64,000 nt of DNA, taken from the IMG/VR virus record IMGVR_UViG_3300041964_000087, positions 5,753 to 69,752 of that record, one strand, 5' to 3'. Origin of the DNA: a virus. The translations under genes and the position numbers were made by a program. The notes beneath the pieces are model-generated. The model worked only from the letters and a program-made list of their open reading frames with translations, did not search any database and had not been told where the DNA came from. Shown one piece after another: positions 1 to 64,000 of this stretch; within the stretch, counting starts at the first letter, position 1, and each line of letters opens with the position of its first letter.

Positions 1-2
1 CC

Positions 3-419
3 ACGACCACCGCCCCCAAAATCGAATACCAGCTTTACCACGCCGAACTCAAGCGCCGCTACCTAACCGATAACTCCGAACTGTTGTTGGGTTCCGCAAC
101 AATCCAGGTTCCCAAAGACTTGAAAGATCGCACAGGAGAAACGCTGACCAAGCGTGAGGTGTGGGACGCCTTTGCTCAAGCTGTCTGCTACTGCCTGATT
201 TCCTCCAGTGCCGGGGAAGAAAAGGGTGTGAATCAGATTTTTCTTTTCGATAACCGTTGGAATTTATTGGAGCGACTGGAAACGAATGTGTGGGAGGAGA
301 ACGGCTGCACTCCCACTTACCAGAAGCCGATGGATGATGCGACGGCTGATGTGGCGTGGGAAGCCTTCAAGCGCTGTCAAATTGACGTGCAATGGCTCAA
401 AGTTCCAGTTGTTGCTTAA
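3..419 (+). CDS. Hypothetical protein, 5'-truncated by window edge
   Basis: Frame of ORF 84..419 is open back to position 3. Confidence 0.6.
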   Translation, partial: TTTAPKIEYQLYHAELKRRYLTDNSELLLGSATIQVPKDLKDRTGETLTKREVWDAFAQAVCYCLISSSAGEEKGVNQIFLFDNRWNLLERLETNVWEENGCTPTYQKPMDDATADVAWEAFKRCQIDVQWLKVPVVA

Positions 420-454
420 ATACGCAGCGTTTTTCGTTTTTACTTATTACCTCA

Positions 455-910
455 ATGTCTAAATTCACACAGCTTGATCTATTTCAAACCGCTGCACCTA
501 AATCAGTCTCGACATTGAAATGCCTGTTTCTTAAACAAGCCTACGCTTACGCTCTTTTCCACGGCAAAGACATTGAAAACAGGACGTGGAGAGTGAATCA
601 TCGAGGGCTGGTATTGATCGGCGCCTCAAAGTTTGACGAAAACTATTACCTCGAATCAGTTCAGGTATGTATGGAGCGAGGCTTGCTCATTCCTCCCCCT
701 GACTTACTGGCGTTTGGTGCAATCGTCGGCGTAGTTGATTTGGTCGATATCACTTGGGGACATGAATCGAAGGGCTGGGGATTTGCCAACCAGTGGCACT
801 GGCACGTAACCAATGCGCGGGAGTTTCGAGAGCCGATTAAGTATCGAGGGATGCCAGGGCTGTTTGATGTGCCAATGACGCTACAGGAGGTTAATGAACT
901 ATGCAGGTAA
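455..910 (+). CDS. ASCH/PUA-domain protein
   Basis: LKQAYAYALFHGKDIENRTW..HRGLVLIGAS and GAIVGVVDLVD..W.W..PIKYRGMPGLF match the ASCH signature; ATG at 455 preferred over 392. Confidence 0.85.
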   Translation: MSKFTQLDLFQTAAPKSVSTLKCLFLKQAYAYALFHGKDIENRTWRVNHRGLVLIGASKFDENYYLESVQVCMERGLLIPPPDLLAFGAIVGVVDLVDITWGHESKGWGFANQWHWHVTNAREFREPIKYRGMPGLFDVPMTLQEVNELCR

Positions 911-1479
911 ACAAGTTCCAGTTACTTGAAGAAATCCGCAATTTGAGCGAAAAAGAATCCCAGTTAGCAGGGCGAAAAGCGGCGATCCATAAAGACCAAA
1001 TTCTTTATTTATTCAGCCTTGGGCAGAAGATTCAACAACTGTATGAAGCGTGCGAAAAGCATGGGGAATACAAAGTCTTATTAGCCAAGATTGATATGTA
1101 TTGGGTGACCGCTAACCGGACTCGAAAGACCTGGTTGTTCTTTGGACAATACCGCAAGGAGCCGTGGATATTTAACTTTGGCAAATCCGCTTTGTTTGAA
1201 CTAGTTCACGCCTCAGAACCAGACATGGAAATTATTGAACACGCGATCGCTCTGGCAAAAAGCGGGGTGAAAGTTGGCGTCGCTTGGGTGCGGAATGCGA
1301 CTGATAAGAAGCGTTCTGGGGTGCCAATAGACGCCAAAGTAGTTCATGCGGCGACGATTCGTAAAGTACGGCTCAGCGCTAAAGTCCGAAAGCTTGTTCA
1401 CGCCGTTGTGGATGAGATTGGTGAGGATGAATTGGTGAAGGTACTGGAACAAATACGGCAGCGGAAGGAGGCGAGTTGA
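901..1479 (+). CDS. DUF3102-like phage protein
   Basis: LGQKI..HGEY..TANR..F..SALFEL pattern; overlaps both neighbours as in an operon. Confidence 0.55.
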   Translation: MQVNKFQLLEEIRNLSEKESQLAGRKAAIHKDQILYLFSLGQKIQQLYEACEKHGEYKVLLAKIDMYWVTANRTRKTWLFFGQYRKEPWIFNFGKSALFELVHASEPDMEIIEHAIALAKSGVKVGVAWVRNATDKKRSGVPIDAKVVHAATIRKVRLSAKVRKLVHAVVDEIGEDELVKVLEQIRQRKEAS

Positions 1480-2522
1480 TGCGCGGGTTTAAAAAGGGCA
1501 GCAATGAGGCGATCGCACCTGCCTCTAGAAATGAATGCTCACCATGCTCGACGAGTTTGCCGGAATCGGAGGCGCCACAATCGCCGGCGACTGGCTTGGA
1601 ATTAGAACAACCCAGTTCGTTGAAATCGACCCAGACGCCCAATCCGTCCTTAGACACCACTACCCAGACATTCCAATCCACCCAGACATTAGAACCTATC
1701 ACCCTAAGCCCAGAGAGTATGACATCCATTGGAGTTCATTCCCTTGCACAGGAACAAGCTGTGCTGGCACTCGAACCGGACTTAATCACGCCGAATCCGG
1801 TTTGTGGTTTGAATCCTTGCGATGCATCGTCGAAGGAAGACCCAGTTTCGTTGCTATCGAAAATCCAGAAGGGCTTATCAACCGAGGACTTAGAGAAGTA
1901 CTTGCCTCACTCAGAATGGTTGGATATACGTGGGACGATCCGCAGCTCATATCGGCAGCATGGTTCGGTGCTGTTCACCGCAGAAACCGCTTATTCATTA
2001 TTTCCTACCCCAACGAGCTACTCCGAAGGTTCCGACACCCACCGACCCGCTGGGCAGAACAAGTTAGAGCGGACGTTGAAACTGTTGCCAACACCTATCG
2101 CTTCTACGGGGGGAGTAACCCAGGACTTGACCAAGGGAGGGAATCGGTTAGAGAGAGAATTGAAGTTACTGCCAACGCCAATGGCAAGGGATGGGAAGGG
2201 TCGAACGGGAACACCAAACGAGAGTCTTGCCGAACCGATTCAGGAATACTTGATGGGCAAAGACAAAATGCACCCAGCGGTTCCAGGATGGATGATGGGG
2301 TTCCCTCTTGGCTATGCGGAAGACGTATTGATGGTTGGTGGAAAGCAAACCCCGCTCCTCAATACCCAGGCGTCCCCAGCCGGACGCCAGGACGCCGCGA
2401 CTGTATCAAACTCTACGGTCGCTCGGTCATGCCGCAACAAGCAGCGATCGCGCTTAAAAGAATCCAATACCTTAGCGGACTTCTTGAGCTGGGATGAATA
2501 CCAAAAGCGCCGAGGGAAGTAG
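1476..2522 (+). CDS. Overlapping-frame ORF, putative second methyltransferase subunit (TRD-like LPTP repeats + motif IX)
   Basis: 348 open codons spanning the MTase gene; three L[FL]PTP repeats and HPAVPGWMMGFPLGY. Confidence 0.7.
   Translation: MMRGFKKGSNEAIAPASRNECSPCSTSLPESEAPQSPATGLELEQPSSLKSTQTPNPSLDTTTQTFQSTQTLEPITLSPESMTSIGVHSLAQEQAVLALEPDLITPNPVCGLNPCDASSKEDPVSLLSKIQKGLSTEDLEKYLPHSEWLDIRGTIRSSYRQHGSVLFTAETAYSLFPTPTSYSEGSDTHRPAGQNKLERTLKLLPTPIASTGGVTQDLTKGGNRLERELKLLPTPMARDGKGRTGTPNESLAEPIQEYLMGKDKMHPAVPGWMMGFPLGYAEDVLMVGGKQTPLLNTQASPAGRQDAATVSNSTVARSCRNKQRSRLKESNTLADFLSWDEYQKRRGK
1535..2497 (+). CDS. DNA (cytosine-5) methyltransferase, catalytic chain (motifs I-VIII and X)
   Basis: FAGIGG (I), FPC (IV), ENPEG (VI), HRRNRLFI (VIII), YGRSVMPQ (X). 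Confidence 0.92.
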   Translation: MLTMLDEFAGIGGATIAGDWLGIRTTQFVEIDPDAQSVLRHHYPDIPIHPDIRTYHPKPREYDIHWSSFPCTGTSCAGTRTGLNHAESGLWFESLRCIVEGRPSFVAIENPEGLINRGLREVLASLRMVGYTWDDPQLISAAWFGAVHRRNRLFIISYPNELLRRFRHPPTRWAEQVRADVETVANTYRFYGGSNPGLDQGRESVRERIEVTANANGKGWEGSNGNTKRESCRTDSGILDGQRQNAPSGSRMDDGVPSWLCGRRIDGWWKANPAPQYPGVPSRTPGRRDCIKLYGRSVMPQQAAIALKRIQYLSGLLELG

Positions 2523-2566
2523 TTCCGGTAATAGGGATTATCGGTATAAACGCAGGGACTGCGGAT

Positions 2567-3085
2567 TTAGGCAAGATTCATTTTGCCATTTTTACCAAAT
2601 GTCAGTGGAACGTTGGTCGAACTCGCGATCGCGTTCCAACTCTTAATCTCTGCCGCAGTTGGCTTGTCCGACAGTTCATCGATCAATACCCCCCACATTG
2701 CCGCCACAATTGGCAGTTCTGGGGGGTTTTGGCTGACGGCGGTTTCCATTCTTGTGACGCGCAGGACATTTGACGCAAGAGTGACGCGATCATAGCCAGC
2801 GTCTCGCAGCATCCCAACACGAAAACCCAAGTAGTCAGGCTGCGGCAGTGGTTCGGGTGGAGGTGGGGGTAGAATCCATTCCTTAGCTGAGAAATCCCAG
2901 AAATGTGCCTCACTGGGTTGGTGCGGTTTTTCAAGAACCGTTCCTTCTTTGATATAAAAAGCGGTTGGATTGGCGGCTTGATCTGGCGATACTTCTATCA
3001 CTTTCCAGCCGCTAGGTAAAACCTCAGGGAGTTCTGTTGCGTCTCCTACTCGTTCATCGTTTTCAATTAGCCAGTAAAGCATCAA
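2567..3085 (-). CDS. Putative tail fibre assembly/associated protein
   Basis: Last gene of the fibre cluster; PSEAHFWDFSAKEW motif resembles tail fibre chaperones. Confidence 0.5.
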   Translation of the reverse strand: MMLYWLIENDERVGDATELPEVLPSGWKVIEVSPDQAANPTAFYIKEGTVLEKPHQPSEAHFWDFSAKEWILPPPPPEPLPQPDYLGFRVGMLRDAGYDRVTLASNVLRVTRMETAVSQNPPELPIVAAMWGVLIDELSDKPTAAEIKSWNAIASSTNVPLTFGKNGKMNLA

Positions 3086-4453
3086 GGCATCCTATATTGA
3101 ATTGATAATAATCCTGGCTGTCCTGCGAGTCCATCGTTGGAACCTGCAACGGTTCCTGTTGCCCCGCCAAGTCCCCCAAAACTTGCGCCCGCTGTTGCAC
3201 CACGAGCGGCATCAGCGTTCCCTAACCCCAAAGCACCACCACTCACGAGTGTTTGAAATCCTTGAATAAGATTGACGACGGGAGAAATGATAATTACTCG
3301 TCCGCCACCGCCACCGCCACCGCCACCGCCGCGAGCGATCGCGTTTGACCCCCTTCCGCCACGGACATCCAGTATGCTCGTTGCACCTAACGTGATTGAA
3401 TTGGGGCAAAGGATTTTTATCTTTCCGCCCGTTCCGCCGCCCGCGCCAGTAATTACAAGGTTAGTGTTTCCGGCGAGGCTACTGCTTCCCGTCGTGGCAT
3501 CTCCTCCACGGGCAATGATGCTCCCCGTTGATTGTGACTGTGCCGCCGCATTCAATTAAAATCCCACCACCACCGGGTCCACCACTCGCCAAACGAATGA
3601 AGTTCGCTGAATCAGAGCTTGTTGCCGACACGGTTCCACCGTACCCGGAGCCAGCGCCTGAACCGCAAGGATACCAATCTAAATCTTCGTAAATCTCGGT
3701 CGGTAGGTTTAGCGTAGATGTTCCGGGTCCAACACCAGGGAATCCACCGATAAGGGCGGCATTGACCCCGCTGTAGCCTTGTCCACCTGGAGCGTAAGGG
3801 GTGATTGTGACGGTTGCTCCAGTATCAATAACTAAGTCTTCCGCTACTTCCAAATGAAGGAATTGTCTAACAGTCAGTGCTGCGGTAGAACGCAGTCTAA
3901 AACTTCTGAACGTGCGCTTTCCTGATAGGGTGTCACTTCCCGATAAATCATAATCACTACTCTCGGCGTTCCCCCCTAGCACCCGCAGGTGAGAAAAAGG
4001 AGGCGCAACTTGGAATCGTCTTCGCCTATCTGCGATCGCGGTTATCGTTCCCCCCACTGCGGTGACAAGCGCCATACGAAAAGCGGTTCTAGGCGCACGG
4101 GTAGAACTGCGGACAACTCCCGTATTGTCTACGAAGATGAAGCTCTCAGCGTTGTTTGCAACCGCAATTTGCCCAGGTGCAACCAGTAGTGGCTGATAGT
4201 TTGTCGAGTACGCCACCCCGCCGCTGTAATTTACGCTCAGCCCACTTCCAGCAAATACTGCCAACTCATCTCGAAATCCCTGCCACTGGGGCTTGATATT
4301 TCCCGCCTCGTTTGCTAAAGCATCGTCTGTTAAACGGCGCAGGTTGCCGGGAGACTCCTCTTCCGTTGCGTTTTTGTTGAACTTGGGGCGAAGGAAAGCG
4401 TTGAAGTCTTCCGGTGGAACAATCGTATTAAGGGTGTAAGTGGGAAGTACCAT
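3082..4453 (-). CDS. Glycine-rich tail fibre/receptor-binding protein, split by a 1-nt frameshift near 3525 (ORFs 3479..4453 and 3082..3555)
   Basis: Removing one G from AACGGGGAGC fuses GGTVTING to SIIARGGDA; GGGGGGG.I.I repeats continue across both ORFs. Confidence 0.75.
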
Positions 4454-5643
4454 TAAATTCCAGTGACAATCACGTAATAAAGTGTGGTTGTTCCCGTAAT
4501 GGAAATACTAGGAACATTAAATGTTGTTGAACCATCCCCAGCGCCAAATGTGGTGCCAATTATTGCAAAGAGAGCGCTAAAAGTGGTTCGTGATATTGCT
4601 TGCCCATTGGCGCGGATTGTACGAGTAGGCGGGTTTGGGGAAGACGCGATTACAAGAGCGCTTATTTGTAATTGAATTTGTGCCGCATCCGCTCTATCTG
4701 CATATTCGCAGGTTGCTAGAGCGGTTCTATTTGTTCCAGTTCCTGTGTTAAGAGCTTGAGTCGGTGCTGTGGGAACTCCTGTTAGGTTTGGATTAGCGAG
4801 GGGCGCCCTAGTGTTGAGTTGGGCAACGGTTGCTCTGTTTATTATTTCGTCATAGACAGCATTCTTGCTGGGGGCATTTAAATCGGTGTCCCATGCCGCA
4901 CTGAATGCGGCATCGTTCCCGCCCGTTCCGCCTGGTTCCCCTTTGGCGGCTGTCAACTGCCATATTGCGGGACTGGTCAAAGGCGGCTCATTGATTGAGG
5001 TATTTGCAAGGCATTGGTAAGTTGAGCCGCCCACAAGAACTTGATTGCCGCGACGGTACAGGGTAGTTGGGTTCCAGTTGCCTTGGCTGATAAAGAGGTT
5101 AACAAGAGACTGCAAGAAACTGGGGTTGCCTCGCAGCAAGTCAGCAACTTGTTGTGCTGTCTGTGGCGTTCGGTCTGTTGCAAATCCCGTTCGTCGAAGC
5201 TGGGCAAAGTCGATGCTAGCAACGTTAGGCACGATCGCTTGGAAACTCTCGCCTGCGGTTTCCTCTCGGACTGAGGCGACTCGCTCTAAAGGGAAAGAGT
5301 CAGGCGTGCGAGTCACACCAGAGTAATACTTGCCGTCTGTGTGGAGGTTTGAGGGTAAGTCCTGGTTTGTAGCGTAGAAGCTTCCGTCTAAACGAAAGTA
5401 GTTAAAGTCAGTGAATGATTGAAGGATACTGAAAGTGTAGGAGACTTGGGCGCTGGCTGATTCTTTGAGGTCAACGTTTGCGATCGCTCCATTCACTATC
5501 GGAAAATCATGCTCAATCTGTAGTAAGTAGCTGTCTGGCGTTGTTTCGGCGTCGATTAAGGGGGCGTCCAGTTTGACACGTAGGATGCCGGAGGCGATCG
5601 CAATTCCCCCGGAGTTTTTAAATATGCCTGTAATTAAGGTCAG
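4453..5643 (-). CDS. Tail fibre protein with carbohydrate-binding-like module and C-terminal phage tail collar domain
   Basis: ANGQAISRTTFSALFAIIGTTFGAGDGSTTFNVP (collar); WNPTTLY..GNQV..GSTYQC (CBM5/12-like); frame open 49 codons upstream of 5496 to a CTG with AGGAGA RBS. Confidence 0.85.
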   Translation of the reverse strand: MTLITGIFKNSGGIAIASGILRVKLDAPLIDAETTPDSYLLQIEHDFPIVNGAIANVDLKESASAQVSYTFSILQSFTDFNYFRLDGSFYATNQDLPSNLHTDGKYYSGVTRTPDSFPLERVASVREETAGESFQAIVPNVASIDFAQLRRTGFATDRTPQTAQQVADLLRGNPSFLQSLVNLFISQGNWNPTTLYRRGNQVLVGGSTYQCLANTSINEPPLTSPAIWQLTAAKGEPGGTGGNDAAFSAAWDTDLNAPSKNAVYDEIINRATVAQLNTRAPLANPNLTGVPTAPTQALNTGTGTNRTALATCEYADRADAAQIQLQISALVIASSPNPPTRTIRANGQAISRTTFSALFAIIGTTFGAGDGSTTFNVPSISITGTTTLYYVIVTGI

Positions 5644-5730
5644 ATGGGTTCTCCTAGGCGCTCAATTTCCCACCTGACTATCGTAAAGCAAATGCCGACG
5701 AACGTCTCTAAGGGCTTTGTGATTAGTGAT

Positions 5731-5750
5731 TCCCCATAACGTTATGGGGA
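5731..5750. terminator. Perfect 20-bp palindrome downstream of inserted gene
   Basis: TCCCCATAACGTTATGGGGA. Confidence 0.4.
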
Positions 5751-5760
5751 GAATTGGCAA

Positions 5761-6243
5761 TCAATATCGGTCGTACTCGCTACCAATCCCTGTGATAGTC
5801 GGCTGTTCATTTGTTATTAACTTTTGAACCATGTTTGCGATCGCTTCCTCTGGAGTTGGGAAATACACGCCGCTTCTCAGGTTGATGGTGTATATTGCCC
5901 AGTCCCATCCTTCCTCTTCTTCATCATAAAAAACTTCTGCGCCTACATGCACAAGGAGTTGTAATAGCGTTGATTGGTCTGCACTTGGTTTGGTTTGCAC
6001 GCTACAGATAGGAACTATCTTCCCTGTATTTAGGTGAAGTGCGTGACCTTTAGGGATTGGATTGATTACCAGCAACTCAGGATTCTTGTTAATGCGTGTG
6101 GTATCAACTTTAAGCGTCCCTGAAAAGCCGCCAACAAGATGAGGGTGGGTTTTAGCAAGTTCATAGTCGCTCTTGTAATTCTTGTAATTATTGGTGCTTA
6201 CTCCGCGCAAGTTGTTTATCCAGCGTCGCAAATTCTGAAACAT
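5761..6243 (-). CDS. Hypothetical protein (moron-like insertion in tail region)
   Basis: 160-aa ORF, AT-rich flanks. Confidence 0.6.
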   Translation of the reverse strand: MFQNLRRWINNLRGVSTNNYKNYKSDYELAKTHPHLVGGFSGTLKVDTTRINKNPELLVINPIPKGHALHLNTGKIVPICSVQTKPSADQSTLLQLLVHVGAEVFYDEEEEGWDWAIYTINLRSGVYFPTPEEAIANMVQKLITNEQPTITGIGSEYDRY

Positions 6244-6380
6244 TTTATTTTCTTCCTGTTGTAGTTTATGGGTTCGTTAGAACGAGACTTCTAAATAGTT
6301 GGTGGGTTGTTTTTCCTTGCCCCTGCACAAATGAAAAACTGAACAATTGCATTTCTGTAAAGTTGAATTAGTGAACTTTT

Positions 6381-6995
6381 TCAAATCGGTTCTCCCACAG
6401 CCGATAACCCCGCTCTAAACCTGTCGTAATGCACGAAGGAATTGTTGAGGGTAACTGGCGAACACCAGCACGGCATATACAGCCGATTCAACCGCTCTAT
6501 CAACCTCCATTCGTCGCTAGTCCTCAAGTAAAACGATCGCCCCGCAGAATTAACCAAGATTGTGTAGCTGAGTGGATCGCCGCCAATGGGGGCGCCAATT
6601 CGCGTCACGCCAGCCAGCCACGCTCCCTGAATAACGATGGTTGCATCCAGTTCAAATAAGTTGAATAAATATTGAAGTAAAAATAGCGTTCCCTTGTATG
6701 CCCAGATTGTTTGGGCGTCTTTGATTAGCTGGCGCTTGATTGAATCTTTCCAGGTTGAATCCCAGTATTCGCCTGTGAAGCCCATTAGTTGGGCTAGCCA
6801 GTCGAGGGCGTCGGCACGGGCAGTGTCTGGGTCTATGAAGTCGCGGTCGAAATTGAGGATGGCGGTTTGGATTTCAATGAGCGTGGCGTCAAACCCGCTA
6901 GTCACCCAATCACTTATTGGGGGGTCTTGGTCTTGCCATCCGTACAGCGGCAAACGGCGGAAAATTGGGCGCTGCTCTTGGTTCCAGGCTGACAT
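6381..6995 (-). CDS. Baseplate wedge / tail protein I (P2 gpI-like)
   Basis: IDPDTARADALDWLAQLMG..W..KRQLIKDA..YKGT; follows baseplate J. Confidence 0.85.
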   Translation of the reverse strand: MSAWNQEQRPIFRRLPLYGWQDQDPPISDWVTSGFDATLIEIQTAILNFDRDFIDPDTARADALDWLAQLMGFTGEYWDSTWKDSIKRQLIKDAQTIWAYKGTLFLLQYLFNLFELDATIVIQGAWLAGVTRIGAPIGGDPLSYTILVNSAGRSFYLRTSDEWRLIERLNRLYMPCWCSPVTLNNSFVHYDRFRAGLSAVGEPI

Positions 6996-7038
6996 AAGTG
7001 CGATCGCGAGTTAACTAAATCCGCAGTGTTTTTCGTTT

Positions 7039-8280
7039 TTAATCGAGATCTCCACTCAGGGTGCCAAATGAAAACTCGAAAGTTTGATTATTCCGGCTAT
7101 CCACTAAATCAATAGTACAGCCTAGCTGATAACCCGCTGTCCATTCGTTCGGCAGTGGAATGTTACTGTAAAACGTCTCCACATTTACTGACTGAGTATC
7201 GTCGTCATAGCTGGCGTGATTGACGCTGAGCGCTTGCACGTCTTGAACCCCTGCATTCTGCACAATACTGATCAGCGTGTAGAGGACAATGGTTTGACCA
7301 AGGGGTAAGTTCCCCGGCGCCAGATAAGCTTCCAACGCATCATTAATCGCCCTTGCTCGTACTTCTGGATTATCCCCAGGAATCAGCGTTGCAATTATAT
7401 AGGGTTCCAGCGCGTAGAGTTCGATGCTGGAAACGGTTACACCAGTGGCGATCGCCGTATTCATATCCCCCTGCAAGAATACAGGAAGCTGCGAGTTCAT
7501 CTCAGTTTGCAGGTTTAGCGCCTGTGCCGATGTCAACTGACTTCCGTCTGGGTTTAAGCAGAATATATGGACATAACCCGCCTTCTTGCTTTGCTTGTCA
7601 GGGGTTAAGAGTCCAACTGCCTTCGCCACACTACCCAGTCCCAACACTTCTGCGGCGTACTGTTCAAAGTCATCAGCACTAATCAGAACGCCCTTTTTAC
7701 GCCGGATGGTTTGGAATCCCCGCGCGATCGCTTCTTCCTGCGTCTCAGCGTCCAATCCCCCCGCTGCCGCCTCAAGGTTGGTGACTGATTGGAGGAATGC
7801 TCTGGTTTGGGTAAGGTTGACAATGGTGTATGCCGGAACGTTGTAGCGGGTCCCAACTTCCTTGGCTGTAGCGGTGACGGTGAATTGGAATGTATTGGTG
7901 AGAGCCACATCCTCATCAGTGAAAAACTCGTAGCCGCCAGCGGTGACCATATAGCCTTTGCTCAATACGAATTGAGCCAGCGTTGTTGAGAGCGTGAAGG
8001 TTAACAGCACTTGGGCTTTCCTGCCCAGTCTTCTTTGGATGCCGCAGGTCTGCAAGTGACGGATGGCGGCTTTTTCTGCGATGCGATCGCAGGCGTATTC
8101 AATTTCTAACCTACAGAACTCGAAGGCGTCGGTGATGACGACCGTTGGGGCATGGGGTGCTCGGTCGTTAAGCAGCCCTTCAGAATTGCTTTCAATTAAA
8201 TTTAAAAGGTAAGGTCTAAGGTCGCGCTTGCCAAAAATACTGGGAGCAATTAGCGGGGTGAACTGTACGGGGTTTGTCAC
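7039..8280 (-). CDS. Baseplate J / Mu gp47 family protein
   Basis: VTATAKEVGTRYNV..VTNLEAAAGGLDAET..ISADDFE..GYVHIF. Confidence 0.92.
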   Translation of the reverse strand: MTNPVQFTPLIAPSIFGKRDLRPYLLNLIESNSEGLLNDRAPHAPTVVITDAFEFCRLEIEYACDRIAEKAAIRHLQTCGIQRRLGRKAQVLLTFTLSTTLAQFVLSKGYMVTAGGYEFFTDEDVALTNTFQFTVTATAKEVGTRYNVPAYTIVNLTQTRAFLQSVTNLEAAAGGLDAETQEEAIARGFQTIRRKKGVLISADDFEQYAAEVLGLGSVAKAVGLLTPDKQSKKAGYVHIFCLNPDGSQLTSAQALNLQTEMNSQLPVFLQGDMNTAIATGVTVSSIELYALEPYIIATLIPGDNPEVRARAINDALEAYLAPGNLPLGQTIVLYTLISIVQNAGVQDVQALSVNHASYDDDTQSVNVETFYSNIPLPNEWTAGYQLGCTIDLVDSRNNQTFEFSFGTLSGDLD

Positions 8281-8296
8281 ATTTTTACTGACTGTT

Positions 8297-8644
8297 TTAA
8301 ACGAAGGTTAGATCGTCTTCACATATCCATTTAGGCTGCTCACTTGGCAGTGCATTGTCTGGCAAAAAAGCATGGTTCATTTTTTCCCATCCCCTGCTTT
8401 TCCCAAATGGCTCACATTTCCACGCCCATCCTGAATACTGAGGGTTGCCATTGCTAACACATGGATCTCTCCAGACAGCACGTTTAGCTTCAGGCGGAAT
8501 AGATTGTTTTTCTGTTGGCGCAATGTTGTCAGTAAGGGTGATTACATCAGCGACAGACTGAGCAAGTTTGATTTTTAACTCATCTTTTAAGACGGCTGAT
8601 TCTGGTACATTGTCAGCCCATGCTTGCAATATCTGGTCAATCAT
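8297..8644 (-). CDS. Hypothetical protein
   Basis: 115-aa ORF packed between baseplate genes. Confidence 0.5.
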   Translation of the reverse strand: MIDQILQAWADNVPESAVLKDELKIKLAQSVADVITLTDNIAPTEKQSIPPEAKRAVWRDPCVSNGNPQYSGWAWKCEPFGKSRGWEKMNHAFLPDNALPSEQPKWICEDDLTFV

Positions 8645-8647
8645 TCG

Positions 8648-9001
8648 CTAATCGCTAACTCTTATTCGCAACGTTCGCACTCTCTCTGGTTCAATTTTAG
8701 CCACCCAGTTGAGAACCACAATCACCAGTCCATTATCATCCACAGTTCCCAAACCCGTACACGATTGGATTGTGGGGCATTGTTCTTCGACGGCGATCGC
8801 GAGTTTTTTGGCGATTAGGTCGGGGGTGGTGAGCGTTGAAAATGTAAAATCCGGCGTACCAGCAGAAACACGCATAATTCGCTCTTTAATACGTGTAAAG
8901 ATAGTAGCGATCGCATCCTGCTGGTCACGGTCGATGCCATCTGAAAGTTTTAATCCGCCGTTTTCAATAGTCCAAGGAAAGGTTGTACTTGTTCGAGTCA
9001 T
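8648..9001 (-). CDS. Baseplate wedge gpW/gp25-like protein
   Basis: FPWTIENG..IFTRIKERIMR..GTPD; position upstream of J. Confidence 0.75.
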   Translation of the reverse strand: MTRTSTTFPWTIENGGLKLSDGIDRDQQDAIATIFTRIKERIMRVSAGTPDFTFSTLTTPDLIAKKLAIAVEEQCPTIQSCTGLGTVDDNGLVIVVLNWVAKIEPERVRTLRIRVSD

Positions 9002-9280
9002 ATGGACAATTTAATCACTGAAACATTTCACAAAATAATAGAGATGTGGGTGCAAGCTCGTGATGAAGCAGTTATTTGCAATAGATTGCAAGCACAAGCT
9101 TACGCTGGCTTGATTGAGCAACACATTCTAGAAGAGTCAATCGGTACGGGTATTGACTTAAACGATAAGACAAAAGTGGTATGCCGTTCGCTTGTATATA
9201 ACGGCACGGTACTTGCTCAACTGACTAGGGTAGGCGGCTGTTACAGAGCAACGGTTGTTAATTTTCAGCAATCGCCTTGA
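9002..9280 (+). CDS. Hypothetical protein
   Basis: 92-aa ORF filling the gap between gpW-like and HTH genes. Confidence 0.4.
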   Translation: MDNLITETFHKIIEMWVQARDEAVICNRLQAQAYAGLIEQHILEESIGTGIDLNDKTKVVCRSLVYNGTVLAQLTRVGGCYRATVVNFQQSP

Positions 9281-9524
9281 TCGCTTCCATCATCGCCTGA
9301 ATCACTTCTGGTTTGATATCCACCCCTACCGCAGCCGCTACTTTCAACAGCGTGGGCAGTGGAACCAGTGGGTTGGGTCGTGCCTTGCGGGTTCCTTCCA
9401 CTAGCTTGATATTGTCGTGGCTCATCCCCGCCGCTGTCCCAATCTCGTGCAAGGTGCGATCGCCTCTCGCTTCCTTCAACACGCTCTCTAGTCCTGGAAT
9501 CTCAATCTCAATAGATACTCTCAT
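9258..9524 (-). CDS. XRE-family HTH regulator
   Basis: LKEARGDRTLHEIGTAAGMSHDNIKLVEG..PTLLKVAAAVGV. Confidence 0.8.
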   Translation of the reverse strand: MRVSIEIEIPGLESVLKEARGDRTLHEIGTAAGMSHDNIKLVEGTRKARPNPLVPLPTLLKVAAAVGVDIKPEVIQAMMEAIKAIAEN

Positions 9525-9545
9525 AAAAAAACTTTGTAAGCTTCC

Positions 9546-9574
9546 TTGACAATCTTAAGCCAGTGGCTTAAATT
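9546..9574 (+). promoter_or_regulatory. Sigma70 promoter with palindromic operator between -35 and -10
   Basis: TTGACA-17-TAAATT enclosing TTAAGCCA-G-TGGCTTAA; near-identical copy at 45883. Confidence 0.75.
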
Positions 9575-9760
9575 AGTAAATAAGCAAGCCGCCGGGACGA
9601 GTAGCCGGAAAGGGAAACCCCTAAGAGAGCTTTCGTCTCGACCCCTGGGAAGCGTGAAGCCTTTGAGCGTAGCGCCGAGATAACACAGATGAGCATCTGG
9701 ATAAATGGCTTGTGCTATCAGCACTGGGTTAACCCGCCGCTGATATTTTTAGGAAACGAT

Positions 9761-9973
9761 ATGTTTAACCACTGCCTGACCACCGACGACCTCGAACTCG
9801 CACTTTTTGAAGCGATGGTTGCCCTCAACAACGGAGTTGAGATGGATGACTCAGTAGAGTTTGACGATCACCTAGCAGCTAACTTTCCAGAAGGTCACAA
9901 GGCTATCTGCGACGCATACCGAGAGCAATCGGACGCAGTCTTCTTTCTGGAGAATCCAGAGTACGCCGAATAG
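9761..9973 (+). CDS. Small acidic protein
   Basis: AGGA RBS before ATG 9761; 70 aa, strongly D/E-rich. Confidence 0.65.
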   Translation: MFNHCLTTDDLELALFEAMVALNNGVEMDDSVEFDDHLAANFPEGHKAICDAYREQSDAVFFLENPEYAE

Positions 9974-10038
9974 TACACGCGACCTAAGTAAGTCCTCAAA
10001 CTGCCTACCCGACACATTTAAAAATCAAGGAATCCACA

Positions 10039-10590
10039 ATGCTACTTTCTACATTGACCGCTTCTCTCCAGTCCGATTACGCTAACTTGCAAGCTCAAAT
10101 TGAAGCTATGCAAGAACAACAGCGCCAGATCGTTGACAAGCTCCAGCAGGTTGGCGCGGTGAGCAGCAAGATGCAGACAGCAGTACTCGCGCTGCAAGAG
10201 GCGATCGCGTCTGTTAATGAGGTTTGCCCAGAAGAGTTGGGTAACTACAAAGAGACAATTACCAGCCTTTTTCAAACGCCTGTTGCCATCCTAGAGGCTG
10301 CGGTAGAGGAGTCAGAAACGGAAGCGCCTGAAGTCGAACTCGACACAATTGATATTGAGCCGACCGAGTACGGAGTAGAGGAAAGCCCAGAAGATGAGAC
10401 AGTGGAGGTTGCCGACGATGGCAGCAACGGTAAGGTTTATTTGACGGCTGATGAGTTGAATGAGCTACCGATTGGGAAGGTGCGATCGCTGGCGGCAAAG
10501 TTTGAGGTATCAGCCAAGGGTAAGCGTTACGAGATTGCAGCACGACTTAAGGGGATGGTCACGCAAGCTGATATGGACACGGTGAATTAG
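10039..10590 (+). CDS. Coiled-coil acidic protein with C-terminal Rho-N/LEM-like helical domain
   Basis: AAGGA RBS; ELNELPIGKVRSLAAKFEVSAKGKRYEIAARL. Confidence 0.65.
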   Translation: MLLSTLTASLQSDYANLQAQIEAMQEQQRQIVDKLQQVGAVSSKMQTAVLALQEAIASVNEVCPEELGNYKETITSLFQTPVAILEAAVEESETEAPEVELDTIDIEPTEYGVEESPEDETVEVADDGSNGKVYLTADELNELPIGKVRSLAAKFEVSAKGKRYEIAARLKGMVTQADMDTVN

Positions 10591-10691
10591 TAGGAGTAAG
10601 ACTCAAATCCGCAGCGCCTGCGGATTTGAGTCTATTGGAAGTACCCTTTTCCAGCCACACGTAAAATCATTAACAAATTGAGGAAAAACCA

Positions 10692-11831
10692 ATGCAATAC
10701 TTAGTAACGACAAAAGTTGAGCAAATCCCATCACGCCACGACAAGCTAATCTGTATGATTGATGGCACGGTTCCAGGCTGGGACAAGCAATCAGGTGATT
10801 TTCACTTCGACCACCATAAGCCCGGTGGCGCTCAAATTCAGATTGATGAGATTCCTGTAGGGTGTATTCTTAGCTTTCCTCTAATTGAGTATGAACCTTT
10901 GTTCATCACAACCCAGTTAGATGCCGATGCTGTCATTGCTGCGGCATGGATGCAACTTAATCCGTCCTTTGTTAATGAGGAAATACGTCGGAAGCTGAGA
11001 GCGATCGCATTTGATTGCGATTACCTCTGTGTCCCTGATGAATTAAGCGACTTAGCCGGATTTGCCGCTAAAGCTGTAGCAGGAATGAAAGCGGAAGGCG
11101 TAAAGCTTCGCGAGAAGATGGAACTTCCTTCAGATTCAAAGCAATGGACAGAAGAGCAGCGCTTGCAGTACTACTCCGAAAGCTTCAAGCGTGATGTTGA
11201 TTGGATTCTGGATGCCGTCCAAGGTATCCGCCCTTTCCCTGGTGAGTCGGGTGAGGCTGATGCTCATTTTGAGAAAATCAAAGCAGATACTGAAAGGCTT
11301 TTAACGGAGTCTAGGTTACGGAAGTATTGCGGTTGCTGGATATCTGACCAAACTGGAATGAAAGGGTACACTGATCCTCGCAGTTTTTACGCGGCAATTC
11401 CTCAACTTGATCCTGATTATGATTGCCAACCAGTGACTTTGGTTATTGGCGATCGCAAAGAAAATGATGGTATTCGCTACACACTAGGCAGTTTGCCTTT
11501 ACATCCCCAGGCTTCATTACTGGACTACTCAACAGCTCATGTATGGGAGGCTCTGAGCGAAGCCGAAAGAAGACTCAATCCTGATTTTCAGGGATGGGGC
11601 GGTCGTGCTGCGGTGGGCGGAAGTTCTTGGAATAATCCTAGCTTGCTGTCGGCAACGGAAGTGATTGATATTGCAATGTTTGCGCTAGGTGTGGAAACCA
11701 AGATGAACAACCCAGAGCCTTTGCCCAAAAAAATAGTAGAGAGATTAGCAGAAAAATCTACGGTCGCAAACCTTAAAGCCTTAGAGGCTAGCATCAAGCG
11801 AACTATTGCCCGAAAGTCTACCAACCCCTAG
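10692..11831 (+). CDS. DHH-superfamily phosphoesterase-like protein
   Basis: IDG..HFDHH..TTQLDADAV..FDCD and C-terminal WGGRAAVGGS. Confidence 0.6.
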   Translation: MQYLVTTKVEQIPSRHDKLICMIDGTVPGWDKQSGDFHFDHHKPGGAQIQIDEIPVGCILSFPLIEYEPLFITTQLDADAVIAAAWMQLNPSFVNEEIRRKLRAIAFDCDYLCVPDELSDLAGFAAKAVAGMKAEGVKLREKMELPSDSKQWTEEQRLQYYSESFKRDVDWILDAVQGIRPFPGESGEADAHFEKIKADTERLLTESRLRKYCGCWISDQTGMKGYTDPRSFYAAIPQLDPDYDCQPVTLVIGDRKENDGIRYTLGSLPLHPQASLLDYSTAHVWEALSEAERRLNPDFQGWGGRAAVGGSSWNNPSLLSATEVIDIAMFALGVETKMNNPEPLPKKIVERLAEKSTVANLKALEASIKRTIARKSTNP

Positions 11832-12621
11832 TAACTAGGCGATCGCCTGTATTATCAACTGCCCCAACAGTCGCCACGCTCTTTCCCGCAATCGTGACAT
11901 CTGAAGCGTTGGTGATGGCGATCGCTTTTCCCGCTGCATCCCAAGACCACTGACCCGCGCCCATCACCCACTTGGAACCGTCAGCGCTGGCAAAAGTCCA
12001 TACCCCATTTGTCATCTCTGCATAAGCGCCGCCTTGAGTAAACCTAATCCGGTCTGCCGCCTCAACTCTCACAGTCCCCACACCAGACGCCAATGCAGTA
12101 AACAGCAGTTCCCCAAACTCTGAATCAATCTGGTAGGTTTCACCCTTGCAGGTAATCGTCACGTCCCCGCCAATTTCCTCGGTAACTGCGCCATCAACAC
12201 CAACGAAGCGATCGCCCTTCACAAGCTGCCTGTCATCTCCGGGCAGTTTTGTCGTGTTGTCCAATACTGGGGCGAGTTGTCCCGTGTCTGGCGGGTTGGT
12301 CTGGTTGGATAGGGTGCGAAGGAAGAAAGGCTTGTGAGGGTCGCCATCTACGAGGCTAATTAAGACGTGCGTACCTACTGGTGGGATGGGTTCATCAGTG
12401 ACGCTGGTAGACCTACCGCAGGGGAACCAATCACTCTCAGCTTTCCCCCCTTGTGCCTGCCTTGTCACCCTAATCCGTCTCATCCCAGTGGGGTCGTCGT
12501 TGCGGGTCACAATCGCTTCTTGAATGGCTGGCTGACGGTGCAACAGTTCCCTAATTTGAGGAAGTAAGCGGACGAGTTCAGCAAGTGCAGAGGTGAAAGA
12601 GGGCGATCGCATTTGTAACAA
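11818..12621 (-). CDS. Baseplate assembly protein V / gp5-like spike
   Basis: NDDPTGMRRIRV..SDW..PPVGTHVLISLVDGDPHKP OB-fold, beta-repeat C-terminus. Confidence 0.88.
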   Translation of the reverse strand: MLQMRSPSFTSALAELVRLLPQIRELLHRQPAIQEAIVTRNDDPTGMRRIRVTRQAQGGKAESDWFPCGRSTSVTDEPIPPVGTHVLISLVDGDPHKPFFLRTLSNQTNPPDTGQLAPVLDNTTKLPGDDRQLVKGDRFVGVDGAVTEEIGGDVTITCKGETYQIDSEFGELLFTALASGVGTVRVEAADRIRFTQGGAYAEMTNGVWTFASADGSKWVMGAGQWSWDAAGKAIAITNASDVTIAGKSVATVGAVDNTGDRLVTRGW

Positions 12622-13009
12622 GGGTAAAATAGTATTTTACTGGGTGGTCGATGTGTTGCCCAAAAGCATTTTAATTATTGAAGATAATCCTGCTATTTTA
12701 AATAATTTGGCAGAACTCTTAGAAAGTAGAGGCTATCTTCCATTAATCGCAGATAACGGTTATTCGGGGTTGCAAATGGCGATCGCATATCAACCCGATT
12801 TGATTTTGTGTGATTTGCATATTGGCGGATTATCGGGATTGCAAATCGCTAAAACATTGCGGAATCGGGGTAACGCTACACCCATTGTGTTTCAAACAGC
12901 GGATGTTAAGAAAGAAGTACTTGAAGAATTAGAGGGCTTCGGTGAGGTCGTTTACAAGCCTTTTTCTATTGATGAAATAATGGGCGTTGTTGATAAGTTT
13001 TTGAAATGA
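12593..13009 (+). CDS. Single-domain CheY-like response regulator (true start probably ~12650)
   Basis: ILIIEDN..QPDLILCDLHIGGLSGL..PIVFQTA..YKPFS. Confidence 0.9.
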   Translation: MKEGDRICNKGKIVFYWVVDVLPKSILIIEDNPAILNNLAELLESRGYLPLIADNGYSGLQMAIAYQPDLILCDLHIGGLSGLQIAKTLRNRGNATPIVFQTADVKKEVLEELEGFGEVVYKPFSIDEIMGVVDKFLK

Positions 13010-13010
13010 T

Positions 13011-13115
13011 AAACCCCTCATCCTAAAACAAGGGGTTTCGTTGCGTTGAGTTGAAAAGTGACGTGTAGCGACGTGATGAGGCGAGTCGAGTTGAGGCGAG
13101 GAGAGATGAATCGCC
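13011..13115 (-). ncRNA. Pentamer-repeat RNA unit F (15 x [YTC/CAC/CGC]-NN + 3' hairpin)
   Basis: Strict 5-nt period; hairpin AAACCCCTTGTT-TTAG-GATGAGGGGTTT with G-U pairs on minus strand. Confidence 0.7.
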
Positions 13116-13130
13116 ACTCTATCTTAAAGC

Positions 13131-13254
13131 AAATCGCCCAAGGGTTAGCTTAGGCGATCGCTCGTTGTGTTGTATTGAGGCGTGATGAGCTGAACAGAGA
13201 AGAGATGAAGAGTGACGTGTAGAGTCGAGGAGTGTAGAGTGGAGCCGAGATGTC
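13131..13254 (-). ncRNA. Pentamer-repeat RNA unit E (18 pentamers + 3' hairpin)
   Basis: ctc-gg ctc-ca ctc-ta cac-tc...; hairpin ATCGCCTAAG..CTTGGGCGAT. Confidence 0.7.
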
Positions 13255-13277
13255 ACTCTATCTTAAAGCAAATCGCC

Positions 13278-13955
13278 CTATTCTCTGCTGACGAGCATTG
13301 CGAATGGGTTCCCGACTGCGCTTATTGCGGTTTCCATCCGAGCAAACAACGTTGGGTTACGCTTCTCTGCACAAACACTAAAGCGATACCGATGTTTAGG
13401 GCAAACCTCAATCATGTCGAAAAGTCCCCCTCGCTGAAAATACAAACAGTGTCTTGCTGCTGTACTTTTTCCTATTCCACACCCCTCAGCTAGCTCTTGG
13501 GCTGACATCCAGCGATCAGTGTCCTTGAGCAAGCAATACACCTTAAGCTGAGTCAGGCTTACTTCTGCGGTTTCTAAAAAGCGAGAGTGATTCTGGCTTG
13601 TTTCAGACGCTTTTTTAACAGGAGTAATAGGCGTGCTATAACTTCCCGTTTTGCGAATACTAGGGAGAACATCGTGAAGTACCCATCGCTTAAAGCTTTT
13701 GGCAACTGGCTTGCGAGATTTAAAAATTAGGTGATACAGCCCAGCTTCTGTCACTGTAAGCATTTCTTGACTACCACCAAGGGTGCGAACAATCTTCGCA
13801 CCCTTTTCATCATCATCTAAACCACCAAGAGCTTTGCTGGTGTCAGTTAGCTCAAGGCAAAAACAAACATCCTGGGCTACCCATTCTGGACTGTCTGCCG
13901 TCCCCACGAAGCGAACATCTATATCCTTGAACCGAAAAACTGATAAATTAGTCAT
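13278..13955 (-). CDS. BRO-N domain protein (antirepressor-like) with C-terminal wHTH
   Basis: PEWVAQDVCFCL..TLGGSQEMLTVTEAGLYHLIFKSRKPVAKSFKRWVLHDVLPSIRKTGSY. Confidence 0.92.
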   Translation of the reverse strand: MTNLSVFRFKDIDVRFVGTADSPEWVAQDVCFCLELTDTSKALGGLDDDEKGAKIVRTLGGSQEMLTVTEAGLYHLIFKSRKPVAKSFKRWVLHDVLPSIRKTGSYSTPITPVKKASETSQNHSRFLETAEVSLTQLKVYCLLKDTDRWMSAQELAEGCGIGKSTAARHCLYFQRGGLFDMIEVCPKHRYRFSVCAEKRNPTLFARMETAISAVGNPFAMLVSRE

Positions 13956-14082
13956 GTCGCCTAGTTCTGTTAGGTTGACCGCGCCTCTGGGTATTTAGAG
14001 TACCGCAGAGGTACTACTCTATTTTACCATTAAGTAATTGCTGGCAGCCTTATGTTGCAAGGCTTTCCCCTATCAAAAAAGC

Positions 14083-14182
14083 AAATCGCCCAAGGGTTAG
14101 CTTAGGCGATCGCTCGTTGCGTTGTGTTGAGGCGTACTGAAGAGAGACGAGCTGAGTCGAGGCGAGGCAAGTCGAGGTGTAC
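14083..14182 (-). ncRNA. Pentamer-repeat RNA unit D (13 pentamers + 3' hairpin identical to unit E)
   Basis: 42-bp identity 14078-14119 vs 13126-13167; 5-nt period. Confidence 0.7.
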
Positions 14183-14190
14183 CAAATATA

Positions 14191-14290
14191 ATACCCTCCA
14201 TCCAAAGACAAAGGGTATCCGATGAGTTGAGAGGAGTAGAGCCGAGCTGAGGCGAGGCGAGGCGAGTCGAGTGGCGCTGTAACGTCCCTA
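14191..14290 (-). ncRNA. Pentamer-repeat RNA unit C (13 pentamers + 3' hairpin)
   Basis: TAGGGAC start, ten consecutive CTC-NN, CGGATACCCT hairpin with G-U pairs on minus strand. Confidence 0.72.
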
Positions 14291-14294
14291 CATT

Positions 14295-14789
14295 CTACTT
14301 GAACGCTCTCAAATCCTCTATCAACGCTTGTTTATCCAGCATCTGCTCAGGTGACTTAATCACACGTTCCCTCAAAGCCTTGTCTGTATCTTTGGTAGAA
14401 AACGCTTCCCTCAACCCCAGATAAGCCATTGATAAGCCATACTCAACCCGTTGGGAGTGAGTCAGTTTAGCAGGTTCAACACATTCAATCTTCTGTCTAT
14501 ATATTTGGGTGTCACTCTTCAGCCGCTTGCCATGAACATCGTTTGCATGGCGGCTGATATCTTTGTTGGCAAGGCGAGTAAAGCCCCTACCAATCTCACA
14601 CCGAAGTACAACCGAATACTCCTTTTGGACAATACCGCAAGCTGTTTCAATAAAGTGTCGATAACGCTTTTGAACATCACAGTTAGCGATCGCGTTCAAG
14701 TCTTCATAGGAGATAAACTCACCTTCTTTCAAATCACGGAACGTTTGGACTAACTGCTGAGTAATAGGCGATCGCTTATCAGTTTTCAT
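14295..14789 (-). CDS. Partner protein of the RAMP-like gene (possible winged-helix DNA-binding protein)
   Basis: ATG 14789 overlaps the upstream stop by 11 nt; GEFISYEDL..LRCEIGRGF pattern. Confidence 0.7.
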   Translation of the reverse strand: MKTDKRSPITQQLVQTFRDLKEGEFISYEDLNAIANCDVQKRYRHFIETACGIVQKEYSVVLRCEIGRGFTRLANKDISRHANDVHGKRLKSDTQIYRQKIECVEPAKLTHSQRVEYGLSMAYLGLREAFSTKDTDKALRERVIKSPEQMLDKQALIEDLRAFK

Positions 14790-15366
14790 CGTTAAACTCC
14801 ATCGTTGCAACCTTGAACCGTCCGAAGTATCCGTTATTCCGTGGACGAAAACGACCAATTCCAATCAATCGCCCTGCTTGTTCTAGATGTCGTTTCAACA
14901 CATCCTCTGTGATAGTGTCGTCATAGACTAGGAACTCTACCGTTCCCTGCCATTTATAGATAACTGGATAACATTTCTGAACCCGTTTACCACTACCTCG
15001 AACACCATCAGCCGGATAGAAGCCCCATTCACCAACCCAGTCATCTTTAAGGATTGGTTGCTCGTCTAAGTCCATGAGGTACATGGGTTCAATGCACAGG
15101 ATACCCGCTTCAAAGTGCTTAGTCCATGTTGACTTACCTTTGCCTGGTATCTGCTCACCCAGAAACTTTGCCGCTTCAGATAAAGCGTTTTTCAGTGCCA
15201 TGTTAGGGACAAATGTTTTGCCGTCTTGGTCAACATGAATCCGCTCTTTCCAGGTTCGTTCCTCATAGGCGTCTGCTAATTCTTTGTTGAGCTTTGGTGT
15301 GTTGTGAAACTTTGACTGAGAGTAGGGCGTTAATCCTACTAAATGCGCGATCGCAACTTTCGACAT
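14779..15366 (-). CDS. Stand-alone RAMP/Cas7-like protein
   Basis: N-terminal strand LVGLTP, FVPNMALKNAL helix, YPVIYKWQGTVEF, C-terminal G-rich loop AGRLIGIGRFRPRNNGYFGRF; no other cas genes nearby. Confidence 0.78.
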   Translation of the reverse strand: MSKVAIAHLVGLTPYSQSKFHNTPKLNKELADAYEERTWKERIHVDQDGKTFVPNMALKNALSEAAKFLGEQIPGKGKSTWTKHFEAGILCIEPMYLMDLDEQPILKDDWVGEWGFYPADGVRGSGKRVQKCYPVIYKWQGTVEFLVYDDTITEDVLKRHLEQAGRLIGIGRFRPRNNGYFGRFKVATMEFNDEN

Positions 15367-15393
15367 AACTATTTTGTGGAGAATAGCGAACAC

Positions 15394-15445
15394 CTATACT
15401 ATACACAATGCAGTATCGCAGTAATGCAGTGTTGCATTAATATGG
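15394..15445. promoter_or_regulatory. Divergent promoter region with 8-bp periodic YGCAGT repeats
   Basis: TGCAGTAT-CGCAGTAA-TGCAGTGT-TGCATTAA between the RAMP-like gene and plus-strand RNA units. Confidence 0.45.
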
Positions 15446-15448
15446 AAA

Positions 15449-15525
15449 GGCGTCGCAGTTCGACTCCCCTCAATTCGTCTCAGATCGACACAACGCATCT
15501 GTACCCCTTGCTTCGGTGAGGGGTA
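15449..15525 (+). ncRNA. Pentamer-repeat RNA unit A (10 pentamers + cUUCGg hairpin)
   Basis: cgc-ag ttc-ga ctc-cc ctc-aa...; TACCCCTTGC-TTCG-GTGAGGGGTA. Confidence 0.68.
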
Positions 15526-15531
15526 TCATAT

Positions 15532-15625
15532 TAGGGACGACTCCACTCCTCTCAGCTCGCCTCTGCTCCACACTTCTCCTCTCTTTGCAGCACATCGCAA
15601 CGGATGCCCTGCTTCGGTGGGGCAT
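15532..15625 (+). ncRNA. Pentamer-repeat RNA unit B (13 pentamers + cUUCGg hairpin)
   Basis: TAGGGAC start and CGGATGCCCT end mirror unit C; ATGCCCTGC-TTCG-GTGGGGCAT. Confidence 0.72.
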
Positions 15626-15632
15626 TGCATTG

Positions 15633-18434
15633 TCAATATTGGTTGCAGGACTGATTGTATCGATGTACCGGAATCCCCATTTTCAGCACGTCGATTCCCA
15701 CTTTTGAGAGCAAGCAATAACTACCATTCAAATTAAAGACCAAGTGCAAGTGTTCACCAGAACTCGATCCCGTACTTCCCATGGTTGCAATAGTTTGCCC
15801 TTGCTTTACTTGCTGTCCTTTTGCTACTAGGATTTTCAGGCAGTGGGCATAGAGAGAGTCATAACCGCCTCCATGTTGGACCGCTACATAGTTACCGAAT
15901 CCACTGCCACACCCTTTATTGCCTTTTACGCACCCCGTCACTGTCTGAGTTACAACGCCGTCAGCCATTGCAATTATGGGACTGCCTGATGCTCCTGTTA
16001 CATCAAGTATCTTATGCCGATAGCCAGCTCTGCGATTAGCCCTAGTGCCATAGCCATCGCCGATAGTTGTCGGCTTCAAAACGGGGAAGATAAAGCCTCC
16101 CGGCGCCAACGCAGGAGCCGCAAACTGAGTCACTTCCCCTGGAGTTGCAGGAGCAACAGCACCCGAAGAAGCCGGAGCAGCTGCCTGAGGAGTATAAAAT
16201 TGCAGCCCAACCGTTCCTGCCCCTACATCATGATTCACAGACCCAATCCGCTTCTCTGTAGCGAACACATCAGGGAATAGCCGCTTACTGAGCGCCACGA
16301 TTTCACCAGGAACAAGTTGCAGCGTCCGTTGGTTCATGACTAACACGCAGTCATCCTCGTATCCCTTCACCCTGCGCGATTCGTCTGCTATCACCTGCGC
16401 CTCAGCACGCCCATCCTGTAGGTCAATGAACCCAGCTTGCTGATTGGGTAGTCCTGTCACTGGGTCAGCGCTGGCTGTAGCACCAGCCCCAGGCGCCGCT
16501 TCACTGTTGCTTTTAAGCTTCGATTGTTCCAGTAGTTTCTTGTCTTCTGCCGACACCTTCGGTTCTTCTTTGGTAGTAACCGCAGGCGCTTTTTGCGGTT
16601 CGTAAACAGTTGTTTTGGTGACTGTCTTGCCCTCGGTTACGGTTACCGCGACAACCTTATCAACTTTGACGGGTTGAGCGTTGGGCTTGGTGGTTGTAGT
16701 CGAAGTGGTTTTAGTTCTGACAATCTTTCCCGGTTCAAGAGTCTGCTCAGTGGTGATGGTCGTGACAACAACCGTGCCATCTTCTTTGGTTACTTTAACT
16801 GGCCCTTCAACCTTCTGGGTTTTAGTTTCTTGGCTTGCCGACGCCACTGTTGACGGAGTGATAGCAGGTGTAGTTGTGCTGGCTGTCGCTGCATCCGGTT
16901 TCACCGTTCCACCAACAGCGGGTGCTGTTGCTCCGGTTGTGCCTCCACTGCCTACCGCTTGCCCAGTTCCCGCTTTACTCTCAGGCTTGGTTTGGGCTAG
17001 AGCGCCTGTTGCCCTATCAATCGCTGTCTTGGTTTCCCCTGTCCCAGTTTCTGGTGTGCTTACCGTCGCGGCGGGTGCGTTGCTACTGGCTGCCCGTGCC
17101 TTGTCGGTGAAGCGGACGGGCTTAATCAGCACTTCCTCATCGATGATGAAATTGGTAAATTGTGGGCGTGCGAATGGCTCAACAATTAAGGTATCAGACT
17201 TCTTGCCCGTTCCTTCTGCGATACGGAACCCGGTGCGATTCGCTTCACGGAATAGGGTAGCAAGTGCGGTTTGACCATCTTGGCTCAAGTGTTGGAACGT
17301 CAATCCCGAACCTTCCATTTCAAGCTTGAGGTTGAAGCCACTAGCCTGAAGTTCGGTGTATTGCTTGAGGTTAATGTTTTCAAATGACTGGGTGACCGGA
17401 ACGCGAGTGAGCAGCCACCTGATGGACTTGCCGCCGAATGTTGTGATTTGTGCGCCGGAGGCGTCCCAACTGGTGTCAGTGGAGGTATGGATGAAGTGAA
17501 AGGCGATCGCATCTTTGAATGTCACGCCAACGCCTACTGCCACCTCAATGATTATCTCTGTACCCTTGTTGGAGACTTCAACCGTAGGCGCAATCTCCTG
17601 AGCTACAGCTTCAGCCGGAGGGGTAACAGGTGCATCCATACTTTCTGCGGCTGATGTTGGCGCTGCCGCTGCTGTTTGTCCTTTGTAATAGGCTAGGCGT
17701 TCTGTGTAAGTCTTCCTTGCCTGCGCCATCGTCTGAACTGGCTGCCCATAAGGACTGCCAGGTAAGCTTGCCCAGGTTGTAGCGCTTTTACGAATTGCCC
17801 CTTCTAAATCCCCGTTGTTAATCGCCGTAAAGGCGCTTAGTTGCTTGAGGTAGGCGACAGCCGCTAAGTCTTGGCTTCTAGGTGAAAAGTCTTTGACTCC
17901 AGCTTTTACCTTGAATTCATCCCATGATGTTGAAAGGAATTGATAACGCCCAGCAGCGTCACTAACTAGCCGTCCTGAACGGTGCTTTCTGCGTGGATGG
18001 TCAGCGAACCCGCTAAACTTCTCACTAGTCAGTGACATGACTGTGTAGGCTGAAGGATCTAAATAGTTAGGTACTTCGTGAGAGGCGATGACATCTAAGA
18101 ACGCTTTAACCTCTGGGCTGAAGTCTGCTGTTGATACCCCTATTCCTGTACTTGTATTTCCTTCTGCGACAGGGGTAGCCGTGACGATTGGCTGGTTTTT
18201 TGTGGGGTCTTGTAACAGCTCAGCCGGAACGAGTAAGCCACCTTCCCTGACGCTGATCTCTCGGTATTTGGCGCCGATCAGTAAATTCTCATCACGCACA
18301 CTGAATGATGCTGTACTCGATCTGAGGTCTTCTCCGAGAGAAATTTGGACATTAGGTAGCAGTATTCCGTCGCCCGTTTGAAAAACATCATTATCTCCGA
18401 TGCGAATTCTGATGATCTTAGAAGTTAGTTCCAT
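15633..18434 (-). CDS. Baseplate hub-like virion protein with lambda-type muramidase (GH104-like) and C-terminal M23 peptidase
   Basis: AFLDVIASHE..AAGRYQFLSTSW..FSPRSQDLAA; H..D..GNYVAVQH..YAHC..GSTGSSSGEHLH. Confidence 0.85.
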   Translation of the reverse strand: MELTSKIIRIRIGDNDVFQTGDGILLPNVQISLGEDLRSSTASFSVRDENLLIGAKYREISVREGGLLVPAELLQDPTKNQPIVTATPVAEGNTSTGIGVSTADFSPEVKAFLDVIASHEVPNYLDPSAYTVMSLTSEKFSGFADHPRRKHRSGRLVSDAAGRYQFLSTSWDEFKVKAGVKDFSPRSQDLAAVAYLKQLSAFTAINNGDLEGAIRKSATTWASLPGSPYGQPVQTMAQARKTYTERLAYYKGQTAAAAPTSAAESMDAPVTPPAEAVAQEIAPTVEVSNKGTEIIIEVAVGVGVTFKDAIAFHFIHTSTDTSWDASGAQITTFGGKSIRWLLTRVPVTQSFENINLKQYTELQASGFNLKLEMEGSGLTFQHLSQDGQTALATLFREANRTGFRIAEGTGKKSDTLIVEPFARPQFTNFIIDEEVLIKPVRFTDKARAASSNAPAATVSTPETGTGETKTAIDRATGALAQTKPESKAGTGQAVGSGGTTGATAPAVGGTVKPDAATASTTTPAITPSTVASASQETKTQKVEGPVKVTKEDGTVVVTTITTEQTLEPGKIVRTKTTSTTTTKPNAQPVKVDKVVAVTVTEGKTVTKTTVYEPQKAPAVTTKEEPKVSAEDKKLLEQSKLKSNSEAAPGAGATASADPVTGLPNQQAGFIDLQDGRAEAQVIADESRRVKGYEDDCVLVMNQRTLQLVPGEIVALSKRLFPDVFATEKRIGSVNHDVGAGTVGLQFYTPQAAAPASSGAVAPATPGEVTQFAAPALAPGGFIFPVLKPTTIGDGYGTRANRRAGYRHKILDVTGASGSPIIAMADGVVTQTVTGCVKGNKGCGSGFGNYVAVQHGGGYDSLYAHCLKILVAKGQQVKQGQTIATMGSTGSSSGEHLHLVFNLNGSYCLLSKVGIDVLKMGIPVHRYNQSCNQY

Positions 18435-18556
18435 TGATATTTCTAATCTTCTCGTCCTTCAAGAATAATTCAAACTGATCGAGGGTATTGCGCTTTGCTC
18501 CGCTTTAACTTGTCAGCCTGGAGACTTGATGAAATGGACTTTGGGGAGCAATATAG

Positions 18557-19075
18557 ATGATTAACCCAGAAGCTATTGATTTGAATTCTCTACCTTGGCT
18601 ACCACTAGAGGCTCGTTCAGCCTTTCCGCGCCAACCTGCTATTTACTTTGCAATTAATCGAGACGGGGAAGTTCAATATATCGGTATTTCCCAAGACCCT
18701 AAGCGACGGTGGGCACAGCATCATCGCTATGAGGATTTACAAGAGTCAAAAGGGGTGAAGATCGCTTATTTGTTTGTAGAAGACGTTGCGCTACTTAGAC
18801 CAATCGAATCTGCCTTGATTGCCTGGTTTCGTCCACCCCTCAATGTAGTCGGCGTTTCTGGTTGTGACTTCCCCCCAAATTGTAATTTTGGGGTAAGGAG
18901 GGTAAAAGGTATCCCTGTTTACCGGGACGAAAAAAAGAGCGATCGCAAGGTAAGCCTTACCCCTACTTGCTGGGAGAAGCTGGGTCAGTTTGCCGCTAAA
19001 TTGCATGAATCAGGAGAGATACCAGCCGCTTCACGTTCTGAGGCGATTGAGTGGCTAGCTAGACAGGAATTTTGA
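18557..19075 (+). CDS. GIY-YIG domain protein with C-terminal RHH-like region
   Basis: AIYF..VQYIG..RRWAQHHR..E..LI..PPLN; SRSEAIEWLAR. Confidence 0.82.
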   Translation: MINPEAIDLNSLPWLPLEARSAFPRQPAIYFAINRDGEVQYIGISQDPKRRWAQHHRYEDLQESKGVKIAYLFVEDVALLRPIESALIAWFRPPLNVVGVSGCDFPPNCNFGVRRVKGIPVYRDEKKSDRKVSLTPTCWEKLGQFAAKLHESGEIPAASRSEAIEWLARQEF

Positions 19076-19111
19076 TGAGTTTAGAAGTTGGTTGCATGGG
19101 TGCGATCGCGT

Positions 19112-19543
19112 CTAGTTAAATTCGTGTCTTTTCAGAAACTTCATCATTTCTCTACTTGTAATACTTTGCGGGAATAGAGAAGGACGATTATACCAATTGC
19201 TCCAAAAAAGAGGTTTACTGGGTTCAATAATATGCAATCGCACAAGGACATCCAGATCACTCTCCCCAATTAACCCGTTCCAGTATGGACTGAAATCTAC
19301 TAGGTAGTGCGCCCAAAATATACCTTGCTGCTCAAACGTTAGTCCAATACTAAAACTAAAAGGGTAATCAAGATGGCGTTCAACTTGGAACCCTTGGAGT
19401 TTACCGACAATATCCCACGACTTTAAGTATTGGCTTTCTAATTCATATTTGACGCGGATAGCAGGTTGCCTGAGTGCAAATTCAAATAATTTACGAATGT
19501 CTCGGATTTTTGGCATTGGCTGAAAAAGCGATCGCGAACTCAA
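19112..19543 (-). CDS. Hypothetical protein
   Basis: 143-aa ORF coupled to upstream gene. Confidence 0.55.
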   Translation of the reverse strand: MSSRSLFQPMPKIRDIRKLFEFALRQPAIRVKYELESQYLKSWDIVGKLQGFQVERHLDYPFSFSIGLTFEQQGIFWAHYLVDFSPYWNGLIGESDLDVLVRLHIIEPSKPLFWSNWYNRPSLFPQSITSREMMKFLKRHEFN

Positions 19544-19845
19544 TCCACATCTGGCATTTCTATTGTCTGCCCTGTCAGTTCATGGGTGCAATCAGGTAAA
19601 TATTGAATTTTGCCATCAGTGACGAATGAGTGACACACCATTGTTTTAGTGCCATCAGGGCGTGACACTTTACTTAAAATACTGGGTTTAAATGTTGGCT
19701 TTTCTGTATTGCCGTTGAAGTCCCAGCTTGCTCCATTCGGTGAGATGTGAGGGCGGACGTAAACCTCATGACTACATTTGCAACCAGGGCAATCGAAGAT
19801 GTATGCAACGGCTACTCCGTTCTCTTGTGATGTTAGAAGTTTCAT
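19540..19845 (-). CDS. DUF6527-like Cys/His protein
   Basis: CPGCKCSH..WDFNGNTEKPTFKPSI..CHSFVTDGKIQYLPDCTH. Confidence 0.75.
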   Translation of the reverse strand: MKLLTSQENGVAVAYIFDCPGCKCSHEVYVRPHISPNGASWDFNGNTEKPTFKPSILSKVSRPDGTKTMVCHSFVTDGKIQYLPDCTHELTGQTIEMPDVD

Positions 19846-19913
19846 TTGCGATCTGCGCTTCGCAGCAGCGCTTCGCTATCGCCTTTAAATCCGCAGCGTT
19901 TGAAAGTATTTCA

Positions 19914-20129
19914 TCAAGCCGTTCGACTAACATAAGCGAACCTTGGCACTTTTTGACCGTCGTGTGTCACGGTTTCAAGAAACATTGCATGAGGTCTAAC
20001 CCACCAATCACCAGCGCGGTTCTTATATAGCACTAGCCATTCTTCTGTCTCGGAGTGGCGAACTATTCCAAGCACTTCGTACATTCCGCCTTTGAAATGT
20101 TGATAAATACCCGGTTGAATGTTTGCCAT
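19914..20129 (-). CDS. DUF1653 domain protein
   Basis: PGIYQHFKGGMYEV..HSETEEWLVLY..WVRPHAMFLE..PRF. Confidence 0.9.
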   Translation of the reverse strand: MANIQPGIYQHFKGGMYEVLGIVRHSETEEWLVLYKNRAGDWWVRPHAMFLETVTHDGQKVPRFAYVSRTA

Positions 20130-20133
20130 TTTT

Positions 20134-20628
20134 TCACACCTTACCTGATAGCAACCAGCTCACAACAGAAGTTCCCTGACCGCCATATTCCCTCAGTTTA
20201 TCCTCAGCATCCCCTAGCAGAGATTCCGCATCACCCAGCACCCCATTTAGTTCGCCAACAACTTCCAGCGCTTCCTTGGCATACCCCTGCAACCGAGGTG
20301 GAAGCTTGCCGCTGATTGAAGTAATGGCAGATTCCGCTTCACCTAAGAAACCTTTGGCGCCGCCAATACTCGCAGATATCTTGGTGAGTACAGGCTGAGC
20401 AAATGACTCAATTTGTTGGACAGATGGCAGGGGTAGCACATCGCCTTCTACCAAGTCACCAAATAGAGTGGTTAGCGCCTCTTCTGGGTCGTCAATCTGA
20501 TCAAGAATCTCTGTGAAGCGTGAGACATCTTCGCCCGGAAAGACACGGCTAGCAACGAGGTTGAGGGCATCAGCAGGGAGAATGGTTATGGTGTCGGGCA
20601 TTTGTTGAGGTGCGATCGCTATGGACAA
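20134..20628 (-). CDS. LysM/gpX-like tail protein
   Basis: ITILPADALNLVASRVF..L..GDVLPLP; position after tube initiator-like gene. Confidence 0.5.
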   Translation of the reverse strand: MSIAIAPQQMPDTITILPADALNLVASRVFPGEDVSRFTEILDQIDDPEEALTTLFGDLVEGDVLPLPSVQQIESFAQPVLTKISASIGGAKGFLGEAESAITSISGKLPPRLQGYAKEALEVVGELNGVLGDAESLLGDAEDKLREYGGQGTSVVSWLLSGKV

Positions 20629-20842
20629 AAACGATTGTAGTTATGCAGCTTGGTATGACTTTGTTGGAGAGGAACCTGATGACGATTGGGACGACGAGCC
20701 AGAGGAGCAAGAGTTTGATTGCGGCTGGGTAGATGACGATATCGGCTGTTCAATGGCTGGGACTGAGGATTGCGATTTCGAGTGTCCTTACTCTGACTCT
20801 TACCACAGCAGGAGAAGCGGGAGCGATCGCGCTTGTGGATAA
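20621..20842 (+). CDS. Small acidic Cys-rich protein
   Basis: 73 aa, D/E-rich, six Cys; ends in a palindrome. Confidence 0.5.
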   Translation: MDKNDCSYAAWYDFVGEEPDDDWDDEPEEQEFDCGWVDDDIGCSMAGTEDCDFECPYSDSYHSRRSGSDRACG

Positions 20843-20873
20843 CGTTATCCACAAATCCGCAGAGGCTGCGTTT

Positions 20874-21164
20874 TCACTGCCAGTCGGGACAGTTCTCCCC
20901 ATCCACGCCATAAGGATGCATTGCACATACTAGGCGCACACCTCCATAAATCAACCCGTGATACTCAGTACAATCTTGGCAAGGCGATGGACGGTCAAAC
21001 GCTAGCCGCTTGCGTCGCTCTTGCCGCCTAGCTTCCGCCTCATCCATCTCGGTTTCAAGCGCTCTACGCTCCTCTTGGGTTCGTTCTTTGGCTGCTAGTT
21101 TGTCAATCAGTATGAGGTAGAGGAGAAAAGAGGAAAAAGCGGCAATTACCAACTCAACCATCAC
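20874..21164 (-). CDS. Membrane-anchored Cys-cluster protein (DUF6464-like C-terminus)
   Basis: N-terminal TM; CQDCTEY..LVCAMHPYG..CPDW. Confidence 0.65.
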   Translation of the reverse strand: MMVELVIAAFSSFLLYLILIDKLAAKERTQEERRALETEMDEAEARRQERRKRLAFDRPSPCQDCTEYHGLIYGGVRLVCAMHPYGVDGENCPDWQ

Positions 21165-22099
21165 ATCATCTCCATTTCATCAGTCTTCTTGATAGGAATT
21201 TCAGGAGCCTTTCCACCCGCCTTAACCGGAACTGTGCAAACGCTACCACCCTTGGCATTAACGCCATCATATTGAATCACGACACCTACCTTTTTCTTGT
21301 CCTTATCACTTAAGGTAACAACGCCTGTTTTAACGTCTACGGATAGGTTGTTTTTAAGCGTCGGTGTAGATTTTATGAGTGATTGAACATCTGCTGACCA
21401 CTGGCTGATGTTGTCCTTGAGGTATTTTTCAGCAAGTGCGATCGCGTCTGCCTGCTGGCGTTCAGTTAGAGCAAGTGCAGGTTCACCTTTGAGTGCGGCT
21501 GTCTCTTGCTGTTGCTTCAACCGTTCGGCTGCTCTTTGCTCCTGTTCTGCCTTGGTGAGCGGTCGCGGCTGTTCTTTGAAGGTAAGTGTCAGATCTCGCA
21601 CATCAGTTGGTTCACCATTGGCTACAGCTACGACTCGGTAACTGTATTTGAGTAGTGACAACGGCCCAAGATTGTAGGAACCCCACGAGAACCTAAGCAG
21701 CGGTGGGGAGAACTTGTTATTGAGCGGGTCGGCTTCTAACAGCTTCTTCAGTCCATCCAGTAACACCTTGGCTGATTTCTTGTAACACCATAGGGAAAAC
21801 TGCATCCCTGGTGTGGTCAGCGTTTGCCCAGTCGTGTGGCTGTACTGCGACGACGTGACCGTTGTGGCGTGTGGGCTGACTTCCCCGTAGCTTGCGGAGT
21901 TTTCAAAGTCTAGTGACTGCGGATTGATGAGAAATCCCCAAGCCAGCTTCTCCTCTTTCCCTTCCGGTTCGTACTCCAGCAGAATCGCTTCAATGTGTTG
22001 TCCCTCGGTTGTATCGGTGAGCGTTGCCCAAGCGCGATTGTTGTAGGGATTTGGCGCTGATACGGTGTTAGGTGCTGGGGGATTGGTAGATGATTGCAT
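21161..22099 (-). CDS. Tail tube initiator / CIS tube-like baseplate protein
   Basis: FLINPQSL..QYSHT..PPLLRFSWG; directly after tape measure. Confidence 0.7.
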   Translation of the reverse strand: MQSSTNPPAPNTVSAPNPYNNRAWATLTDTTEGQHIEAILLEYEPEGKEEKLAWGFLINPQSLDFENSASYGEVSPHATTVTSSQYSHTTGQTLTTPGMQFSLWCYKKSAKVLLDGLKKLLEADPLNNKFSPPLLRFSWGSYNLGPLSLLKYSYRVVAVANGEPTDVRDLTLTFKEQPRPLTKAEQEQRAAERLKQQQETAALKGEPALALTERQQADAIALAEKYLKDNISQWSADVQSLIKSTPTLKNNLSVDVKTGVVTLSDKDKKKVGVVIQYDGVNAKGGSVCTVPVKAGGKAPEIPIKKTDEMEMM

Positions 22100-22102
22100 A
22101 AT

Positions 22103-24664
22103 TTATCCGAGTTGTGCCTCTAAGTCTCCCTCGAATGTACTTTGAATCGCTGCAATTACCGCTTGAGCGATCGCATTCGGGTCACCTGAAGCAACACTAA
22201 AATTTAGTGTGTAATTGCGTCCACCTGTTGCAGCAACCCTTCCTTTATCTTGAAGGATAAACTCGCGGTCATTGGCAACCACCAAGTTTGCTCCACTGGG
22301 CATTGCTCTGGCTTCCCTTCCCGCTGCCCCTAGGAGTCCCCCCGCAGCGTTGGGGATATTCCCTGCAAACTTAGCACCAAAGAAGCTATTGATGCTGCTA
22401 ATCGCTGATGCTCCAGCGCTACGGATGCCTGACTGAATACCAGGAACTGGGTTGAATGAATTGATTGCGCTTCCGGCTGAATCAATGGCGCTTCTTCCGG
22501 CGTTGATTAAACCCGATATTTTACCTGAAATAGCCTGAACTAAGGCGATAGTGGCATCAATGGGAGGCTTGATATAACCTGCCACTTGATTACCGAAATT
22601 ACTAATTGATTGTGATATAGATTGAAACTTAGCGCTTACTTTAGATTGAGCGTCGTTTATAGCTTGGTTGATTAAGCCCGAGACTTGGCTTCCAAAATTA
22701 CTAACCGTTGTTGATATGGACTGAAACTTAGTTGATACCTTAGTCTGAGCATCAGTTGCCGCTTGATTAATAGCGGTTCTGGTGCCTGAAATTATTGGAT
22801 TAAAGAACGAGGTTACAGCGTTTGATAATTCATTAAACTTTGCTGATGCCTTGTTTGCAACACCAGTTGCCCAAGTTCCTATTACACGCCCTAGATGTGT
22901 CCCCAAAACAGCCAACACCTGTCCGACCGTTTGGTAGAACGTTCCGAGGACGGAGGCAGCACCTATTGCAATTCTGCCTGGAATTGTATTAGCTAAAAAG
23001 CCAATATAAGCCCTGAAAGCGCCAACCCCAAGTGCTGCGGCGGTTGAAAAGAAGTTGCCAATAAAAGTGCTAGTTTGTGCGATCGCGCTATTAATCATCG
23101 CGCCCACTTGGGCGATCGCGCCATTAATCATCCCTCCCGCAGCGCTGGCAGTTGAGTTGAACCACTCTCCAACTGGAGCCAGTAAAGACCCAATGAAATC
23201 ACCAGCCTTTGCCGCAATAGTGGCTAAGGGCTTACCCATCTGAGGGATAGCGTCATCAACAAGGCTTGGTATCACTCCCTCGACAAAACCAACCAACGAA
23301 CCACCTAACCCAATCGCTAGCGCTAATGCCGCGCGACCGACAGCAAGTAAGAGTTGTGGGTAGTTGACTTTAGAGCCAAACGTTATCGCCGCTCCAACCG
23401 CCCGTCCTAGAAAGTTGCCAAGCGAATCCCCTAGCCGATAAAAGACCATAGGGTCTGCAAGGTACTTCGAGATAATACCTACGCCGCTACTGAACATTGA
23501 TGAGGCTTTGTTGCCAACATTGAGCAAAACACCTTCCAGCCCTGTCCCAAGTTGAAAGATGAATTTTGAAACAGCGTCTAGGCTGAACTCTCCACCCCCT
23601 TTAAAGAAAGCTGTCGCCTGGGTCAGTGTGGCATTAACTTTCTTAAGTCCACCAACCAGAAAATCAATTCCTGTTTTCAGCATTGCCATTGGGTCGGGAA
23701 GTTCAATTCCCATGGCGGTCAATAGATTACCCAAGTTCGTCATTACACCGCTTGGGCCAATCAACTGAGCCAACCCCTCATTCATGCTGCTGAACGCTGA
23801 TTGAACCCCTTTTGTATTGGGTTCCAAGTCGCGCATTATTCCGAAGATGCCAGCAGAAGGGTCGAACAGTGAGGATTGATATGCTTGTATTAATGCATCG
23901 GCACTTCCCCCCGCCTCTCTTATAAAATCTTGAGTAATAAATTTTTTGCCGACCTCTTCAAGCAATTTCACCCGCTCTTTGATGTTTAAATCCTTGAGCG
24001 TTGACTTGCCCATTTTTGCTAGTCGCTTGTCAATTTCGTTCAAGATTACGGCGTTCTGTTCAAAAAACTGAATCTGCCGTAGCTCTGACGTTGATGCCCC
24101 ACCCAGTGCTTTACTCAAGCCCAGCGTGGTGTTTCCGATCGCAACGTTCGAGCCTGCTGACAACGCTCCAAACGATTCAGAGATAGAGGCAAGCGTATCT
24201 TCAAACCCTTTTTGGTTGAGCTTACCTGCTGGGTCTTTGAATGCCTCCAAAACATTATCTTGAACCGCGATCGCAAGATTCTTGTAATCTTGAGTGGCGC
24301 CAGGTAAAGCAGCAGCCGACGCAGCCAAACGGTTGTTGAGTCGGTCGATAAATTCTGCGGCTTGCTCGTAAGACTGCCCAGTGAGGGAAGAGAACGTTGT
24401 TGAAGCAGTGATATTTGCAAGCTGGAGGTTTTTCGCTTCCTCAAATTTGGAATTCAGGAAACCAAGCGCTTCCGATGCCTTGCTAATAGTGAATTGGATG
24501 GCATTGGCTTGCAGAACACCAGACGCGATCGCACCCGACAACCCTTGGGTTTGACTCGCAGCACTTGAGGCAGATGACCCTAAGCCTGACAAAGCGGCGC
24601 CGATTCCCTTGATTCCGGAAGTGGCGCGATCTGTGAGTTTGATTACGAGGTCAACAACGGCCAT
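22103..24664 (-). CDS. Tape measure protein
   Basis: 853 aa, Ala/Gly/Ser-rich helical repeats, LTDRAT N-terminus; follows chaperone. Confidence 0.88.
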   Translation of the reverse strand: MAVVDLVIKLTDRATSGIKGIGAALSGLGSSASSAASQTQGLSGAIASGVLQANAIQFTISKASEALGFLNSKFEEAKNLQLANITASTTFSSLTGQSYEQAAEFIDRLNNRLAASAAALPGATQDYKNLAIAVQDNVLEAFKDPAGKLNQKGFEDTLASISESFGALSAGSNVAIGNTTLGLSKALGGASTSELRQIQFFEQNAVILNEIDKRLAKMGKSTLKDLNIKERVKLLEEVGKKFITQDFIREAGGSADALIQAYQSSLFDPSAGIFGIMRDLEPNTKGVQSAFSSMNEGLAQLIGPSGVMTNLGNLLTAMGIELPDPMAMLKTGIDFLVGGLKKVNATLTQATAFFKGGGEFSLDAVSKFIFQLGTGLEGVLLNVGNKASSMFSSGVGIISKYLADPMVFYRLGDSLGNFLGRAVGAAITFGSKVNYPQLLLAVGRAALALAIGLGGSLVGFVEGVIPSLVDDAIPQMGKPLATIAAKAGDFIGSLLAPVGEWFNSTASAAGGMINGAIAQVGAMINSAIAQTSTFIGNFFSTAAALGVGAFRAYIGFLANTIPGRIAIGAASVLGTFYQTVGQVLAVLGTHLGRVIGTWATGVANKASAKFNELSNAVTSFFNPIISGTRTAINQAATDAQTKVSTKFQSISTTVSNFGSQVSGLINQAINDAQSKVSAKFQSISQSISNFGNQVAGYIKPPIDATIALVQAISGKISGLINAGRSAIDSAGSAINSFNPVPGIQSGIRSAGASAISSINSFFGAKFAGNIPNAAGGLLGAAGREARAMPSGANLVVANDREFILQDKGRVAATGGRNYTLNFSVASGDPNAIAQAVIAAIQSTFEGDLEAQLG

Positions 24665-24688
24665 CCAAATCCGCAGAGTTTTTCGTGT

Positions 24689-24872
24689 TTATTGGTTTTC
24701 TTTCCTCAGTCGTTCCACCGCTTCATTGTGGATCTTGATCATTTTAAAAAAGCGATCGCACGTCAACCCCTCGTAATACTCCATGTTGTTGAAATTCCCA
24801 CCATTCAGGTGATAGACGGACTCAAGAAACGAGTCTTCGTCGAGTTTTCCCGGCTGGTTTGTGGCGAAACGA
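24689..24872 (-). CDS. Tail assembly chaperone C-terminal extension (frameshift-accessed, gpT-like)
   Basis: +1-frame ORF ..GKLDEDSFLESVYHLNGGNFNNMEYYEGLTCDRFFKMIKIHNEAVERLRKENQ* fills the gap up to the TMP. Confidence 0.65.
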
Positions 24873-25472
24873 CTGGAGGGTTTTGAACACCTTCCCGTAG
24901 TCCTCTAGGGTTAACTGATAGAGGTCACCAGGCATCATCACTCGCTCTTTCCACCAACGCACACAAGCGGAAGAGGCGACACGGCAAGCTCTCTCGGTGC
25001 TGGCTACCTTGGCATCCTCTAAGGTCAAGTTCTCTTTAACAGTCAATCGCCTAAGCGTGAGTTGGTCGCCGTTTAGCAAATCAACCGTGCGCGTCCCGTC
25101 CATGAGTGTTGTGCAGTATTCATCCTGGGAATCGGGGTCAAATTGAGTAACTAGTGGGGTCAGTAGCTCCAAGAAAATTAACAGTCGCTCACTATCGTCT
25201 GCCCCGTCGATTTCCTTGGGGATTTCTGATGCGCCATTCCAGGAAGTGAGGCAGCGATCGCTCAATATTCGAGCAAGTTTATTATTCTCTGTGCTGTCAA
25301 CTTGTGCGCCTAGGTCGATCAAGTCTTGGACTAATGGCATCCTAAAAGAAGCCGTTCCACCTGTCTCTAGGACAAATTCAAAGGTGATGGTTTTGGGTTT
25401 TGATTCAACCTCCAGTCCTTTTGGATCGGGTACATCAGAGTTGGTTTCTGTCAATAATTCGATGTTAGGCAT
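24822..25472 (-). CDS. Tail assembly chaperone
   Basis: Position between tube and TMP; duplicated FRMPLVQDL / LRRLTVKE motifs. Confidence 0.7.
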   Translation of the reverse strand: MPNIELLTETNSDVPDPKGLEVESKPKTITFEFVLETGGTASFRMPLVQDLIDLGAQVDSTENNKLARILSDRCLTSWNGASEIPKEIDGADDSERLLIFLELLTPLVTQFDPDSQDEYCTTLMDGTRTVDLLNGDQLTLRRLTVKENLTLEDAKVASTERACRVASSACVRWWKERVMMPGDLYQLTLEDYGKVFKTLQSFRHKPAGKTRRRLVS

Positions 25473-25500
25473 TCGGTAAGGTTTCCTTGAGTCACGCTAC

Positions 25501-26550
25501 TCAAAAATTTAATAAAGCCAAAATCATTGATTCTCTCTTTGTTTTGTCAGACAGCTCACGCATCCATCCTTGTTCAATTAAATCGTCTCTTAATTTATCT
25601 TCTCTCCTTCTACGTGCTGTTAAGTTGTAAAAGCGCCCACCCCCTTTTCCTGTTTTTGCTTCCTCCTCAAAAGCATTCTCGTTTGAATAACGCAATAAAT
25701 TACTAATTAAAGTATTTCTTCCTCCTTCGCTCAACTTTGGATATTGCACCCTCTTCAAAACATCCGTAGCTAACCTTTTCCTTTCGTTGTCAGACATAGA
25801 CTGAATCGGCTTGATTGAGTCTAATAGCTCTTCGTCCCCCGACTCAAGAGCATTCCTAAACATTATTTTTGAACCGGATTTTTTTGTTGTGATTTCATTT
25901 ACTGTCTTTCCCGCTATTTCGGCAGCTAGCCCACTTCGACCATGATCAGAAAACTGAGACAAAATATTTTCATAAGGTTTTAATATTTTCTTATATTCAT
26001 TATTTTTCTTATTTCTTACCTCCTTCATCTCCCGCCGTTTCTTAGCAAGAGAGGTATCAACCGTTCCCACCTTCCTGAGTGCCTTGTCGTGAGCCTTTTT
26101 CTCCGCCGGACTCATCGTTAAGCGACACTTTTCCTTCGCCTTAAGGCAGCGTCCACCACACTGTTCAATTTTGCACTTCAGAATTTTACCGCCAACCTTG
26201 AACTCTACTGGCGACGCTCGTGACATAGCGCTAGCTCCGCTATCTGCAAATTCCTCTATCTCGTCAGCATTCAAAGGCTCAAAAGTTTTGGAGTCGAGGG
26301 AAATCGCAAACCCAAATCGTTTAGTCAGTCGAGGTGATACTTTTACCCGTGCCTCACCCTTGAACGTGCCGCCGTCAACAGTTACACCCACAACGGATAG
26401 GCTTCGACCACTAATCATTGAACGGACAATCCCGTTCACGTAGGTCAAAACCTCTGGGTCGGTGACAGCTTGCTCCTCTGAGTCGGCAAAAATAGACTTT
26501 TTGAATAACTGCCCAAGCTCAGCGTAGGCGATCGCGTGTTTAGTTAACAC
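25501..26550 (-). CDS. MLT..AIA family paralog 1 (shared N-terminal domain + Cys motif, unique C-terminus)
   Basis: MLTKHAIAYAELG..PRLTKRF..CKIEQCGGRCL..DTSLAKKRRE. Confidence 0.8.
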   Translation of the reverse strand: MLTKHAIAYAELGQLFKKSIFADSEEQAVTDPEVLTYVNGIVRSMISGRSLSVVGVTVDGGTFKGEARVKVSPRLTKRFGFAISLDSKTFEPLNADEIEEFADSGASAMSRASPVEFKVGGKILKCKIEQCGGRCLKAKEKCRLTMSPAEKKAHDKALRKVGTVDTSLAKKRREMKEVRNKKNNEYKKILKPYENILSQFSDHGRSGLAAEIAGKTVNEITTKKSGSKIMFRNALESGDEELLDSIKPIQSMSDNERKRLATDVLKRVQYPKLSEGGRNTLISNLLRYSNENAFEEEAKTGKGGGRFYNLTARRRREDKLRDDLIEQGWMRELSDKTKRESMILALLNF

Positions 26551-26570
26551 TTAATTACTGCATTACTGTA

Positions 26571-27008
26571 TTAAGCATATTCCATATCCTGAACGGTGAA
26601 CTCTACTCGATAGACAGACGGCCCGTTGCCGCCACGATTAACATCCGGCAGCGCCTCACTCTTTGGCTTACAGCCTGTATACGTCCTGATGCGTCCACGC
26701 TGCTCTAGGGTGATGGAGCATCGCTGTAATGGTGTGACTTGAACCAGTAAATTTTCACCGCACCAGCGGCTCAACTTGTCGTCCAAATCATCATGAATTT
26801 CGGGAACGTATTCAACCTCTAACGAGATATCCTCATACGCCCGAATCCCCACGATACTGCCCATCTGATTTCTATCGGCAAGGGGGTATTTTGTGGAATC
26901 ACGCGATCGCGCCCCTCCCGAAAACTTGGTGAAAAAGTGCTGACCAAAATCCCCGCCAAGGACAACGGAGAATTCAGCTTCTGACGCCGGATCGTATTGA
27001 GTAGCCAT
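26571..27008 (-). CDS. Tail tube protein
   Basis: 145 aa directly after sheath; FFTKFSG..YEDISL..YTGC. Confidence 0.75.
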   Translation of the reverse strand: MATQYDPASEAEFSVVLGGDFGQHFFTKFSGGARSRDSTKYPLADRNQMGSIVGIRAYEDISLEVEYVPEIHDDLDDKLSRWCGENLLVQVTPLQRCSITLEQRGRIRTYTGCKPKSEALPDVNRGGNGPSVYRVEFTVQDMEYA

Positions 27009-27024
27009 AAATCACATCTCCTTT

Positions 27025-28545
27025 TTAAGCCGCAGCAAGGGTACGAGTTGAGCCGCCGACAATTGCGATCGATTGATCCATTTGGTCAATTGCAACGCGA
27101 TAGATATAGATCCGCAGTCGTCGAGCGGTAGGCACGGGAACTAGATGAACTTTCGCCTGAACGATTCGCTGCTCTAAGTTGATCGCGTTTTGAAGATCGG
27201 CATTGCACTCCACTCGATAAGCCTCGCCGGGCCTGATTCCGTACAAACAACCAGCGGCGTAGAACAGTTGGCAAACTCCTGTGAGTAGTAGTTGTACTTG
27301 GAGATAGTACTTCCCGCGACTGTCTACCGAAGTGTGGATAAGGTCAGATACTCTAAAGGTTCGCTCTGCCGTCTCAACAAAACTGTTGAGGACAACAACA
27401 GCGTTAATTGCTTGGAATGCCGGATTAGTCGAGCGGGTGATGTCGTCGTAAGGCATCGCCCCACGTCCCCGTTCAAAAATATTGATGTTGATGCCAGCTT
27501 CTGCTAGGTCAATTTTTTGAGCTTTATCTAGTTTGTAAGCAACACCAGAAATGCCATTTAGTACGCAGCGTGGTCCACAGGGAGGTTCTTGGATGCCTTG
27601 CTCAAAATAGCGCCGAACTCCAGCACTAGCGATCGCGGTTGATGTTGCGACATAATCACTATCCCTATCAAGAAAGTAGGGGTAGGAATAATAGGAGTGA
27701 CCTTGCGGCGCGATGTATGTGATTCCGTCAGCTTTTGCCTTGCGGGGATGGTCAATGATGTCTGGGCGATGCGGGTCAAGTAACGCCATCCAGCGCAATG
27801 CACGGGCATACTCTGCCATTGCATTGCCAATCTGGGTGCGTTCAAATTGGTTGAGCGTGTTGTAGAACGCTTGTGGAGCGCATAAGAAGCCAAGCGCCTC
27901 GTCGTCATAGTTCCGAGCGATTTCCTTAAACGCTGCAATCCAATCCCAGAATTGAGGAGTGGTGGGAGTGGTAACCGCACTTACGGTGACGCTTCCCGCA
28001 GGTGTTGCAGTAGCGGTAAATGTGGAGTTGTTTTTAGACCGCAGACGGAACACACCCGTTGTGTAGTTGGGCGTTCCGTCTGTATTGAGGTTGGGTTCAG
28101 CTTCAACCGCCAGATTAACTGCCTCAGTGTTGTTGATAGCGGTTATAGCGGCAAGTGTCGCTTCTGCCAGTGTCGGCGTGCCATCGAGGACGAATGGAAT
28201 GGCGGTTCCGTTGATGGTAATTGTGTAGGTAGCACTAGCCGTCAGCGTTGTGATAGTGACAGTTGCGATCGCGCTTGGTACAATCCGCGCTATATACAGC
28301 CCTTGGTCAAAGTTTTCTAAATAGTTTTCGACGCTGTTGAGTATTAACGCATCGGACGACCCAAACAAATTCTTGAAATCGTCCATTGAACCTACGGCAG
28401 TAAATTGCAATGGGGGAACAACAGTTCCGGTCGTCGTGGCGAGTAAATAACACCTTGAATAAACAGCAACAACTGGGATTTGCGGCCCTGCTGAGTCAAC
28501 GAATAATTCATATCCGGGAGTTCCCCTGTTTAGAAGAAGCGCCAT
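27025..28545 (-). CDS. Contractile tail sheath protein
   Basis: TPGY N-terminus, YPY..QEPPCG..GININI..AYRVECNADLQ..VPVPTARRLRI. Confidence 0.9.
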   Translation of the reverse strand: MALLLNRGTPGYELFVDSAGPQIPVVAVYSRCYLLATTTGTVVPPLQFTAVGSMDDFKNLFGSSDALILNSVENYLENFDQGLYIARIVPSAIATVTITTLTASATYTITINGTAIPFVLDGTPTLAEATLAAITAINNTEAVNLAVEAEPNLNTDGTPNYTTGVFRLRSKNNSTFTATATPAGSVTVSAVTTPTTPQFWDWIAAFKEIARNYDDEALGFLCAPQAFYNTLNQFERTQIGNAMAEYARALRWMALLDPHRPDIIDHPRKAKADGITYIAPQGHSYYSYPYFLDRDSDYVATSTAIASAGVRRYFEQGIQEPPCGPRCVLNGISGVAYKLDKAQKIDLAEAGININIFERGRGAMPYDDITRSTNPAFQAINAVVVLNSFVETAERTFRVSDLIHTSVDSRGKYYLQVQLLLTGVCQLFYAAGCLYGIRPGEAYRVECNADLQNAINLEQRIVQAKVHLVPVPTARRLRIYIYRVAIDQMDQSIAIVGGSTRTLAAA

Positions 28546-28560
28546 ACATTTTCCCTCTTA

Positions 28561-29307
28561 CTATTGCGGCCACCAGCTACCATTCCACCTCGACAGCCCC
28601 GGACGGCAATCGACGTGTAGAACATTTCTCATCCCCTTGCCGGGATAAATCCCCATGCCCCCTTGCCAATTCCTCATCAAGGGCATCAGTTCCATCGCTG
28701 TATAGGTTCGCCCATCTTTCCTGACATTCAAATCAACGGCGGCGCCTACCTTGTGCTGGCTAAACTTTGCCCCGCCACAACGAGAGTTGAACGGCTCTGG
28801 ACGGTTCCAGGATGTTACAACCCAGCTTCCCCCAAACTTGTCTCGGTAGGATTGAAGCAGGCGTGCAAGCTTGACTGTGTTTGCCAAGCATAAGTTTTCC
28901 TTGAATGGGCGAGTTCCATCATGGGTTGCCTCTCCCCAAGTGAAACTACCGCCAGGAATGATTGGCTGGTCGGAGTAGTAGACTGCTCCAAGCATCTCAA
29001 TCCGTTTACCTTGAGAAATTGGTACAGGGGTATTGCTTTCCTGAGATGCGATCGCGCGTTTTGCCTCTTTCCCCAATTCAATCAATTTCTCAAGACTGGG
29101 TTTCCATAAAATCACTGGCTCACCCAACCACACCGACTCCTTGAACGTGGCGAAAGCGGCTAGCGTTTTAGGCCCAACCTTGCCATCAATGGCGCTGTTG
29201 AGAAATCCTGCATTACATAAAAGCGTCTGTAGTTCCTTTGCCGCCTCCGTGGAAAGAGCGGTAATTGAAACTTGGTGATTGCGAATAGCGTCACTCAATG
29301 CGCTCAT
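28561..29307 (-). CDS. Endolysin-like protein: peptidoglycan-binding domain + M15A peptidase
   Basis: LQTLL..IDGKVGPKT; TSWNR..N..GGAKFSQHKVGAAVD..LHVDCR. Confidence 0.88.
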   Translation of the reverse strand: MSALSDAIRNHQVSITALSTEAAKELQTLLCNAGFLNSAIDGKVGPKTLAAFATFKESVWLGEPVILWKPSLEKLIELGKEAKRAIASQESNTPVPISQGKRIEMLGAVYYSDQPIIPGGSFTWGEATHDGTRPFKENLCLANTVKLARLLQSYRDKFGGSWVVTSWNRPEPFNSRCGGAKFSQHKVGAAVDLNVRKDGRTYTAMELMPLMRNWQGGMGIYPGKGMRNVLHVDCRPGLSRWNGSWWPQ

Positions 29308-29882
29308 TGCTCAACCTCCGCAAATTTGGGACTGACTTCAGTAACTGCCACCTGATCGACTGGCGAACGAAACACCCCAAGGACAATGCCGCTGGGGATG
29401 AATAGTTCTCCACCTGTCTCACTGTCTTCGAGTCCTGCGAGTCCCCCAGCCACCCAATTGCACAGAATCTGGTAGGTAGCACGGTAGCGATACACTACTT
29501 CGTTTTCTACTTTGGCGCTTACTATCCCATCTGAGGTCAAGCGCAAAGGCGATCGCACTCCTGCAACTTTGGGACAAAAACCCGCGATCGCACCCATTAG
29601 CTGCTCATGAACTTTCAGTGCTTTCCTGAAGTCCCGCCGAAAGTCTTCAGCCTCTACATAATGCTGATATTCAAGCTCTCGTTGTTGCGAGTATCCAGCG
29701 TCGTAGGATGTTGCCCCCCCTGGATAACTACTCCCTTGATAGGCAATCCAATGCTGTGATTGCACTCTCAGCTTTGAATCACTGCCGTAGGGGTCGCCAT
29801 TCTGGTTAAGTGAGCGACGGCTTAATGGAGCGATGTGCTGTTCAATGGCGTCTTGAATGAGGAGAGATAAGAGCATCGTCAC
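29304..29882 (-). CDS. Tail terminator (Mu gp37-like)
   Basis: IAYQGSSY..QQRELEY..AIAGF.P; position between adaptor and sheath. Confidence 0.65.
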   Translation of the reverse strand: MTMLLSLLIQDAIEQHIAPLSRRSLNQNGDPYGSDSKLRVQSQHWIAYQGSSYPGGATSYDAGYSQQRELEYQHYVEAEDFRRDFRKALKVHEQLMGAIAGFCPKVAGVRSPLRLTSDGIVSAKVENEVVYRYRATYQILCNWVAGGLAGLEDSETGGELFIPSGIVLGVFRSPVDQVAVTEVSPKFAEVEQ

Positions 29883-29893
29883 TACGCTCCTTT

Positions 29894-30011
29894 AAGGCAA
29901 AAGGCAAAAGGCAGGAGGCAGAAGGAAAATACCATTGCGCTTAATACCTGACTGCTTGCTCTTGCCTCGTATTGATAACCTTCTGCCATCTGCCTTCGTA
30001 CTTCTGCCTTC
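29894..30011. repeat. Cyanobacterial heptamer palindromic element (AGGCAGA..TCTGCCT)
   Basis: Tandem AGGCAAA/AGGCAGA arm and inverted TCTGCC arm; related copies at 38723, 42206, 62741. Confidence 0.7.
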
Positions 30012-30012
30012 A

Positions 30013-30456
30013 TTAGAAAGTAATCTCCCAGCGCCGTCCTTCTTCAATCAGCCCAATTGAATAAACAGAAACCCCCGTTAAAAGGGGTTGATCTTCGTTA
30101 GAAGACACGTTCCCCGCTAGGTTCTCCAGTTCCTCGTCACTCAGCTTTTGTAATGATTTGAGCCAATCAATACTCTCTTTCGCTTGCTCCCGAATCTGGG
30201 GGTCAGTCGCCGCTAATTGGTCAATCGCCAATCGTCCAGCGTGAACCCGAACAATCTGCAAAAACCGAGGGCTAAACTCCTTGATCGGAAGCATTACCAG
30301 ATAGCCATCAACAAGCTGGCTTCCTGTCTCACACGCACCCGTCAATACCGCCTCATTGATGGCTGTGGCAGTGCGATCGCTGTAGTTAGTCGCCTGAATC
30401 AATATTTCATTTTCGTAGAGCGATCGCATATCGAGCGGTGTGATGTAATTGCTCAT
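30013..30456 (-). CDS. Head-tail adaptor (Mu gp36/DUF1320-like)
   Basis: YITPLDM..SQLVDGYL..LP..LA..IDWLK. Confidence 0.75.
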   Translation of the reverse strand: MSNYITPLDMRSLYENEILIQATNYSDRTATAINEAVLTGACETGSQLVDGYLVMLPIKEFSPRFLQIVRVHAGRLAIDQLAATDPQIREQAKESIDWLKSLQKLSDEELENLAGNVSSNEDQPLLTGVSVYSIGLIEEGRRWEITF

Positions 30457-30854
30457 GGAGTCGTCAATTTAGGTTCGTTATTAGGTGGAAACTCCTTCTC
30501 AAGAATCAAGGGAATTGCGTCATCCCATCCTTTCGGAGGTTTAGAGATGCCATGTCCTTGAGCGATCGCTTGGATTGGCTTGTATGCTTGGGTTGCAAAA
30601 AGCTGCCTGAGTTGGCTCTCACGCTCAGCGCGGGAAATCGGGTTCTGAAGCAAGTCGGCTTCTGGCGTTACACCCATTCCTCCTGCGGGCTGGGTGGGAG
30701 GCATGGTGCTTTCACGAGTACCAAAAGGAAGCTTGATTTTGCCAAGCTCCAAGAGTGACTTGGCGTCGCTTTCTTCAAGCTCTAGCTTGTCGCCTGGGTT
30801 GTAGTTTTTGAGGTCGTGATTGACTGACTCAATCACTTCATACATTGTTTTCAC
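30453..30854 (-). CDS. Head-associated protein (Mu gp35 position)
   Basis: VNHDLKNYNPGDKLEL..AKSLLELG; follows capsid. Confidence 0.6.
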   Translation of the reverse strand: MKTMYEVIESVNHDLKNYNPGDKLELEESDAKSLLELGKIKLPFGTRESTMPPTQPAGGMGVTPEADLLQNPISRAERESQLRQLFATQAYKPIQAIAQGHGISKPPKGWDDAIPLILEKEFPPNNEPKLTTP

Positions 30855-30901
30855 TATTCATCCCCTTTAAGAATTGGTCAAATACGCAGAGTTTTTCGTA
30901 T

Positions 30902-30998
30902 CTAGGTGGTAGGTGGTAGGTCGTAGGTTGCACCCGAAGAGGTTGGAGGTTGGAGGTTGGAGGTTTCTTCTACCACCTACCACCTAACCCCTATCACC
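30902..30998. repeat. Heptamer palindromic element (GGTAGGT/GGAGGTT..ACCTACC) after capsid gene
   Basis: Tandem heptamers with inverted CCACCTA arm. Confidence 0.65.
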
Positions 30999-31001
30999 TA
31001 T

Positions 31002-31991
31002 TTAAGCGACAGCGTTTTGGATTAAGTAGCCACTATCCATGCCAGTGTTTTGGGTATCGCGCTCGAACTTGATTTTGTAATACCAGCTATCATTCATCTC
31101 CCACCAAAAGGCGTTGCTTACCTTGGGCGCACCTTTTAGAACGTAGGTATAGAACTTCGACGGCTCAGCCATCCGGTCAATGTCGTTCGATGTTGCGTAA
31201 GTAATGCGTCCCTTTTCTCCGACAAACGCCTTGGGATTAACATAGACAAGAATCAGGTCTTTACCCCAAATAAATTCCAATGACCCAGTGACTGGATTTC
31301 TCCATACCGCCTCACCGCTCACATAATGCTGAACACCTAGGTATTGGGCAATCATTTCCTCATCAATAAAAGATGAGTTTGTTGGCGTAAAGTTGGCACG
31401 AACTTGGGGATGAGTTCTTAATGCCGAAGTAACTAACTCGCCGCCTAATATGACATTGGGCTTGCGTCCGGTACGGGATGCGATCGCAAGTTTTGCCGTC
31501 TCAACAATCTGGTCAGGGCGTGAACCTTGGTCGTTGAATTGAGAGGTACCGCTTAGCGCTGTTACAAGCCCGTTATAGTTGGCGGGATTTCTTGCCATTC
31601 GCGCTCGTTCACGCTCAATGTTCAACGCCTCAGCGTTCATTAATGAATAAGTTGCACGCTTTCCAAGATCAATAGAGGCAACCTCGGCTTCTTCTTGAAA
31701 TTCAATAGGAACCTTGTACGCTAAACCTTTATTCCTGAGTTGATAAGGTCTGCTAGCATAGCCCGTTTGAATTTCATTAAACGGACCACCTACAGCGCGA
31801 TCGTCTTCATAGGTGTTGAAAGTGGAGTCGTCGAACTCAATAATCGACCCAGTGCGAAACGGGACTTCCGCAAACGGAGAAATCCAGCCACCTTTGTATT
31901 CTGGGTTACTGTAGCCTGTGGCATAGCTACTTAATACGGCGTTATAACCCGCTTTTACTTCTAGAAGGTTCATCCCCTCAAGAGTTGGCAT
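31002..31991 (-). CDS. Major capsid protein
   Basis: 329 aa after protease and decoration genes; GGAGG RBS; GRKPNVILG..ALRTHP..GYLIQNAVA. Confidence 0.9.
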   Translation of the reverse strand: MPTLEGMNLLEVKAGYNAVLSSYATGYSNPEYKGGWISPFAEVPFRTGSIIEFDDSTFNTYEDDRAVGGPFNEIQTGYASRPYQLRNKGLAYKVPIEFQEEAEVASIDLGKRATYSLMNAEALNIERERARMARNPANYNGLVTALSGTSQFNDQGSRPDQIVETAKLAIASRTGRKPNVILGGELVTSALRTHPQVRANFTPTNSSFIDEEMIAQYLGVQHYVSGEAVWRNPVTGSLEFIWGKDLILVYVNPKAFVGEKGRITYATSNDIDRMAEPSKFYTYVLKGAPKVSNAFWWEMNDSWYYKIKFERDTQNTGMDSGYLIQNAVA

Positions 31992-32003
31992 GATTTCCTC
32001 CTA

Positions 32004-32354
32004 TTAATTAGATATAAGAATTGCGCTGACCAGTTGACCCGCAGCCAGCGCTGATTGTTGGGGCAAAAGTACAGCAACAGCCGGACCCGTTGTGAAGGGA
32101 ATAGCCCTTCCGTCAGCATCGGTCTGTAGTCGTCGCTCTGTTGCGTTGGCAGGTATCGCCGCTCCCACCTCGACCATCGTCACCCCTAGGTGATCGCACA
32201 GCGCTGTTTCACCCGCCGCAACGGTGTAGTCATTCACCCCAAGAGTGTTTTGACCAGCACCCGCTTGCGCTCCGGCGCGGTTAATGAAGCGTTTTCTCTC
32301 GATCGCACCCGTCGTCACAATATTGAGATTTACTACTGACTGCTTAACTGCCAT
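32004..32354 (-). CDS. Capsid decoration/cement protein (DUF2190-like)
   Basis: AIERKRFI..LGV..GVTMVEVGAAI..TDADGRA. Confidence 0.8.
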   Translation of the reverse strand: MAVKQSVVNLNIVTTGAIERKRFINRAGAQAGAGQNTLGVNDYTVAAGETALCDHLGVTMVEVGAAIPANATERRLQTDADGRAIPFTTGPAVAVLLPQQSALAAGQLVSAILISN

Positions 32355-33721
32355 TAACTCAACGCTCCTGTCGAAACGAGCGCGTCAATTGCTTCGGAGT
32401 AGGTAAGGTTATGCTCTTTTGCGTAAGCCTTGACCTGCCTGTCTTGGGCGGTACTCTTAGCGTCAAACCCCGCAGGCGCTTTCTCGGAGTAGAAAGGTGC
32501 GTCTTCTGGCCCAATTGGCATTTGCTTATTTGACCAAAGTTCCCGACCCTCGGACAGTTTTTTCAGGTAGGCTTCACGAGGTGTGAGTTCGCCCTCTTCT
32601 CCGTAGTCAGCCGTGCTGCTGTTGTCGAGGCTGAGGATAAACCGGATTTCTGACTCTTTCTTGCTAGGCAAGAGTTTGCGATCACGTACCAAGTCTTCAC
32701 AAAATGCTGCCACTCGATCAGATTCTCGCAGCGCGGTTAGTCGCTCATTTTCTCTCTCAAGTAAGCGTGACTTGGTTTCAAGGTTGTCAAGGCGCGATCG
32801 CATCTCCTCAAATTCTTCTGCATCTGGCATAAATTCCTCTTCCTCGCTTTCGCTGTAATCGTCCAAGAACTTCCCTAGGTTGTCCTCCTGAGGACTGTCT
32901 CCAGGGAATTCAATTCTGTTTATCCGCCGCTCTAACCGGGAGATGTCTTCCCAAGTGGCAAATGTCGGACCGGGCCGGGATGTCACCATCGCCAACTGAT
33001 CGAGCATATAGGTGGGGTAAACTTTATCGGCTTCCTCTACCCCTTTTTCTTCAATGAAGCGATCGCGTACTCTTTGATAAAAGTCCTTAAATAAAACGGC
33101 AATGGAGGAACCATCCCCCATCGCCATAAATGAGGGAGTCTCCCCGAAACTGTCAATACCTCGCAGGGCGTTGTAGACTTTGACTCCGAGTTGCACATCT
33201 TCCAGTGTCTCGTCATCAACCTCCAGCCCAAACTCAACCGCACCTTCTTGCTCTTCCTCGTAATCAGCAAATTCAGAGAGTTCTATCGTTCCTTCGCATA
33301 ACTCAATGGGCGCCATGCCCTTAATCGCCGGGACATCCGCTCCACACCCAGCGACGTGACGCAGTGAGAGTTTTCCAGGGTAAGGATTGTGTACGGAGTC
33401 GGGTAGGTAAAAGGACGACGAGACACCAAGTATTTGACCGTTTCTCACCCACTCTTTGAACTTAGGCGCAATATTCTTGAACCCAGCCCACAGCCTACCG
33501 CCCTCAACCTTCAGCTTTTCAGGGAAACCATATGCCAGCTTTGTGGCGTGCAGCTCGTCGTCGGCATAGCCAGCCGTATCGTGACTGACGATTAAGGGAG
33601 CCTTAAAATAGTTAGGATCATACGTTTCGACGACTTGTTGGAGTTCGCCTTGAGGATATCTCCGAGACAAGCCACTTGAGGACGTATGACTACCAGGCTT
33701 AAATATTTCAATCCAATCCAC
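32354..33721 (-). CDS. Prohead protease/scaffold (Mu gpI-like)
   Basis: WIEIFKPG..APLIVSH..AYG..VSSSFY..LRHVAGCGADVPAIKGM; coiled-coil C-terminus. Confidence 0.88.
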   Translation of the reverse strand: MDWIEIFKPGSHTSSSGLSRRYPQGELQQVVETYDPNYFKAPLIVSHDTAGYADDELHATKLAYGFPEKLKVEGGRLWAGFKNIAPKFKEWVRNGQILGVSSSFYLPDSVHNPYPGKLSLRHVAGCGADVPAIKGMAPIELCEGTIELSEFADYEEEQEGAVEFGLEVDDETLEDVQLGVKVYNALRGIDSFGETPSFMAMGDGSSIAVLFKDFYQRVRDRFIEEKGVEEADKVYPTYMLDQLAMVTSRPGPTFATWEDISRLERRINRIEFPGDSPQEDNLGKFLDDYSESEEEEFMPDAEEFEEMRSRLDNLETKSRLLERENERLTALRESDRVAAFCEDLVRDRKLLPSKKESEIRFILSLDNSSTADYGEEGELTPREAYLKKLSEGRELWSNKQMPIGPEDAPFYSEKAPAGFDAKSTAQDRQVKAYAKEHNLTYSEAIDALVSTGALS

Positions 33722-33776
33722 GGCATGAGGGACGGAACAACTCTTTCAAGCCTAAGTTGTTAGATTTTATAAATTA

Positions 33777-34019
33777 ATGGAATTGAACGAGGCTACCATG
33801 CAAGCTGCATCAACAATCAATTACGGCGATCGCTTAACAGCATTACGGGAGCATAAAGGGTGGACAAGAGAGCGGCTGGCTGTAGCGGCTAATGTGAGTT
33901 ATTGGACAGTCAGAAACTTAGAAACAAATAGATCGCCACTGCGGTTGGACTATGCAGAAGCGATCGCGTTGGCTTATTCAATGCCGATGATTAAATTCTG
34001 GGAATGGATGTGCGGCTAG
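33777..34019 (+). CDS. XRE-family HTH regulator
   Basis: LREHKGWTRERLAVAANVSYWTVRNLE. Confidence 0.85.
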   Translation: MELNEATMQAASTINYGDRLTALREHKGWTRERLAVAANVSYWTVRNLETNRSPLRLDYAEAIALAYSMPMIKFWEWMCG

Positions 34020-35683
34020 AGTTTTTTCATATAAACTCTTGTTTCACCAAAGACGTCCACAACCCCACCATCTTTCTCTTCCTTGGTTGCTTTATCATCT
34101 CCTGTTAACTGGAACCTATCATTGGATTGAGCTTCTGTTAAGAAATTGTCAAACTCGGCTTTGCTGACGCGATCGCCCAATGACTCACGTACTTTAGCGA
34201 TTGGCACCGAGCCATCATAATTAAACTCTTCATTTAGTCGGGAGTAAGCTTTATCAAAAGTCTTATCAGCCTCGGATTGGGTTTTAATTTTCCCGCCTTT
34301 CTTGAGTTCTGACGCAGTGCCAAGAGGGTCAAGCTCTGGTCGATCTTTCAATAACTTCTCTGCCTTTTCTCGCTTACTTGCTGGCAATGCTGCATCTATC
34401 TCAGATTGAGAAGCGGTTATCCTTGCGTAACCTCTTATTCCATCAAGTTCTGTTGTGATTGAGTCTCGGATTTTGTCTTTTGCACTATCTTCTACACTTC
34501 CGCTCTGCAACTGGATTTTGTCTTTAGCTTGAAGGTCTATTAAATATTCCTTGAACTTGTCTCTAGAGACGGTTTCGCCCAGTTCACGGCGAATTTTGTA
34601 AATAGGAACAAGACCATCGTACTTATTCTCTTTGTTGAGCTTATCAATGGCGTGAAGGGCAACGGGTTCAAAATCTGAATAAGACTTGATAGCGTGAACT
34701 TTCGCTTTTTTGCTATCAGTGTCTGCGTCTTTCCTGGTTTGCTTGCTACCAGCATCACCAAGCAGTGGAGTTCGATCTAACGCTTCCTTAGCTATTTTAG
34801 TTAACTCTTTTTCCCGTTTATCCAATGAAGCAACCGCTTCTCTTGCTAGCTTCTTGGTATCATCCGCCTGCTTCTTCATGTCATCAATAGCAGCTTCAAT
34901 GTCTCCTGAGTCAAGCTTTTTCTTGACTCGCTTGGTATCTATTGATGTCACTTCAGCAACCGCTTTATCTACCTTGGCAACATCGTCAGTTTTGCCCTTG
35001 CGTCTGCTATCTAATGACGTAACTTTCTTCTGTTGCTCAAGCTCCTTAAGCCCTCTCTCCATTCGCTTGCCAACAATTTTCATGTCGTCAATAGTCTTCT
35101 TACCCCCCTCGATAGTCTTTCCTATACTCGTTATCCCAAGCCTGTCATTGCGTTTTTGCTCTGCTGTCTCCCGCCGCTTTTTAGCAAGGGAAGTGTCTGG
35201 CTTGGTTGCACGGTTCTTCCCGCTAGCACTTTTCCACAGTTCCTTTTGCTCTGATGTAGGAGTAGTACGGCAGCTCTCGCCACCTTTCAAGCAACGTCCG
35301 CCACACTGTTCAATGCGACAATTGAGCGCCTTGCCTGCTCTACCACTTTTCGACTGGCGGGCAAAATCTTCTGTATCAGAGAATCGCGCAATCTGTTCGG
35401 TATTGATTAGCTTGAAACTAATCTCCGATTCGCCAAAGGTGAAGGTGAAGCGCTTGGTTAGGCGGGGGTTGACGTATTGCTGGAACTCGCCTTCATAAGT
35501 ACCGTCCTCATCAACCGTTACACCGACTAGCTTGGTGATGCGCTTTTGCTTCCCGATTTGTAGAGCCTTGGTGATGTCAGCCAGTTCTGACGGGTCTGTG
35601 ACGGGCGCGGATTCCTTGAAGTTGGCAAATTCTCTCGCCAGTCGTCCGAGCCTTGCAAACGCGATCGCGTATGAAGTCAGCAT
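34016..35683 (-). CDS. MLT..AIA family paralog 2 (C-terminal tandem wHTH-like repeat)
   Basis: Shared N-terminus; G.VPI.K.R..LG..VS...F repeated twice. Confidence 0.8.
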   Translation of the reverse strand: MLTSYAIAFARLGRLAREFANFKESAPVTDPSELADITKALQIGKQKRITKLVGVTVDEDGTYEGEFQQYVNPRLTKRFTFTFGESEISFKLINTEQIARFSDTEDFARQSKSGRAGKALNCRIEQCGGRCLKGGESCRTTPTSEQKELWKSASGKNRATKPDTSLAKKRRETAEQKRNDRLGITSIGKTIEGGKKTIDDMKIVGKRMERGLKELEQQKKVTSLDSRRKGKTDDVAKVDKAVAEVTSIDTKRVKKKLDSGDIEAAIDDMKKQADDTKKLAREAVASLDKREKELTKIAKEALDRTPLLGDAGSKQTRKDADTDSKKAKVHAIKSYSDFEPVALHAIDKLNKENKYDGLVPIYKIRRELGETVSRDKFKEYLIDLQAKDKIQLQSGSVEDSAKDKIRDSITTELDGIRGYARITASQSEIDAALPASKREKAEKLLKDRPELDPLGTASELKKGGKIKTQSEADKTFDKAYSRLNEEFNYDGSVPIAKVRESLGDRVSKAEFDNFLTEAQSNDRFQLTGDDKATKEEKDGGVVDVFGETRVYMKKL

Positions 35684-35991
35684 TAGCTTTGCACTCCTTT
35701 AGGGAGTTTAGAGCCGGATGCTGGTATCTCCCCTTCAATCAGTTTAGGGGAATAAAACTCTAATTCAGGTTTTTTCATCGCTATGCTCAAGTCTAAAAGA
35801 CTAGTCCTTTTCCCAATCAGATGCCCGTAAATCCCTGCTGACTGGGATAGGATTGACTGAATTTCTTGAACTAAGTTTTTATCCTTACCCTCGTAAACAA
35901 GTTCACTAATACTATCAACGGTTTTTCCTTCTAAAGCAACTGTTACAACTGTTTCACTAACTGGATCGGTGAACTGATACTTATTAATCAC
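35683..35991 (-). CDS. Small protein downstream of peptidase paralog (immunity-like)
   Basis: GIYGHLI..SLLDLS resembles GFYGHTI..TNLDLS of 44121..44432. Confidence 0.7.
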   Translation of the reverse strand: MINKYQFTDPVSETVVTVALEGKTVDSISELVYEGKDKNLVQEIQSILSQSAGIYGHLIGKRTSLLDLSIAMKKPELEFYSPKLIEGEIPASGSKLPKGVQS

Positions 35992-37333
35992 GACGCTTTA
36001 ATACTCCCAAGGTAAAGTTAAAGTGTTCTCGGTCAGACGTATATAGAGAAACCATAGATTCAGGAGATGAGAAGCGCTCGACTCCCATAGAGATAACCTC
36101 AGTGGTTCCATTCTCGTAGACTTTCCCCACATAAGGCGCCAAAAACTTATCTGGGTAAGCTATTTCATCTTTATCATAAGAGTCTGTTTTCTCTAATTTG
36201 TTTAAAGATTGCGGTTTATTTGAAGTTGCTCTTTCCCTCACCCAATCCCCTGCGGCTTTTGCTAATTCAGGGTTTTCGTATTCAATATGGTGCGCCATTT
36301 CATGAAATGTCGTCGCTTTGTCTGGGGGAATCCCTAGATTAATCATTTTGGAACTCTCAAGTGCGTAAGCACGTTCGTCAATTTGCTCCATATAACGGAG
36401 CGTTGAGGAACCCTTTCCTCCAGTCAATAAAGCGAACTCTCTTGCTTCCCCAATAATTTCTCTTCGGGACTCCTTATCAAGATTGTCTTCGTCAACATAC
36501 AGTTTCTGAATAAATTGCTTTGCCGCTTTTTTCTCCTCAACCGTTGCGGATTCAATCAGAGATTTACGATAACTGCTCATCCCCTCAACGGCTTTTTTGT
36601 TTGCTTCAAGCAATGAATCACGCGCCAAATCGTGTTGATCTATCAAATCATCCCGTTTTACCCCTTTCGGGGTACGAACGATTTTTTCCTTGAGTTGAGT
36701 GTAAGAATCAAGCTTCGTTTTTAAATTGTCTAAATCCCCTTGCAATTGCTTGGGTAATGCCTTAGCCCCAGACTCAATCAAGTCCTTGTGAGAGATTGTT
36801 CCGGTTTGCTTCAGTGTCTCTTTTTTAGACTTTTTCCCCGTAATCCTATCAATGAAAGCCTTAATTTTTGCCGCGATCGCACCCCACCCTTTTTTCTCTT
36901 CAGGGGAATGGGCAGCATTGCAGCGAAAGTCTCCATCCTGGCACTTACCACCACATTGGATGTTGCCCGGATTGCAGCGAAGTTTTGATTTCTTTCTAGA
37001 GCGTGCAAATTCAGGGGTTTCGGCAAACTCAGATGCCTCTTTAGCGTTGGCAAGCTTATAGGTAATTTTGTCGGGCGTTACTCGAAAATCAATAAATTGA
37101 GACTTGATTGCGTTCAAGGGTTGCTCAGCTTTTCCCCTGATCTCAAAATCGGCTTCATCTCCCGTAAAGGTGAGGGCAAAAACACGCTTAACTGCCCCTA
37201 CCTTGGGTGTAAGTCGCTGCCTGATACTTGCCTCTATTTCAGGATCGGTAATTGGTGTTGAGTCCTTTGATTCGTTGAAATCACGAACCAGATAGCCTAA
37301 TCGGGCAAATGCGATCGCCTTTTTCGTCAACAT
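35984..37333 (-). CDS. MLT..AIA family paralog 3 with C-terminal HExxH zinc metallopeptidase
   Basis: CNPGNIQCGGKC; FHEMAHHIE..PYVGKVY..TEVISMGVE. Confidence 0.82.
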   Translation of the reverse strand: MLTKKAIAFARLGYLVRDFNESKDSTPITDPEIEASIRQRLTPKVGAVKRVFALTFTGDEADFEIRGKAEQPLNAIKSQFIDFRVTPDKITYKLANAKEASEFAETPEFARSRKKSKLRCNPGNIQCGGKCQDGDFRCNAAHSPEEKKGWGAIAAKIKAFIDRITGKKSKKETLKQTGTISHKDLIESGAKALPKQLQGDLDNLKTKLDSYTQLKEKIVRTPKGVKRDDLIDQHDLARDSLLEANKKAVEGMSSYRKSLIESATVEEKKAAKQFIQKLYVDEDNLDKESRREIIGEAREFALLTGGKGSSTLRYMEQIDERAYALESSKMINLGIPPDKATTFHEMAHHIEYENPELAKAAGDWVRERATSNKPQSLNKLEKTDSYDKDEIAYPDKFLAPYVGKVYENGTTEVISMGVERFSSPESMVSLYTSDREHFNFTLGVLKRRD

Positions 37334-37337
37334 AATT

Positions 37338-37769
37338 TTATATATAAAGTAACTGCGCCACAGCTTTCCATGTGACCGTTGTTCCCGTATCACCGCTCAC
37401 CTGGAAACTGAGGTTTATTCCAGACGTGGTAACGATTGCCTGCCAAATTGTCACCTCTTCGATTTGCACAAGTTGAACAACGCCTCCCAGTAATCCGCCC
37501 ACACCTACAACGACACTGGCGACTCCATTAATGTTTTTAGCAATGCCAGCTAATTTGTAGTATCCGACTTTATCAAGATTGGTGCCCGATACTCCACGCC
37601 CACCAATTAGGATATCGAACGCGATCGCTGTATTATTCGGAATTGCAATTTGTCCACCATCCGCCAGAAGGGGAGTGAGTGCGGCTGTACGGGCAGTCGT
37701 GCAACTTAAAAAAGTTTGCCCATTCTCAACTTCTTGAAAAAACGCTCCGGCACCTGTAAGAACTTTCAT
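37338..37769 (-). CDS. Putative virion structural protein
   Basis: Beta-rich 143-aa ORF in head-region cluster. Confidence 0.55.
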   Translation of the reverse strand: MKVLTGAGAFFQEVENGQTFLSCTTARTAALTPLLADGGQIAIPNNTAIAFDILIGGRGVSGTNLDKVGYYKLAGIAKNINGVASVVVGVGGLLGGVVQLVQIEEVTIWQAIVTTSGINLSFQVSGDTGTTVTWKAVAQLLYI

Positions 37770-37796
37770 GAAAAACGTAGAGCCTGCGGATTTGGG

Positions 37797-38324
37797 TTAA
37801 GCTCGGACAACAACATAACCTTGGCGTGATTCAAGGGCCGTTGCGCTTCGGGCAAATCCTAGGAATTGATTAAGGTGTCCGGAAGTGGTAACCAAGCTAG
37901 GCTGCACTCCCCCTGGCACGGTGTTACTCAAGAAGTAAGCGGCAGTAGGTGTTAAGCCCGATAGCGCGGTATTAGTCCCTGAACCAATTGGGTAGCCTGA
38001 TGCGTTTTGTCCTGCGGCTGTCGCTCCCAAAGTGAAGTGTGTGGCTCTTTTCCCAATCCCGGAACTTGCATCAGCCTTTCTGAACTTAACCGTTCCCGCA
38101 TCATTCCAGGCATTGAGCCAGTCACCCGCTGCTAACACTTCAGATGCTGGAGCAACAAGGATATCGGCGCCAACCCCAGTAGGAAGTACAGAAGGGTCAA
38201 TCTTTCCTGATGAATCAAGAGCAAGAATTTCCCCGGCGTCTTGTGTGCCACGAGATTGAACTGTAGCTTCAACCTCACGGTAGGCAACACCCGACGAATC
38301 TAGGATTAAATATTTGTCAGCCAT
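37797..38324 (-). CDS. Putative head fibre/decoration protein
   Basis: DAGEILALDSSGKIDPS..ASEVLAAGD..RKADAS..YFLS..G. Confidence 0.65.
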   Translation of the reverse strand: MADKYLILDSSGVAYREVEATVQSRGTQDAGEILALDSSGKIDPSVLPTGVGADILVAPASEVLAAGDWLNAWNDAGTVKFRKADASSGIGKRATHFTLGATAAGQNASGYPIGSGTNTALSGLTPTAAYFLSNTVPGGVQPSLVTTSGHLNQFLGFARSATALESRQGYVVVRA

Positions 38325-38712
38325 GAAGATAAGTAATAGGAGAACTGGCTATATTAGCCATCAGTATAGTGTCAAGAGCGATCGCGACACCTACTACTAA
38401 GATAAAGCCGTTTGTTGGTCGAACTTGAGTTAATTGCCCATCAATATCAAGCCACAGCGGCTTGCTTACTTTCCACGACCAGCTTGGCTCAACTACCCGA
38501 CCCGCTCGTTGAACTTGAACATTGTCGTTCATTGAAGCGGCATTCAGTGAAAGTCCGATGATTCGCCCTGGATGTGTAGGGCTAAGGCGAGAGGCGTAGT
38601 CGATTCTTCCATTCGACTCGATTACAACCAAGCGGTGACCACTCAAGGGTTTGTCGCTTAAATAGGTAGTGACAGACGGGGCTTCATTATTGGTAATTTT
38701 ACGAGTTGGCAT
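38317..38712 (-). CDS. Putative head decoration protein
   Basis: LSGHRLV..GLSLNAA..WSW..LWL..GQLTQ.RP..VGVA. Confidence 0.65.
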   Translation of the reverse strand: MPTRKITNNEAPSVTTYLSDKPLSGHRLVVIESNGRIDYASRLSPTHPGRIIGLSLNAASMNDNVQVQRAGRVVEPSWSWKVSKPLWLDIDGQLTQVRPTNGFILVVGVAIALDTILMANIASSPITYLHG

Positions 38713-38722
38713 CTTTTTTAAT

Positions 38723-38832
38723 GAAGGCAGAGGGCAGAGGGCAGAAGCTTGAATTCTTCCTTATTAAAACCTTCGTCGTCATCGCCTTACTTTTATCTCT
38801 CCTTCTGCCCTCTGCCATCAAACTTCTGCCTT
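38723..38832. repeat. Heptamer palindromic element (GGCAGAG..CTCTGCC)
   Basis: GGCAGAGGGCAGAGGGCAGAAG with inverted CTTCTGCCCTCTGCC. Confidence 0.7.
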
Positions 38833-38835
38833 CGT

Positions 38836-39669
38836 TCAAAACCCGTAAAATTCTATTTCTGCAATATTACCGAACCCTTGAGTCGGCGAAACATACCAAG
38901 CCTCGACGCATTGCATCGCCGGGATGGACACATCATTCCATCCTTCAATCACCAAGCTAGGAATAGTATAAACAAGCTGCACTGAGCCATCTACAAGACG
39001 GATTTGAAACCGTCCGCCAATAGACCGTGCAGTTTCGCCAATTCTGGGATGAAACCGAATACGAGTCAAAGTCCTTGGTTGCCCGAACGCCATCCCTGCG
39101 ATCGCTCCGTCTGCTGTATTGCTGTCAAAAAAGGTGTTGATGTTGCCATCAAAAACCGAAGTATAACTGTTCTGTGGTTTGTCCTGGAAAAATCCTTCTG
39201 TACCAAAAATCGAGCCTGATAGTTTTACTATTGTTGGTGTTGGCTCTGGCTCCGTAGGGATAAGCAAGGCTTCATTTTTCCACACCTCTAACTCAATCTC
39301 TACCGCAACAGAGCAACTGAAATAAAGACTTCCTAAGTATTGCCCCATCCCAAAATCTAAATACTTCTCGTCATCGACCTTCAGCGTGCGGTAGTTATTC
39401 CCTTGCGTGGCGCCGGACTCATATCCGTAGTGTATTTCGTTTTCAGTGCGGCACCTAAATTCAACACGGGAAGCGCCTGTAATATCAACAGCGATTTCAG
39501 TGTCAGGAGAAAGTGCGATCGCTCTTATTTCTGGACTAAATGCAATTACCTCGTTCGTCCCGTCGCCACCTGCTACTACGCTCCCATCGGTTTCGTAATC
39601 GGCAACGTAGACGATTGGCGCACCCTTGTACTTTTTGCTATTCGGAGCGAACCAACCGCCTCCAAGCAT
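38836..39669 (-). CDS. Virion protein with C-terminal discoidin/F5-8-like domain
   Basis: VFDGNINTFF..LTRIRFHPR..GNIAEIEFYG. Confidence 0.7.
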   Translation of the reverse strand: MLGGGWFAPNSKKYKGAPIVYVADYETDGSVVAGGDGTNEVIAFSPEIRAIALSPDTEIAVDITGASRVEFRCRTENEIHYGYESGATQGNNYRTLKVDDEKYLDFGMGQYLGSLYFSCSVAVEIELEVWKNEALLIPTEPEPTPTIVKLSGSIFGTEGFFQDKPQNSYTSVFDGNINTFFDSNTADGAIAGMAFGQPRTLTRIRFHPRIGETARSIGGRFQIRLVDGSVQLVYTIPSLVIEGWNDVSIPAMQCVEAWYVSPTQGFGNIAEIEFYGF

Positions 39670-39676
39670 AGGCTTC

Positions 39677-40087
39677 TCACTCTACCAAGTCTTGTAAATA
39701 ATCATTCGCTATTCTCTCAATCCGCTCAATATCGCGTCTACCTACCCCAAGAAACGGGCGCCGCTTTTGCATAAATTCAGCCTGGGGGGTGTTCGCCCCA
39801 ATCTCTACCCGATCATCATAAGCTCTATAACTAATCGTTCCTCGCGTCTCACCCCTGGCTTGGTTTCGCTTCAGTATCAATCCCCGACGACGCTTAGACT
39901 CCAAGTATTTAGGAGACAGCGCTGCCCAGGGTGAACCGTCTGGGTCAACTTCATTCTTAAAGCGGTCGTCAGTTGCTAATTCCTGATCGGCGCCAATCAG
40001 TGTGGTGAGAGGAGTGGCGTCTTTTAGTCCTCTGAGTAAAGTTCGGAGGGCGTGATCGCTTTGGCTAAAATCAGCTTCGATTTCCAT
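39677..40087 (-). CDS. Virion morphogenesis protein (Mu gpG-like)
   Basis: RFKNEVDPDGSPWAALS..VEIGAN..RPFLG. Confidence 0.88.
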   Translation of the reverse strand: MEIEADFSQSDHALRTLLRGLKDATPLTTLIGADQELATDDRFKNEVDPDGSPWAALSPKYLESKRRRGLILKRNQARGETRGTISYRAYDDRVEIGANTPQAEFMQKRRPFLGVGRRDIERIERIANDYLQDLVE

Positions 40088-40132
40088 ACTTCATTATCTA
40101 ACCAAATACAGAAAACGCTTCGTATTTGCCCC

Positions 40133-40894
40133 TTAGTTAGCAATCACACCCCTAATCATTTTCTGCAACGCTGACGGTTGTCGTACAATCATCTGCTCCA
40201 AAACCGCAGGACGCAGCGTATTTGGTGAGGTACCTGGAGTGTAATAAAAACCGTTATCGGCAATTGGATAAAGTTTCCCTTCAATTTTGACTGCCGGAAC
40301 TTCCCCAATCTCTCCAGACGGTTGCTTATAAGCAAGGCGATCACTTAAATCGAAATACCCGTCATCTGGTGCGGGGACAGAGAAGATACGGCACCTACAG
40401 CCCCAACCGGAGGGTAAACTCAGTCCCGACCACTGCGGATCATTCCCATCAAACACCTTACCGTCCATCGCTTTGTGATGAGGGCGCGGATGGGGAGAAT
40501 CACGCCACCGCCACATCAAGCCAGGGCGCCGCTTCTTAATCTCTGGATTCTGCCGCTGTTGATACTGCCCCGCAGCATAGCTCATCCGCATATTGGTCTT
40601 AGCTGCAATATCAGCCCGCCACGCTACTCCTTGCTTCGGCTCCCATCCATAGCGTTGAGCAATCTCCTGATAGTCTGACGCGAACTGAGCAAAGCCTTTC
40701 CCCTCAGCGATGTAGCGTTCAACAGCCGCTCGGAAATCAGCCAACATCTCAGCAGACATCACGCCAGCAACACTGAACGCCCAATCGTATTCCTCCCCCT
40801 GAATTGTGCTTGAGTCCTCAGTGGGGATGTTGAGCTTTTGACGGAAGTACGTGATCGCGTCTTCAAATGGCAAGCGGGTTAAATCTGGCATCAC
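40133..40894 (-). CDS. MuF-like minor head protein
   Basis: LPFEDAITYFRQK..AFSVAGV..TNMRMSYAAG..PRPHH..DG..PSGWGCRC. Confidence 0.92.
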   Translation of the reverse strand: MMPDLTRLPFEDAITYFRQKLNIPTEDSSTIQGEEYDWAFSVAGVMSAEMLADFRAAVERYIAEGKGFAQFASDYQEIAQRYGWEPKQGVAWRADIAAKTNMRMSYAAGQYQQRQNPEIKKRRPGLMWRWRDSPHPRPHHKAMDGKVFDGNDPQWSGLSLPSGWGCRCRIFSVPAPDDGYFDLSDRLAYKQPSGEIGEVPAVKIEGKLYPIADNGFYYTPGTSPNTLRPAVLEQMIVRQPSALQKMIRGVIAN

Positions 40895-41943
40895 TTTTCG
40901 GTTACACCCGCCTCTTTAAGCAGTTTTTCAACTTGAGTTGTTAGCAGCGATCGATACTCGCCAGATCTGACCATCTTGTCTTTTGCTTTATCAGGAGAGT
41001 CATTGTCGAGAGTGCTTTTGGTGATGGTGTCGGATAACTTCAAAGCTCCCTTGCTTGAACCTTCTAGGTCATTCCGCACCATTGCCTTGGCTACATCTTC
41101 AATATCCTTTGAAGTCGCTTGCGGATTTTCTTTCTTTAAATATGTCGTGAGTAAGCCTTCATATTCTTTGGTTTTGTACAGTTCTTGCTTTGGCTCTTTT
41201 TCAATCCCATATTTAAACAAAGCTGTTGACGCTTTTAATCCAGTTTTGTTTGACCCTTCTATATCATTCTGTATCAGGCTATCCGTAATTTCTTTGGCGG
41301 CAGCAGAAGACTTTTTCCCTCGCTTTAATGAATCCGCGTCTTTCTGAGCCTTATCAAGTATTGCCTTGTCTTTAGCATCCCTATCCCGACTAGCTTTACT
41401 TTTGGCATCAAGCGCCGTTTTCTCCCGTCCTGCCTTCATCTCCCGTCGCTTCTTGGCAAGGGAAGTATCCACCCGCCCTTTATTCCGCAGCGCTTTGTCA
41501 TGAACTCGCTTCTCTTCTGGGGTCATTGTCTGACGGCAAGCCTCCCCGCCCTTCAAGCATCTGCCACCGCAGGGACCGATCTTACACTTAAAGTTCTTAG
41601 CATCACGCTTGGTTTTAGCAAAGTCCTCCACCCCTTCAGAGAATTTTTCAATATCGTCAGCGTTGAGAGCTTTAAACTGAATCTCATCACTACCAAAAAT
41701 GAAGCTGAAGCGCTTGGTCAGACGTGGATTGACATACTGCTCAAACCTACCCTTGAAGTTTCCGCCATCATCTAGGGTGACATTAACAAACCGAGTGATT
41801 CGACCACGTAGCCGTTTCTCATAAACAGATCGAATTTCTCCAAGAGTTTCTTCATCTGTCACCGCCTCGTCAGCAAAGTCTAGCGCCAACCCCCGAAACG
41901 CTTGCCCCAGTTCACTAAATGCGATCGCCTCTCTAGTCAACAT
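40891..41943 (-). CDS. MLT..AIA family paralog 4 (C-terminal ND.EGS repeat)
   Basis: N-terminal ~170 aa nearly identical to 44422..45870, unrelated C-terminus. Confidence 0.82.
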   Translation of the reverse strand: MLTREAIAFSELGQAFRGLALDFADEAVTDEETLGEIRSVYEKRLRGRITRFVNVTLDDGGNFKGRFEQYVNPRLTKRFSFIFGSDEIQFKALNADDIEKFSEGVEDFAKTKRDAKNFKCKIGPCGGRCLKGGEACRQTMTPEEKRVHDKALRNKGRVDTSLAKKRREMKAGREKTALDAKSKASRDRDAKDKAILDKAQKDADSLKRGKKSSAAAKEITDSLIQNDIEGSNKTGLKASTALFKYGIEKEPKQELYKTKEYEGLLTTYLKKENPQATSKDIEDVAKAMVRNDLEGSSKGALKLSDTITKSTLDNDSPDKAKDKMVRSGEYRSLLTTQVEKLLKEAGVTEK

Positions 41944-44074
41944 CTCTATCCAACCTTTCTGAATACATCCCAGCAAAATATCCCGCCGCTAGACTCTCAC
42001 CCAACTGGGATGCGATCGCGTCTCTATCCATCTCAGAATACAAGTCATACATCCCATCGAGTAGCGTCCTGAATTTCTCCTCATCCGTACCATCACCACT
42101 TGCCACTTGGTCAATAAAATCCTGAATTTTCTTGAGGTTGGGTGCGATCGCTTCTGTTAAACCTGTCGCTGCTCGTTGCTCGTAACTATCCGCCAAATCC
42201 TCTAAGGAAGGCAGAGGCGACGCTCCTGTCGTCGCTACCGCTGCGCTATCGAGGGCAGAGGGCAGAAGGGAAAACTCTGACGCTCCTGCGTCGCTACCGC
42301 TATCGCTATCGACTTCTGCCTTCTGCCTTCTGCCTTCTGCCTTCTGGTAGCGCCTCAAGTATTCCAGAGGGACTTCTTTACATCCCCCATACATTTCACG
42401 AGGGTAGTGATAGAGGTAGTTGGCGATCGCATCTTCAGCCGAACCAAACCACAGCATTATCTTCGGCTCTGGGTCATCTCCTATTTGGTCAATCTCAAAG
42501 ATGCGGTTACTGTCTTGTCTCAGTCCCACATAGCAATCAAGACTCTTGCCGTCTGGGGCGTAGTGGTTGCGGATATGTCCGTAGCTAGCGGCGAGTGGGA
42601 TTCCGCGTGCGTCGCTTCCAATCGAGTGTTGGATTCCTATCTCCAACCCATTCCACTTAATCAGCTTCTTCGTGGGTTCACTGAACTCCTCTTCAGTCTC
42701 CTCTTCCTCTACCGCAGCGGGCCCTTCCGGTTCCACGGGCAAAGTAAAGGCTTCCCCGTAGGTTTCCTTGATGTAAGCTGGGTCAACTGACAACCCAAGG
42801 TCAAGGATTAACGCTTTATCAGTTGTTGCCCGTCCGTCGCGCTTCTTCTCCTTCGCCTCTTCAACAAGCCTTTCCTGCTCAAGCCTGCGTCGTTCTGAGT
42901 AAGTCTCACGCCGGATAATTGGCGGATTAGCGTTGCTCCAGTTGAGTTCCCCTATCAATTGCCACAAAGTAGCCAAGGGACTCTCATCTAAACTGTTGCA
43001 GTCGCTATCAATGATATTTTCGTTCCTATTCTCGCTCTGCTGTTGTTCAGCGGCGTAGGAACCCGTACTTTTCTCTGAGTATGAACCCTCACCCCATACA
43101 GCGCGCGCAATCTCCAAGGCTGCTGTGTCGTAGAGCCATTTGAGAACGTCATGCCCTTCTGACGTAGTAACTGGGAATTTAATTTCAAAACCCGTTGTAG
43201 TTGCTAAGTGGGCATTAGGACTAATCGCCCGCAGCAATCTATCAAACGCACCAAGGATTATCTGGTCTTGTGGGTCTTGAGGGTTCAAGGTGTCAGGGTA
43301 GGTGCCGTGAACGGGTGGGGAACCCAAGCGATCGCCTGTCAATACCCCAGACTTCATCGCCTCCTTTCTAATCTCGTAGAACTTGCGGATTCTATAACCC
43401 AGTCCCAGACCCCAAGGCGAACCCTTCACGCTGCCGTGCGCGTAACAGACAAAGCGATTCTTCGGACATCTCACTCCGTCGATTGAATGCTCTTTGGTCA
43501 AGAGCCTCAACTCGTATCCATTGACAATAACAATGTCCTCTTTTGGATCAAGTTCTTCCCCTGTAGCGGTGGGGATGCTTTTGTTCTCCGGCTCCCGATA
43601 GCGGAAGGTAAACCTTCTTTGCGGAACAACCTCACAAGTCGGGAGAATTAATCCCTCTTTCTTTTCCCAGTCCAGTGCCACAACACTGAACCCAATCAGA
43701 AGCGCTGAATAGAGGAAATCACGGCAGATGGCTTCGTAAGGGAAAAGATTCTTTTTCGCCTGCTTACCTTTGACGGATTCCTCATCGTCGTGGATATCGA
43801 GTAACCACTTAACCTTGTTCGCCGCTTCAACATCAGCTTTATTATCCGAGGCAGCATCAACCAAAACCGCACGACCCAGCAGCGCACCAACCCGCTCATC
43901 TAATTTCCCGCTCACCGCAGGGTCAATGAGCATTTCCTCATAACGACAGAAGTCACCCCCTAGGCGTTGGTAGAGGTAAGTGTCTTCTGGGTCGGGTCCG
44001 TTGTTGAATACCCAGGTGATTAGGTTTGGGTCAGTTTTGGTGAGTTCTAGCTTGGTGCGGGTGTCAAGTGGCAT
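41933..44074 (-). CDS. Portal protein (DUF935/Mu gp29-like) with inserted inorganic-pyrophosphatase-like domain
   Basis: YEEML.D..PWGLGLG..RLGSP..GSYAA; insert SYGHI..DGKSLDCYVG..IDQ..EPKIMLWF.S. Confidence 0.88.
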   Translation of the reverse strand: MPLDTRTKLELTKTDPNLITWVFNNGPDPEDTYLYQRLGGDFCRYEEMLIDPAVSGKLDERVGALLGRAVLVDAASDNKADVEAANKVKWLLDIHDDEESVKGKQAKKNLFPYEAICRDFLYSALLIGFSVVALDWEKKEGLILPTCEVVPQRRFTFRYREPENKSIPTATGEELDPKEDIVIVNGYELRLLTKEHSIDGVRCPKNRFVCYAHGSVKGSPWGLGLGYRIRKFYEIRKEAMKSGVLTGDRLGSPPVHGTYPDTLNPQDPQDQIILGAFDRLLRAISPNAHLATTTGFEIKFPVTTSEGHDVLKWLYDTAALEIARAVWGEGSYSEKSTGSYAAEQQQSENRNENIIDSDCNSLDESPLATLWQLIGELNWSNANPPIIRRETYSERRRLEQERLVEEAKEKKRDGRATTDKALILDLGLSVDPAYIKETYGEAFTLPVEPEGPAAVEEEETEEEFSEPTKKLIKWNGLEIGIQHSIGSDARGIPLAASYGHIRNHYAPDGKSLDCYVGLRQDSNRIFEIDQIGDDPEPKIMLWFGSAEDAIANYLYHYPREMYGGCKEVPLEYLRRYQKAEGRRQKAEVDSDSGSDAGASEFSLLPSALDSAAVATTGASPLPSLEDLADSYEQRAATGLTEAIAPNLKKIQDFIDQVASGDGTDEEKFRTLLDGMYDLYSEMDRDAIASQLGESLAAGYFAGMYSERLDRDVD

Positions 44075-44120
44075 TGGTTAAAAGCGATCGCTCCTTATTC
44101 AAATCCGCAGTTTTTCGTTT

Positions 44121-44432
44121 TTAACTCAATGCTCCCTTCGGTAAAGCAGACGGGGTAATTTTTGGCTTAATTGACACCATTTTAAATGAGGAGAGTGATC
44201 GCGCCCCTGCGGATAAGTCTAAGTTGGTCACGCTTTCAATATCTATCGTATGCCCGTAGAAGCCAATAGAATTATTTAACTCTTGCCGCAGCCTATCTTC
44301 TAGGTGACTTTTAATTGTACTATCTTCTGTTTTTGCCGTTATTCTGGGCCTTACCGGGACATCCGGACTGTTGCCTTCAGTCGATAAAATTACCGTTACT
44401 TGCGTGCCTTGGTGCAATAAATCAATCTGCAT
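44121..44432 (-). CDS. Small protein downstream of peptidase paralog (immunity-like)
   Basis: Overlaps upstream stop; similar to 35683..35991 including LPKG C-terminus. Confidence 0.7.
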   Translation of the reverse strand: MQIDLLHQGTQVTVILSTEGNSPDVPVRPRITAKTEDSTIKSHLEDRLRQELNNSIGFYGHTIDIESVTNLDLSAGARSLSSFKMVSIKPKITPSALPKGALS

Positions 44433-45870
44433 TCAATAAAACCCCTAATGCGTAGTGAAAATGCTCTTTATCTTTTTGGTAAAGTTCTCGCATCAGTCGA
44501 GGCGAGGCGAAATGTTCTACACCAACTGAAATCACCTCTGTATGCCCTTCCTTGTAAATTTTACCGACATAAGGATGAATGTATCTTCCGGGTAACGCTT
44601 TTTCGTCCTCATTGTAACTATTGTCATTCATTAACTCCCTTAAGGGAGCGGGAGTTAATGAGGTTGCTTTACTTTCTCTAAAAGCAACAGCGGAGCGTTG
44701 AAATGCTGTCGATTCAATTTCAATATGATGTGCTATTTCATGCAACTCATCATGTTTCTTGGGATTTATCCCTACATCAATTAACCCGATTTCAGCGATC
44801 GTATAACCTCTGTCACTCTCACTGATTATTTTCTTGACATTTGTAAATCCCTTGCCGCCTGTCAAAACACAAAGCTCTTCTAAATCTGCTTCAATACTTT
44901 TTTTGCGGCTGGCATCAATGGAAGATGTGTCAATCCTTCCAATAATCTCTTTAGCGGATTTAGGGGTAATACTGGATTCACTTTTTATCTTGTCTCTTAA
45001 TCGAGTAAACTCTTTTTCATCCTTGGACAAACGCTTATCAGCTTCAGCTAAATAAGCTTTCTCTTTGTCTACAAACTTAACCGCAACTTTCTTAAATTCT
45101 TGCTCCGACGCTCCCGATTCGGCTAACCCCCTCATTTGCCCCTGTAAACCCACCACTTCTTCAAGAAGCTTTGTTTCTTTCCGGGACGCTGGAGTAGTTT
45201 TTAAATCAAATTTAGTTGTAAATTCTTCACCTCTAGCGGCTAAAACCTTGTGATTAGAGCGCACAGAATTACTCGATTCTTTCTCTAAATCTTTAAGAGA
45301 AATGTCTTTTTTTGCTCCAGTCAACGGTAATTTTTCTCTTGAATCGTCAAGAGCTTTTTGAACCTTCGTTTCCCGTCGCTTCTTAGCGAGGCTAGTATCC
45401 ACCCGCCCTTTGTTGCGTAGCGCTTTATCATGTGTTTTCTTCTCCTCTGAAGTCATAGCTTGGCGGCAAGTCTCCCCGCTTTTTAAGCATCTGCCACCAC
45501 ATGGAGCAATTTTGCACTTAAAAGTCTTAGCGTCTCGTTTCCCTTTAGCGAAGTCCTCCACTCCCTCGGAGAACTTTTCAATATCATCAGCATTAAGAGG
45601 CTTGAACTGAACTTCGTTACCACCAAAAACAAAGCTGAAGCGTTTGGTTAGGCGTGGATTAACGTACTGCTGGAATTCGCCCTTAAAGTTGCCTTCGTCA
45701 TCCAGGGTGACATTAACAAATTTCGTGATTCGACCCCGTAGCCGTTTCTCGTAAACGCTGGCGATTAAATTAATAGTTTCTTTATCTGTTACTGATTCTT
45801 CAAAATTCAAGACTAAATCTCGGAAAGTTCGCCCCAATTCACTAAACGCGATCGCCTCTTTAGTCAGCAT
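44422..45870 (-). CDS. MLT..AIA family paralog 5 with C-terminal HExxH zinc metallopeptidase
   Basis: LHEIAHHIE..PYVGKIY..TEVISVGVE. Confidence 0.82.
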   Translation of the reverse strand: MLTKEAIAFSELGRTFRDLVLNFEESVTDKETINLIASVYEKRLRGRITKFVNVTLDDEGNFKGEFQQYVNPRLTKRFSFVFGGNEVQFKPLNADDIEKFSEGVEDFAKGKRDAKTFKCKIAPCGGRCLKSGETCRQAMTSEEKKTHDKALRNKGRVDTSLAKKRRETKVQKALDDSREKLPLTGAKKDISLKDLEKESSNSVRSNHKVLAARGEEFTTKFDLKTTPASRKETKLLEEVVGLQGQMRGLAESGASEQEFKKVAVKFVDKEKAYLAEADKRLSKDEKEFTRLRDKIKSESSITPKSAKEIIGRIDTSSIDASRKKSIEADLEELCVLTGGKGFTNVKKIISESDRGYTIAEIGLIDVGINPKKHDELHEIAHHIEIESTAFQRSAVAFRESKATSLTPAPLRELMNDNSYNEDEKALPGRYIHPYVGKIYKEGHTEVISVGVEHFASPRLMRELYQKDKEHFHYALGVLLNAD

Positions 45871-45882
45871 TTAACATTCCCA

Positions 45883-45911
45883 TTGACATATTTAAGCCAG
45901 TGGCTTATATT
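45883..45911 (+). promoter_or_regulatory. Sigma70 promoter with operator TAAGCCA-G-TGGCTTA
   Basis: TTGACA-17-TATATT; same architecture as 9546. Confidence 0.75.
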
Positions 45912-45974
45912 AATAAATAAGAGGGCAACCACTACACCGCCCAATCCCAACCACCCGCCACAAAGGTTAAACAA

Positions 45975-46154
45975 ATGCAATTCTCCACCTCCACACAACA
46001 AGCCATCAACTCTTACCAAGCTCAACTCAATACTGCCATCGACAATAACAGTGTTACCCCTGAATTCTCGGAACAGCTTCTTGATTGGCTCAGTGAACAG
46101 ATTATTGACTTCGACGAGTACGAGCAAGCGTGTATGTCTTTGGGTCTAGCTTAG
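45975..46154 (+). CDS. Small acidic protein (59 aa, absent from ORF track)
   Basis: MQFSTSTQQAINSYQAQLNTAIDNNSVTPEFSEQLLDWLSEQIIDFDEYEQACMSLGLA; AAAGG RBS, promoter upstream, hairpins downstream. Confidence 0.65.
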   Translation: MQFSTSTQQAINSYQAQLNTAIDNNSVTPEFSEQLLDWLSEQIIDFDEYEQACMSLGLA

Positions 46155-46177
46155 TCCCCCCCAAAGGGGATTGTTTT

Positions 46178-46207
46178 TGAATTTAGGAGCGATCGCTCCT
46201 AAATTCA
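46178..46207. terminator. Perfect 30-bp palindrome centred on HIP1, between convergent ORFs
   Basis: TGAATTTAGGAGCGA|TCGCTCCTAAATTCA. Confidence 0.5.
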
Positions 46208-46294
46208 TGTAGTACTCTCGACCATCCCAATACTAATCAGATCGATGGTTTTGCCGTCTTCTATAAATTCTGTGTCTATGAAGTAACGAATAAT
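46205..46294 (-). pseudogene. N-terminal remnant of DEDDh 3'-5' exoribonuclease (Rv2179c-like)
   Basis: IIRYFIDTEFIEDGKTIDLISIGMVE then stop; GAAGGAG RBS. Confidence 0.7.
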
Positions 46295-46329
46295 GGTAAC
46301 TCCTTCAAATACGCAGTCGCTGCGGTTTT

Positions 46330-47781
46330 CTAATCGACTTTTACACGGTTCACAGTTCCACCAACATGATAATGGCGAACTGTTGATATCTCGCCATACG
46401 CACCGCTCAGGGCATCGGTTACATCATTAATAAGAGGTTGAGAAGTTCCGTCAAAACCGTGAACAGCGTCTAAAAACATCTGGTTCCACGCTCCTCTTAA
46501 TAGTTTGACATTCCCTCGCTTCACTTCACCAGCGATGGGTTTAGCACGGGTGAGTTTGTCTCCCAGTGGTTTCACGCCACGGGCATCGTAACCGGATAGA
46601 CGCGATCGCAAGTTCGCTTCAACCTTCAACCCTGCACTTCCCCCTTCCAATTCCCACCTGACTGGAACCTTCCGACCATCGTGTTGAGCTGTGGCAACAA
46701 TCAAATCATCCCCTTCTGCGGGTCCAACTTGGTCAGCAATCAGGTGGACAACATAATAATCAGAGCCGAAGCGTCCCAGATGCAAGCCAGCGGTGTAAAA
46801 AGAGTCGGCGTTGAACTCGCGTGCAGTAGCTGCCATATCCCAGAAGCGAACTTGAGCGTTGAACGTTGGAAGATCTTCTTCTTTTACTATCTCGAACAAG
46901 GTACGGTCAAACACCTTACCGCCACCCTTCACATCTAGCGGCTCACACCCCAGCTCTTCATCAGCACCAATCCCGTAATCCTTGTAAAGCTGGTTGTACC
47001 AAGCGAACTCCTTTTCAAGCGTCCATTCTTCGCCACTGACAAGGGAAATTCTTTTGTATAAGCCGTCCGCGATCGCGTCTGCCAGCGTCGTTCTGTGGAG
47101 GCTGTAGCCAAGCTTGCGTGAGCGAACTTCTTCACAGAGCTTGTTGAATGGATTGTTTACCCCGTTGTGGGTTGAGATATATCGTATCTGCCCATTCCAC
47201 ATGGTTAGTGCCATCGCCGCTTTGCGTACTTCGTCTAAGTCTTGCAAAAAGGCACATTCGTCAACAACCACACTACCTTGCTTACCTCGTAAACTTGATG
47301 GACGTGAACTGAGTGCAGCGACCTTAAAGCCAGAGGCAAAGCGAACCCGGAAAACCAGGATATCTTCGTCTTCATCCTTGATAACCGTCTGCTCAATCTG
47401 CGTTGCGGCTAACTGGTAAGCTTTCGCCCAGTAAGAAACGTTCTCTATATAGTCAAGAGTCATTTCTTTATTTATTGCCAAATAATAGGTATCGTTGCCA
47501 TTAATGCGTGCAGCATCAAGAGCCGATTTTGCCGCATCCGCCCAAGTAGCACCAATCCGTCTACTCTTCTCCCACACCATCACTTGACTGGTATCAGAAA
47601 ACCATCGCGCTTGATAAGGCATCAATAACGGTGGTAAGCGTCGAAATAACCCTTCCTCGATCTGACTGGATTTAGGCGCTGGCAATCGTTGAGCCGAACT
47701 CGATTCAATGAGTTTGAGTCTCAGCCTGGGTGGTAGCAGTTGGGAAGGTGGGAGCATGGGTGTCAGTACCAGAATCTTCAA
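46330..47781 (-). CDS. Terminase large subunit
   Basis: MPYQARW..EKSRRIGATW (Walker A), VVVDECAF (Walker B), ISTHNG, RFWDMAAT, DVTDALSGA. Confidence 0.95.
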   Translation of the reverse strand: MKILVLTPMLPPSQLLPPRLRLKLIESSSAQRLPAPKSSQIEEGLFRRLPPLLMPYQARWFSDTSQVMVWEKSRRIGATWADAAKSALDAARINGNDTYYLAINKEMTLDYIENVSYWAKAYQLAATQIEQTVIKDEDEDILVFRVRFASGFKVAALSSRPSSLRGKQGSVVVDECAFLQDLDEVRKAAMALTMWNGQIRYISTHNGVNNPFNKLCEEVRSRKLGYSLHRTTLADAIADGLYKRISLVSGEEWTLEKEFAWYNQLYKDYGIGADEELGCEPLDVKGGGKVFDRTLFEIVKEEDLPTFNAQVRFWDMAATAREFNADSFYTAGLHLGRFGSDYYVVHLIADQVGPAEGDDLIVATAQHDGRKVPVRWELEGGSAGLKVEANLRSRLSGYDARGVKPLGDKLTRAKPIAGEVKRGNVKLLRGAWNQMFLDAVHGFDGTSQPLINDVTDALSGAYGEISTVRHYHVGGTVNRVKVD

Positions 47782-48370
47782 CGCCTAAGAGCTTCATCTT
47801 AATCAGTTCTGCTGCCTCATCAGACAATCCCAACTCTTCCAGTCCAACCTCTCTATCAATAGTGGGGTCAACAATCTGGTAGCCTTGACGCTGCAAGAAT
47901 GCGATCGCCTTGGGTACATTCTCCCACTCTAAACCCGCCGCTGTCCGTTCTCCATTAATCGCCCGTTCTAGAGAGAGCATCATAAAGTTGATATTGCTGG
48001 CACGGATGCTCTTAAGCTCAGCCTCTAGCCGTTCTGGGATGTCTTTCACTTCGTCAATTCGTCTGTTGAGGAAAGCAAAGTAGGTGTCTACAACTCGTCT
48101 GGCTGACTGGTAACTATCGAGGTGCTGAACGGTTAGATTAGAAGTGCGATCGCTTATATTCTCAATCGCCTTGTGGTCACCCCTCACCCTTGCCTCTCCC
48201 TGAAATTCCCGTCTCTGTTCAGACCACTTGGGAACATCAAATCGTGACCAATCTTCCAATGTTTTTCGGCTATTCCCTGAATCACTCGCTAGCTGTCGCA
48301 GACTGATTTGAGAACCCCGCACGTAGCGATCGCGGCATTCTTCTTTAGTCCAAGGAGTCGGGGAGGTCAT
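47705..48370 (-). CDS. Terminase small subunit (putative)
   Basis: N-terminal HTH (YVRG..SLRQLA..TLEDWS..W..RREF); precedes large subunit. Confidence 0.7.
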   Translation of the reverse strand: MTSPTPWTKEECRDRYVRGSQISLRQLASDSGNSRKTLEDWSRFDVPKWSEQRREFQGEARVRGDHKAIENISDRTSNLTVQHLDSYQSARRVVDTYFAFLNRRIDEVKDIPERLEAELKSIRASNINFMMLSLERAINGERTAAGLEWENVPKAIAFLQRQGYQIVDPTIDREVGLEELGLSDEAAELIKMKLLGVEDSGTDTHAPTFPTATTQAETQTH

Positions 48371-48390
48371 ACAATATTATCTATATCTAT

Positions 48391-48612
48391 ATGAAGCTTA
48401 ACAAAACTCAGCTTGACCGCTACAGCACATTATTTGGATTGATAGCCGCGATCGCAACTGTTCTGACCACCCAAGAAGTGATTCCCAAAAAGTGGGGTGG
48501 CAGTATCAGTGGGGTAGCGATCGCGTTGGTTGGTTACTTGACTCAGCGGCCCGCTGATTCTTCCCCAACAACCGAGGATGCAGAGGATTTGGCGACAAGG
48601 GAAAACCAATGA
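48391..48612 (+). CDS. Holin-like two-TM protein
   Basis: Two hydrophobic segments, charged C-terminus, 73 aa. Confidence 0.55.
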   Translation: MKLNKTQLDRYSTLFGLIAAIATVLTTQEVIPKKWGGSISGVAIALVGYLTQRPADSSPTTEDAEDLATRENQ

Positions 48613-48896
48613 CAGCAATTGGTTTTTATGCGCCTCCCAAACGTCGAACTCCATGCTGCGGAAACTGCCAGCACTGGAGCAAAGAGCAAGATAGTAGATC
48701 TATCGTTGAAGTCCCAATGGGAGACGAAGACAAATTTGCCCATTTAGAAGGGTGGTGCCAAATCACATCTTTAGGGAAAGCTTTTCGCACCGAAGAAGTT
48801 ATATCAAAAGCGATCGCTTTTGATGTCGATGGTTACGACTCTTGCTTAAAAACTACAGAGGATTTTTACTGCAATCAATACCGTCTCCTACAGTGA
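48609..48896 (+). CDS. Cys-containing hypothetical protein
   Basis: CGNCQHW..GWC..T..DFYC; ATGA coupling. Confidence 0.6.
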   Translation: MTAIGFYAPPKRRTPCCGNCQHWSKEQDSRSIVEVPMGDEDKFAHLEGWCQITSLGKAFRTEEVISKAIAFDVDGYDSCLKTTEDFYCNQYRLLQ

Positions 48897-48955
48897 GTGA
48901 AATAATAGCCAGATTAGTCTTATATTACAGACCTTTTCAATTGAATTGGGTGGAG

Positions 48956-49366
48956 ATGAAACAGGTAAACCTAACACTGCCTGTAGTCCGAATTGGCAGA
49001 GCCAAAGACTGTGAACTGTGTATGGATTTTATAACAGGCAAAACAGGAGCAGCAATCAGCCGCTATCATGCAACGCTCATCAAGTGGCAAGACCAAACGG
49101 ACTACCAGATCAGGGACGGTAAACCGGGAGACGCGACCATCGCAACCCCTGATCCACCGTCCCAACCCAGTGGCCTCGGAACCTGGTTGAACGCCCGCAA
49201 ACTGGAAGAGGGAGAAAAAGTAATCCTCAAGGATAAGGATGAAGTCTCCCTAATTAAAGGCACCGTAAAATTCGTATATCTCCGTCCTCAAAACAAAGTC
49301 AGCGACTCGCTCCCATTAAACGATGACACCTACATCCCCCCCGAACTCTACGCCGACGACGAGTGA
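48956..49366 (+). CDS. FHA domain protein
   Basis: IGR..ISRYHA..IRDG..S..GTWLN..LKDKD; GGAG before ATG. Confidence 0.85.
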   Translation: MKQVNLTLPVVRIGRAKDCELCMDFITGKTGAAISRYHATLIKWQDQTDYQIRDGKPGDATIATPDPPSQPSGLGTWLNARKLEEGEKVILKDKDEVSLIKGTVKFVYLRPQNKVSDSLPLNDDTYIPPELYADDE

Positions 49367-50030
49367 AGCGACACCCCTACCATCGCTTAAGAAAGGACGG
49401 AGAAAAGAGGCAGCAAGCACAGCGATCGCATTCATCAGGATTGGCTTAATTGTCGGCGTGGGATTGATCTGTTTCCAGTGGGCAGACAGGCGCTACAAGG
49501 TAAGCGAGAAAATCCAAAAAGTTGATACCGAGGTATGGGTAGGTGTTGCGGTGACGGCACTTACTACTTACTGGCAGTGGTACAGCGAAAAGGAGAAAAA
49601 GAAGCTAGAGAAAGCGCAGGAAAAGATGATAAACAACGCCGCCTCGATTAGAACTGTTTCCCAGGAATTTGAAACGCTGGTCAAACGCTTAGAGGGAAGA
49701 ATCGATTCACTGATGCTCCAACAAGCCTCACTCAAGGCATCGCTGACAGAGACAAGTGAAATCATTAAGGCGATGGAAAAGTGCGATCGCTTGCTTGATG
49801 AGAAGGTTGACAACTACCGCTATGAGGTTCTTCAGGAGCGCTTTTCTCTGTTGCAGAGCTTCTATGAAGAGATTCGCTCTATACATGGTCAGGTGGCATA
49901 TCTCAAAGGGCAGAAAGAGGCGTCGAGTCAGGCGGAATCACTGAAGCGCTTACAAGTGGCACTCAATAGCGTTTCAAATAAGATTGAGACGCTAGAGGCG
50001 ACAAAGGTAATTGAACAGACCCAGAAGTAA
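49323..50030 (+). CDS. Membrane protein with coiled-coil C-terminus
   Basis: Two hydrophobic segments followed by heptad-rich region. Confidence 0.65.
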   Translation: MTPTSPPNSTPTTSEATPLPSLKKGRRKEAASTAIAFIRIGLIVGVGLICFQWADRRYKVSEKIQKVDTEVWVGVAVTALTTYWQWYSEKEKKKLEKAQEKMINNAASIRTVSQEFETLVKRLEGRIDSLMLQQASLKASLTETSEIIKAMEKCDRLLDEKVDNYRYEVLQERFSLLQSFYEEIRSIHGQVAYLKGQKEASSQAESLKRLQVALNSVSNKIETLEATKVIEQTQK

Positions 50031-50100
50031 AACCGATGGCTCGTCAGTTGACTCGGCATTCCACACGCATCCAAAATTGCGGTCATTACAGGCGTGAGAT

Positions 50101-50343
50101 ATGTTCATAATTCAAATTCACGCATATCCCCGATATGGGTACTGCACAGCCATTCGCACTTCTCTTCATGAAGCGATCGCACTTCGAGAAGACTTGGCAA
50201 AACTGGGATACCTTGGGCTTACAATCACCGAGGTTTGCAAAGATGGCAGCGTTCGATATCACTTACCAGGGATTGAACATGGTGACCCGATGGGGCTGTA
50301 CAAGGAATTATTGGGTGTGGAGTATCCCGGAGCAGTTAGTTGA
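50101..50343 (+). CDS. Hypothetical protein
   Basis: 80-aa ORF. Confidence 0.45.
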   Translation: MFIIQIHAYPRYGYCTAIRTSLHEAIALREDLAKLGYLGLTITEVCKDGSVRYHLPGIEHGDPMGLYKELLGVEYPGAVS

Positions 50344-50380
50344 TTGCGGGAAACAGGACAAATTCGCAGTCACTGCGAAT

Positions 50381-50911
50381 TTACCGTTTGCGAAACTCTG
50401 ATGGCAGCATGACTTCTTCGCTCCATATCCCTAGCTTCTGCCGTTTTGCTTCCGCTTCTGCCTCCAGTAATACATCCTTGTCGCAACCTATCTTCATGTA
50501 ATCACGGTACACAAAGGCTAATCCCTCGCTAACCAGCCGTGTTGCCCAGTCCGAACCATCCCCAAACCTAACTGAAGCAATGTTTCTCCCATACCTATCG
50601 GTGTCTACTGGGGTGACAACAATAGTAGAACTAGTGTTTGCTAGCAGGTTACTAATTCTTGCTTGAGCTAAACGACCCCATTTGAATTGGGTTTGCGCGA
50701 TCGCATCACCTGTCTCTGTTTCCCGCCTTGAGTGGGGAACTTCTGGGGCATCAATGCAGGCGATTCGCACATCAGCGATTAAGCCGTTATCCACTACGGC
50801 TGTATCGCCATCATTTAACCGCACGATTTTTGCTGGGGTGGGTGCTGTTGCAGTGGCGGTAATGGGGAGTAGGGTGGCGATTAGGGCAAGGAAAGCTAAG
50901 TGTTTCTTCAT
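50381..50911 (-). CDS. Secreted thermonuclease (SNase family)
   Basis: Signal peptide; DGDT..VRIACIDAPE..DRYGR..GLA..EAEAKRQKLGIW. Confidence 0.93.
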   Translation of the reverse strand: MKKHLAFLALIATLLPITATATAPTPAKIVRLNDGDTAVVDNGLIADVRIACIDAPEVPHSRRETETGDAIAQTQFKWGRLAQARISNLLANTSSTIVVTPVDTDRYGRNIASVRFGDGSDWATRLVSEGLAFVYRDYMKIGCDKDVLLEAEAEAKRQKLGIWSEEVMLPSEFRKR

Positions 50912-51029
50912 GGTTGGTTTGTGGGGGTTCTTTCGCTTAGGGTTCCCAAGTAGCTTGAAGACTGAACTCCTTCAGAGCGATCTGCCGTAAGGCGGCAGCG
51001 GCAACGCTCTCGCGTCCTTATGAAACAGA

Positions 51030-51356
51030 TTATTCGTTTTGCACTGCCTTTAAAGCTTTGAGGTTGATTGTGTTTGAATAGTGCCTGACCCACCAGACAA
51101 ACTCGTATTCCAATGAATCATTATCAATAAGTCCTGATTCATCCAGACAGCGGCTAGCAAGGTCAGTATCCTTCTCCTTGCTAGCCTTAACTTTGCCATT
51201 GGGAGCAATCACTTCCCAATCAAGACACCAGCCGTCAGCAGTGACGTACTTGGTGTAGTTGAACCGCCAGCGGTTGCGCCGCCAGTCAGATGCCTCAATG
51301 TAGGAATCCCAGGTTTGCTGAACTGGTGCTGGTACTTGATTGGGAACGGCTACCAT
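51030..51356 (-). CDS. Hypothetical protein
   Basis: 108-aa ORF coupled to upstream gene. Confidence 0.55.
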   Translation of the reverse strand: MVAVPNQVPAPVQQTWDSYIEASDWRRNRWRFNYTKYVTADGWCLDWEVIAPNGKVKASKEKDTDLASRCLDESGLIDNDSLEYEFVWWVRHYSNTINLKALKAVQNE

Positions 51357-52603
51357 TACTTACCCCTAATTGCTTGCTGAATAAAACGTCTCCACGCTGG
51401 CTCTTTCTTGCCACTGGCATCCCGTTGGGTGATGTGCAGGTGAGCAGCACCTATACCAGTCGCACCGCTTCTCATTTCTTTAGTTGCCTCATCGCAGTGA
51501 CTGAGGTGAAGGTAGTCAAAAGACTTTTGTTCAGAGGGAACGTCAAAGCTAGCGACAGTGCCACCACCATTCTTATCCTTCCAGCAACGGAAGTTCTTAG
51601 CTTCGCCAATGGGGTAAACTTCTGTTCCTTCTGGTAGGTCAAGGTCTGTACCTTTGTGGAACCTGCTGGCACCAGGTATCCCGGTATTGCGGCGACCCCA
51701 CGGGGAAGTAACGGTGTAGCCTGCAATCTGCTCACCCTTAGCAGGGGTAGACTTGTCAGGCGATTCTAGAGGATTGGCTACGCTCTTTAGTTCACGTTGG
51801 TATTTGCGCCAAACTGACTTGGTGTAATCAGAGATTGAAGGATAAGGGTGACCGTTGTAGAACTGCGGCTTGGTATTGTTCCACAAACGCGATCGCCCTG
51901 AATACCAAATTGACGCAACCCTTCTCACCCGTTCCTCTTCCGTGGCTGCTGACGCTTGAGAATTCCAAGCCTTCTCTAACTGGAACTTGATGGTTTTGAT
52001 TTGGAGCTTAGGAGAGTTTAAAAATTCCCTGGCACTGAGCGAGTAGCCTAGCGCTTCCATCGTCCACGAGGAGACATTAGCTGGCATGACCTGCCCATAG
52101 CCTAAAGCACCACTATGAGGGTTGACAATGTTGAACTTACCACCTGACTCTTGACCAATGATTGCCCGCATCAGTGCGGTAATCTTATCAACCTGTTGAG
52201 CGACGGGCTTAGACTGGACACGCTCTGAATTAGAAGCGGACACATTCTGAACTGCCTCTACCCGTGGCTGGACTATGTGCGGAGAGGGTGAGGACTCAGG
52301 CTGAACAGCAGTCCCACTAAAAGTACTGATGGAGATACCGACAACAGCAGCTAGCGTAATGAGCTGTAGCACTACCTCGTTGTATCGACCAGCAGACTTA
52401 AGTGAACTCGCCCTGGATTGCACCAGGACAGCCAGTTCATTGAAAGCGGACTGGGTCTGAACACAGTCTGAACTGAACCTGACCAGATCGTGGAAGGAGG
52501 CTAGCTTTTGCTCAACCTCCTGAACTTGGCTGAGGAGATGGCAAGACTTCGGGCTGAACGGTTGGTGAGTTAGCTGGCGTTGACGGGTTAGTGTTGCGAC
52601 CAT
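51356..52603 (-). CDS. Membrane-anchored lytic transglycosylase (SLT-like) + M23 peptidase
   Basis: TM helix; AIIGQESGG..GALGYGQVMP; TSPWGRR..HKGTDL..YLHL..AHLH. Confidence 0.85.
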   Translation of the reverse strand: MVATLTRQRQLTHQPFSPKSCHLLSQVQEVEQKLASFHDLVRFSSDCVQTQSAFNELAVLVQSRASSLKSAGRYNEVVLQLITLAAVVGISISTFSGTAVQPESSPSPHIVQPRVEAVQNVSASNSERVQSKPVAQQVDKITALMRAIIGQESGGKFNIVNPHSGALGYGQVMPANVSSWTMEALGYSLSAREFLNSPKLQIKTIKFQLEKAWNSQASAATEEERVRRVASIWYSGRSRLWNNTKPQFYNGHPYPSISDYTKSVWRKYQRELKSVANPLESPDKSTPAKGEQIAGYTVTSPWGRRNTGIPGASRFHKGTDLDLPEGTEVYPIGEAKNFRCWKDKNGGGTVASFDVPSEQKSFDYLHLSHCDEATKEMRSGATGIGAAHLHITQRDASGKKEPAWRRFIQQAIRGK

Positions 52604-53093
52604 TGGCTTGATTAAAGATAATGACAGCGGCGAGACAGAGAGTAGCGATACCGAGGTAGGGGAGAGCCGATTTAAGCTGTATCCAGGTGAGAGGAATGAC
52701 TAGGTTCTTAACGTAGGCTTCTAGTTCCTGATTGCGTTTAACCAGTTGGCGGTTACGGTCAAAGACTTTTTGCTGTTGCTCAACCTCAGCTTGGGTTTTG
52801 GATAAAGAGCTAATGCCCTGCTGGACAATCAAGCCTTCCATTGCTAAGAGCTTGACGTGAGTTAGTTCCTCATTAACCTCAGCGGCTATCTCACTACCTG
52901 ACTCGGCAGCAGCAGCTATCTGTTCTTGGTCGAGGTTGTTCTGCTGTTTGAACAGCTCAAGCCTGTCTAGAATGTCTACGGGAATCTTGAGGCTTCTTAG
53001 GACTTCATTGCCTGTGCGGTTATAGAAGCGGTTGAACTTACGAGATGGTTGGTAATCGTCGTCCGGGTCTGGTTCAATGGTTGTTCGCGTCAT
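52512..53093 (-). CDS. Coiled-coil protein with C-terminal TM helix
   Basis: YLGIATLCLAAVIIF. Confidence 0.6.
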   Translation of the reverse strand: MTRTTIEPDPDDDYQPSRKFNRFYNRTGNEVLRSLKIPVDILDRLELFKQQNNLDQEQIAAAAESGSEIAAEVNEELTHVKLLAMEGLIVQQGISSLSKTQAEVEQQQKVFDRNRQLVKRNQELEAYVKNLVIPLTWIQLKSALPYLGIATLCLAAVIIFNQANGRNTNPSTPANSPTVQPEVLPSPQPSSGG

Positions 53094-53155
53094 GTCCGGT
53101 AGTAGCTAAATGACTCCACACCCCCAGCCCAATTGGACTGGGAAGGTGCAACCAA

Positions 53156-54346
53156 TTAGCTGTTGAACTCGTTGGGCAGTGAGATGGCTTGACCGATAAT
53201 GTTTGCCAAGTCAGGCAGGTCAGTCACGAAACTCTCGGCATACTCAAAGTGATCGCAGAAGGCTTGACCAAATCGGTACGCTCCACCACCCACAACTTGG
53301 AAATGGACAATATTAGGAGAGGGGTTTGCCAGCTTAAGTATTTCCTTGAGGTATCGGTCGCTAGCAGTTGTGATCGCATTGCTCAGCGGGAATCGTCCTT
53401 TGTGGCAGACAAATACTTCATCTTCCCGGTTCACAGCTTCAATAAATGCGGGGTCTTCAGCGTTCTCTTCCCCGTAGCCACAATCAATAGCGGCGTACTT
53501 GTAGTAGAGGTTTAGCCCGTAGCCATCGTGACACTCTGATAAATCAGGGTCAAACGAAGACGCTTGCATGATTGGGTCAAAGACAAAGGTTGATTTGAGA
53601 AATGTTTGATAGCCAAAGTCAAACACATGGTGGTCAATCTCATCCCAGTCGGGGAAGTCCGAGCTAGAGAGGCGTGGAAACTTCTCGGCGTAGAAGGACT
53701 CCGGTACAACAGCGGTAGAAATCTGGACATCATGAACACCAGCGTCTGACTTCCATACCCTTTGACCATCAACTATCTGCGCCGCTTTCTCTTCCTGAGT
53801 CGCCCAATCACTGGCACCTTCAAAGGGGATGGTGAGAATTAGGTTTACCTGCCCTTGCTTTACCCCATGCAAGGTTAGAGCGCAGAGAACACGAGGCAAT
53901 AGGTTAACTGTTTTCTTCTCCCCCAGTCCACGAGAGCCACCTAGCTTCTGGGCGCGTAAAGCAGCGGTGTAGGTCTTATCCAAGTAAGTGATGCTCACCC
54001 GATTCTTGGTAGCAACCTTTGCCTGGTTCTTGGCGAGGAACTTACTCTTGCTTGCACTACCAACACTGTTTGCCGCTGGCACCTCAGCAAGTTCTGTTGG
54101 CAGCTTATCAATGATGATGGTTTGGGAATCACGCCAGTAGGCGATTTTCATAAAGCGGCGACCCATGTCGATGCAAATGTTATGCCCATCAGGAAGTGCC
54201 ACTGGCTTAGTTAGCTTGATGATTGCTCTGTCAGGGTCGCTGCTACTGAGCCTGATTTGCATGGTGCTATCAACTTGGTCAATGTTGTCGAACTCATCAG
54301 TCATCTGAACAACATTGGCAGCGGGTAATGCTTTTGTCTTAGTCAT
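53156..54346 (-). CDS. ParM/StbA-like actin-family ATPase
   Basis: IDMGRRFMK (phosphate 1), VVPES, FDFGYQT (phosphate 2), VVGGGA (adenosine). Confidence 0.8.
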   Translation of the reverse strand: MTKTKALPAANVVQMTDEFDNIDQVDSTMQIRLSSSDPDRAIIKLTKPVALPDGHNICIDMGRRFMKIAYWRDSQTIIIDKLPTELAEVPAANSVGSASKSKFLAKNQAKVATKNRVSITYLDKTYTAALRAQKLGGSRGLGEKKTVNLLPRVLCALTLHGVKQGQVNLILTIPFEGASDWATQEEKAAQIVDGQRVWKSDAGVHDVQISTAVVPESFYAEKFPRLSSSDFPDWDEIDHHVFDFGYQTFLKSTFVFDPIMQASSFDPDLSECHDGYGLNLYYKYAAIDCGYGEENAEDPAFIEAVNREDEVFVCHKGRFPLSNAITTASDRYLKEILKLANPSPNIVHFQVVGGGAYRFGQAFCDHFEYAESFVTDLPDLANIIGQAISLPNEFNS

Positions 54347-54358
54347 GGTTATCCTCGT

Positions 54359-55396
54359 TTAGTTTTCTTGCATCCACAAATCTTCTTCTTCGGGGGGTGC
54401 TTGGGAGTCCCCCTGGCTGAATGCCTCGGCGTAGGCATCTACTGCCATTGCTCTGCCTTTAGCACCTTTGCTTTTGGCTTTCTTCACAGCCTTTTGGTTC
54501 ATGTCCTCAAGCTCTTGGTCTAGATACTGAAGTGCTGCTTGCTTTGCCAGTTCAACCTTGGCGGCAAACTGACTGAGTTGAGTAGCAAGAACGCGATCGC
54601 TTTCGCCCTCAAAGTCCATCACTTCCGGTTCCTGACCCCTCAAGCTGACAAGGCGTTTGTACTCCTCAAGCCAACTCATTAGCTCTCGGTAGTCTTGCCA
54701 TTGGTCAGCTAGCTTTTCCCAATAAATAGAGGAGAGCGCATAGTCCGGGTTTTCCTCACTCAACGCAGGGTCTTTGATGGGAGATGGAACACTATCTCGG
54801 TCGATGAGTACCCAATCAACCGTGAACCGACGAGTGCAGGTGTACTGCATCAGGTTCCGGTACACGGCAACGGCATACTGAGTAAACCCGAAGTCATCCT
54901 TGAGTAGCCGCTCAGGGAAGCGAGGCTTGGTAGCACTCATTGTGGTTTTGACCCACTTGCTTACCATCCGCGATGAGAGCTTGATGATGTTCCGGCTTAG
55001 GTCTTCCTGAGTGCGGAATTGAGAGGCATCGTCAGGTACTTGGTAGTTGGTAAGATACCGCTCCTCTATTGGGCGAAATCCCCGGTTGTAGTCCTCAGAT
55101 GCGATCGCCCATTCTTCCGGTGTAAAGTCCCGTTCACCCTGGATGACTTCCCTTGGAACTCGTGGAAGGTAGTTGATGAGTTCTAGTGTTCCGACCCTGG
55201 TTTCAAAGATGTAGTCCGTGTCCGGTTCGTGTTCAGCCGTTGTCCGGATGGGTTCATCTTCTGTCTGGTCGGTGTCTTCTTCAATCGGAACGGTTTCTAC
55301 TTCAACGGGCGTTGCTTCCTCTACAGCCTGCACTGGGGTTGGGTTTTCTTCCTCATCTAACGGGTCATCAGTGTACTGAATCTGTATCTTTCTCAT
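54359..55396 (-). CDS. Hypothetical acidic protein (candidate partition adaptor)
   Basis: 345 aa directly upstream of the actin-like gene. Confidence 0.6.
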   Translation of the reverse strand: MRKIQIQYTDDPLDEEENPTPVQAVEEATPVEVETVPIEEDTDQTEDEPIRTTAEHEPDTDYIFETRVGTLELINYLPRVPREVIQGERDFTPEEWAIASEDYNRGFRPIEERYLTNYQVPDDASQFRTQEDLSRNIIKLSSRMVSKWVKTTMSATKPRFPERLLKDDFGFTQYAVAVYRNLMQYTCTRRFTVDWVLIDRDSVPSPIKDPALSEENPDYALSSIYWEKLADQWQDYRELMSWLEEYKRLVSLRGQEPEVMDFEGESDRVLATQLSQFAAKVELAKQAALQYLDQELEDMNQKAVKKAKSKGAKGRAMAVDAYAEAFSQGDSQAPPEEEDLWMQEN

Positions 55397-55468
55397 GTTC
55401 AGTCGTTGTCCTTGACTGGTTCAGAACTAGTCCGGTTCGTGTCCGGCTCCTCACACAACACACTCCGC

Positions 55469-55822
55469 TTACCCCATAGAACCAAGAGAGGCTTCATACC
55501 CCACCTCGGTTAATCGTTGTAGAACTGCATCGGTTTGAGACTCTTTGACCTGCAACATCACTCCTGAAACAGGAGTGCGATCAGAGTCGCTATCCCCCAC
55601 ATACCGAGTGCAATGCACAGCGTCAACTTTGGATACTGTCTCAATGTCCTGGACGTAGCTGGCATCTGCTTTTACCCAGATAGTGGCTGTCCAATCAGCG
55701 GGACAATCTTGAACTTGTGGAACTGGCTTGGGGATTGGTGTTACTGCCTTGGGTGGCGTCGCTCTCAAGGGAGAACATCCAGCGGCAAGAGCGAGGCATC
55801 CGAGGACTAGGAGTTTTCGCAT
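55469..55822 (-). CDS. Lipoprotein
   Basis: MRKLLVLGCLALAAGC lipobox. Confidence 0.7.
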   Translation of the reverse strand: MRKLLVLGCLALAAGCSPLRATPPKAVTPIPKPVPQVQDCPADWTATIWVKADASYVQDIETVSKVDAVHCTRYVGDSDSDRTPVSGVMLQVKESQTDAVLQRLTEVGYEASLGSMG

Positions 55823-56043
55823 AATCCCAGTACCTTCTTGATGGTGTCCTGCTCTGAGTTGTGCTGGATTCTGATGGTGCCATCAGTAATCATCCAAGCC
55901 TCAACTTGACGGCTACAGGCAATACCCAAAAGCGTCTTTATGTTGCTAACAACCTGATTGATATCAAGTTCGTTTAGTAGCCTTTCACTGGGTCGCACAA
56001 TTATTAGTTGGCTGTTATCCTCAACCAACGCAAGATTTGACAT
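55807..56043 (-). CDS. Hypothetical protein
   Basis: First gene of leftward operon. Confidence 0.5.
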   Translation of the reverse strand: MSNLALVEDNSQLIIVRPSERLLNELDINQVVSNIKTLLGIACSRQVEAWMITDGTIRIQHNSEQDTIKKVLGLCENS

Positions 56044-56267
56044 AGTAAAACTACCCTTTTTAGGGTGTGAAATTGGGCTGAAAATTCAGTAATGAAATTC
56101 ACCTGCAAAGCGCTGTAATGCCTGCTGGATGAAGGTTTTGAATTCGACTAAGCTTAATGTAGTTCCTAGGCGCGTAGATTGTCAACTCGACCCATGCTAT
56201 CTTTTAGAGGAAGCTCAGGGACGCACATCATGAAAGAGTTAAATAAATACAGGAGTGGCAGAATGCA

Positions 56268-56729
56268 ATGGGAAAAGGAAAGGGGGAATCGAACAAACCC
56301 GATGCGCGTCGAACAGTGTGGGGGAAGAAAGGTAAAAACTTAAACATCACGCTTACAGAAGAAGGATGGAGGTTAGCCAAGGAAAGGGCAACTCACCTCG
56401 GCATCTCAGTCTCAGAAGTAGTGGAGAGATGGGGGAGGGGGTACGATACAAACTTTAATGAAGCCGTACCAATTCCACCTAGTCTAGATTCAAGAGCCAG
56501 TGTCGTCAGCTCAATGTCAGCTCTGGAACTATACCAAGCTCTTGGTGAGAAGATGACGGCACAGGAAATTAAAAGCAAGTTTGTTGATGACTTGCTAGAA
56601 GGCAACCTCACAGAAGCTGATGTAGTAGAAATTACAGGCTTGCTGGACATGGAAGATACCTCAGTCCAACGAGCAATTCAAATTGTTAAGTCAACTAAGA
56701 AAGGGGATAAGAAACCTAATGGTGTTTAA
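56268..56729 (+). CDS. Ribbon-helix-helix (CopG-like) regulator
   Basis: NLNITLTEEGW..A..LGISVSEVVERWGR. Confidence 0.7.
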   Translation: MGKGKGESNKPDARRTVWGKKGKNLNITLTEEGWRLAKERATHLGISVSEVVERWGRGYDTNFNEAVPIPPSLDSRASVVSSMSALELYQALGEKMTAQEIKSKFVDDLLEGNLTEADVVEITGLLDMEDTSVQRAIQIVKSTKKGDKKPNGV

Positions 56730-57465
56730 AAACGAAACTGATTCAGTAGACGTAGGACTTTTACAACTTGCTTGGAAGTGGAAAGGAAATCGTTTGATAC
56801 TAGAGGGGATGCCGCAGGATAAAGCCCAAGAGCTAATTAAAAGACCTGGGGTACTAGAGCGTATCAAACTCCTTGTTAGGCAAGCAGGAGCAGAGATGGC
56901 TCAGATTATCCCCCCAGGTCAAAAGAATGGTTTTAGGATTTTTGCTGCGGCTCTAGAACATACCAGTGAAAAGACAATGACAAATCAAGTTCCATTATCT
57001 AACACGCGACCACCAGATGAATTTGTTTGGTTTGGTGGAATGATTACACCAGACCTTCAGCCACACATCGAAGGGATTATTGCAAGAATGCGAGAAAGCG
57101 ATAAGCCAACTGGAGTGGTACAGCCGACCATCAACAATGATGGGGTTATCAAAACTATCCAGTGGGGAATCAATAAAGCTTCTGTCAGCTTGTTTAATTT
57201 TGATGCTCTCTCACTGGAAGACATGAAGGCAGCAATCCAGCGCGACACTTCCGGTGATTGGTTCCCTGATGACCTGGAAGAAAAGCGACGGCTCTATGAG
57301 CAAGCTGGTAGCAATTTTGAGCAAGTTGCCCGCATTCGCACCAAGAGTGGATGGATGCTGGTTAGGTTTCAGACTCAACGACTTGATGTCGGGAATCTAT
57401 TCATCAGCCAAGGGCAGCAAGAGAGTGAAGTGGTTCAGCGTCCTGACCTGTTGCTAGCTGTCTAA
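56719..57465 (+). CDS. Protein with PAS-like C-terminal region
   Basis: GINKASVSLF..WFPDDLE..RIRTKSGW pattern. Confidence 0.5.
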   Translation: MVFKNETDSVDVGLLQLAWKWKGNRLILEGMPQDKAQELIKRPGVLERIKLLVRQAGAEMAQIIPPGQKNGFRIFAAALEHTSEKTMTNQVPLSNTRPPDEFVWFGGMITPDLQPHIEGIIARMRESDKPTGVVQPTINNDGVIKTIQWGINKASVSLFNFDALSLEDMKAAIQRDTSGDWFPDDLEEKRRLYEQAGSNFEQVARIRTKSGWMLVRFQTQRLDVGNLFISQGQQESEVVQRPDLLLAV

Positions 57466-57530
57466 AACCGAAATATTTTCGGATAAGAAAAGCGATCGCA
57501 CTCATGAATGCGATCGCACCCTCAACAATA

Positions 57531-57567
57531 AAAATCCCCTTCAACACTCGCAGTTGAGGGGGATTTT
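57531..57567. terminator. Bidirectional intrinsic terminator
   Basis: AAAATCCCCTTCAAC..GTTGAGGGGGATTTT between convergent operons. Confidence 0.7.
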
Positions 57568-57693
57568 AATAACGGTCTACTTACTTTTGCTGACTTCAGT
57601 CTAATCGAAATACGAAAAACTCTGCGGTTTTAGATGTCGCTAAAATGAATGTAGATGCACCCTTGACCCTGCTTTCCTGTTTTTTGCAGGGTT

Positions 57694-57936
57694 TTACTTT
57701 GGCGCCTCCGCTAAATTACTCTGCCACACTTGCAAAGTTCGATTCCACCGCTCTGCATCAGTTTTCCTTGTTGATTGCTGCTTAATTGGTACTGGCTTAA
57801 TCTCCTCAATACCCCGACCAATCATCCCGCACTCACAGACGAACCATTGACTTAGATTGGTGGAATTGTAGGTGTGGAGGAATTGGGTATCGGTGGGGAT
57901 TGTGTAGAGCGATCGCCAATCATGTTGGTGGATCAT
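57694..57936 (-). CDS. Small hypothetical protein
   Basis: ATGA-coupled cassette gene. Confidence 0.55.
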   Translation of the reverse strand: MIHQHDWRSLYTIPTDTQFLHTYNSTNLSQWFVCECGMIGRGIEEIKPVPIKQQSTRKTDAERWNRTLQVWQSNLAEAPK

Positions 57937-58370
57937 GTGCGATCGCTCTCCTCTACTAGAAAAAACTTGTCACCCCTGCGAATTAACCAATCAACCTTGC
58001 TGGCAATAATGCAGTTCTTTCCACGCACAACACCAATCCGCTCGTTATAGTTGGGTAGGACTTCCGAGGCTTCTTCCTCAATGTCTTGCTCGGAGAACAG
58101 CAATCCTTCACCCCAGAGGAAGTCATATATCTCACCGTGGCAGCAAAGCACATCCTCGCTATCAGCATATTTTGCTTTGATAAAATCTCTGACTTTTACG
58201 CAATTTAGGCAAGTGTAGATGGTCTGAAATGAGCCATCCCAGAGTGCATCAACTTTCTCGGCTCGGACACCAAACTCTATTTTGTATCCGCATTCAACAC
58301 ACCTATGAAGCTTGCGTACTGCAACTTGTTTTACTTTGTAAAGTGCTGGATATTCACAATCACAGGTCAT
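57933..58370 (-). CDS. Zn-finger phage protein
   Basis: HRCVECG..WDG..TCLNC. Confidence 0.7.
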   Translation of the reverse strand: MTCDCEYPALYKVKQVAVRKLHRCVECGYKIEFGVRAEKVDALWDGSFQTIYTCLNCVKVRDFIKAKYADSEDVLCCHGEIYDFLWGEGLLFSEQDIEEEASEVLPNYNERIGVVRGKNCIIASKVDWLIRRGDKFFLVEESDRT

Positions 58371-58570
58371 GTGCGATCGCTCTCCTGTTCTTTTGCTGAC
58401 TGAATTGATAGATAGTACGAAATCATCTCTTCAAACTTCTCTGGAGTCAGGATGATTGAGCTTGACTGCTTTTTACCTGAACTCCACTCAATCACTTGAA
58501 GCATCACGACATACTCTTTGCCACTGTGTTTTTCAAGTTTTAGGTTTGTACTGGTCGTCGCGCTACTCAT
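58367..58570 (-). CDS. Small hypothetical protein
   Basis: ATGA-coupled cassette gene. Confidence 0.55.
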   Translation of the reverse strand: MSSATTSTNLKLEKHSGKEYVVMLQVIEWSSGKKQSSSIILTPEKFEEMISYYLSIQSAKEQESDRT

Positions 58571-58781
58571 TGCGATCGCTCCCTATTACTGAGTCAACTT
58601 GGTCGATTAACTGCTGCACCCGCTCTAGATTCTGGTTTGCGGCTATTTTCATTCCTACGTTTTGGATGATGGCATGGGAGTCATAATCCACACCCTCTGC
58701 ATCAGCCACGGCAAAGATTGCAGAAGATTTAGACTTAGGTTTATTCGTTGGCTCGATCTCAATTATCCAGCTAGCAAACAA
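58563..58781 (-). CDS. Hypothetical protein, 5' part probably lost in anomalous tract
   Basis: ORF runs into the C-free region. Confidence 0.45.
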   Translation of the reverse strand: MFASWIIEIEPTNKPKSKSSAIFAVADAEGVDYDSHAIIQNVGMKIAANQNLERVQQLIDQVDSVIGSDRNE

Positions 58782-59363
58782 TAAAGGAAAGGGGGGTTGT
58801 TTGGGGGGAAATGGGGAAATTTTTATATAGTAATTAAAAAGGGGGGGGGGGGGGGGGGGGGGGTTATATATATTTTTATGGGGTTTTTATATAGATTTTG
58901 TGTTTTGTTTTTGGGGTTGGGGTGGTTTTTTTATGGGGGTGGGTTTGTTTTTTTTTTGGGTGGTTGTGGAAAGATGTTGATATGGAGGTTGAAAAGTATG
59001 AAGAGTTGGGTGGAATATTAGGTTGTTGGGGAATGGTGATTATATTGTAGAAATTTGTTTTAATTGAGGGAGGAAGGGGGAGGTTTGTTTAAAAATAGGG
59101 GAGGTTTTATGGGGAAATGAGGTAATTAAAAGGTTTAGAAGGGAAGGGGGTATGGATTTGTTTAATGATAGGAGTTATTTGATGGTAATAGGGTTTGATT
59201 GTGAAGGTGTTGGGTAGAAATGGTTTGATGGGGGGGAATTTGAGGGTGTAGAATTGAAAAGAATAGTAAAGTAAAAAGATAGAGGTTTTTGAGAGGGGAT
59301 GGTAAGTTGATAGAGGTTTGAATTTATATGTGTGTGGAAGAGATGGTGGAAGAGTAGAATGGA
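58780..59363. other. 584-bp tract with no cytosine on + strand, including G23 run (probable sequencing/assembly artefact)
   Basis: Last C at 58779, next C at 59364. Confidence 0.85.
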
Positions 59364-59365
59364 CA

Positions 59366-59512
59366 TTTAACCTTTGCAAATTAGCTCAAATTTTTCGGTG
59401 GATTGTCGTCTTTACCAAAGAAATATGCCGGATCCCTAAACATTGGCCTACCCCAGTAAGGCGTTTTCCCTTGTTCTTCTAACACTTCTTTGAGTCTGTT
59501 TTTCACTGCCAT
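59366..59512 (-). pseudogene. Cro/C1-type HTH gene, apparently corrupted next to the anomalous tract
   Basis: MAVKNRLKEVLEEQGKTPYW...ELICK frames an XRE-like HTH but the middle is atypical and it stops early. Confidence 0.5.
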
Positions 59513-59543
59513 AAAAGCAATACTACAATTAATATGGTATTAC

Positions 59544-59587
59544 CAATATCTTGATATTGTCAAATAATTGACAATATCAAGATATTG
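59544..59587. promoter_or_regulatory. Back-to-back promoters inside a perfect 20-4-20 inverted repeat with two CAATATC-NN-GATATTG operators
   Basis: CAATATCTTGATATTGTCAA-ATAA-TTGACAATATCAAGATATTG; TTGACA on both strands. Confidence 0.7.
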
Positions 59588-59686
59588 AACTAACTTAGTT
59601 ATAGACAAAACAAAACCCCGCTCTCTGCCTGAACTGCGAAATCTGCCAGAGAAACGGGGCGCCCAGTAGTACTGAGTAACCCAATC

Positions 59687-60286
59687 ATGACACAAGCTGA
59701 AATCACCTACACTCCAAAGTGCGCCAACTGCCCCTTCGCTGTTCTACTAGAAGGCGATCGCTACGAATGCACCGCTGTCCACAACCACCACAGCTCGGTG
59801 GTTCGCGGTCACTGGCAAGCGACGCCCATTTGCGAAGAAGCGATTGAGCGGCTGTACGAAGCGACGGGAGAAACAGCCCAAGCTGAATTCAACCAGTACA
59901 TCGAAACCCAAGCCGACGCCATCGCTCCTGAATCAGATGAGCGTGGAACAGGACGCCGCCAACCCCAAACAGTAACGCTCACAAGTAAGGAGCAAATTAA
60001 AATCCGCTCAATCATGCCGCAGTACCTGACTGAGTGGGTTGTGATTGGCTCTCGCGGGAACGCTTACCAACTGAGTTGGGACACGCGCACCAAAAAGCCG
60101 GATTGCAGTTGTCGCGCTGGTCAGTTCAACCGCAAGTGCTACCACGGTGATGCCGTTCTAAATGAGTGGAAGCGACTGGAAGATGACCGAAGACAGCAAG
60201 AAAACCAAGTTCTTTTGGACAGATTGCAGCGAAGTGTATTCGACCAAAGCTTCCAGAACCGGAACAAGCGGTTAGGCGCCTACTAG
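59687..60286 (+). CDS. SWIM zinc-finger protein
   Basis: GSRGNAY..DCSC..F..CYH; N-terminal CxxC. Confidence 0.75.
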   Translation: MTQAEITYTPKCANCPFAVLLEGDRYECTAVHNHHSSVVRGHWQATPICEEAIERLYEATGETAQAEFNQYIETQADAIAPESDERGTGRRQPQTVTLTSKEQIKIRSIMPQYLTEWVVIGSRGNAYQLSWDTRTKKPDCSCRAGQFNRKCYHGDAVLNEWKRLEDDRRQQENQVLLDRLQRSVFDQSFQNRNKRLGAY

Positions 60287-60292
60287 AAAAGA

Positions 60293-60318
60293 GCGGCGGA
60301 GTCCTTGAACTCCGCCGT
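60293..60318 (+). terminator. Hairpin after SWIM gene
   Basis: GCGGCGGAGT-CCTTGA-ACTCCGCCGT. Confidence 0.55.
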
Positions 60319-60369
60319 TGCCGTTTCTTCTCTCCATCGGAAACGACCATCCATTCATCTGTATCCAAA

Positions 60370-60792
60370 ATGCTAACTCACGACAAAGTTTATTACTCTC
60401 AGGTAGCCGAAGAAGTACTGCGCTCCAATAATCATTCTCAGCTTCTTTCACGCATTGGTTCTGAGCAATTCCTCTACCACGTCTCCACAGTTTTCTATGC
60501 TCCCGGCGCCTTGCTAGGACTGGATGTTGAGATTGAAGTTGGCAAGACTGCGCCAGTTTTACAAGCGGCAATGCGATCGCTCAACATCACCCAATTAATT
60601 GGCTTCACCCCCCAATTTCCTATCAGCAATCCTCACGCAACAGTCCAAGAAAATCAGCGATTAGTGAGGCAGGCAAGCGAGAAGTTAAAGGCGAAAAACA
60701 TTCGCCACATAGCAGCATTTGGGAGAGCGCTAGATTTCCCCAGTGGTGGGGATGGCTGCTTCATCTTGGTTGATGTAGAAATTGACCAATGA
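60370..60792 (+). CDS. Hypothetical protein
   Basis: 140-aa ORF. Confidence 0.55.
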   Translation: MLTHDKVYYSQVAEEVLRSNNHSQLLSRIGSEQFLYHVSTVFYAPGALLGLDVEIEVGKTAPVLQAAMRSLNITQLIGFTPQFPISNPHATVQENQRLVRQASEKLKAKNIRHIAAFGRALDFPSGGDGCFILVDVEIDQ

Positions 60793-60882
60793 AAGATGTC
60801 TTGAGCGATCAACTTAGTTGCTTGTGCTTAAAAAGTGAAGGCATCGGCACCCTTGTTAGCTTAGTCGATGTGGGGTGCGGTA

Positions 60883-61026
60883 ATGGATATTAGAAAAGTG
60901 ATTGAAGTTCGTAGCGCTCAGGTAAAAGAAGCCTGCGATCGCGTCCAAAGTCAAATTGAAAAAGGCAAAGAAATTGCTCAAAAAGCTGAGGAATCAGTGA
61001 AAGAATCGAAGCAAAAACTCAAGTAA
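60883..61026 (+). CDS. Small coiled-coil protein (47 aa, absent from ORF track)
   Basis: MDIRKVIEVRSAQVKEACDRVQSQIEKGKEIAQKAEESVKESKQKLK. Confidence 0.45.
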   Translation: MDIRKVIEVRSAQVKEACDRVQSQIEKGKEIAQKAEESVKESKQKLK

Positions 61027-61073
61027 ACATCAAATACGAAAAACTCTGCGGATTTACTCACTCCAATTAACCC

Positions 61074-61802
61074 ATGATGCAATTTAATCCCACACCCCAA
61101 CTCAATGAAGCGCTGTCCAAAGCAAAATTAGCTTTTGAACCGATTATTGCGGACGAAACCGCTGCTTTTAACACCAAGAACGGTGGACGCATTGAATTTG
61201 ACTATGCCGACCTAGGAGACATTATCCCAGCGGTGACCAAAGCGCTGTCTGAGAATGGACTGGCGATCGCGTCTCAACCTCTGCCAATAGGCGACAAAAT
61301 GTACTTGGTGACTCGGTTGCTGCATTCATCGGGTGAGTCGCTGGAGGCTTATTACCCCTTGCCTGACCCAGGACTTGACCCCAAGGGGTTTGGTTCTCAG
61401 CTAACGTTTGGGCGCAGATACAACCAGCTTTGCTTGTTGGATATCAACACGGTCACTGATGAGGAGAGTAAGAAAAAGAAGCGTGATAAAGCGAGAAACG
61501 AAATGCGGCGAGAACTGCATGGACAGCAACCCGTTAAACCAGAAAACGCCAATATAGTGGAAGCGATGAATGGGGGAATTCAGTCGGGAGCGAGAGTGAT
61601 TAGCGAAGCTCAGCGGAAACGGTTGTGGGCGATCGCTAAAAATAACGGTTATTCGGACGACGGCGTCAAAGCTCTCATCCATCCCTATGGGTACAGCAGT
61701 TCGACCGAGATAAAGACCTCTGACTACGACGCTATCTGTGCCAAAGCTGGAGACAAGAACATGGCGCCGATGTACAACTCCAAGGCGACAGCCGACGTTT
61801 GA
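61074..61802 (+). CDS. ERF-family single-strand annealing protein
   Basis: YADLGDI..L..NGL..TRLLHSSGESL..GSQLTFGRRY; C-terminal ISEAQRKRLWAI. Confidence 0.9.
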   Translation: MMQFNPTPQLNEALSKAKLAFEPIIADETAAFNTKNGGRIEFDYADLGDIIPAVTKALSENGLAIASQPLPIGDKMYLVTRLLHSSGESLEAYYPLPDPGLDPKGFGSQLTFGRRYNQLCLLDINTVTDEESKKKKRDKARNEMRRELHGQQPVKPENANIVEAMNGGIQSGARVISEAQRKRLWAIAKNNGYSDDGVKALIHPYGYSSSTEIKTSDYDAICAKAGDKNMAPMYNSKATADV

Positions 61803-61825
61803 GCCGCAAACGAGTTCCACTACTC

Positions 61826-61854
61826 AAACCCGCACTTTCTCAAGCGGGTTTTTC
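61826..61854 (+). terminator. Intrinsic terminator
   Basis: AAACCCGC-loop-GCGGGTTTTTC. Confidence 0.65.
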
Positions 61855-62219
61855 TTGGTTAAACCTTTTACCTTGTAAACAACACTTACCAAGCAAAAAC
61901 ATGGGCTACATCTACTTCCTATCTCAGTACTTCTGCAAATGCTTGGGTTTTAAAACGAACGCAACATTTCAGTATATTCCACAATCCAATGCTCGACTAG
62001 CTTCCATCACACTGGATAGTGTTCAGAAGCTTCTATTGACTGCAATGGTACAAACACAGGCAGGGTGGCAGGTAGGCACCAAAGAGGAAGATGCAGGAGT
62101 AAGGTATGTGATTTCTTTACCCGTCGATCATGAATCAGTCGAAATGGTTTCGCCTCTTACCTACGAGTCTAGGGAAGAAGCGATTAGAGAGGGAGAAAAA
62201 CTGATTGTAGAATCCGCGT

Positions 62220-63188
62220 CTAAAGTACGCAGCTTCCGTTGCTGACGGGCATCTCTAACGCTGCCTTCAGTTGATGAGCATCGCCCGCGTAAGTTTGAGT
62301 TCCGAGTAGCGTTGGCTCAGTGTGAGATCGCCAATAATGCACTCTGACGCACACTGAGCTTATCGCTCCAAAAATGGAGTTAGGGAAATCCTGGGAGTCG
62401 AAACCTGTTCTACTAATGATTGCCCGTAGCGTTGTCGCTGTCAGCCATTTTAAATGTTCGTGAATTCCTGAATTCTCAACGGCTTGCTCTACATCAAGAA
62501 ACCCACGGGCTTCAATCGACGCTATCACCAATGCATGAAGCCGTTGCGTCTCTACCCCTGATAAATGAAACATCCTCTCACACCCGATCAAATCAACGCC
62601 GCCATTATGAAGCGTCTGGGTGTGGTTTGGGATGAGTGGACTTACTGAACTTGCTGGGTAATTTTCCGCTATTTTTAGCCGCGCTGTACCGATTGCGATT
62701 GCGCGTGCCACTACGGGCAGTGGGGATGTCTGCATTAGCGAAGGCAGAAGTTCGGAGACAGAAGGCTTTATGGAAGAGTCCGGAACATCTGCCTTCTGCG
62801 ATATTTGGCGGTCTGACGCGCCAAATCTTCTGCCCTCTGCCTTATTTTCATCCTCCTCGTCGCTTGGCTCTAACTCTTCTGTTGCTTCTGGGTCTAAGAC
62901 TTCTGAGGCAATGTCACTCAACTGCGCTTCAGTGTAGGGGATGCCTGCACGGTTACGGATAAACTGAGCAGCAGCAATGATTGCCAGTGTGTTGCGCTCT
63001 GGCATCTGCCCACCCCGTTCTAAGCGGCTGATAGTTTGCTTGGTTATTTCTTGCCCTGTTCGCTCCCGGATGACTTCTACCAAGCGGTCTTGTGACCATC
63101 CCTGCTCTTTACGCGATCGCAGTATTTCTTTTCCCAAGCGCGATAGTCCCGGCATCGTCCATAGCTTCGGTTTCCGCGCTGCCATCAT
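62220..63188 (-). CDS. XRE/CI-like repressor
   Basis: LGKEILRSRKEQGWSQDRL..ITKQTISRLERG..P..TL; divergent from small RHH gene. Confidence 0.8.
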   Translation of the reverse strand: MMAARKPKLWTMPGLSRLGKEILRSRKEQGWSQDRLVEVIRERTGQEITKQTISRLERGGQMPERNTLAIIAAAQFIRNRAGIPYTEAQLSDIASEVLDPEATEELEPSDEEDENKAEGRRFGASDRQISQKADVPDSSIKPSVSELLPSLMQTSPLPVVARAIAIGTARLKIAENYPASSVSPLIPNHTQTLHNGGVDLIGCERMFHLSGVETQRLHALVIASIEARGFLDVEQAVENSGIHEHLKWLTATTLRAIISRTGFDSQDFPNSIFGAISSVCVRVHYWRSHTEPTLLGTQTYAGDAHQLKAALEMPVSNGSCVL

Positions 63189-63316
63189 ATTCTTGCTCGT
63201 AGCTCCTAAATTACTTTACCTATTATCTCTAAAAATAATTCGTATTTTGTAAGTTACACGTTATAGTAGATGTATATTAATAGTCAACACTCCGCCTAAG
63301 CGAGAGGAAAGAAATC

Positions 63317-63499
63317 TTGAACAAGTATACGACCATCCGGGTAGAGAAGCCGCTCTACCTCCAGTTTGTAGATCGCGTTCGTCGGCGTGAGGGGAATGTG
63401 AGCCTGACGACGGTGATGATGCGCTTGATTGAGCGTTATTTACGAGAAACCGAGACTGTGACCGAATTGCCTACCTCGAAGAACAAGGAGGTGGCGTAG
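63317..63499 (+). CDS. Small Arc/RHH-like regulator (Cro position)
   Basis: TTIRVEKPLY..F..SLTTVMMRLIERYL; GAGG RBS. Confidence 0.7.
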   Translation: MNKYTTIRVEKPLYLQFVDRVRRREGNVSLTTVMMRLIERYLRETETVTELPTSKNKEVA

Positions 63500-63757
63500 A
63501 TGGCAACACACTGTCAAGAATGCCTTGCTTTTCAATCCCGCTGGCAAGGAAGCATTCGTCTGCATTGCCAAACAACTGAACAGTTAGCGACAGCAGAGCA
63601 AGCGCTGGTCAATAAAACGAGAGAGATCAGGGAGTTAGAAGGACAGTTACTTGAACTCGTCACCACCGTTAGATTCTTGGGCGGAAACGTACCGGAGTCC
63701 GTTCAAGTGCGCTTAGGCGCAGGTTTTACCAACAGAGGGAGAGGTAGAGGCAGATGA
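63500..63757 (+). CDS. Hypothetical coiled-coil protein
   Basis: AGGAGG RBS, 85 aa. Confidence 0.6.
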   Translation: MATHCQECLAFQSRWQGSIRLHCQTTEQLATAEQALVNKTREIRELEGQLLELVTTVRFLGGNVPESVQVRLGAGFTNRGRGRGR

Positions 63758-64000
63758 TAGTAACAACAGTCGAACCAACAGAGTTAGAGATACTTGATGA
63801 AATCATCCTCTTTTTAGATAGCCAGCTCGACGCCTTTAGGGGAGATCGCAAGAAAGCTCATGCGTATAAGGAAGCGCGGCAACAATACAGTCGCGTAAAA
63901 GAGTTCCGGCGCATCGTTGAGGAAGGATACCCACTTATTGGGCTGTGGGTACGGAAGTCTAACTCAAAAGCCTCTCAGGTCGTTGGGCAGATTGCCAAAA
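63754..64000 (+). CDS. Hypothetical protein, 3'-truncated by window edge
   Basis: ATGA overlap at 63754; frame open to the window end (MIVTTVEPTELEILDEII..). Confidence 0.5.
   Translation, partial: MIVTTVEPTELEILDEIILFLDSQLDAFRGDRKKAHAYKEARQQYSRVKEFRRIVEEGYPLIGLWVRKSNSKASQVVGQIAK

What the first reader, a model, noticed from the sequence alone, without database searches (positions are those of the whole stretch)
13011..15625. Lone Cas7/RAMP-like gene surrounded by six pentamer-coded small-RNA units: candidate non-CRISPR RNA-guided system
SEEN: six tracts with strict 5-nt period, each a near-fixed triplet (mostly CTC; also CAC, CGC, TTC, TAC) plus a variable dinucleotide, closed by a 3' hairpin. 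Four lie downstream of the two-gene operon on the minus strand and two lie divergently on the plus strand. Strand is fixed independently by hairpin chemistry: G-U pairs work only on the CUC-NN strand, and both plus-strand units end in cUUCGg loops. Units share boundaries (TAGGGAC..CGGATRCCCT in B and C; GATAGAGTG..AA-AA-AA in E and F). Decoded NN strings: A gt-ag-ga-cc-aa-gt-ag-ga-aa-at; B ga-ca-ct-ag-gc-tg-ca-tt-ct-tt-ag-at-aa; C gt-ag-ca-ga-gc-gc-gc-ag-gg-ta-ct-aa-at; D ac-ga-gc-gc-ga-ag-gt-tc-ag-gc-aa-aa-aa; E at-gg-ca-ta-tc-ga-ta-gt-tc-at-tt-tg-ag-at-gc-aa-aa-aa; F ga-at-tc-gc-aa-ga-gc-at-gt-ta-gt-tt-aa-aa-aa. No cas1/2/3/5/6/8/10 and no repeat-spacer array are present. KNOWN: RAMP/Cas7 proteins polymerise along guide RNAs with a fixed nucleotide step. 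INFERENCE: one subunit binds each fixed triplet and displays the NN pairs, which together spell a gapped target, for example to silence rival phages or host genes. From memory, this resembles recently reported phage VIPR systems with GGY/NN RNAs (to be verified). Here the scaffold triplet is pyrimidine-rich YUC/CNC, so it would be a distinct variant.
Basis: partly seen in the sequence, partly recalled or inferred. Interest (0 to 1): 0.97.

Follow-up and report, generated by a model that had tools for sequence, protein, structure and literature searches.

The report
Cyanophage VIPR system with CUC-type guides
This is a phage-borne VIPR system (a small Cas7-like protein plus six guide-RNA genes built from five-base repeats), a kind first described in 2026, and it is unusual only in that the fixed part of each repeat is pyrimidine-rich (mostly CUC) rather than the usual GGY.

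Summary
CTCNNCTCNNCTC occurs 20 times in the window against 0.42 expected, always inside 13078-15568. Six units parse as 10-18 pentamers of Y-D-C plus a variable NN, followed by a hairpin.

The 195-aa protein (14779-15366, minus) is a Vipr. Its only PDB sequence match is the SUSP1 Vipr protein (E 9.6e-6; profile 6.5e-9; hhalign 97.4%). Its model matches Cas7/Csm3 folds. VIPR was published in 2026 preprints, and non-GGY repeats (GAC/NN, CAC/NN) were reported in October 2026. CUC is not named in the text I could search.

Relatives of this Vipr clade carry the same unit architecture on the gene strand, with GGC, GAC, GTC, GTT, CGC, CAC or CTC handles. The cyanobacterial relatives share CTC but have different NN strings.

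The CUC strand is supported by longer G-U hairpins, -10-like boxes upstream of 21 of 21 units and shared polarity with the other handle classes.

No natural target was found in any search, and no RNA data exist.

Verdict: a real VIPR system, a new member with a little-described handle. Interest is moderate.

The parts
14779..15366 (-). vipr: 195-aa Vipr (minimal RAMP/Cas7-like) protein, ATG at 15366
   Evidence: The only PDB sequence hit is 36pp_D, SUSP1 Vipr protein (E 9.6e-6). Profile search gives E 6.5e-9 with the next hit at 0.11. hhalign against SUSP1 YP_009199429 gives 97.4%, E 1.4e-11, 142 columns. The AF2 model has pLDDT 91.7, and its top Foldseek hits are type VII Cas7, Csm3 and Cmr subunits, with 139 hits at E<=0.001. 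The G-loop GIGRFRPRNNGYFGRF aligns with SUSP1 GVGDWRPRFGRF.
14295..14789 (-). vap: 164-aa accessory gene that overlaps the vipr stop by 11 nt; probable winged-helix DNA binder
   Evidence: tblastn finds a homologue next to vipr in 29 of 92 related loci at E<=1e-3. hhalign against the SUSP1 gene downstream of vipr gives prob 62%, E 7.4e-5, 90 columns. The AF2 model has pLDDT 88.8. Foldseek finds nothing at E<=0.001; the weak list (best 0.018) is mostly wHTH regulators such as BirA N-terminus, OmpR/ToxR, GntR, MarR and histone H1. No Pfam, PHROG or PADLOC family matches.
   Evidence: Parse. The hairpin is 13 bp on this strand against 7 on the other. It is called terminator-like. A -10-like TAGAAT (14292-14297) lies just upstream and contains the vap stop codon.
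   Evidence: The hairpin is about 15 bp on this strand against 6+3 on the other. It is terminator-like, 11 pairs followed by TGCTTTTTTG. A -10-like TATTAT lies upstream.
   Evidence: The tail plus the first repeats are 79% identical to m3 over 99 nt. A -10-like TAAGAT lies upstream.
   Evidence: A -10-like TAAGAT lies upstream.
   Evidence: A -10-like TAATAT (15438-15443) lies upstream. This is the least regular unit (ATCGA and CTGTA deviate).
   Evidence: A -10-like element in TATCATATT lies upstream.
13278..13955 (-). Bro-N / HTH (anti-repressor-like) gene inserted inside the downstream vrRNA array; cargo, not a conserved VIPR part
   Evidence: Pfam Bro-N E 2.5e-18 and HTH_IclR E 7.1e-5. PHROG anti-repressor Ant E 2.6e-41. 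tblastn finds no homologue in the 92 related loci. The cassette is flanked by copies of the 14-nt tail 3' half at 13265-13278 and 14078-14091.

Best explanation
The locus is a VIPR (Viral Interference Programmable Repeat) system carried by a tailed cyanophage.

Parts: vipr (14779-15366, minus) encodes a minimal RAMP protein. vap (14295-14789, minus) encodes a probable winged-helix accessory protein. Six separate vrRNA genes surround them.

How it most likely works: each vrRNA is transcribed from its own -10-type promoter on the CUC-containing strand. It consists of a short leader, 10-18 pentamers and a stable 3' hairpin tail. Each pentamer has a fixed handle Y-D-C (mostly CUC) plus two free bases. 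The last two or three NN are AA. By homology with the solved SUSP1 complex, one Vipr protomer binds per pentamer. The filament buries the handle triplets and displays the NN pairs. Together the NN pairs read double-stranded DNA as a gapped word (NN, one skipped base, NN ...), and binding represses transcription of a competing mobile element.

What differs here is the handle: a pyrimidine-rich triplet instead of GGY. The SUSP1 guanine-reading residues are replaced (D177 to R172, W178 to F173, R138 to Y133).

Shown here: protein homology and fold, RNA-gene architecture, co-occurrence across relatives, and strand polarity. Inferred: transcription, RNP assembly, the one-base skip rule for this variant, dsDNA repression and the targets.
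For: (1) Protein. The only PDB sequence match is SUSP1 Vipr. hhalign gives 97.4%. The Cas7/Csm3 fold is recovered with 139 hits at E<=0.001.

(2) Tracts. Twenty CTCNNCTCNNCTC matches against 0.42 expected, all in the locus. The 82 pentamers have fixed positions 1-3 and free positions 4-5.

(3) Published VIPR anatomy matches. The papers describe a vipr+vap operon, vrRNAs of 9-16 repeats followed by a 3' tail, placed upstream and downstream, in phages and without cas genes or arrays. The SUSP1 locus read here shows GGY/NN tracts followed by a tail on the gene strand.

(4) Relatives. I fetched 92 loci encoding Vipr homologues (49-87% identity by tblastn best segment). With the window that makes 93. 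Of these, 66 have a clear handle: GGC 40, GAC 8, CTC 6 (the window included), CGC 6, GTT 2, GTC 2, CAC 1, AGT 1. The other 27 are unclear. In the loci I printed (13 non-CTC loci covering GGC, GAC, CGC, GTC, GTT and CAC; 7 loci for CTC) the unit layout is the same. It is [handle NN]n, mostly ending in two or three NN = AA (some AT or GA), followed by a tail.

(5) Loci L001, L013, L014, L017, L020 and L022, related to the window's, carry YNC handles with NN strings unlike the window's.

(6) Strand. The tail hairpins are 10-15 bp on the CUC strand against 6-7 bp on the other. TANNNT lies within 35 nt upstream of 21 of 21 units in sense, against 11 of 21 in antisense. Two tails are terminator-like on the minus strand.

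(7) vap is conserved beside vipr in 29 of 92 loci.

(8) Phage setting. The window lies in a virus record of 69,752 bp. Terminase, portal, sheath, tape-measure and baseplate genes are present.
Against: No target was found.
- Own genome: best NN match under skip 0, 1 or 2 equals the shuffled level.
- 21 guides from six related phage records, searched against those six records: none above shuffles.
- Exact 10-NN gapped patterns of five guides in IMG/VR: 0 hits each.
- 11-NN patterns of two guides in the metagenome collection: 0 hits.
- The 14-NN pattern of one guide with up to 3 mismatches: 0 of 401 cyanobacterial genomes sampled.
Exact-match scans are much less sensitive than the >=80% NN criterion of the papers.

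The SUSP1 residues that read G1 and G2 are not conserved here. The G-loop is almost invariant across handle classes. So how the handle is read is unknown.

No strict sigma-70 promoter was called for any unit.
Confidence: 0.85

Rival explanations
1. It is a VIPR system, but the RNAs are made from the opposite strand. The units would then be a 5' hairpin followed by NN/GAG (GNG-type, purine) repeats. This handle would be closer to the guanine-rich canonical one.
For: GAG contains two guanines, like GGY. The two upstream units would then be co-directional with vipr, as in SUSP1, where one vrRNA lies upstream. TANNNT also occurs on the antisense side of 11 of 21 units.
Against: The four downstream units would then be antisense to the operon. 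In the relatives I printed, across the handle classes and including canonical GGC, the tract, AA-type terminal repeats and tail lie on the gene strand. The hairpins lose their G-U pairs and shrink from 10-15 bp to 6-7 bp. The tail would be 5', unlike the published vrRNAs. The -10-like boxes sit at a fixed distance 5' of the CUC-sense tract in 21 of 21 units.
Confidence: 0.06
2. It is a VIPR-family RNP with the CUC handle, but it uses a different reading rule or substrate from SUSP1. Examples are another skip length, RNA targets, or host genes as targets. That would explain why the xNN searches are blank.
For: All xNN target searches were blank. The handle-contacting residues differ from SUSP1. 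Only 25% of residues are identical over the 142 aligned columns.
Against: Skip 0 and skip 2 searches on the six phage records were equally blank. The blanks are expected from low sensitivity and from a missing host or competitor genome: the closest cyanobacterial DNA match to the first 20 kb of the window is only 64-80% identical over stretches of about 90-470 bp. The thumb and helical-bundle parts that set the skip in SUSP1 lie within the aligned region.
Confidence: 0.12
3. The pentamer tracts are DNA-level elements (protein-binding iterons, recombination sites or decaying repeats). They are not guides, and their position next to the RAMP gene is incidental.
For: No expression data exist. A wHTH-like protein and a Bro-N/HTH protein are encoded in the locus.
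Against: Tracts co-occur with the Vipr gene across phyla, with handle-specific conservation and free NN. Each has a promoter-like box and a hairpin or terminator. The protein is a homologue of one solved in complex with such RNA.
Confidence: 0.02

Closest known systems
SUSP1 / P. fulva VIPR (type II), bioRxiv 10.64898/2026.04.26.720920 and 10.64898/2026.04.26.720927
   Same: A minimal RAMP protein homologous to SUSP1 Vipr. A vipr-vap two-gene operon, with weak vap homology (hhalign 62%). Several vrRNA genes flank the operon, each a run of 5-nt repeats (3 fixed + 2 free) followed by a structured 3' tail. Phage-borne, with no CRISPR array found.
   Different: The handle is Y-D-C (CUC 44 of 82) rather than GGY. 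SUSP1 D177, W178 and R138 correspond to R172, F173 and Y133. The tail is a plain hairpin, not the SUSP1 pseudoknot (the pseudoknot is described). Two units are divergent from the operon. Protein identity is only about 25-32%. The VIPR type (I-VII) could not be assigned because the paper's data S4 and Fig. S16/S17 were not visible to me.
Non-canonical VIPR arrays (GAC/NN, CAC/NN, WGT/NN, TGH/NN) in bioRxiv 10.64898/2026.10.21.760802
   Same: Period-5 arrays with a fixed non-GGY triplet next to a Vipr-like fold. In this Vipr clade I found GAC (8 loci) and CAC (1 locus) as handles. CAC makes up 12 of the window's 82 pentamers.
   Different: CUC/CTC is not named in that paper's text (whole-word search). 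Its Fig. S10A, which lists all patterns, is an image I could not see. The window's handle is degenerate (Y at position 1, A/G/U at position 2) rather than one fixed triplet.
Class 1 CRISPR backbone subunits (Cas7: Csm3, Cmr4, type VII Cas7)
   Same: The RRM-core RAMP fold with G-loop and thumb: the top Foldseek hits have E 2e-7 to 4e-5 and TM about 0.5-0.58. One subunit binds per fixed step of guide RNA (established knowledge of Cas7 filaments).
   Different: There is no CRISPR array in the window and no cas-family match among the three locus proteins scanned. The step is 5 nt with 2 read bases rather than 6 nt with 5 read bases. The guides are genes with their own promoters, not processed spacers.

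Membership tests
VIPR system | Vipr protein: a minimal RAMP (RRM core, glycine-rich loop, thumb) homologous to described Viprs | tested here: met
   phmmer against PDB finds only SUSP1 Vipr, E 9.6e-6. Profile E 6.5e-9. hhalign 97.4%. The fold matches Cas7/Csm3. The G-loop aligns.
VIPR system | vrRNA genes: tandem 5-nt units of three conserved and two hypervariable bases, about 9-16 units, followed by a conserved or structured 3' tail | tested here: met
   Six units of 10-18 pentamers plus a hairpin tail. NN strings differ between related loci while the handle is kept.
VIPR system | Handle triplet is GGY (canonical definition) | tested here: not met
   The handle is Y-D-C: CTC 44, CAC 12, TTC 7, CGC 7 of 82, and no GGY. 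The papers allow 'a related consensus' (NNNGG, YNNNG, NNNNG) and non-canonical triplets. So this fails the canonical motif, not the family.
VIPR system | Minimal locus: vipr plus a vap gene, no cas genes, no CRISPR array; mostly viral or proviral | tested here: met
   vap is conserved beside vipr in 29 of 92 loci. TRF finds no array. The three locus proteins gave no cas-family PADLOC match (one weak CARF3 row, E 0.0087, for the Bro-N protein). The window is part of a virus record with phage structural genes. The other ORFs of the window were not scanned for cas genes.
VIPR system | vrRNAs are expressed and co-purify with Vipr | not testable with these tools
   No RNA run was listed for the locus, which is not evidence either way.
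VIPR system | NN dinucleotides specify dsDNA targets under the 1-nt skip rule, with natural targets in competing mobile elements | tested here: inconclusive
   No target above chance in the own genome, five related phage records, IMG/VR, the metagenome collection or 401 cyanobacterial genomes. The remote scans were exact-match or allowed at most 3 mismatches.
VIPR type II (SUSP1-like, vap1) | Placement in the type II clade of the Vipr tree, with a vap1 accessory gene | tested here: inconclusive
   vap against the SUSP1 downstream gene gives hhalign prob 62%, E 7.4e-5. Vipr identity to SUSP1 is about 25-32%. The classification tables are in supplements that I could not see.
CRISPR-Cas class 1 | Cas7 backbone together with a repeat-spacer array and other cas genes | tested here: not met
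   The fold is Cas7-like, but there is no array and no cas-family match among the three locus proteins scanned.

The most novel reading that the evidence does not exclude
The handle triplet of VIPR guides is an evolvable 'dialect', not a fixed scaffold.

Within one Vipr clade it has switched repeatedly among GGC, GAC, GTC, GTT, CGC, CAC and CUC. Cross-class protein pairs are as close as 73-80% identical.

The switch from a G-first to a C-first handle tracks two residues. All 42 of 42 G-first proteins have V117 and F133. All 13 of 13 C-first proteins have a non-V residue at 117 and/or Y at 133. Position 133 aligns with the SUSP1 G2-contacting R138.

The all-pyrimidine CUC form in cyanophages would then be a mutually orthogonal guide language. 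It could insulate a phage's Vipr from hijack by rivals' solo or decoy vrRNAs, a conflict documented for SUSP1 satellites. It could also supply ready-made orthogonal VIPR pairs for multiplexed gene control.
Probability: 0.3. Interest if true: 0.7.

Novelty: new member of a known kind. Interest (0 to 1): 0.45.

Why it matters
VIPR is a months-old class of RNA-guided DNA binders with a gapped code, and everything mechanistic is known from GGY-handle systems of enterobacterial and Pseudomonas phages.

This locus shows the same machine in a tailed cyanophage with a handle that contains no guanine at all in most repeats. The syn-guanine recognition seen in the SUSP1 structure therefore cannot be universal.

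The comparison across 93 loci suggests that the handle changes easily with few protein changes. If so, there should be natural sets of orthogonal Vipr/vrRNA pairs, and an arms-race reason for them.

For cyanophage biology, it marks a probable inter-phage or phage-host silencing device in a group where none has been studied. The targets remain unknown.

Tried and rejected
Families and expression
- Rfam scan of 12000-17000 at E<=1: no family.
- Pfam for Vipr and vap: nothing above cut-off.
- PADLOC: nothing for Vipr or vap; one weak CARF3-family row (E 0.0087) for the Bro-N protein.
- RNA evidence: no RNA holder was listed for 12900-15700.

Target searches (all blank)
- Own 69.7-kb genome under skip 0, 1 and 2. 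The skip-3 'hits' are the guides' own genes.
- 21 guides against six related phage records under skip 0, 1 and 2.
- IMG/VR exact 10-NN patterns for five guides.
- Metagenome exact 11-NN patterns for two guides.
- One 14-NN pattern with up to 3 mismatches in 2 genomes and in 401 genomes.
- Guide p1 was never searched remotely.

Host identification
- A DNA search with window 1-20000 in 401 cyanobacterial genomes gave matches in 83, but only short ones. The longer matches (about 90-470 bp) are 64-80% identical, and there are also 26-70-nt repeats. No host or prophage twin was found.

Distribution of CUC arrays
- 78 of the 80 are low-diversity repeats. One (L117) lies 164 nt from a Vipr homologue. 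One (L194) is a diverse tract at a contig end.
- The scan says little about distribution.

Covariation test on the tree
- Only 2 independent pairs on supported branches (5 on all branches), so there is no statistical power. The association is reported as raw counts only.

Other
- The N-terminal 84 residues alone found no Vipr in the PDB, so SUSP1 H17 could not be mapped.
- Coding potential of the tracts was rejected: a 5-nt period cannot keep a reading frame, and the overlapping ORFs are 45-63 aa.
- Supplements and figures of all four papers were not visible. Fig. S17 and data S4 of the first paper and Fig. S10A of the fourth may already list a CUC-type handle.

Full report
WHAT IS IN THE SEQUENCE

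The region 13011-15627 holds two overlapping minus-strand genes: 14779-15366 (195 aa) and 14295-14789 (164 aa). Six tracts of strict 5-nt period surround them.

A period-5 self-match scan of all 64 kb flags six regions. Five are in this locus and one weak one lies at 58821-58870. The pattern CTCNNCTCNNCTC occurs 20 times against 0.42 expected from shuffles. No shuffle out of 100 reaches 20, and all matches fall between 13078 and 15568.

In RNA sense the six units hold 82 pentamers:
- Position 1 is C 70, U 11, A 1.
- Position 2 is U 54, A 15, G 13 and never C.
- Position 3 is C in 75.
- Positions 4-5 are free.
- CUC accounts for 44, CAC 12, UUC 7, CGC 7.

Four units are on the minus strand: m4 and m3 directly after the operon, and m2 and m1 beyond a Bro-N gene. 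Two units (p1, p2) are on the plus strand, divergent from the operon.

THE PROTEIN

The 195-aa product has no Pfam family above cut-off. It matches one PHROG of unknown function. It belongs to a large unnamed family: 1952 proteins at E<=0.001 of 2196 candidates and 1250 cluster representatives.

Against all PDB sequences it matches one entry only, 36pp 'SUSP1 Vipr protein' (E 9.6e-6). A 24-sequence profile gives 6.5e-9, with the next hit at 0.11. hhalign against the SUSP1 protein read from the phage record gives 97.4% probability over 142 columns.

The AlphaFold model (pLDDT 91.7) matches Cas7-type subunits with 139 hits at E<=0.001. These include type VII Cas7, Csm3 and Cmr subunits.

WHAT IS KNOWN

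I used four preprints.
- bioRxiv 10.64898/2026.04.26.720920. I read the whole Results, three Methods sections and searched passages. It describes VIPR as a phage-borne Vipr RAMP with a vap gene and vrRNAs of 9-16 GGY/NN repeats followed by a 3' tail. These read dsDNA by a one-base-skip code and repress competing elements. It defines seven types. Its alternative consensus patterns are NNNGG, YNNNG and NNNNG.
- 10.64898/2026.04.26.720927. I read three Results sections. One protomer binds per repeat. G1 is read by H17 and D177, G2 by R138 and W178, and Y3 by a pocket that includes R179.
- 10.64898/2026.10.21.760802. I read searched passages and one Methods section. It reports 21 clusters of VIPR arrays with non-canonical triplets, for example GAC/NN, CAC/NN, WGT/NN and TGH/NN.
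- 10.64898/2026.10.15.759431. I read searched passages only. It describes solo and decoy vrRNAs and vrRNAs aimed at rivals' VIPR loci.

Whole-word or word-start searches for CUC and CTC returned nothing in three of the four papers. The structure paper (10.64898/2026.04.26.720927) was not searched for these terms. Their figures and supplements were not visible to me.

RELATIVES

I fetched 12 genomic and 80 viral loci that encode homologues, 49-87% identical by tblastn best segment. Counting triplets repeated three times at 5-nt spacing near the gene gives a clear handle, read on the gene strand, in 66 of the 93 loci (window included). The tally is GGC 40, GAC 8, CTC 6 (window included), CGC 6, GTT 2, GTC 2, CAC 1 and AGT 1. 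The other 27 are unclear.

In the loci I printed (13 non-CTC loci; 7 for CTC) the units share one layout. They are handle-NN repeats, mostly ending in two or three with NN = AA (some AT or GA). A tail follows that begins with the first base or bases of the handle.

The CTC loci cluster on the tree around the window. They include an Allocoleopsis MAG. Their NN strings are unrelated to the window's. This is the hallmark of a guide: constant handle, free NN.

The 164-aa partner has homologues beside vipr in 29 of 92 loci. It shows a weak profile match to the SUSP1 gene downstream of vipr (62%). Its model has an N-terminal domain whose weak structural neighbours are mostly winged-helix DNA binders, though none reaches E<=0.001.

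WHICH STRAND

Three independent lines favour the CUC strand.
1. The terminal hairpins are 10-15 bp with G-U pairs and cUUCGg loops on that strand, but only 6-7 bp on the other. Two are called terminator-like on the minus strand.
2. In 21 units of six related phages a TANNNT box (TAAGAT, TAGAAT, TATTAT, TAATAT, TAGGAT ...) lies about 10-14 nt before the first repeat. It is present in 21 of 21 in sense against 11 of 21 in antisense. The strict sigma-70 scan called none, so the promoters remain an inference.
3. The polarity of tract, AA repeats and tail is the same as in the canonical GGC relatives and in SUSP1 itself.

HOW THE HANDLE MIGHT BE READ

The SUSP1 guanine contacts are replaced: D177 by R172, W178 by F173 and R138 by Y133.

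Across the clade the G-loop GIGRFRPRNNG hardly varies with handle class. Two positions follow the first handle base instead. All 42 of 42 G-first proteins have V117 and F133. Among 13 C-first proteins, 9 have Y133, 10 have a non-V residue at 117, and all 13 have at least one of the two.

Cross-class pairs can be closer than many same-class pairs:
- GGC against GAC: 79.6% identical.
- CGC against GAC: 73.7%.
- CGC against GGC: 73.1%.
- Within GGC: 50-87%.

On the best tree the first handle base changes six times. The tree is poorly resolved, and the independent-pairs test has only 2 supported pairs, so the association is not statistically established.

TARGETS

None was found. Under skip 0, 1 or 2 the best matches in the phage's own 69.7 kb equal shuffled controls. 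This agrees with the papers' report of no self-targeting. Cross-searching 21 guides against six related phage records gave nothing above shuffles. Exact gapped patterns gave 0 hits in IMG/VR (five guides) and in the metagenome collection (two guides). One long guide with up to 3 mismatches matched 0 of 401 sampled cyanobacterial genomes.

These scans are far less tolerant than the >=80% NN criterion used in print, and the host is unidentified. So the blanks are weak evidence.

SETTING

The window is 5753-69752 of a 69,752-bp IMG/VR virus record estimated at 76% complete. It carries terminase, portal, tail sheath, tape measure and baseplate genes. The VIPR locus sits between a baseplate-V-like gene and a lysozyme/M23 peptidase tail protein.

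No isolated phage in GenBank has a homologue above 33% identity (73 records, all in the <60% band).

VERDICT

This is a VIPR system, with a confidence of 0.85 for the full statement, strand included. It is not a new kind of system.

It fails the canonical GGY motif. However, non-GGY VIPR arrays are already in print, so I file it as a new member of a known kind with a handle (Y-D-C, mostly CUC) that I did not find named in the text of the three papers I searched for it.

Its main value is comparative. It shows that guanines in the handle are dispensable. Together with its relatives, it also suggests that the handle is a labile, possibly orthogonalising, part of the system.

Earlier scan notes on this genome helped in two places. 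The Bro-N cassette duplication was checked. The partner gene and the 8-bp repeats in the divergent region were checked in part.

Noticed in passing
window 13265-13278, 13126-13139 and 14078-14091: The 14-nt 3' half of the m2/m3 tail (AAAGCAAATCGCCC on the plus strand) occurs three times: in the two tails, and as an orphan copy abutting the stop of the Bro-N gene. The Bro-N cassette therefore looks inserted between unit m3 and the promoter of m2, with a 14-bp duplication. None of the 92 related loci has a Bro-N homologue near vipr.
   Followed up: partly
window 15407-15440: Four 8-bp-period repeats (ATGCAGTA TCGCAGTA ATGCAGTG TTGCATTA) lie between the vipr start and the -10-like box of unit p1. 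They could be an operator for the wHTH-like vap or another regulator. Read by eye only.
   Followed up: no
window 14112-14181 and 14217-14276: Guides m3 and m4 share a run of six similar NN pairs (GA GC GC GA AG GT against GA GC GC GC AG GG). This suggests duplicated guides that are diverging, or two variants of one target.
   Followed up: no
window 3302-3332 and 19847-19882: Short stretches (about 26-55 nt) match many sampled cyanobacterial genomes, mostly at 87-100% identity, often several times per genome. They look like small dispersed host-type repeats and point to a cyanobacterial host. No tRNA gene is present in the window.
   Followed up: no
window 12593-13009: A stand-alone response-regulator receiver domain gene (Pfam Response_reg, E 5.2e-19) is encoded on the plus strand. 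It ends 2 nt before the tail of unit m1.
   Followed up: no
L001-L092 (related loci): Within one Vipr clade the fixed triplet of the flanking arrays varies (GGC, GAC, GTC, GTT, CGC, CAC, CTC). Cross-class protein pairs are up to 73-80% identical. First-base G against C tracks residues 117 and 133 (window numbering).
   Followed up: partly
window 15449-15627: Among the 93 loci examined, the window is the only one in which upstream units are inverted relative to vipr (GAG on the gene strand, 4 triple-repeat counts). In all other loci with upstream tracts, these are co-directional with the gene.
   Followed up: partly
L117:4750-4839 and L194:36-95: Of 80 IMG/VR loci with six consecutive CTCNN units, L117 has an 18-unit tract 164 nt from a Vipr homologue (54% identical to the protein of L090). 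L194 has a 12-unit tract with diverse NN at a contig end and no Vipr gene in the fetched piece, so it is a possible solo vrRNA or simply a cut locus.
   Followed up: no
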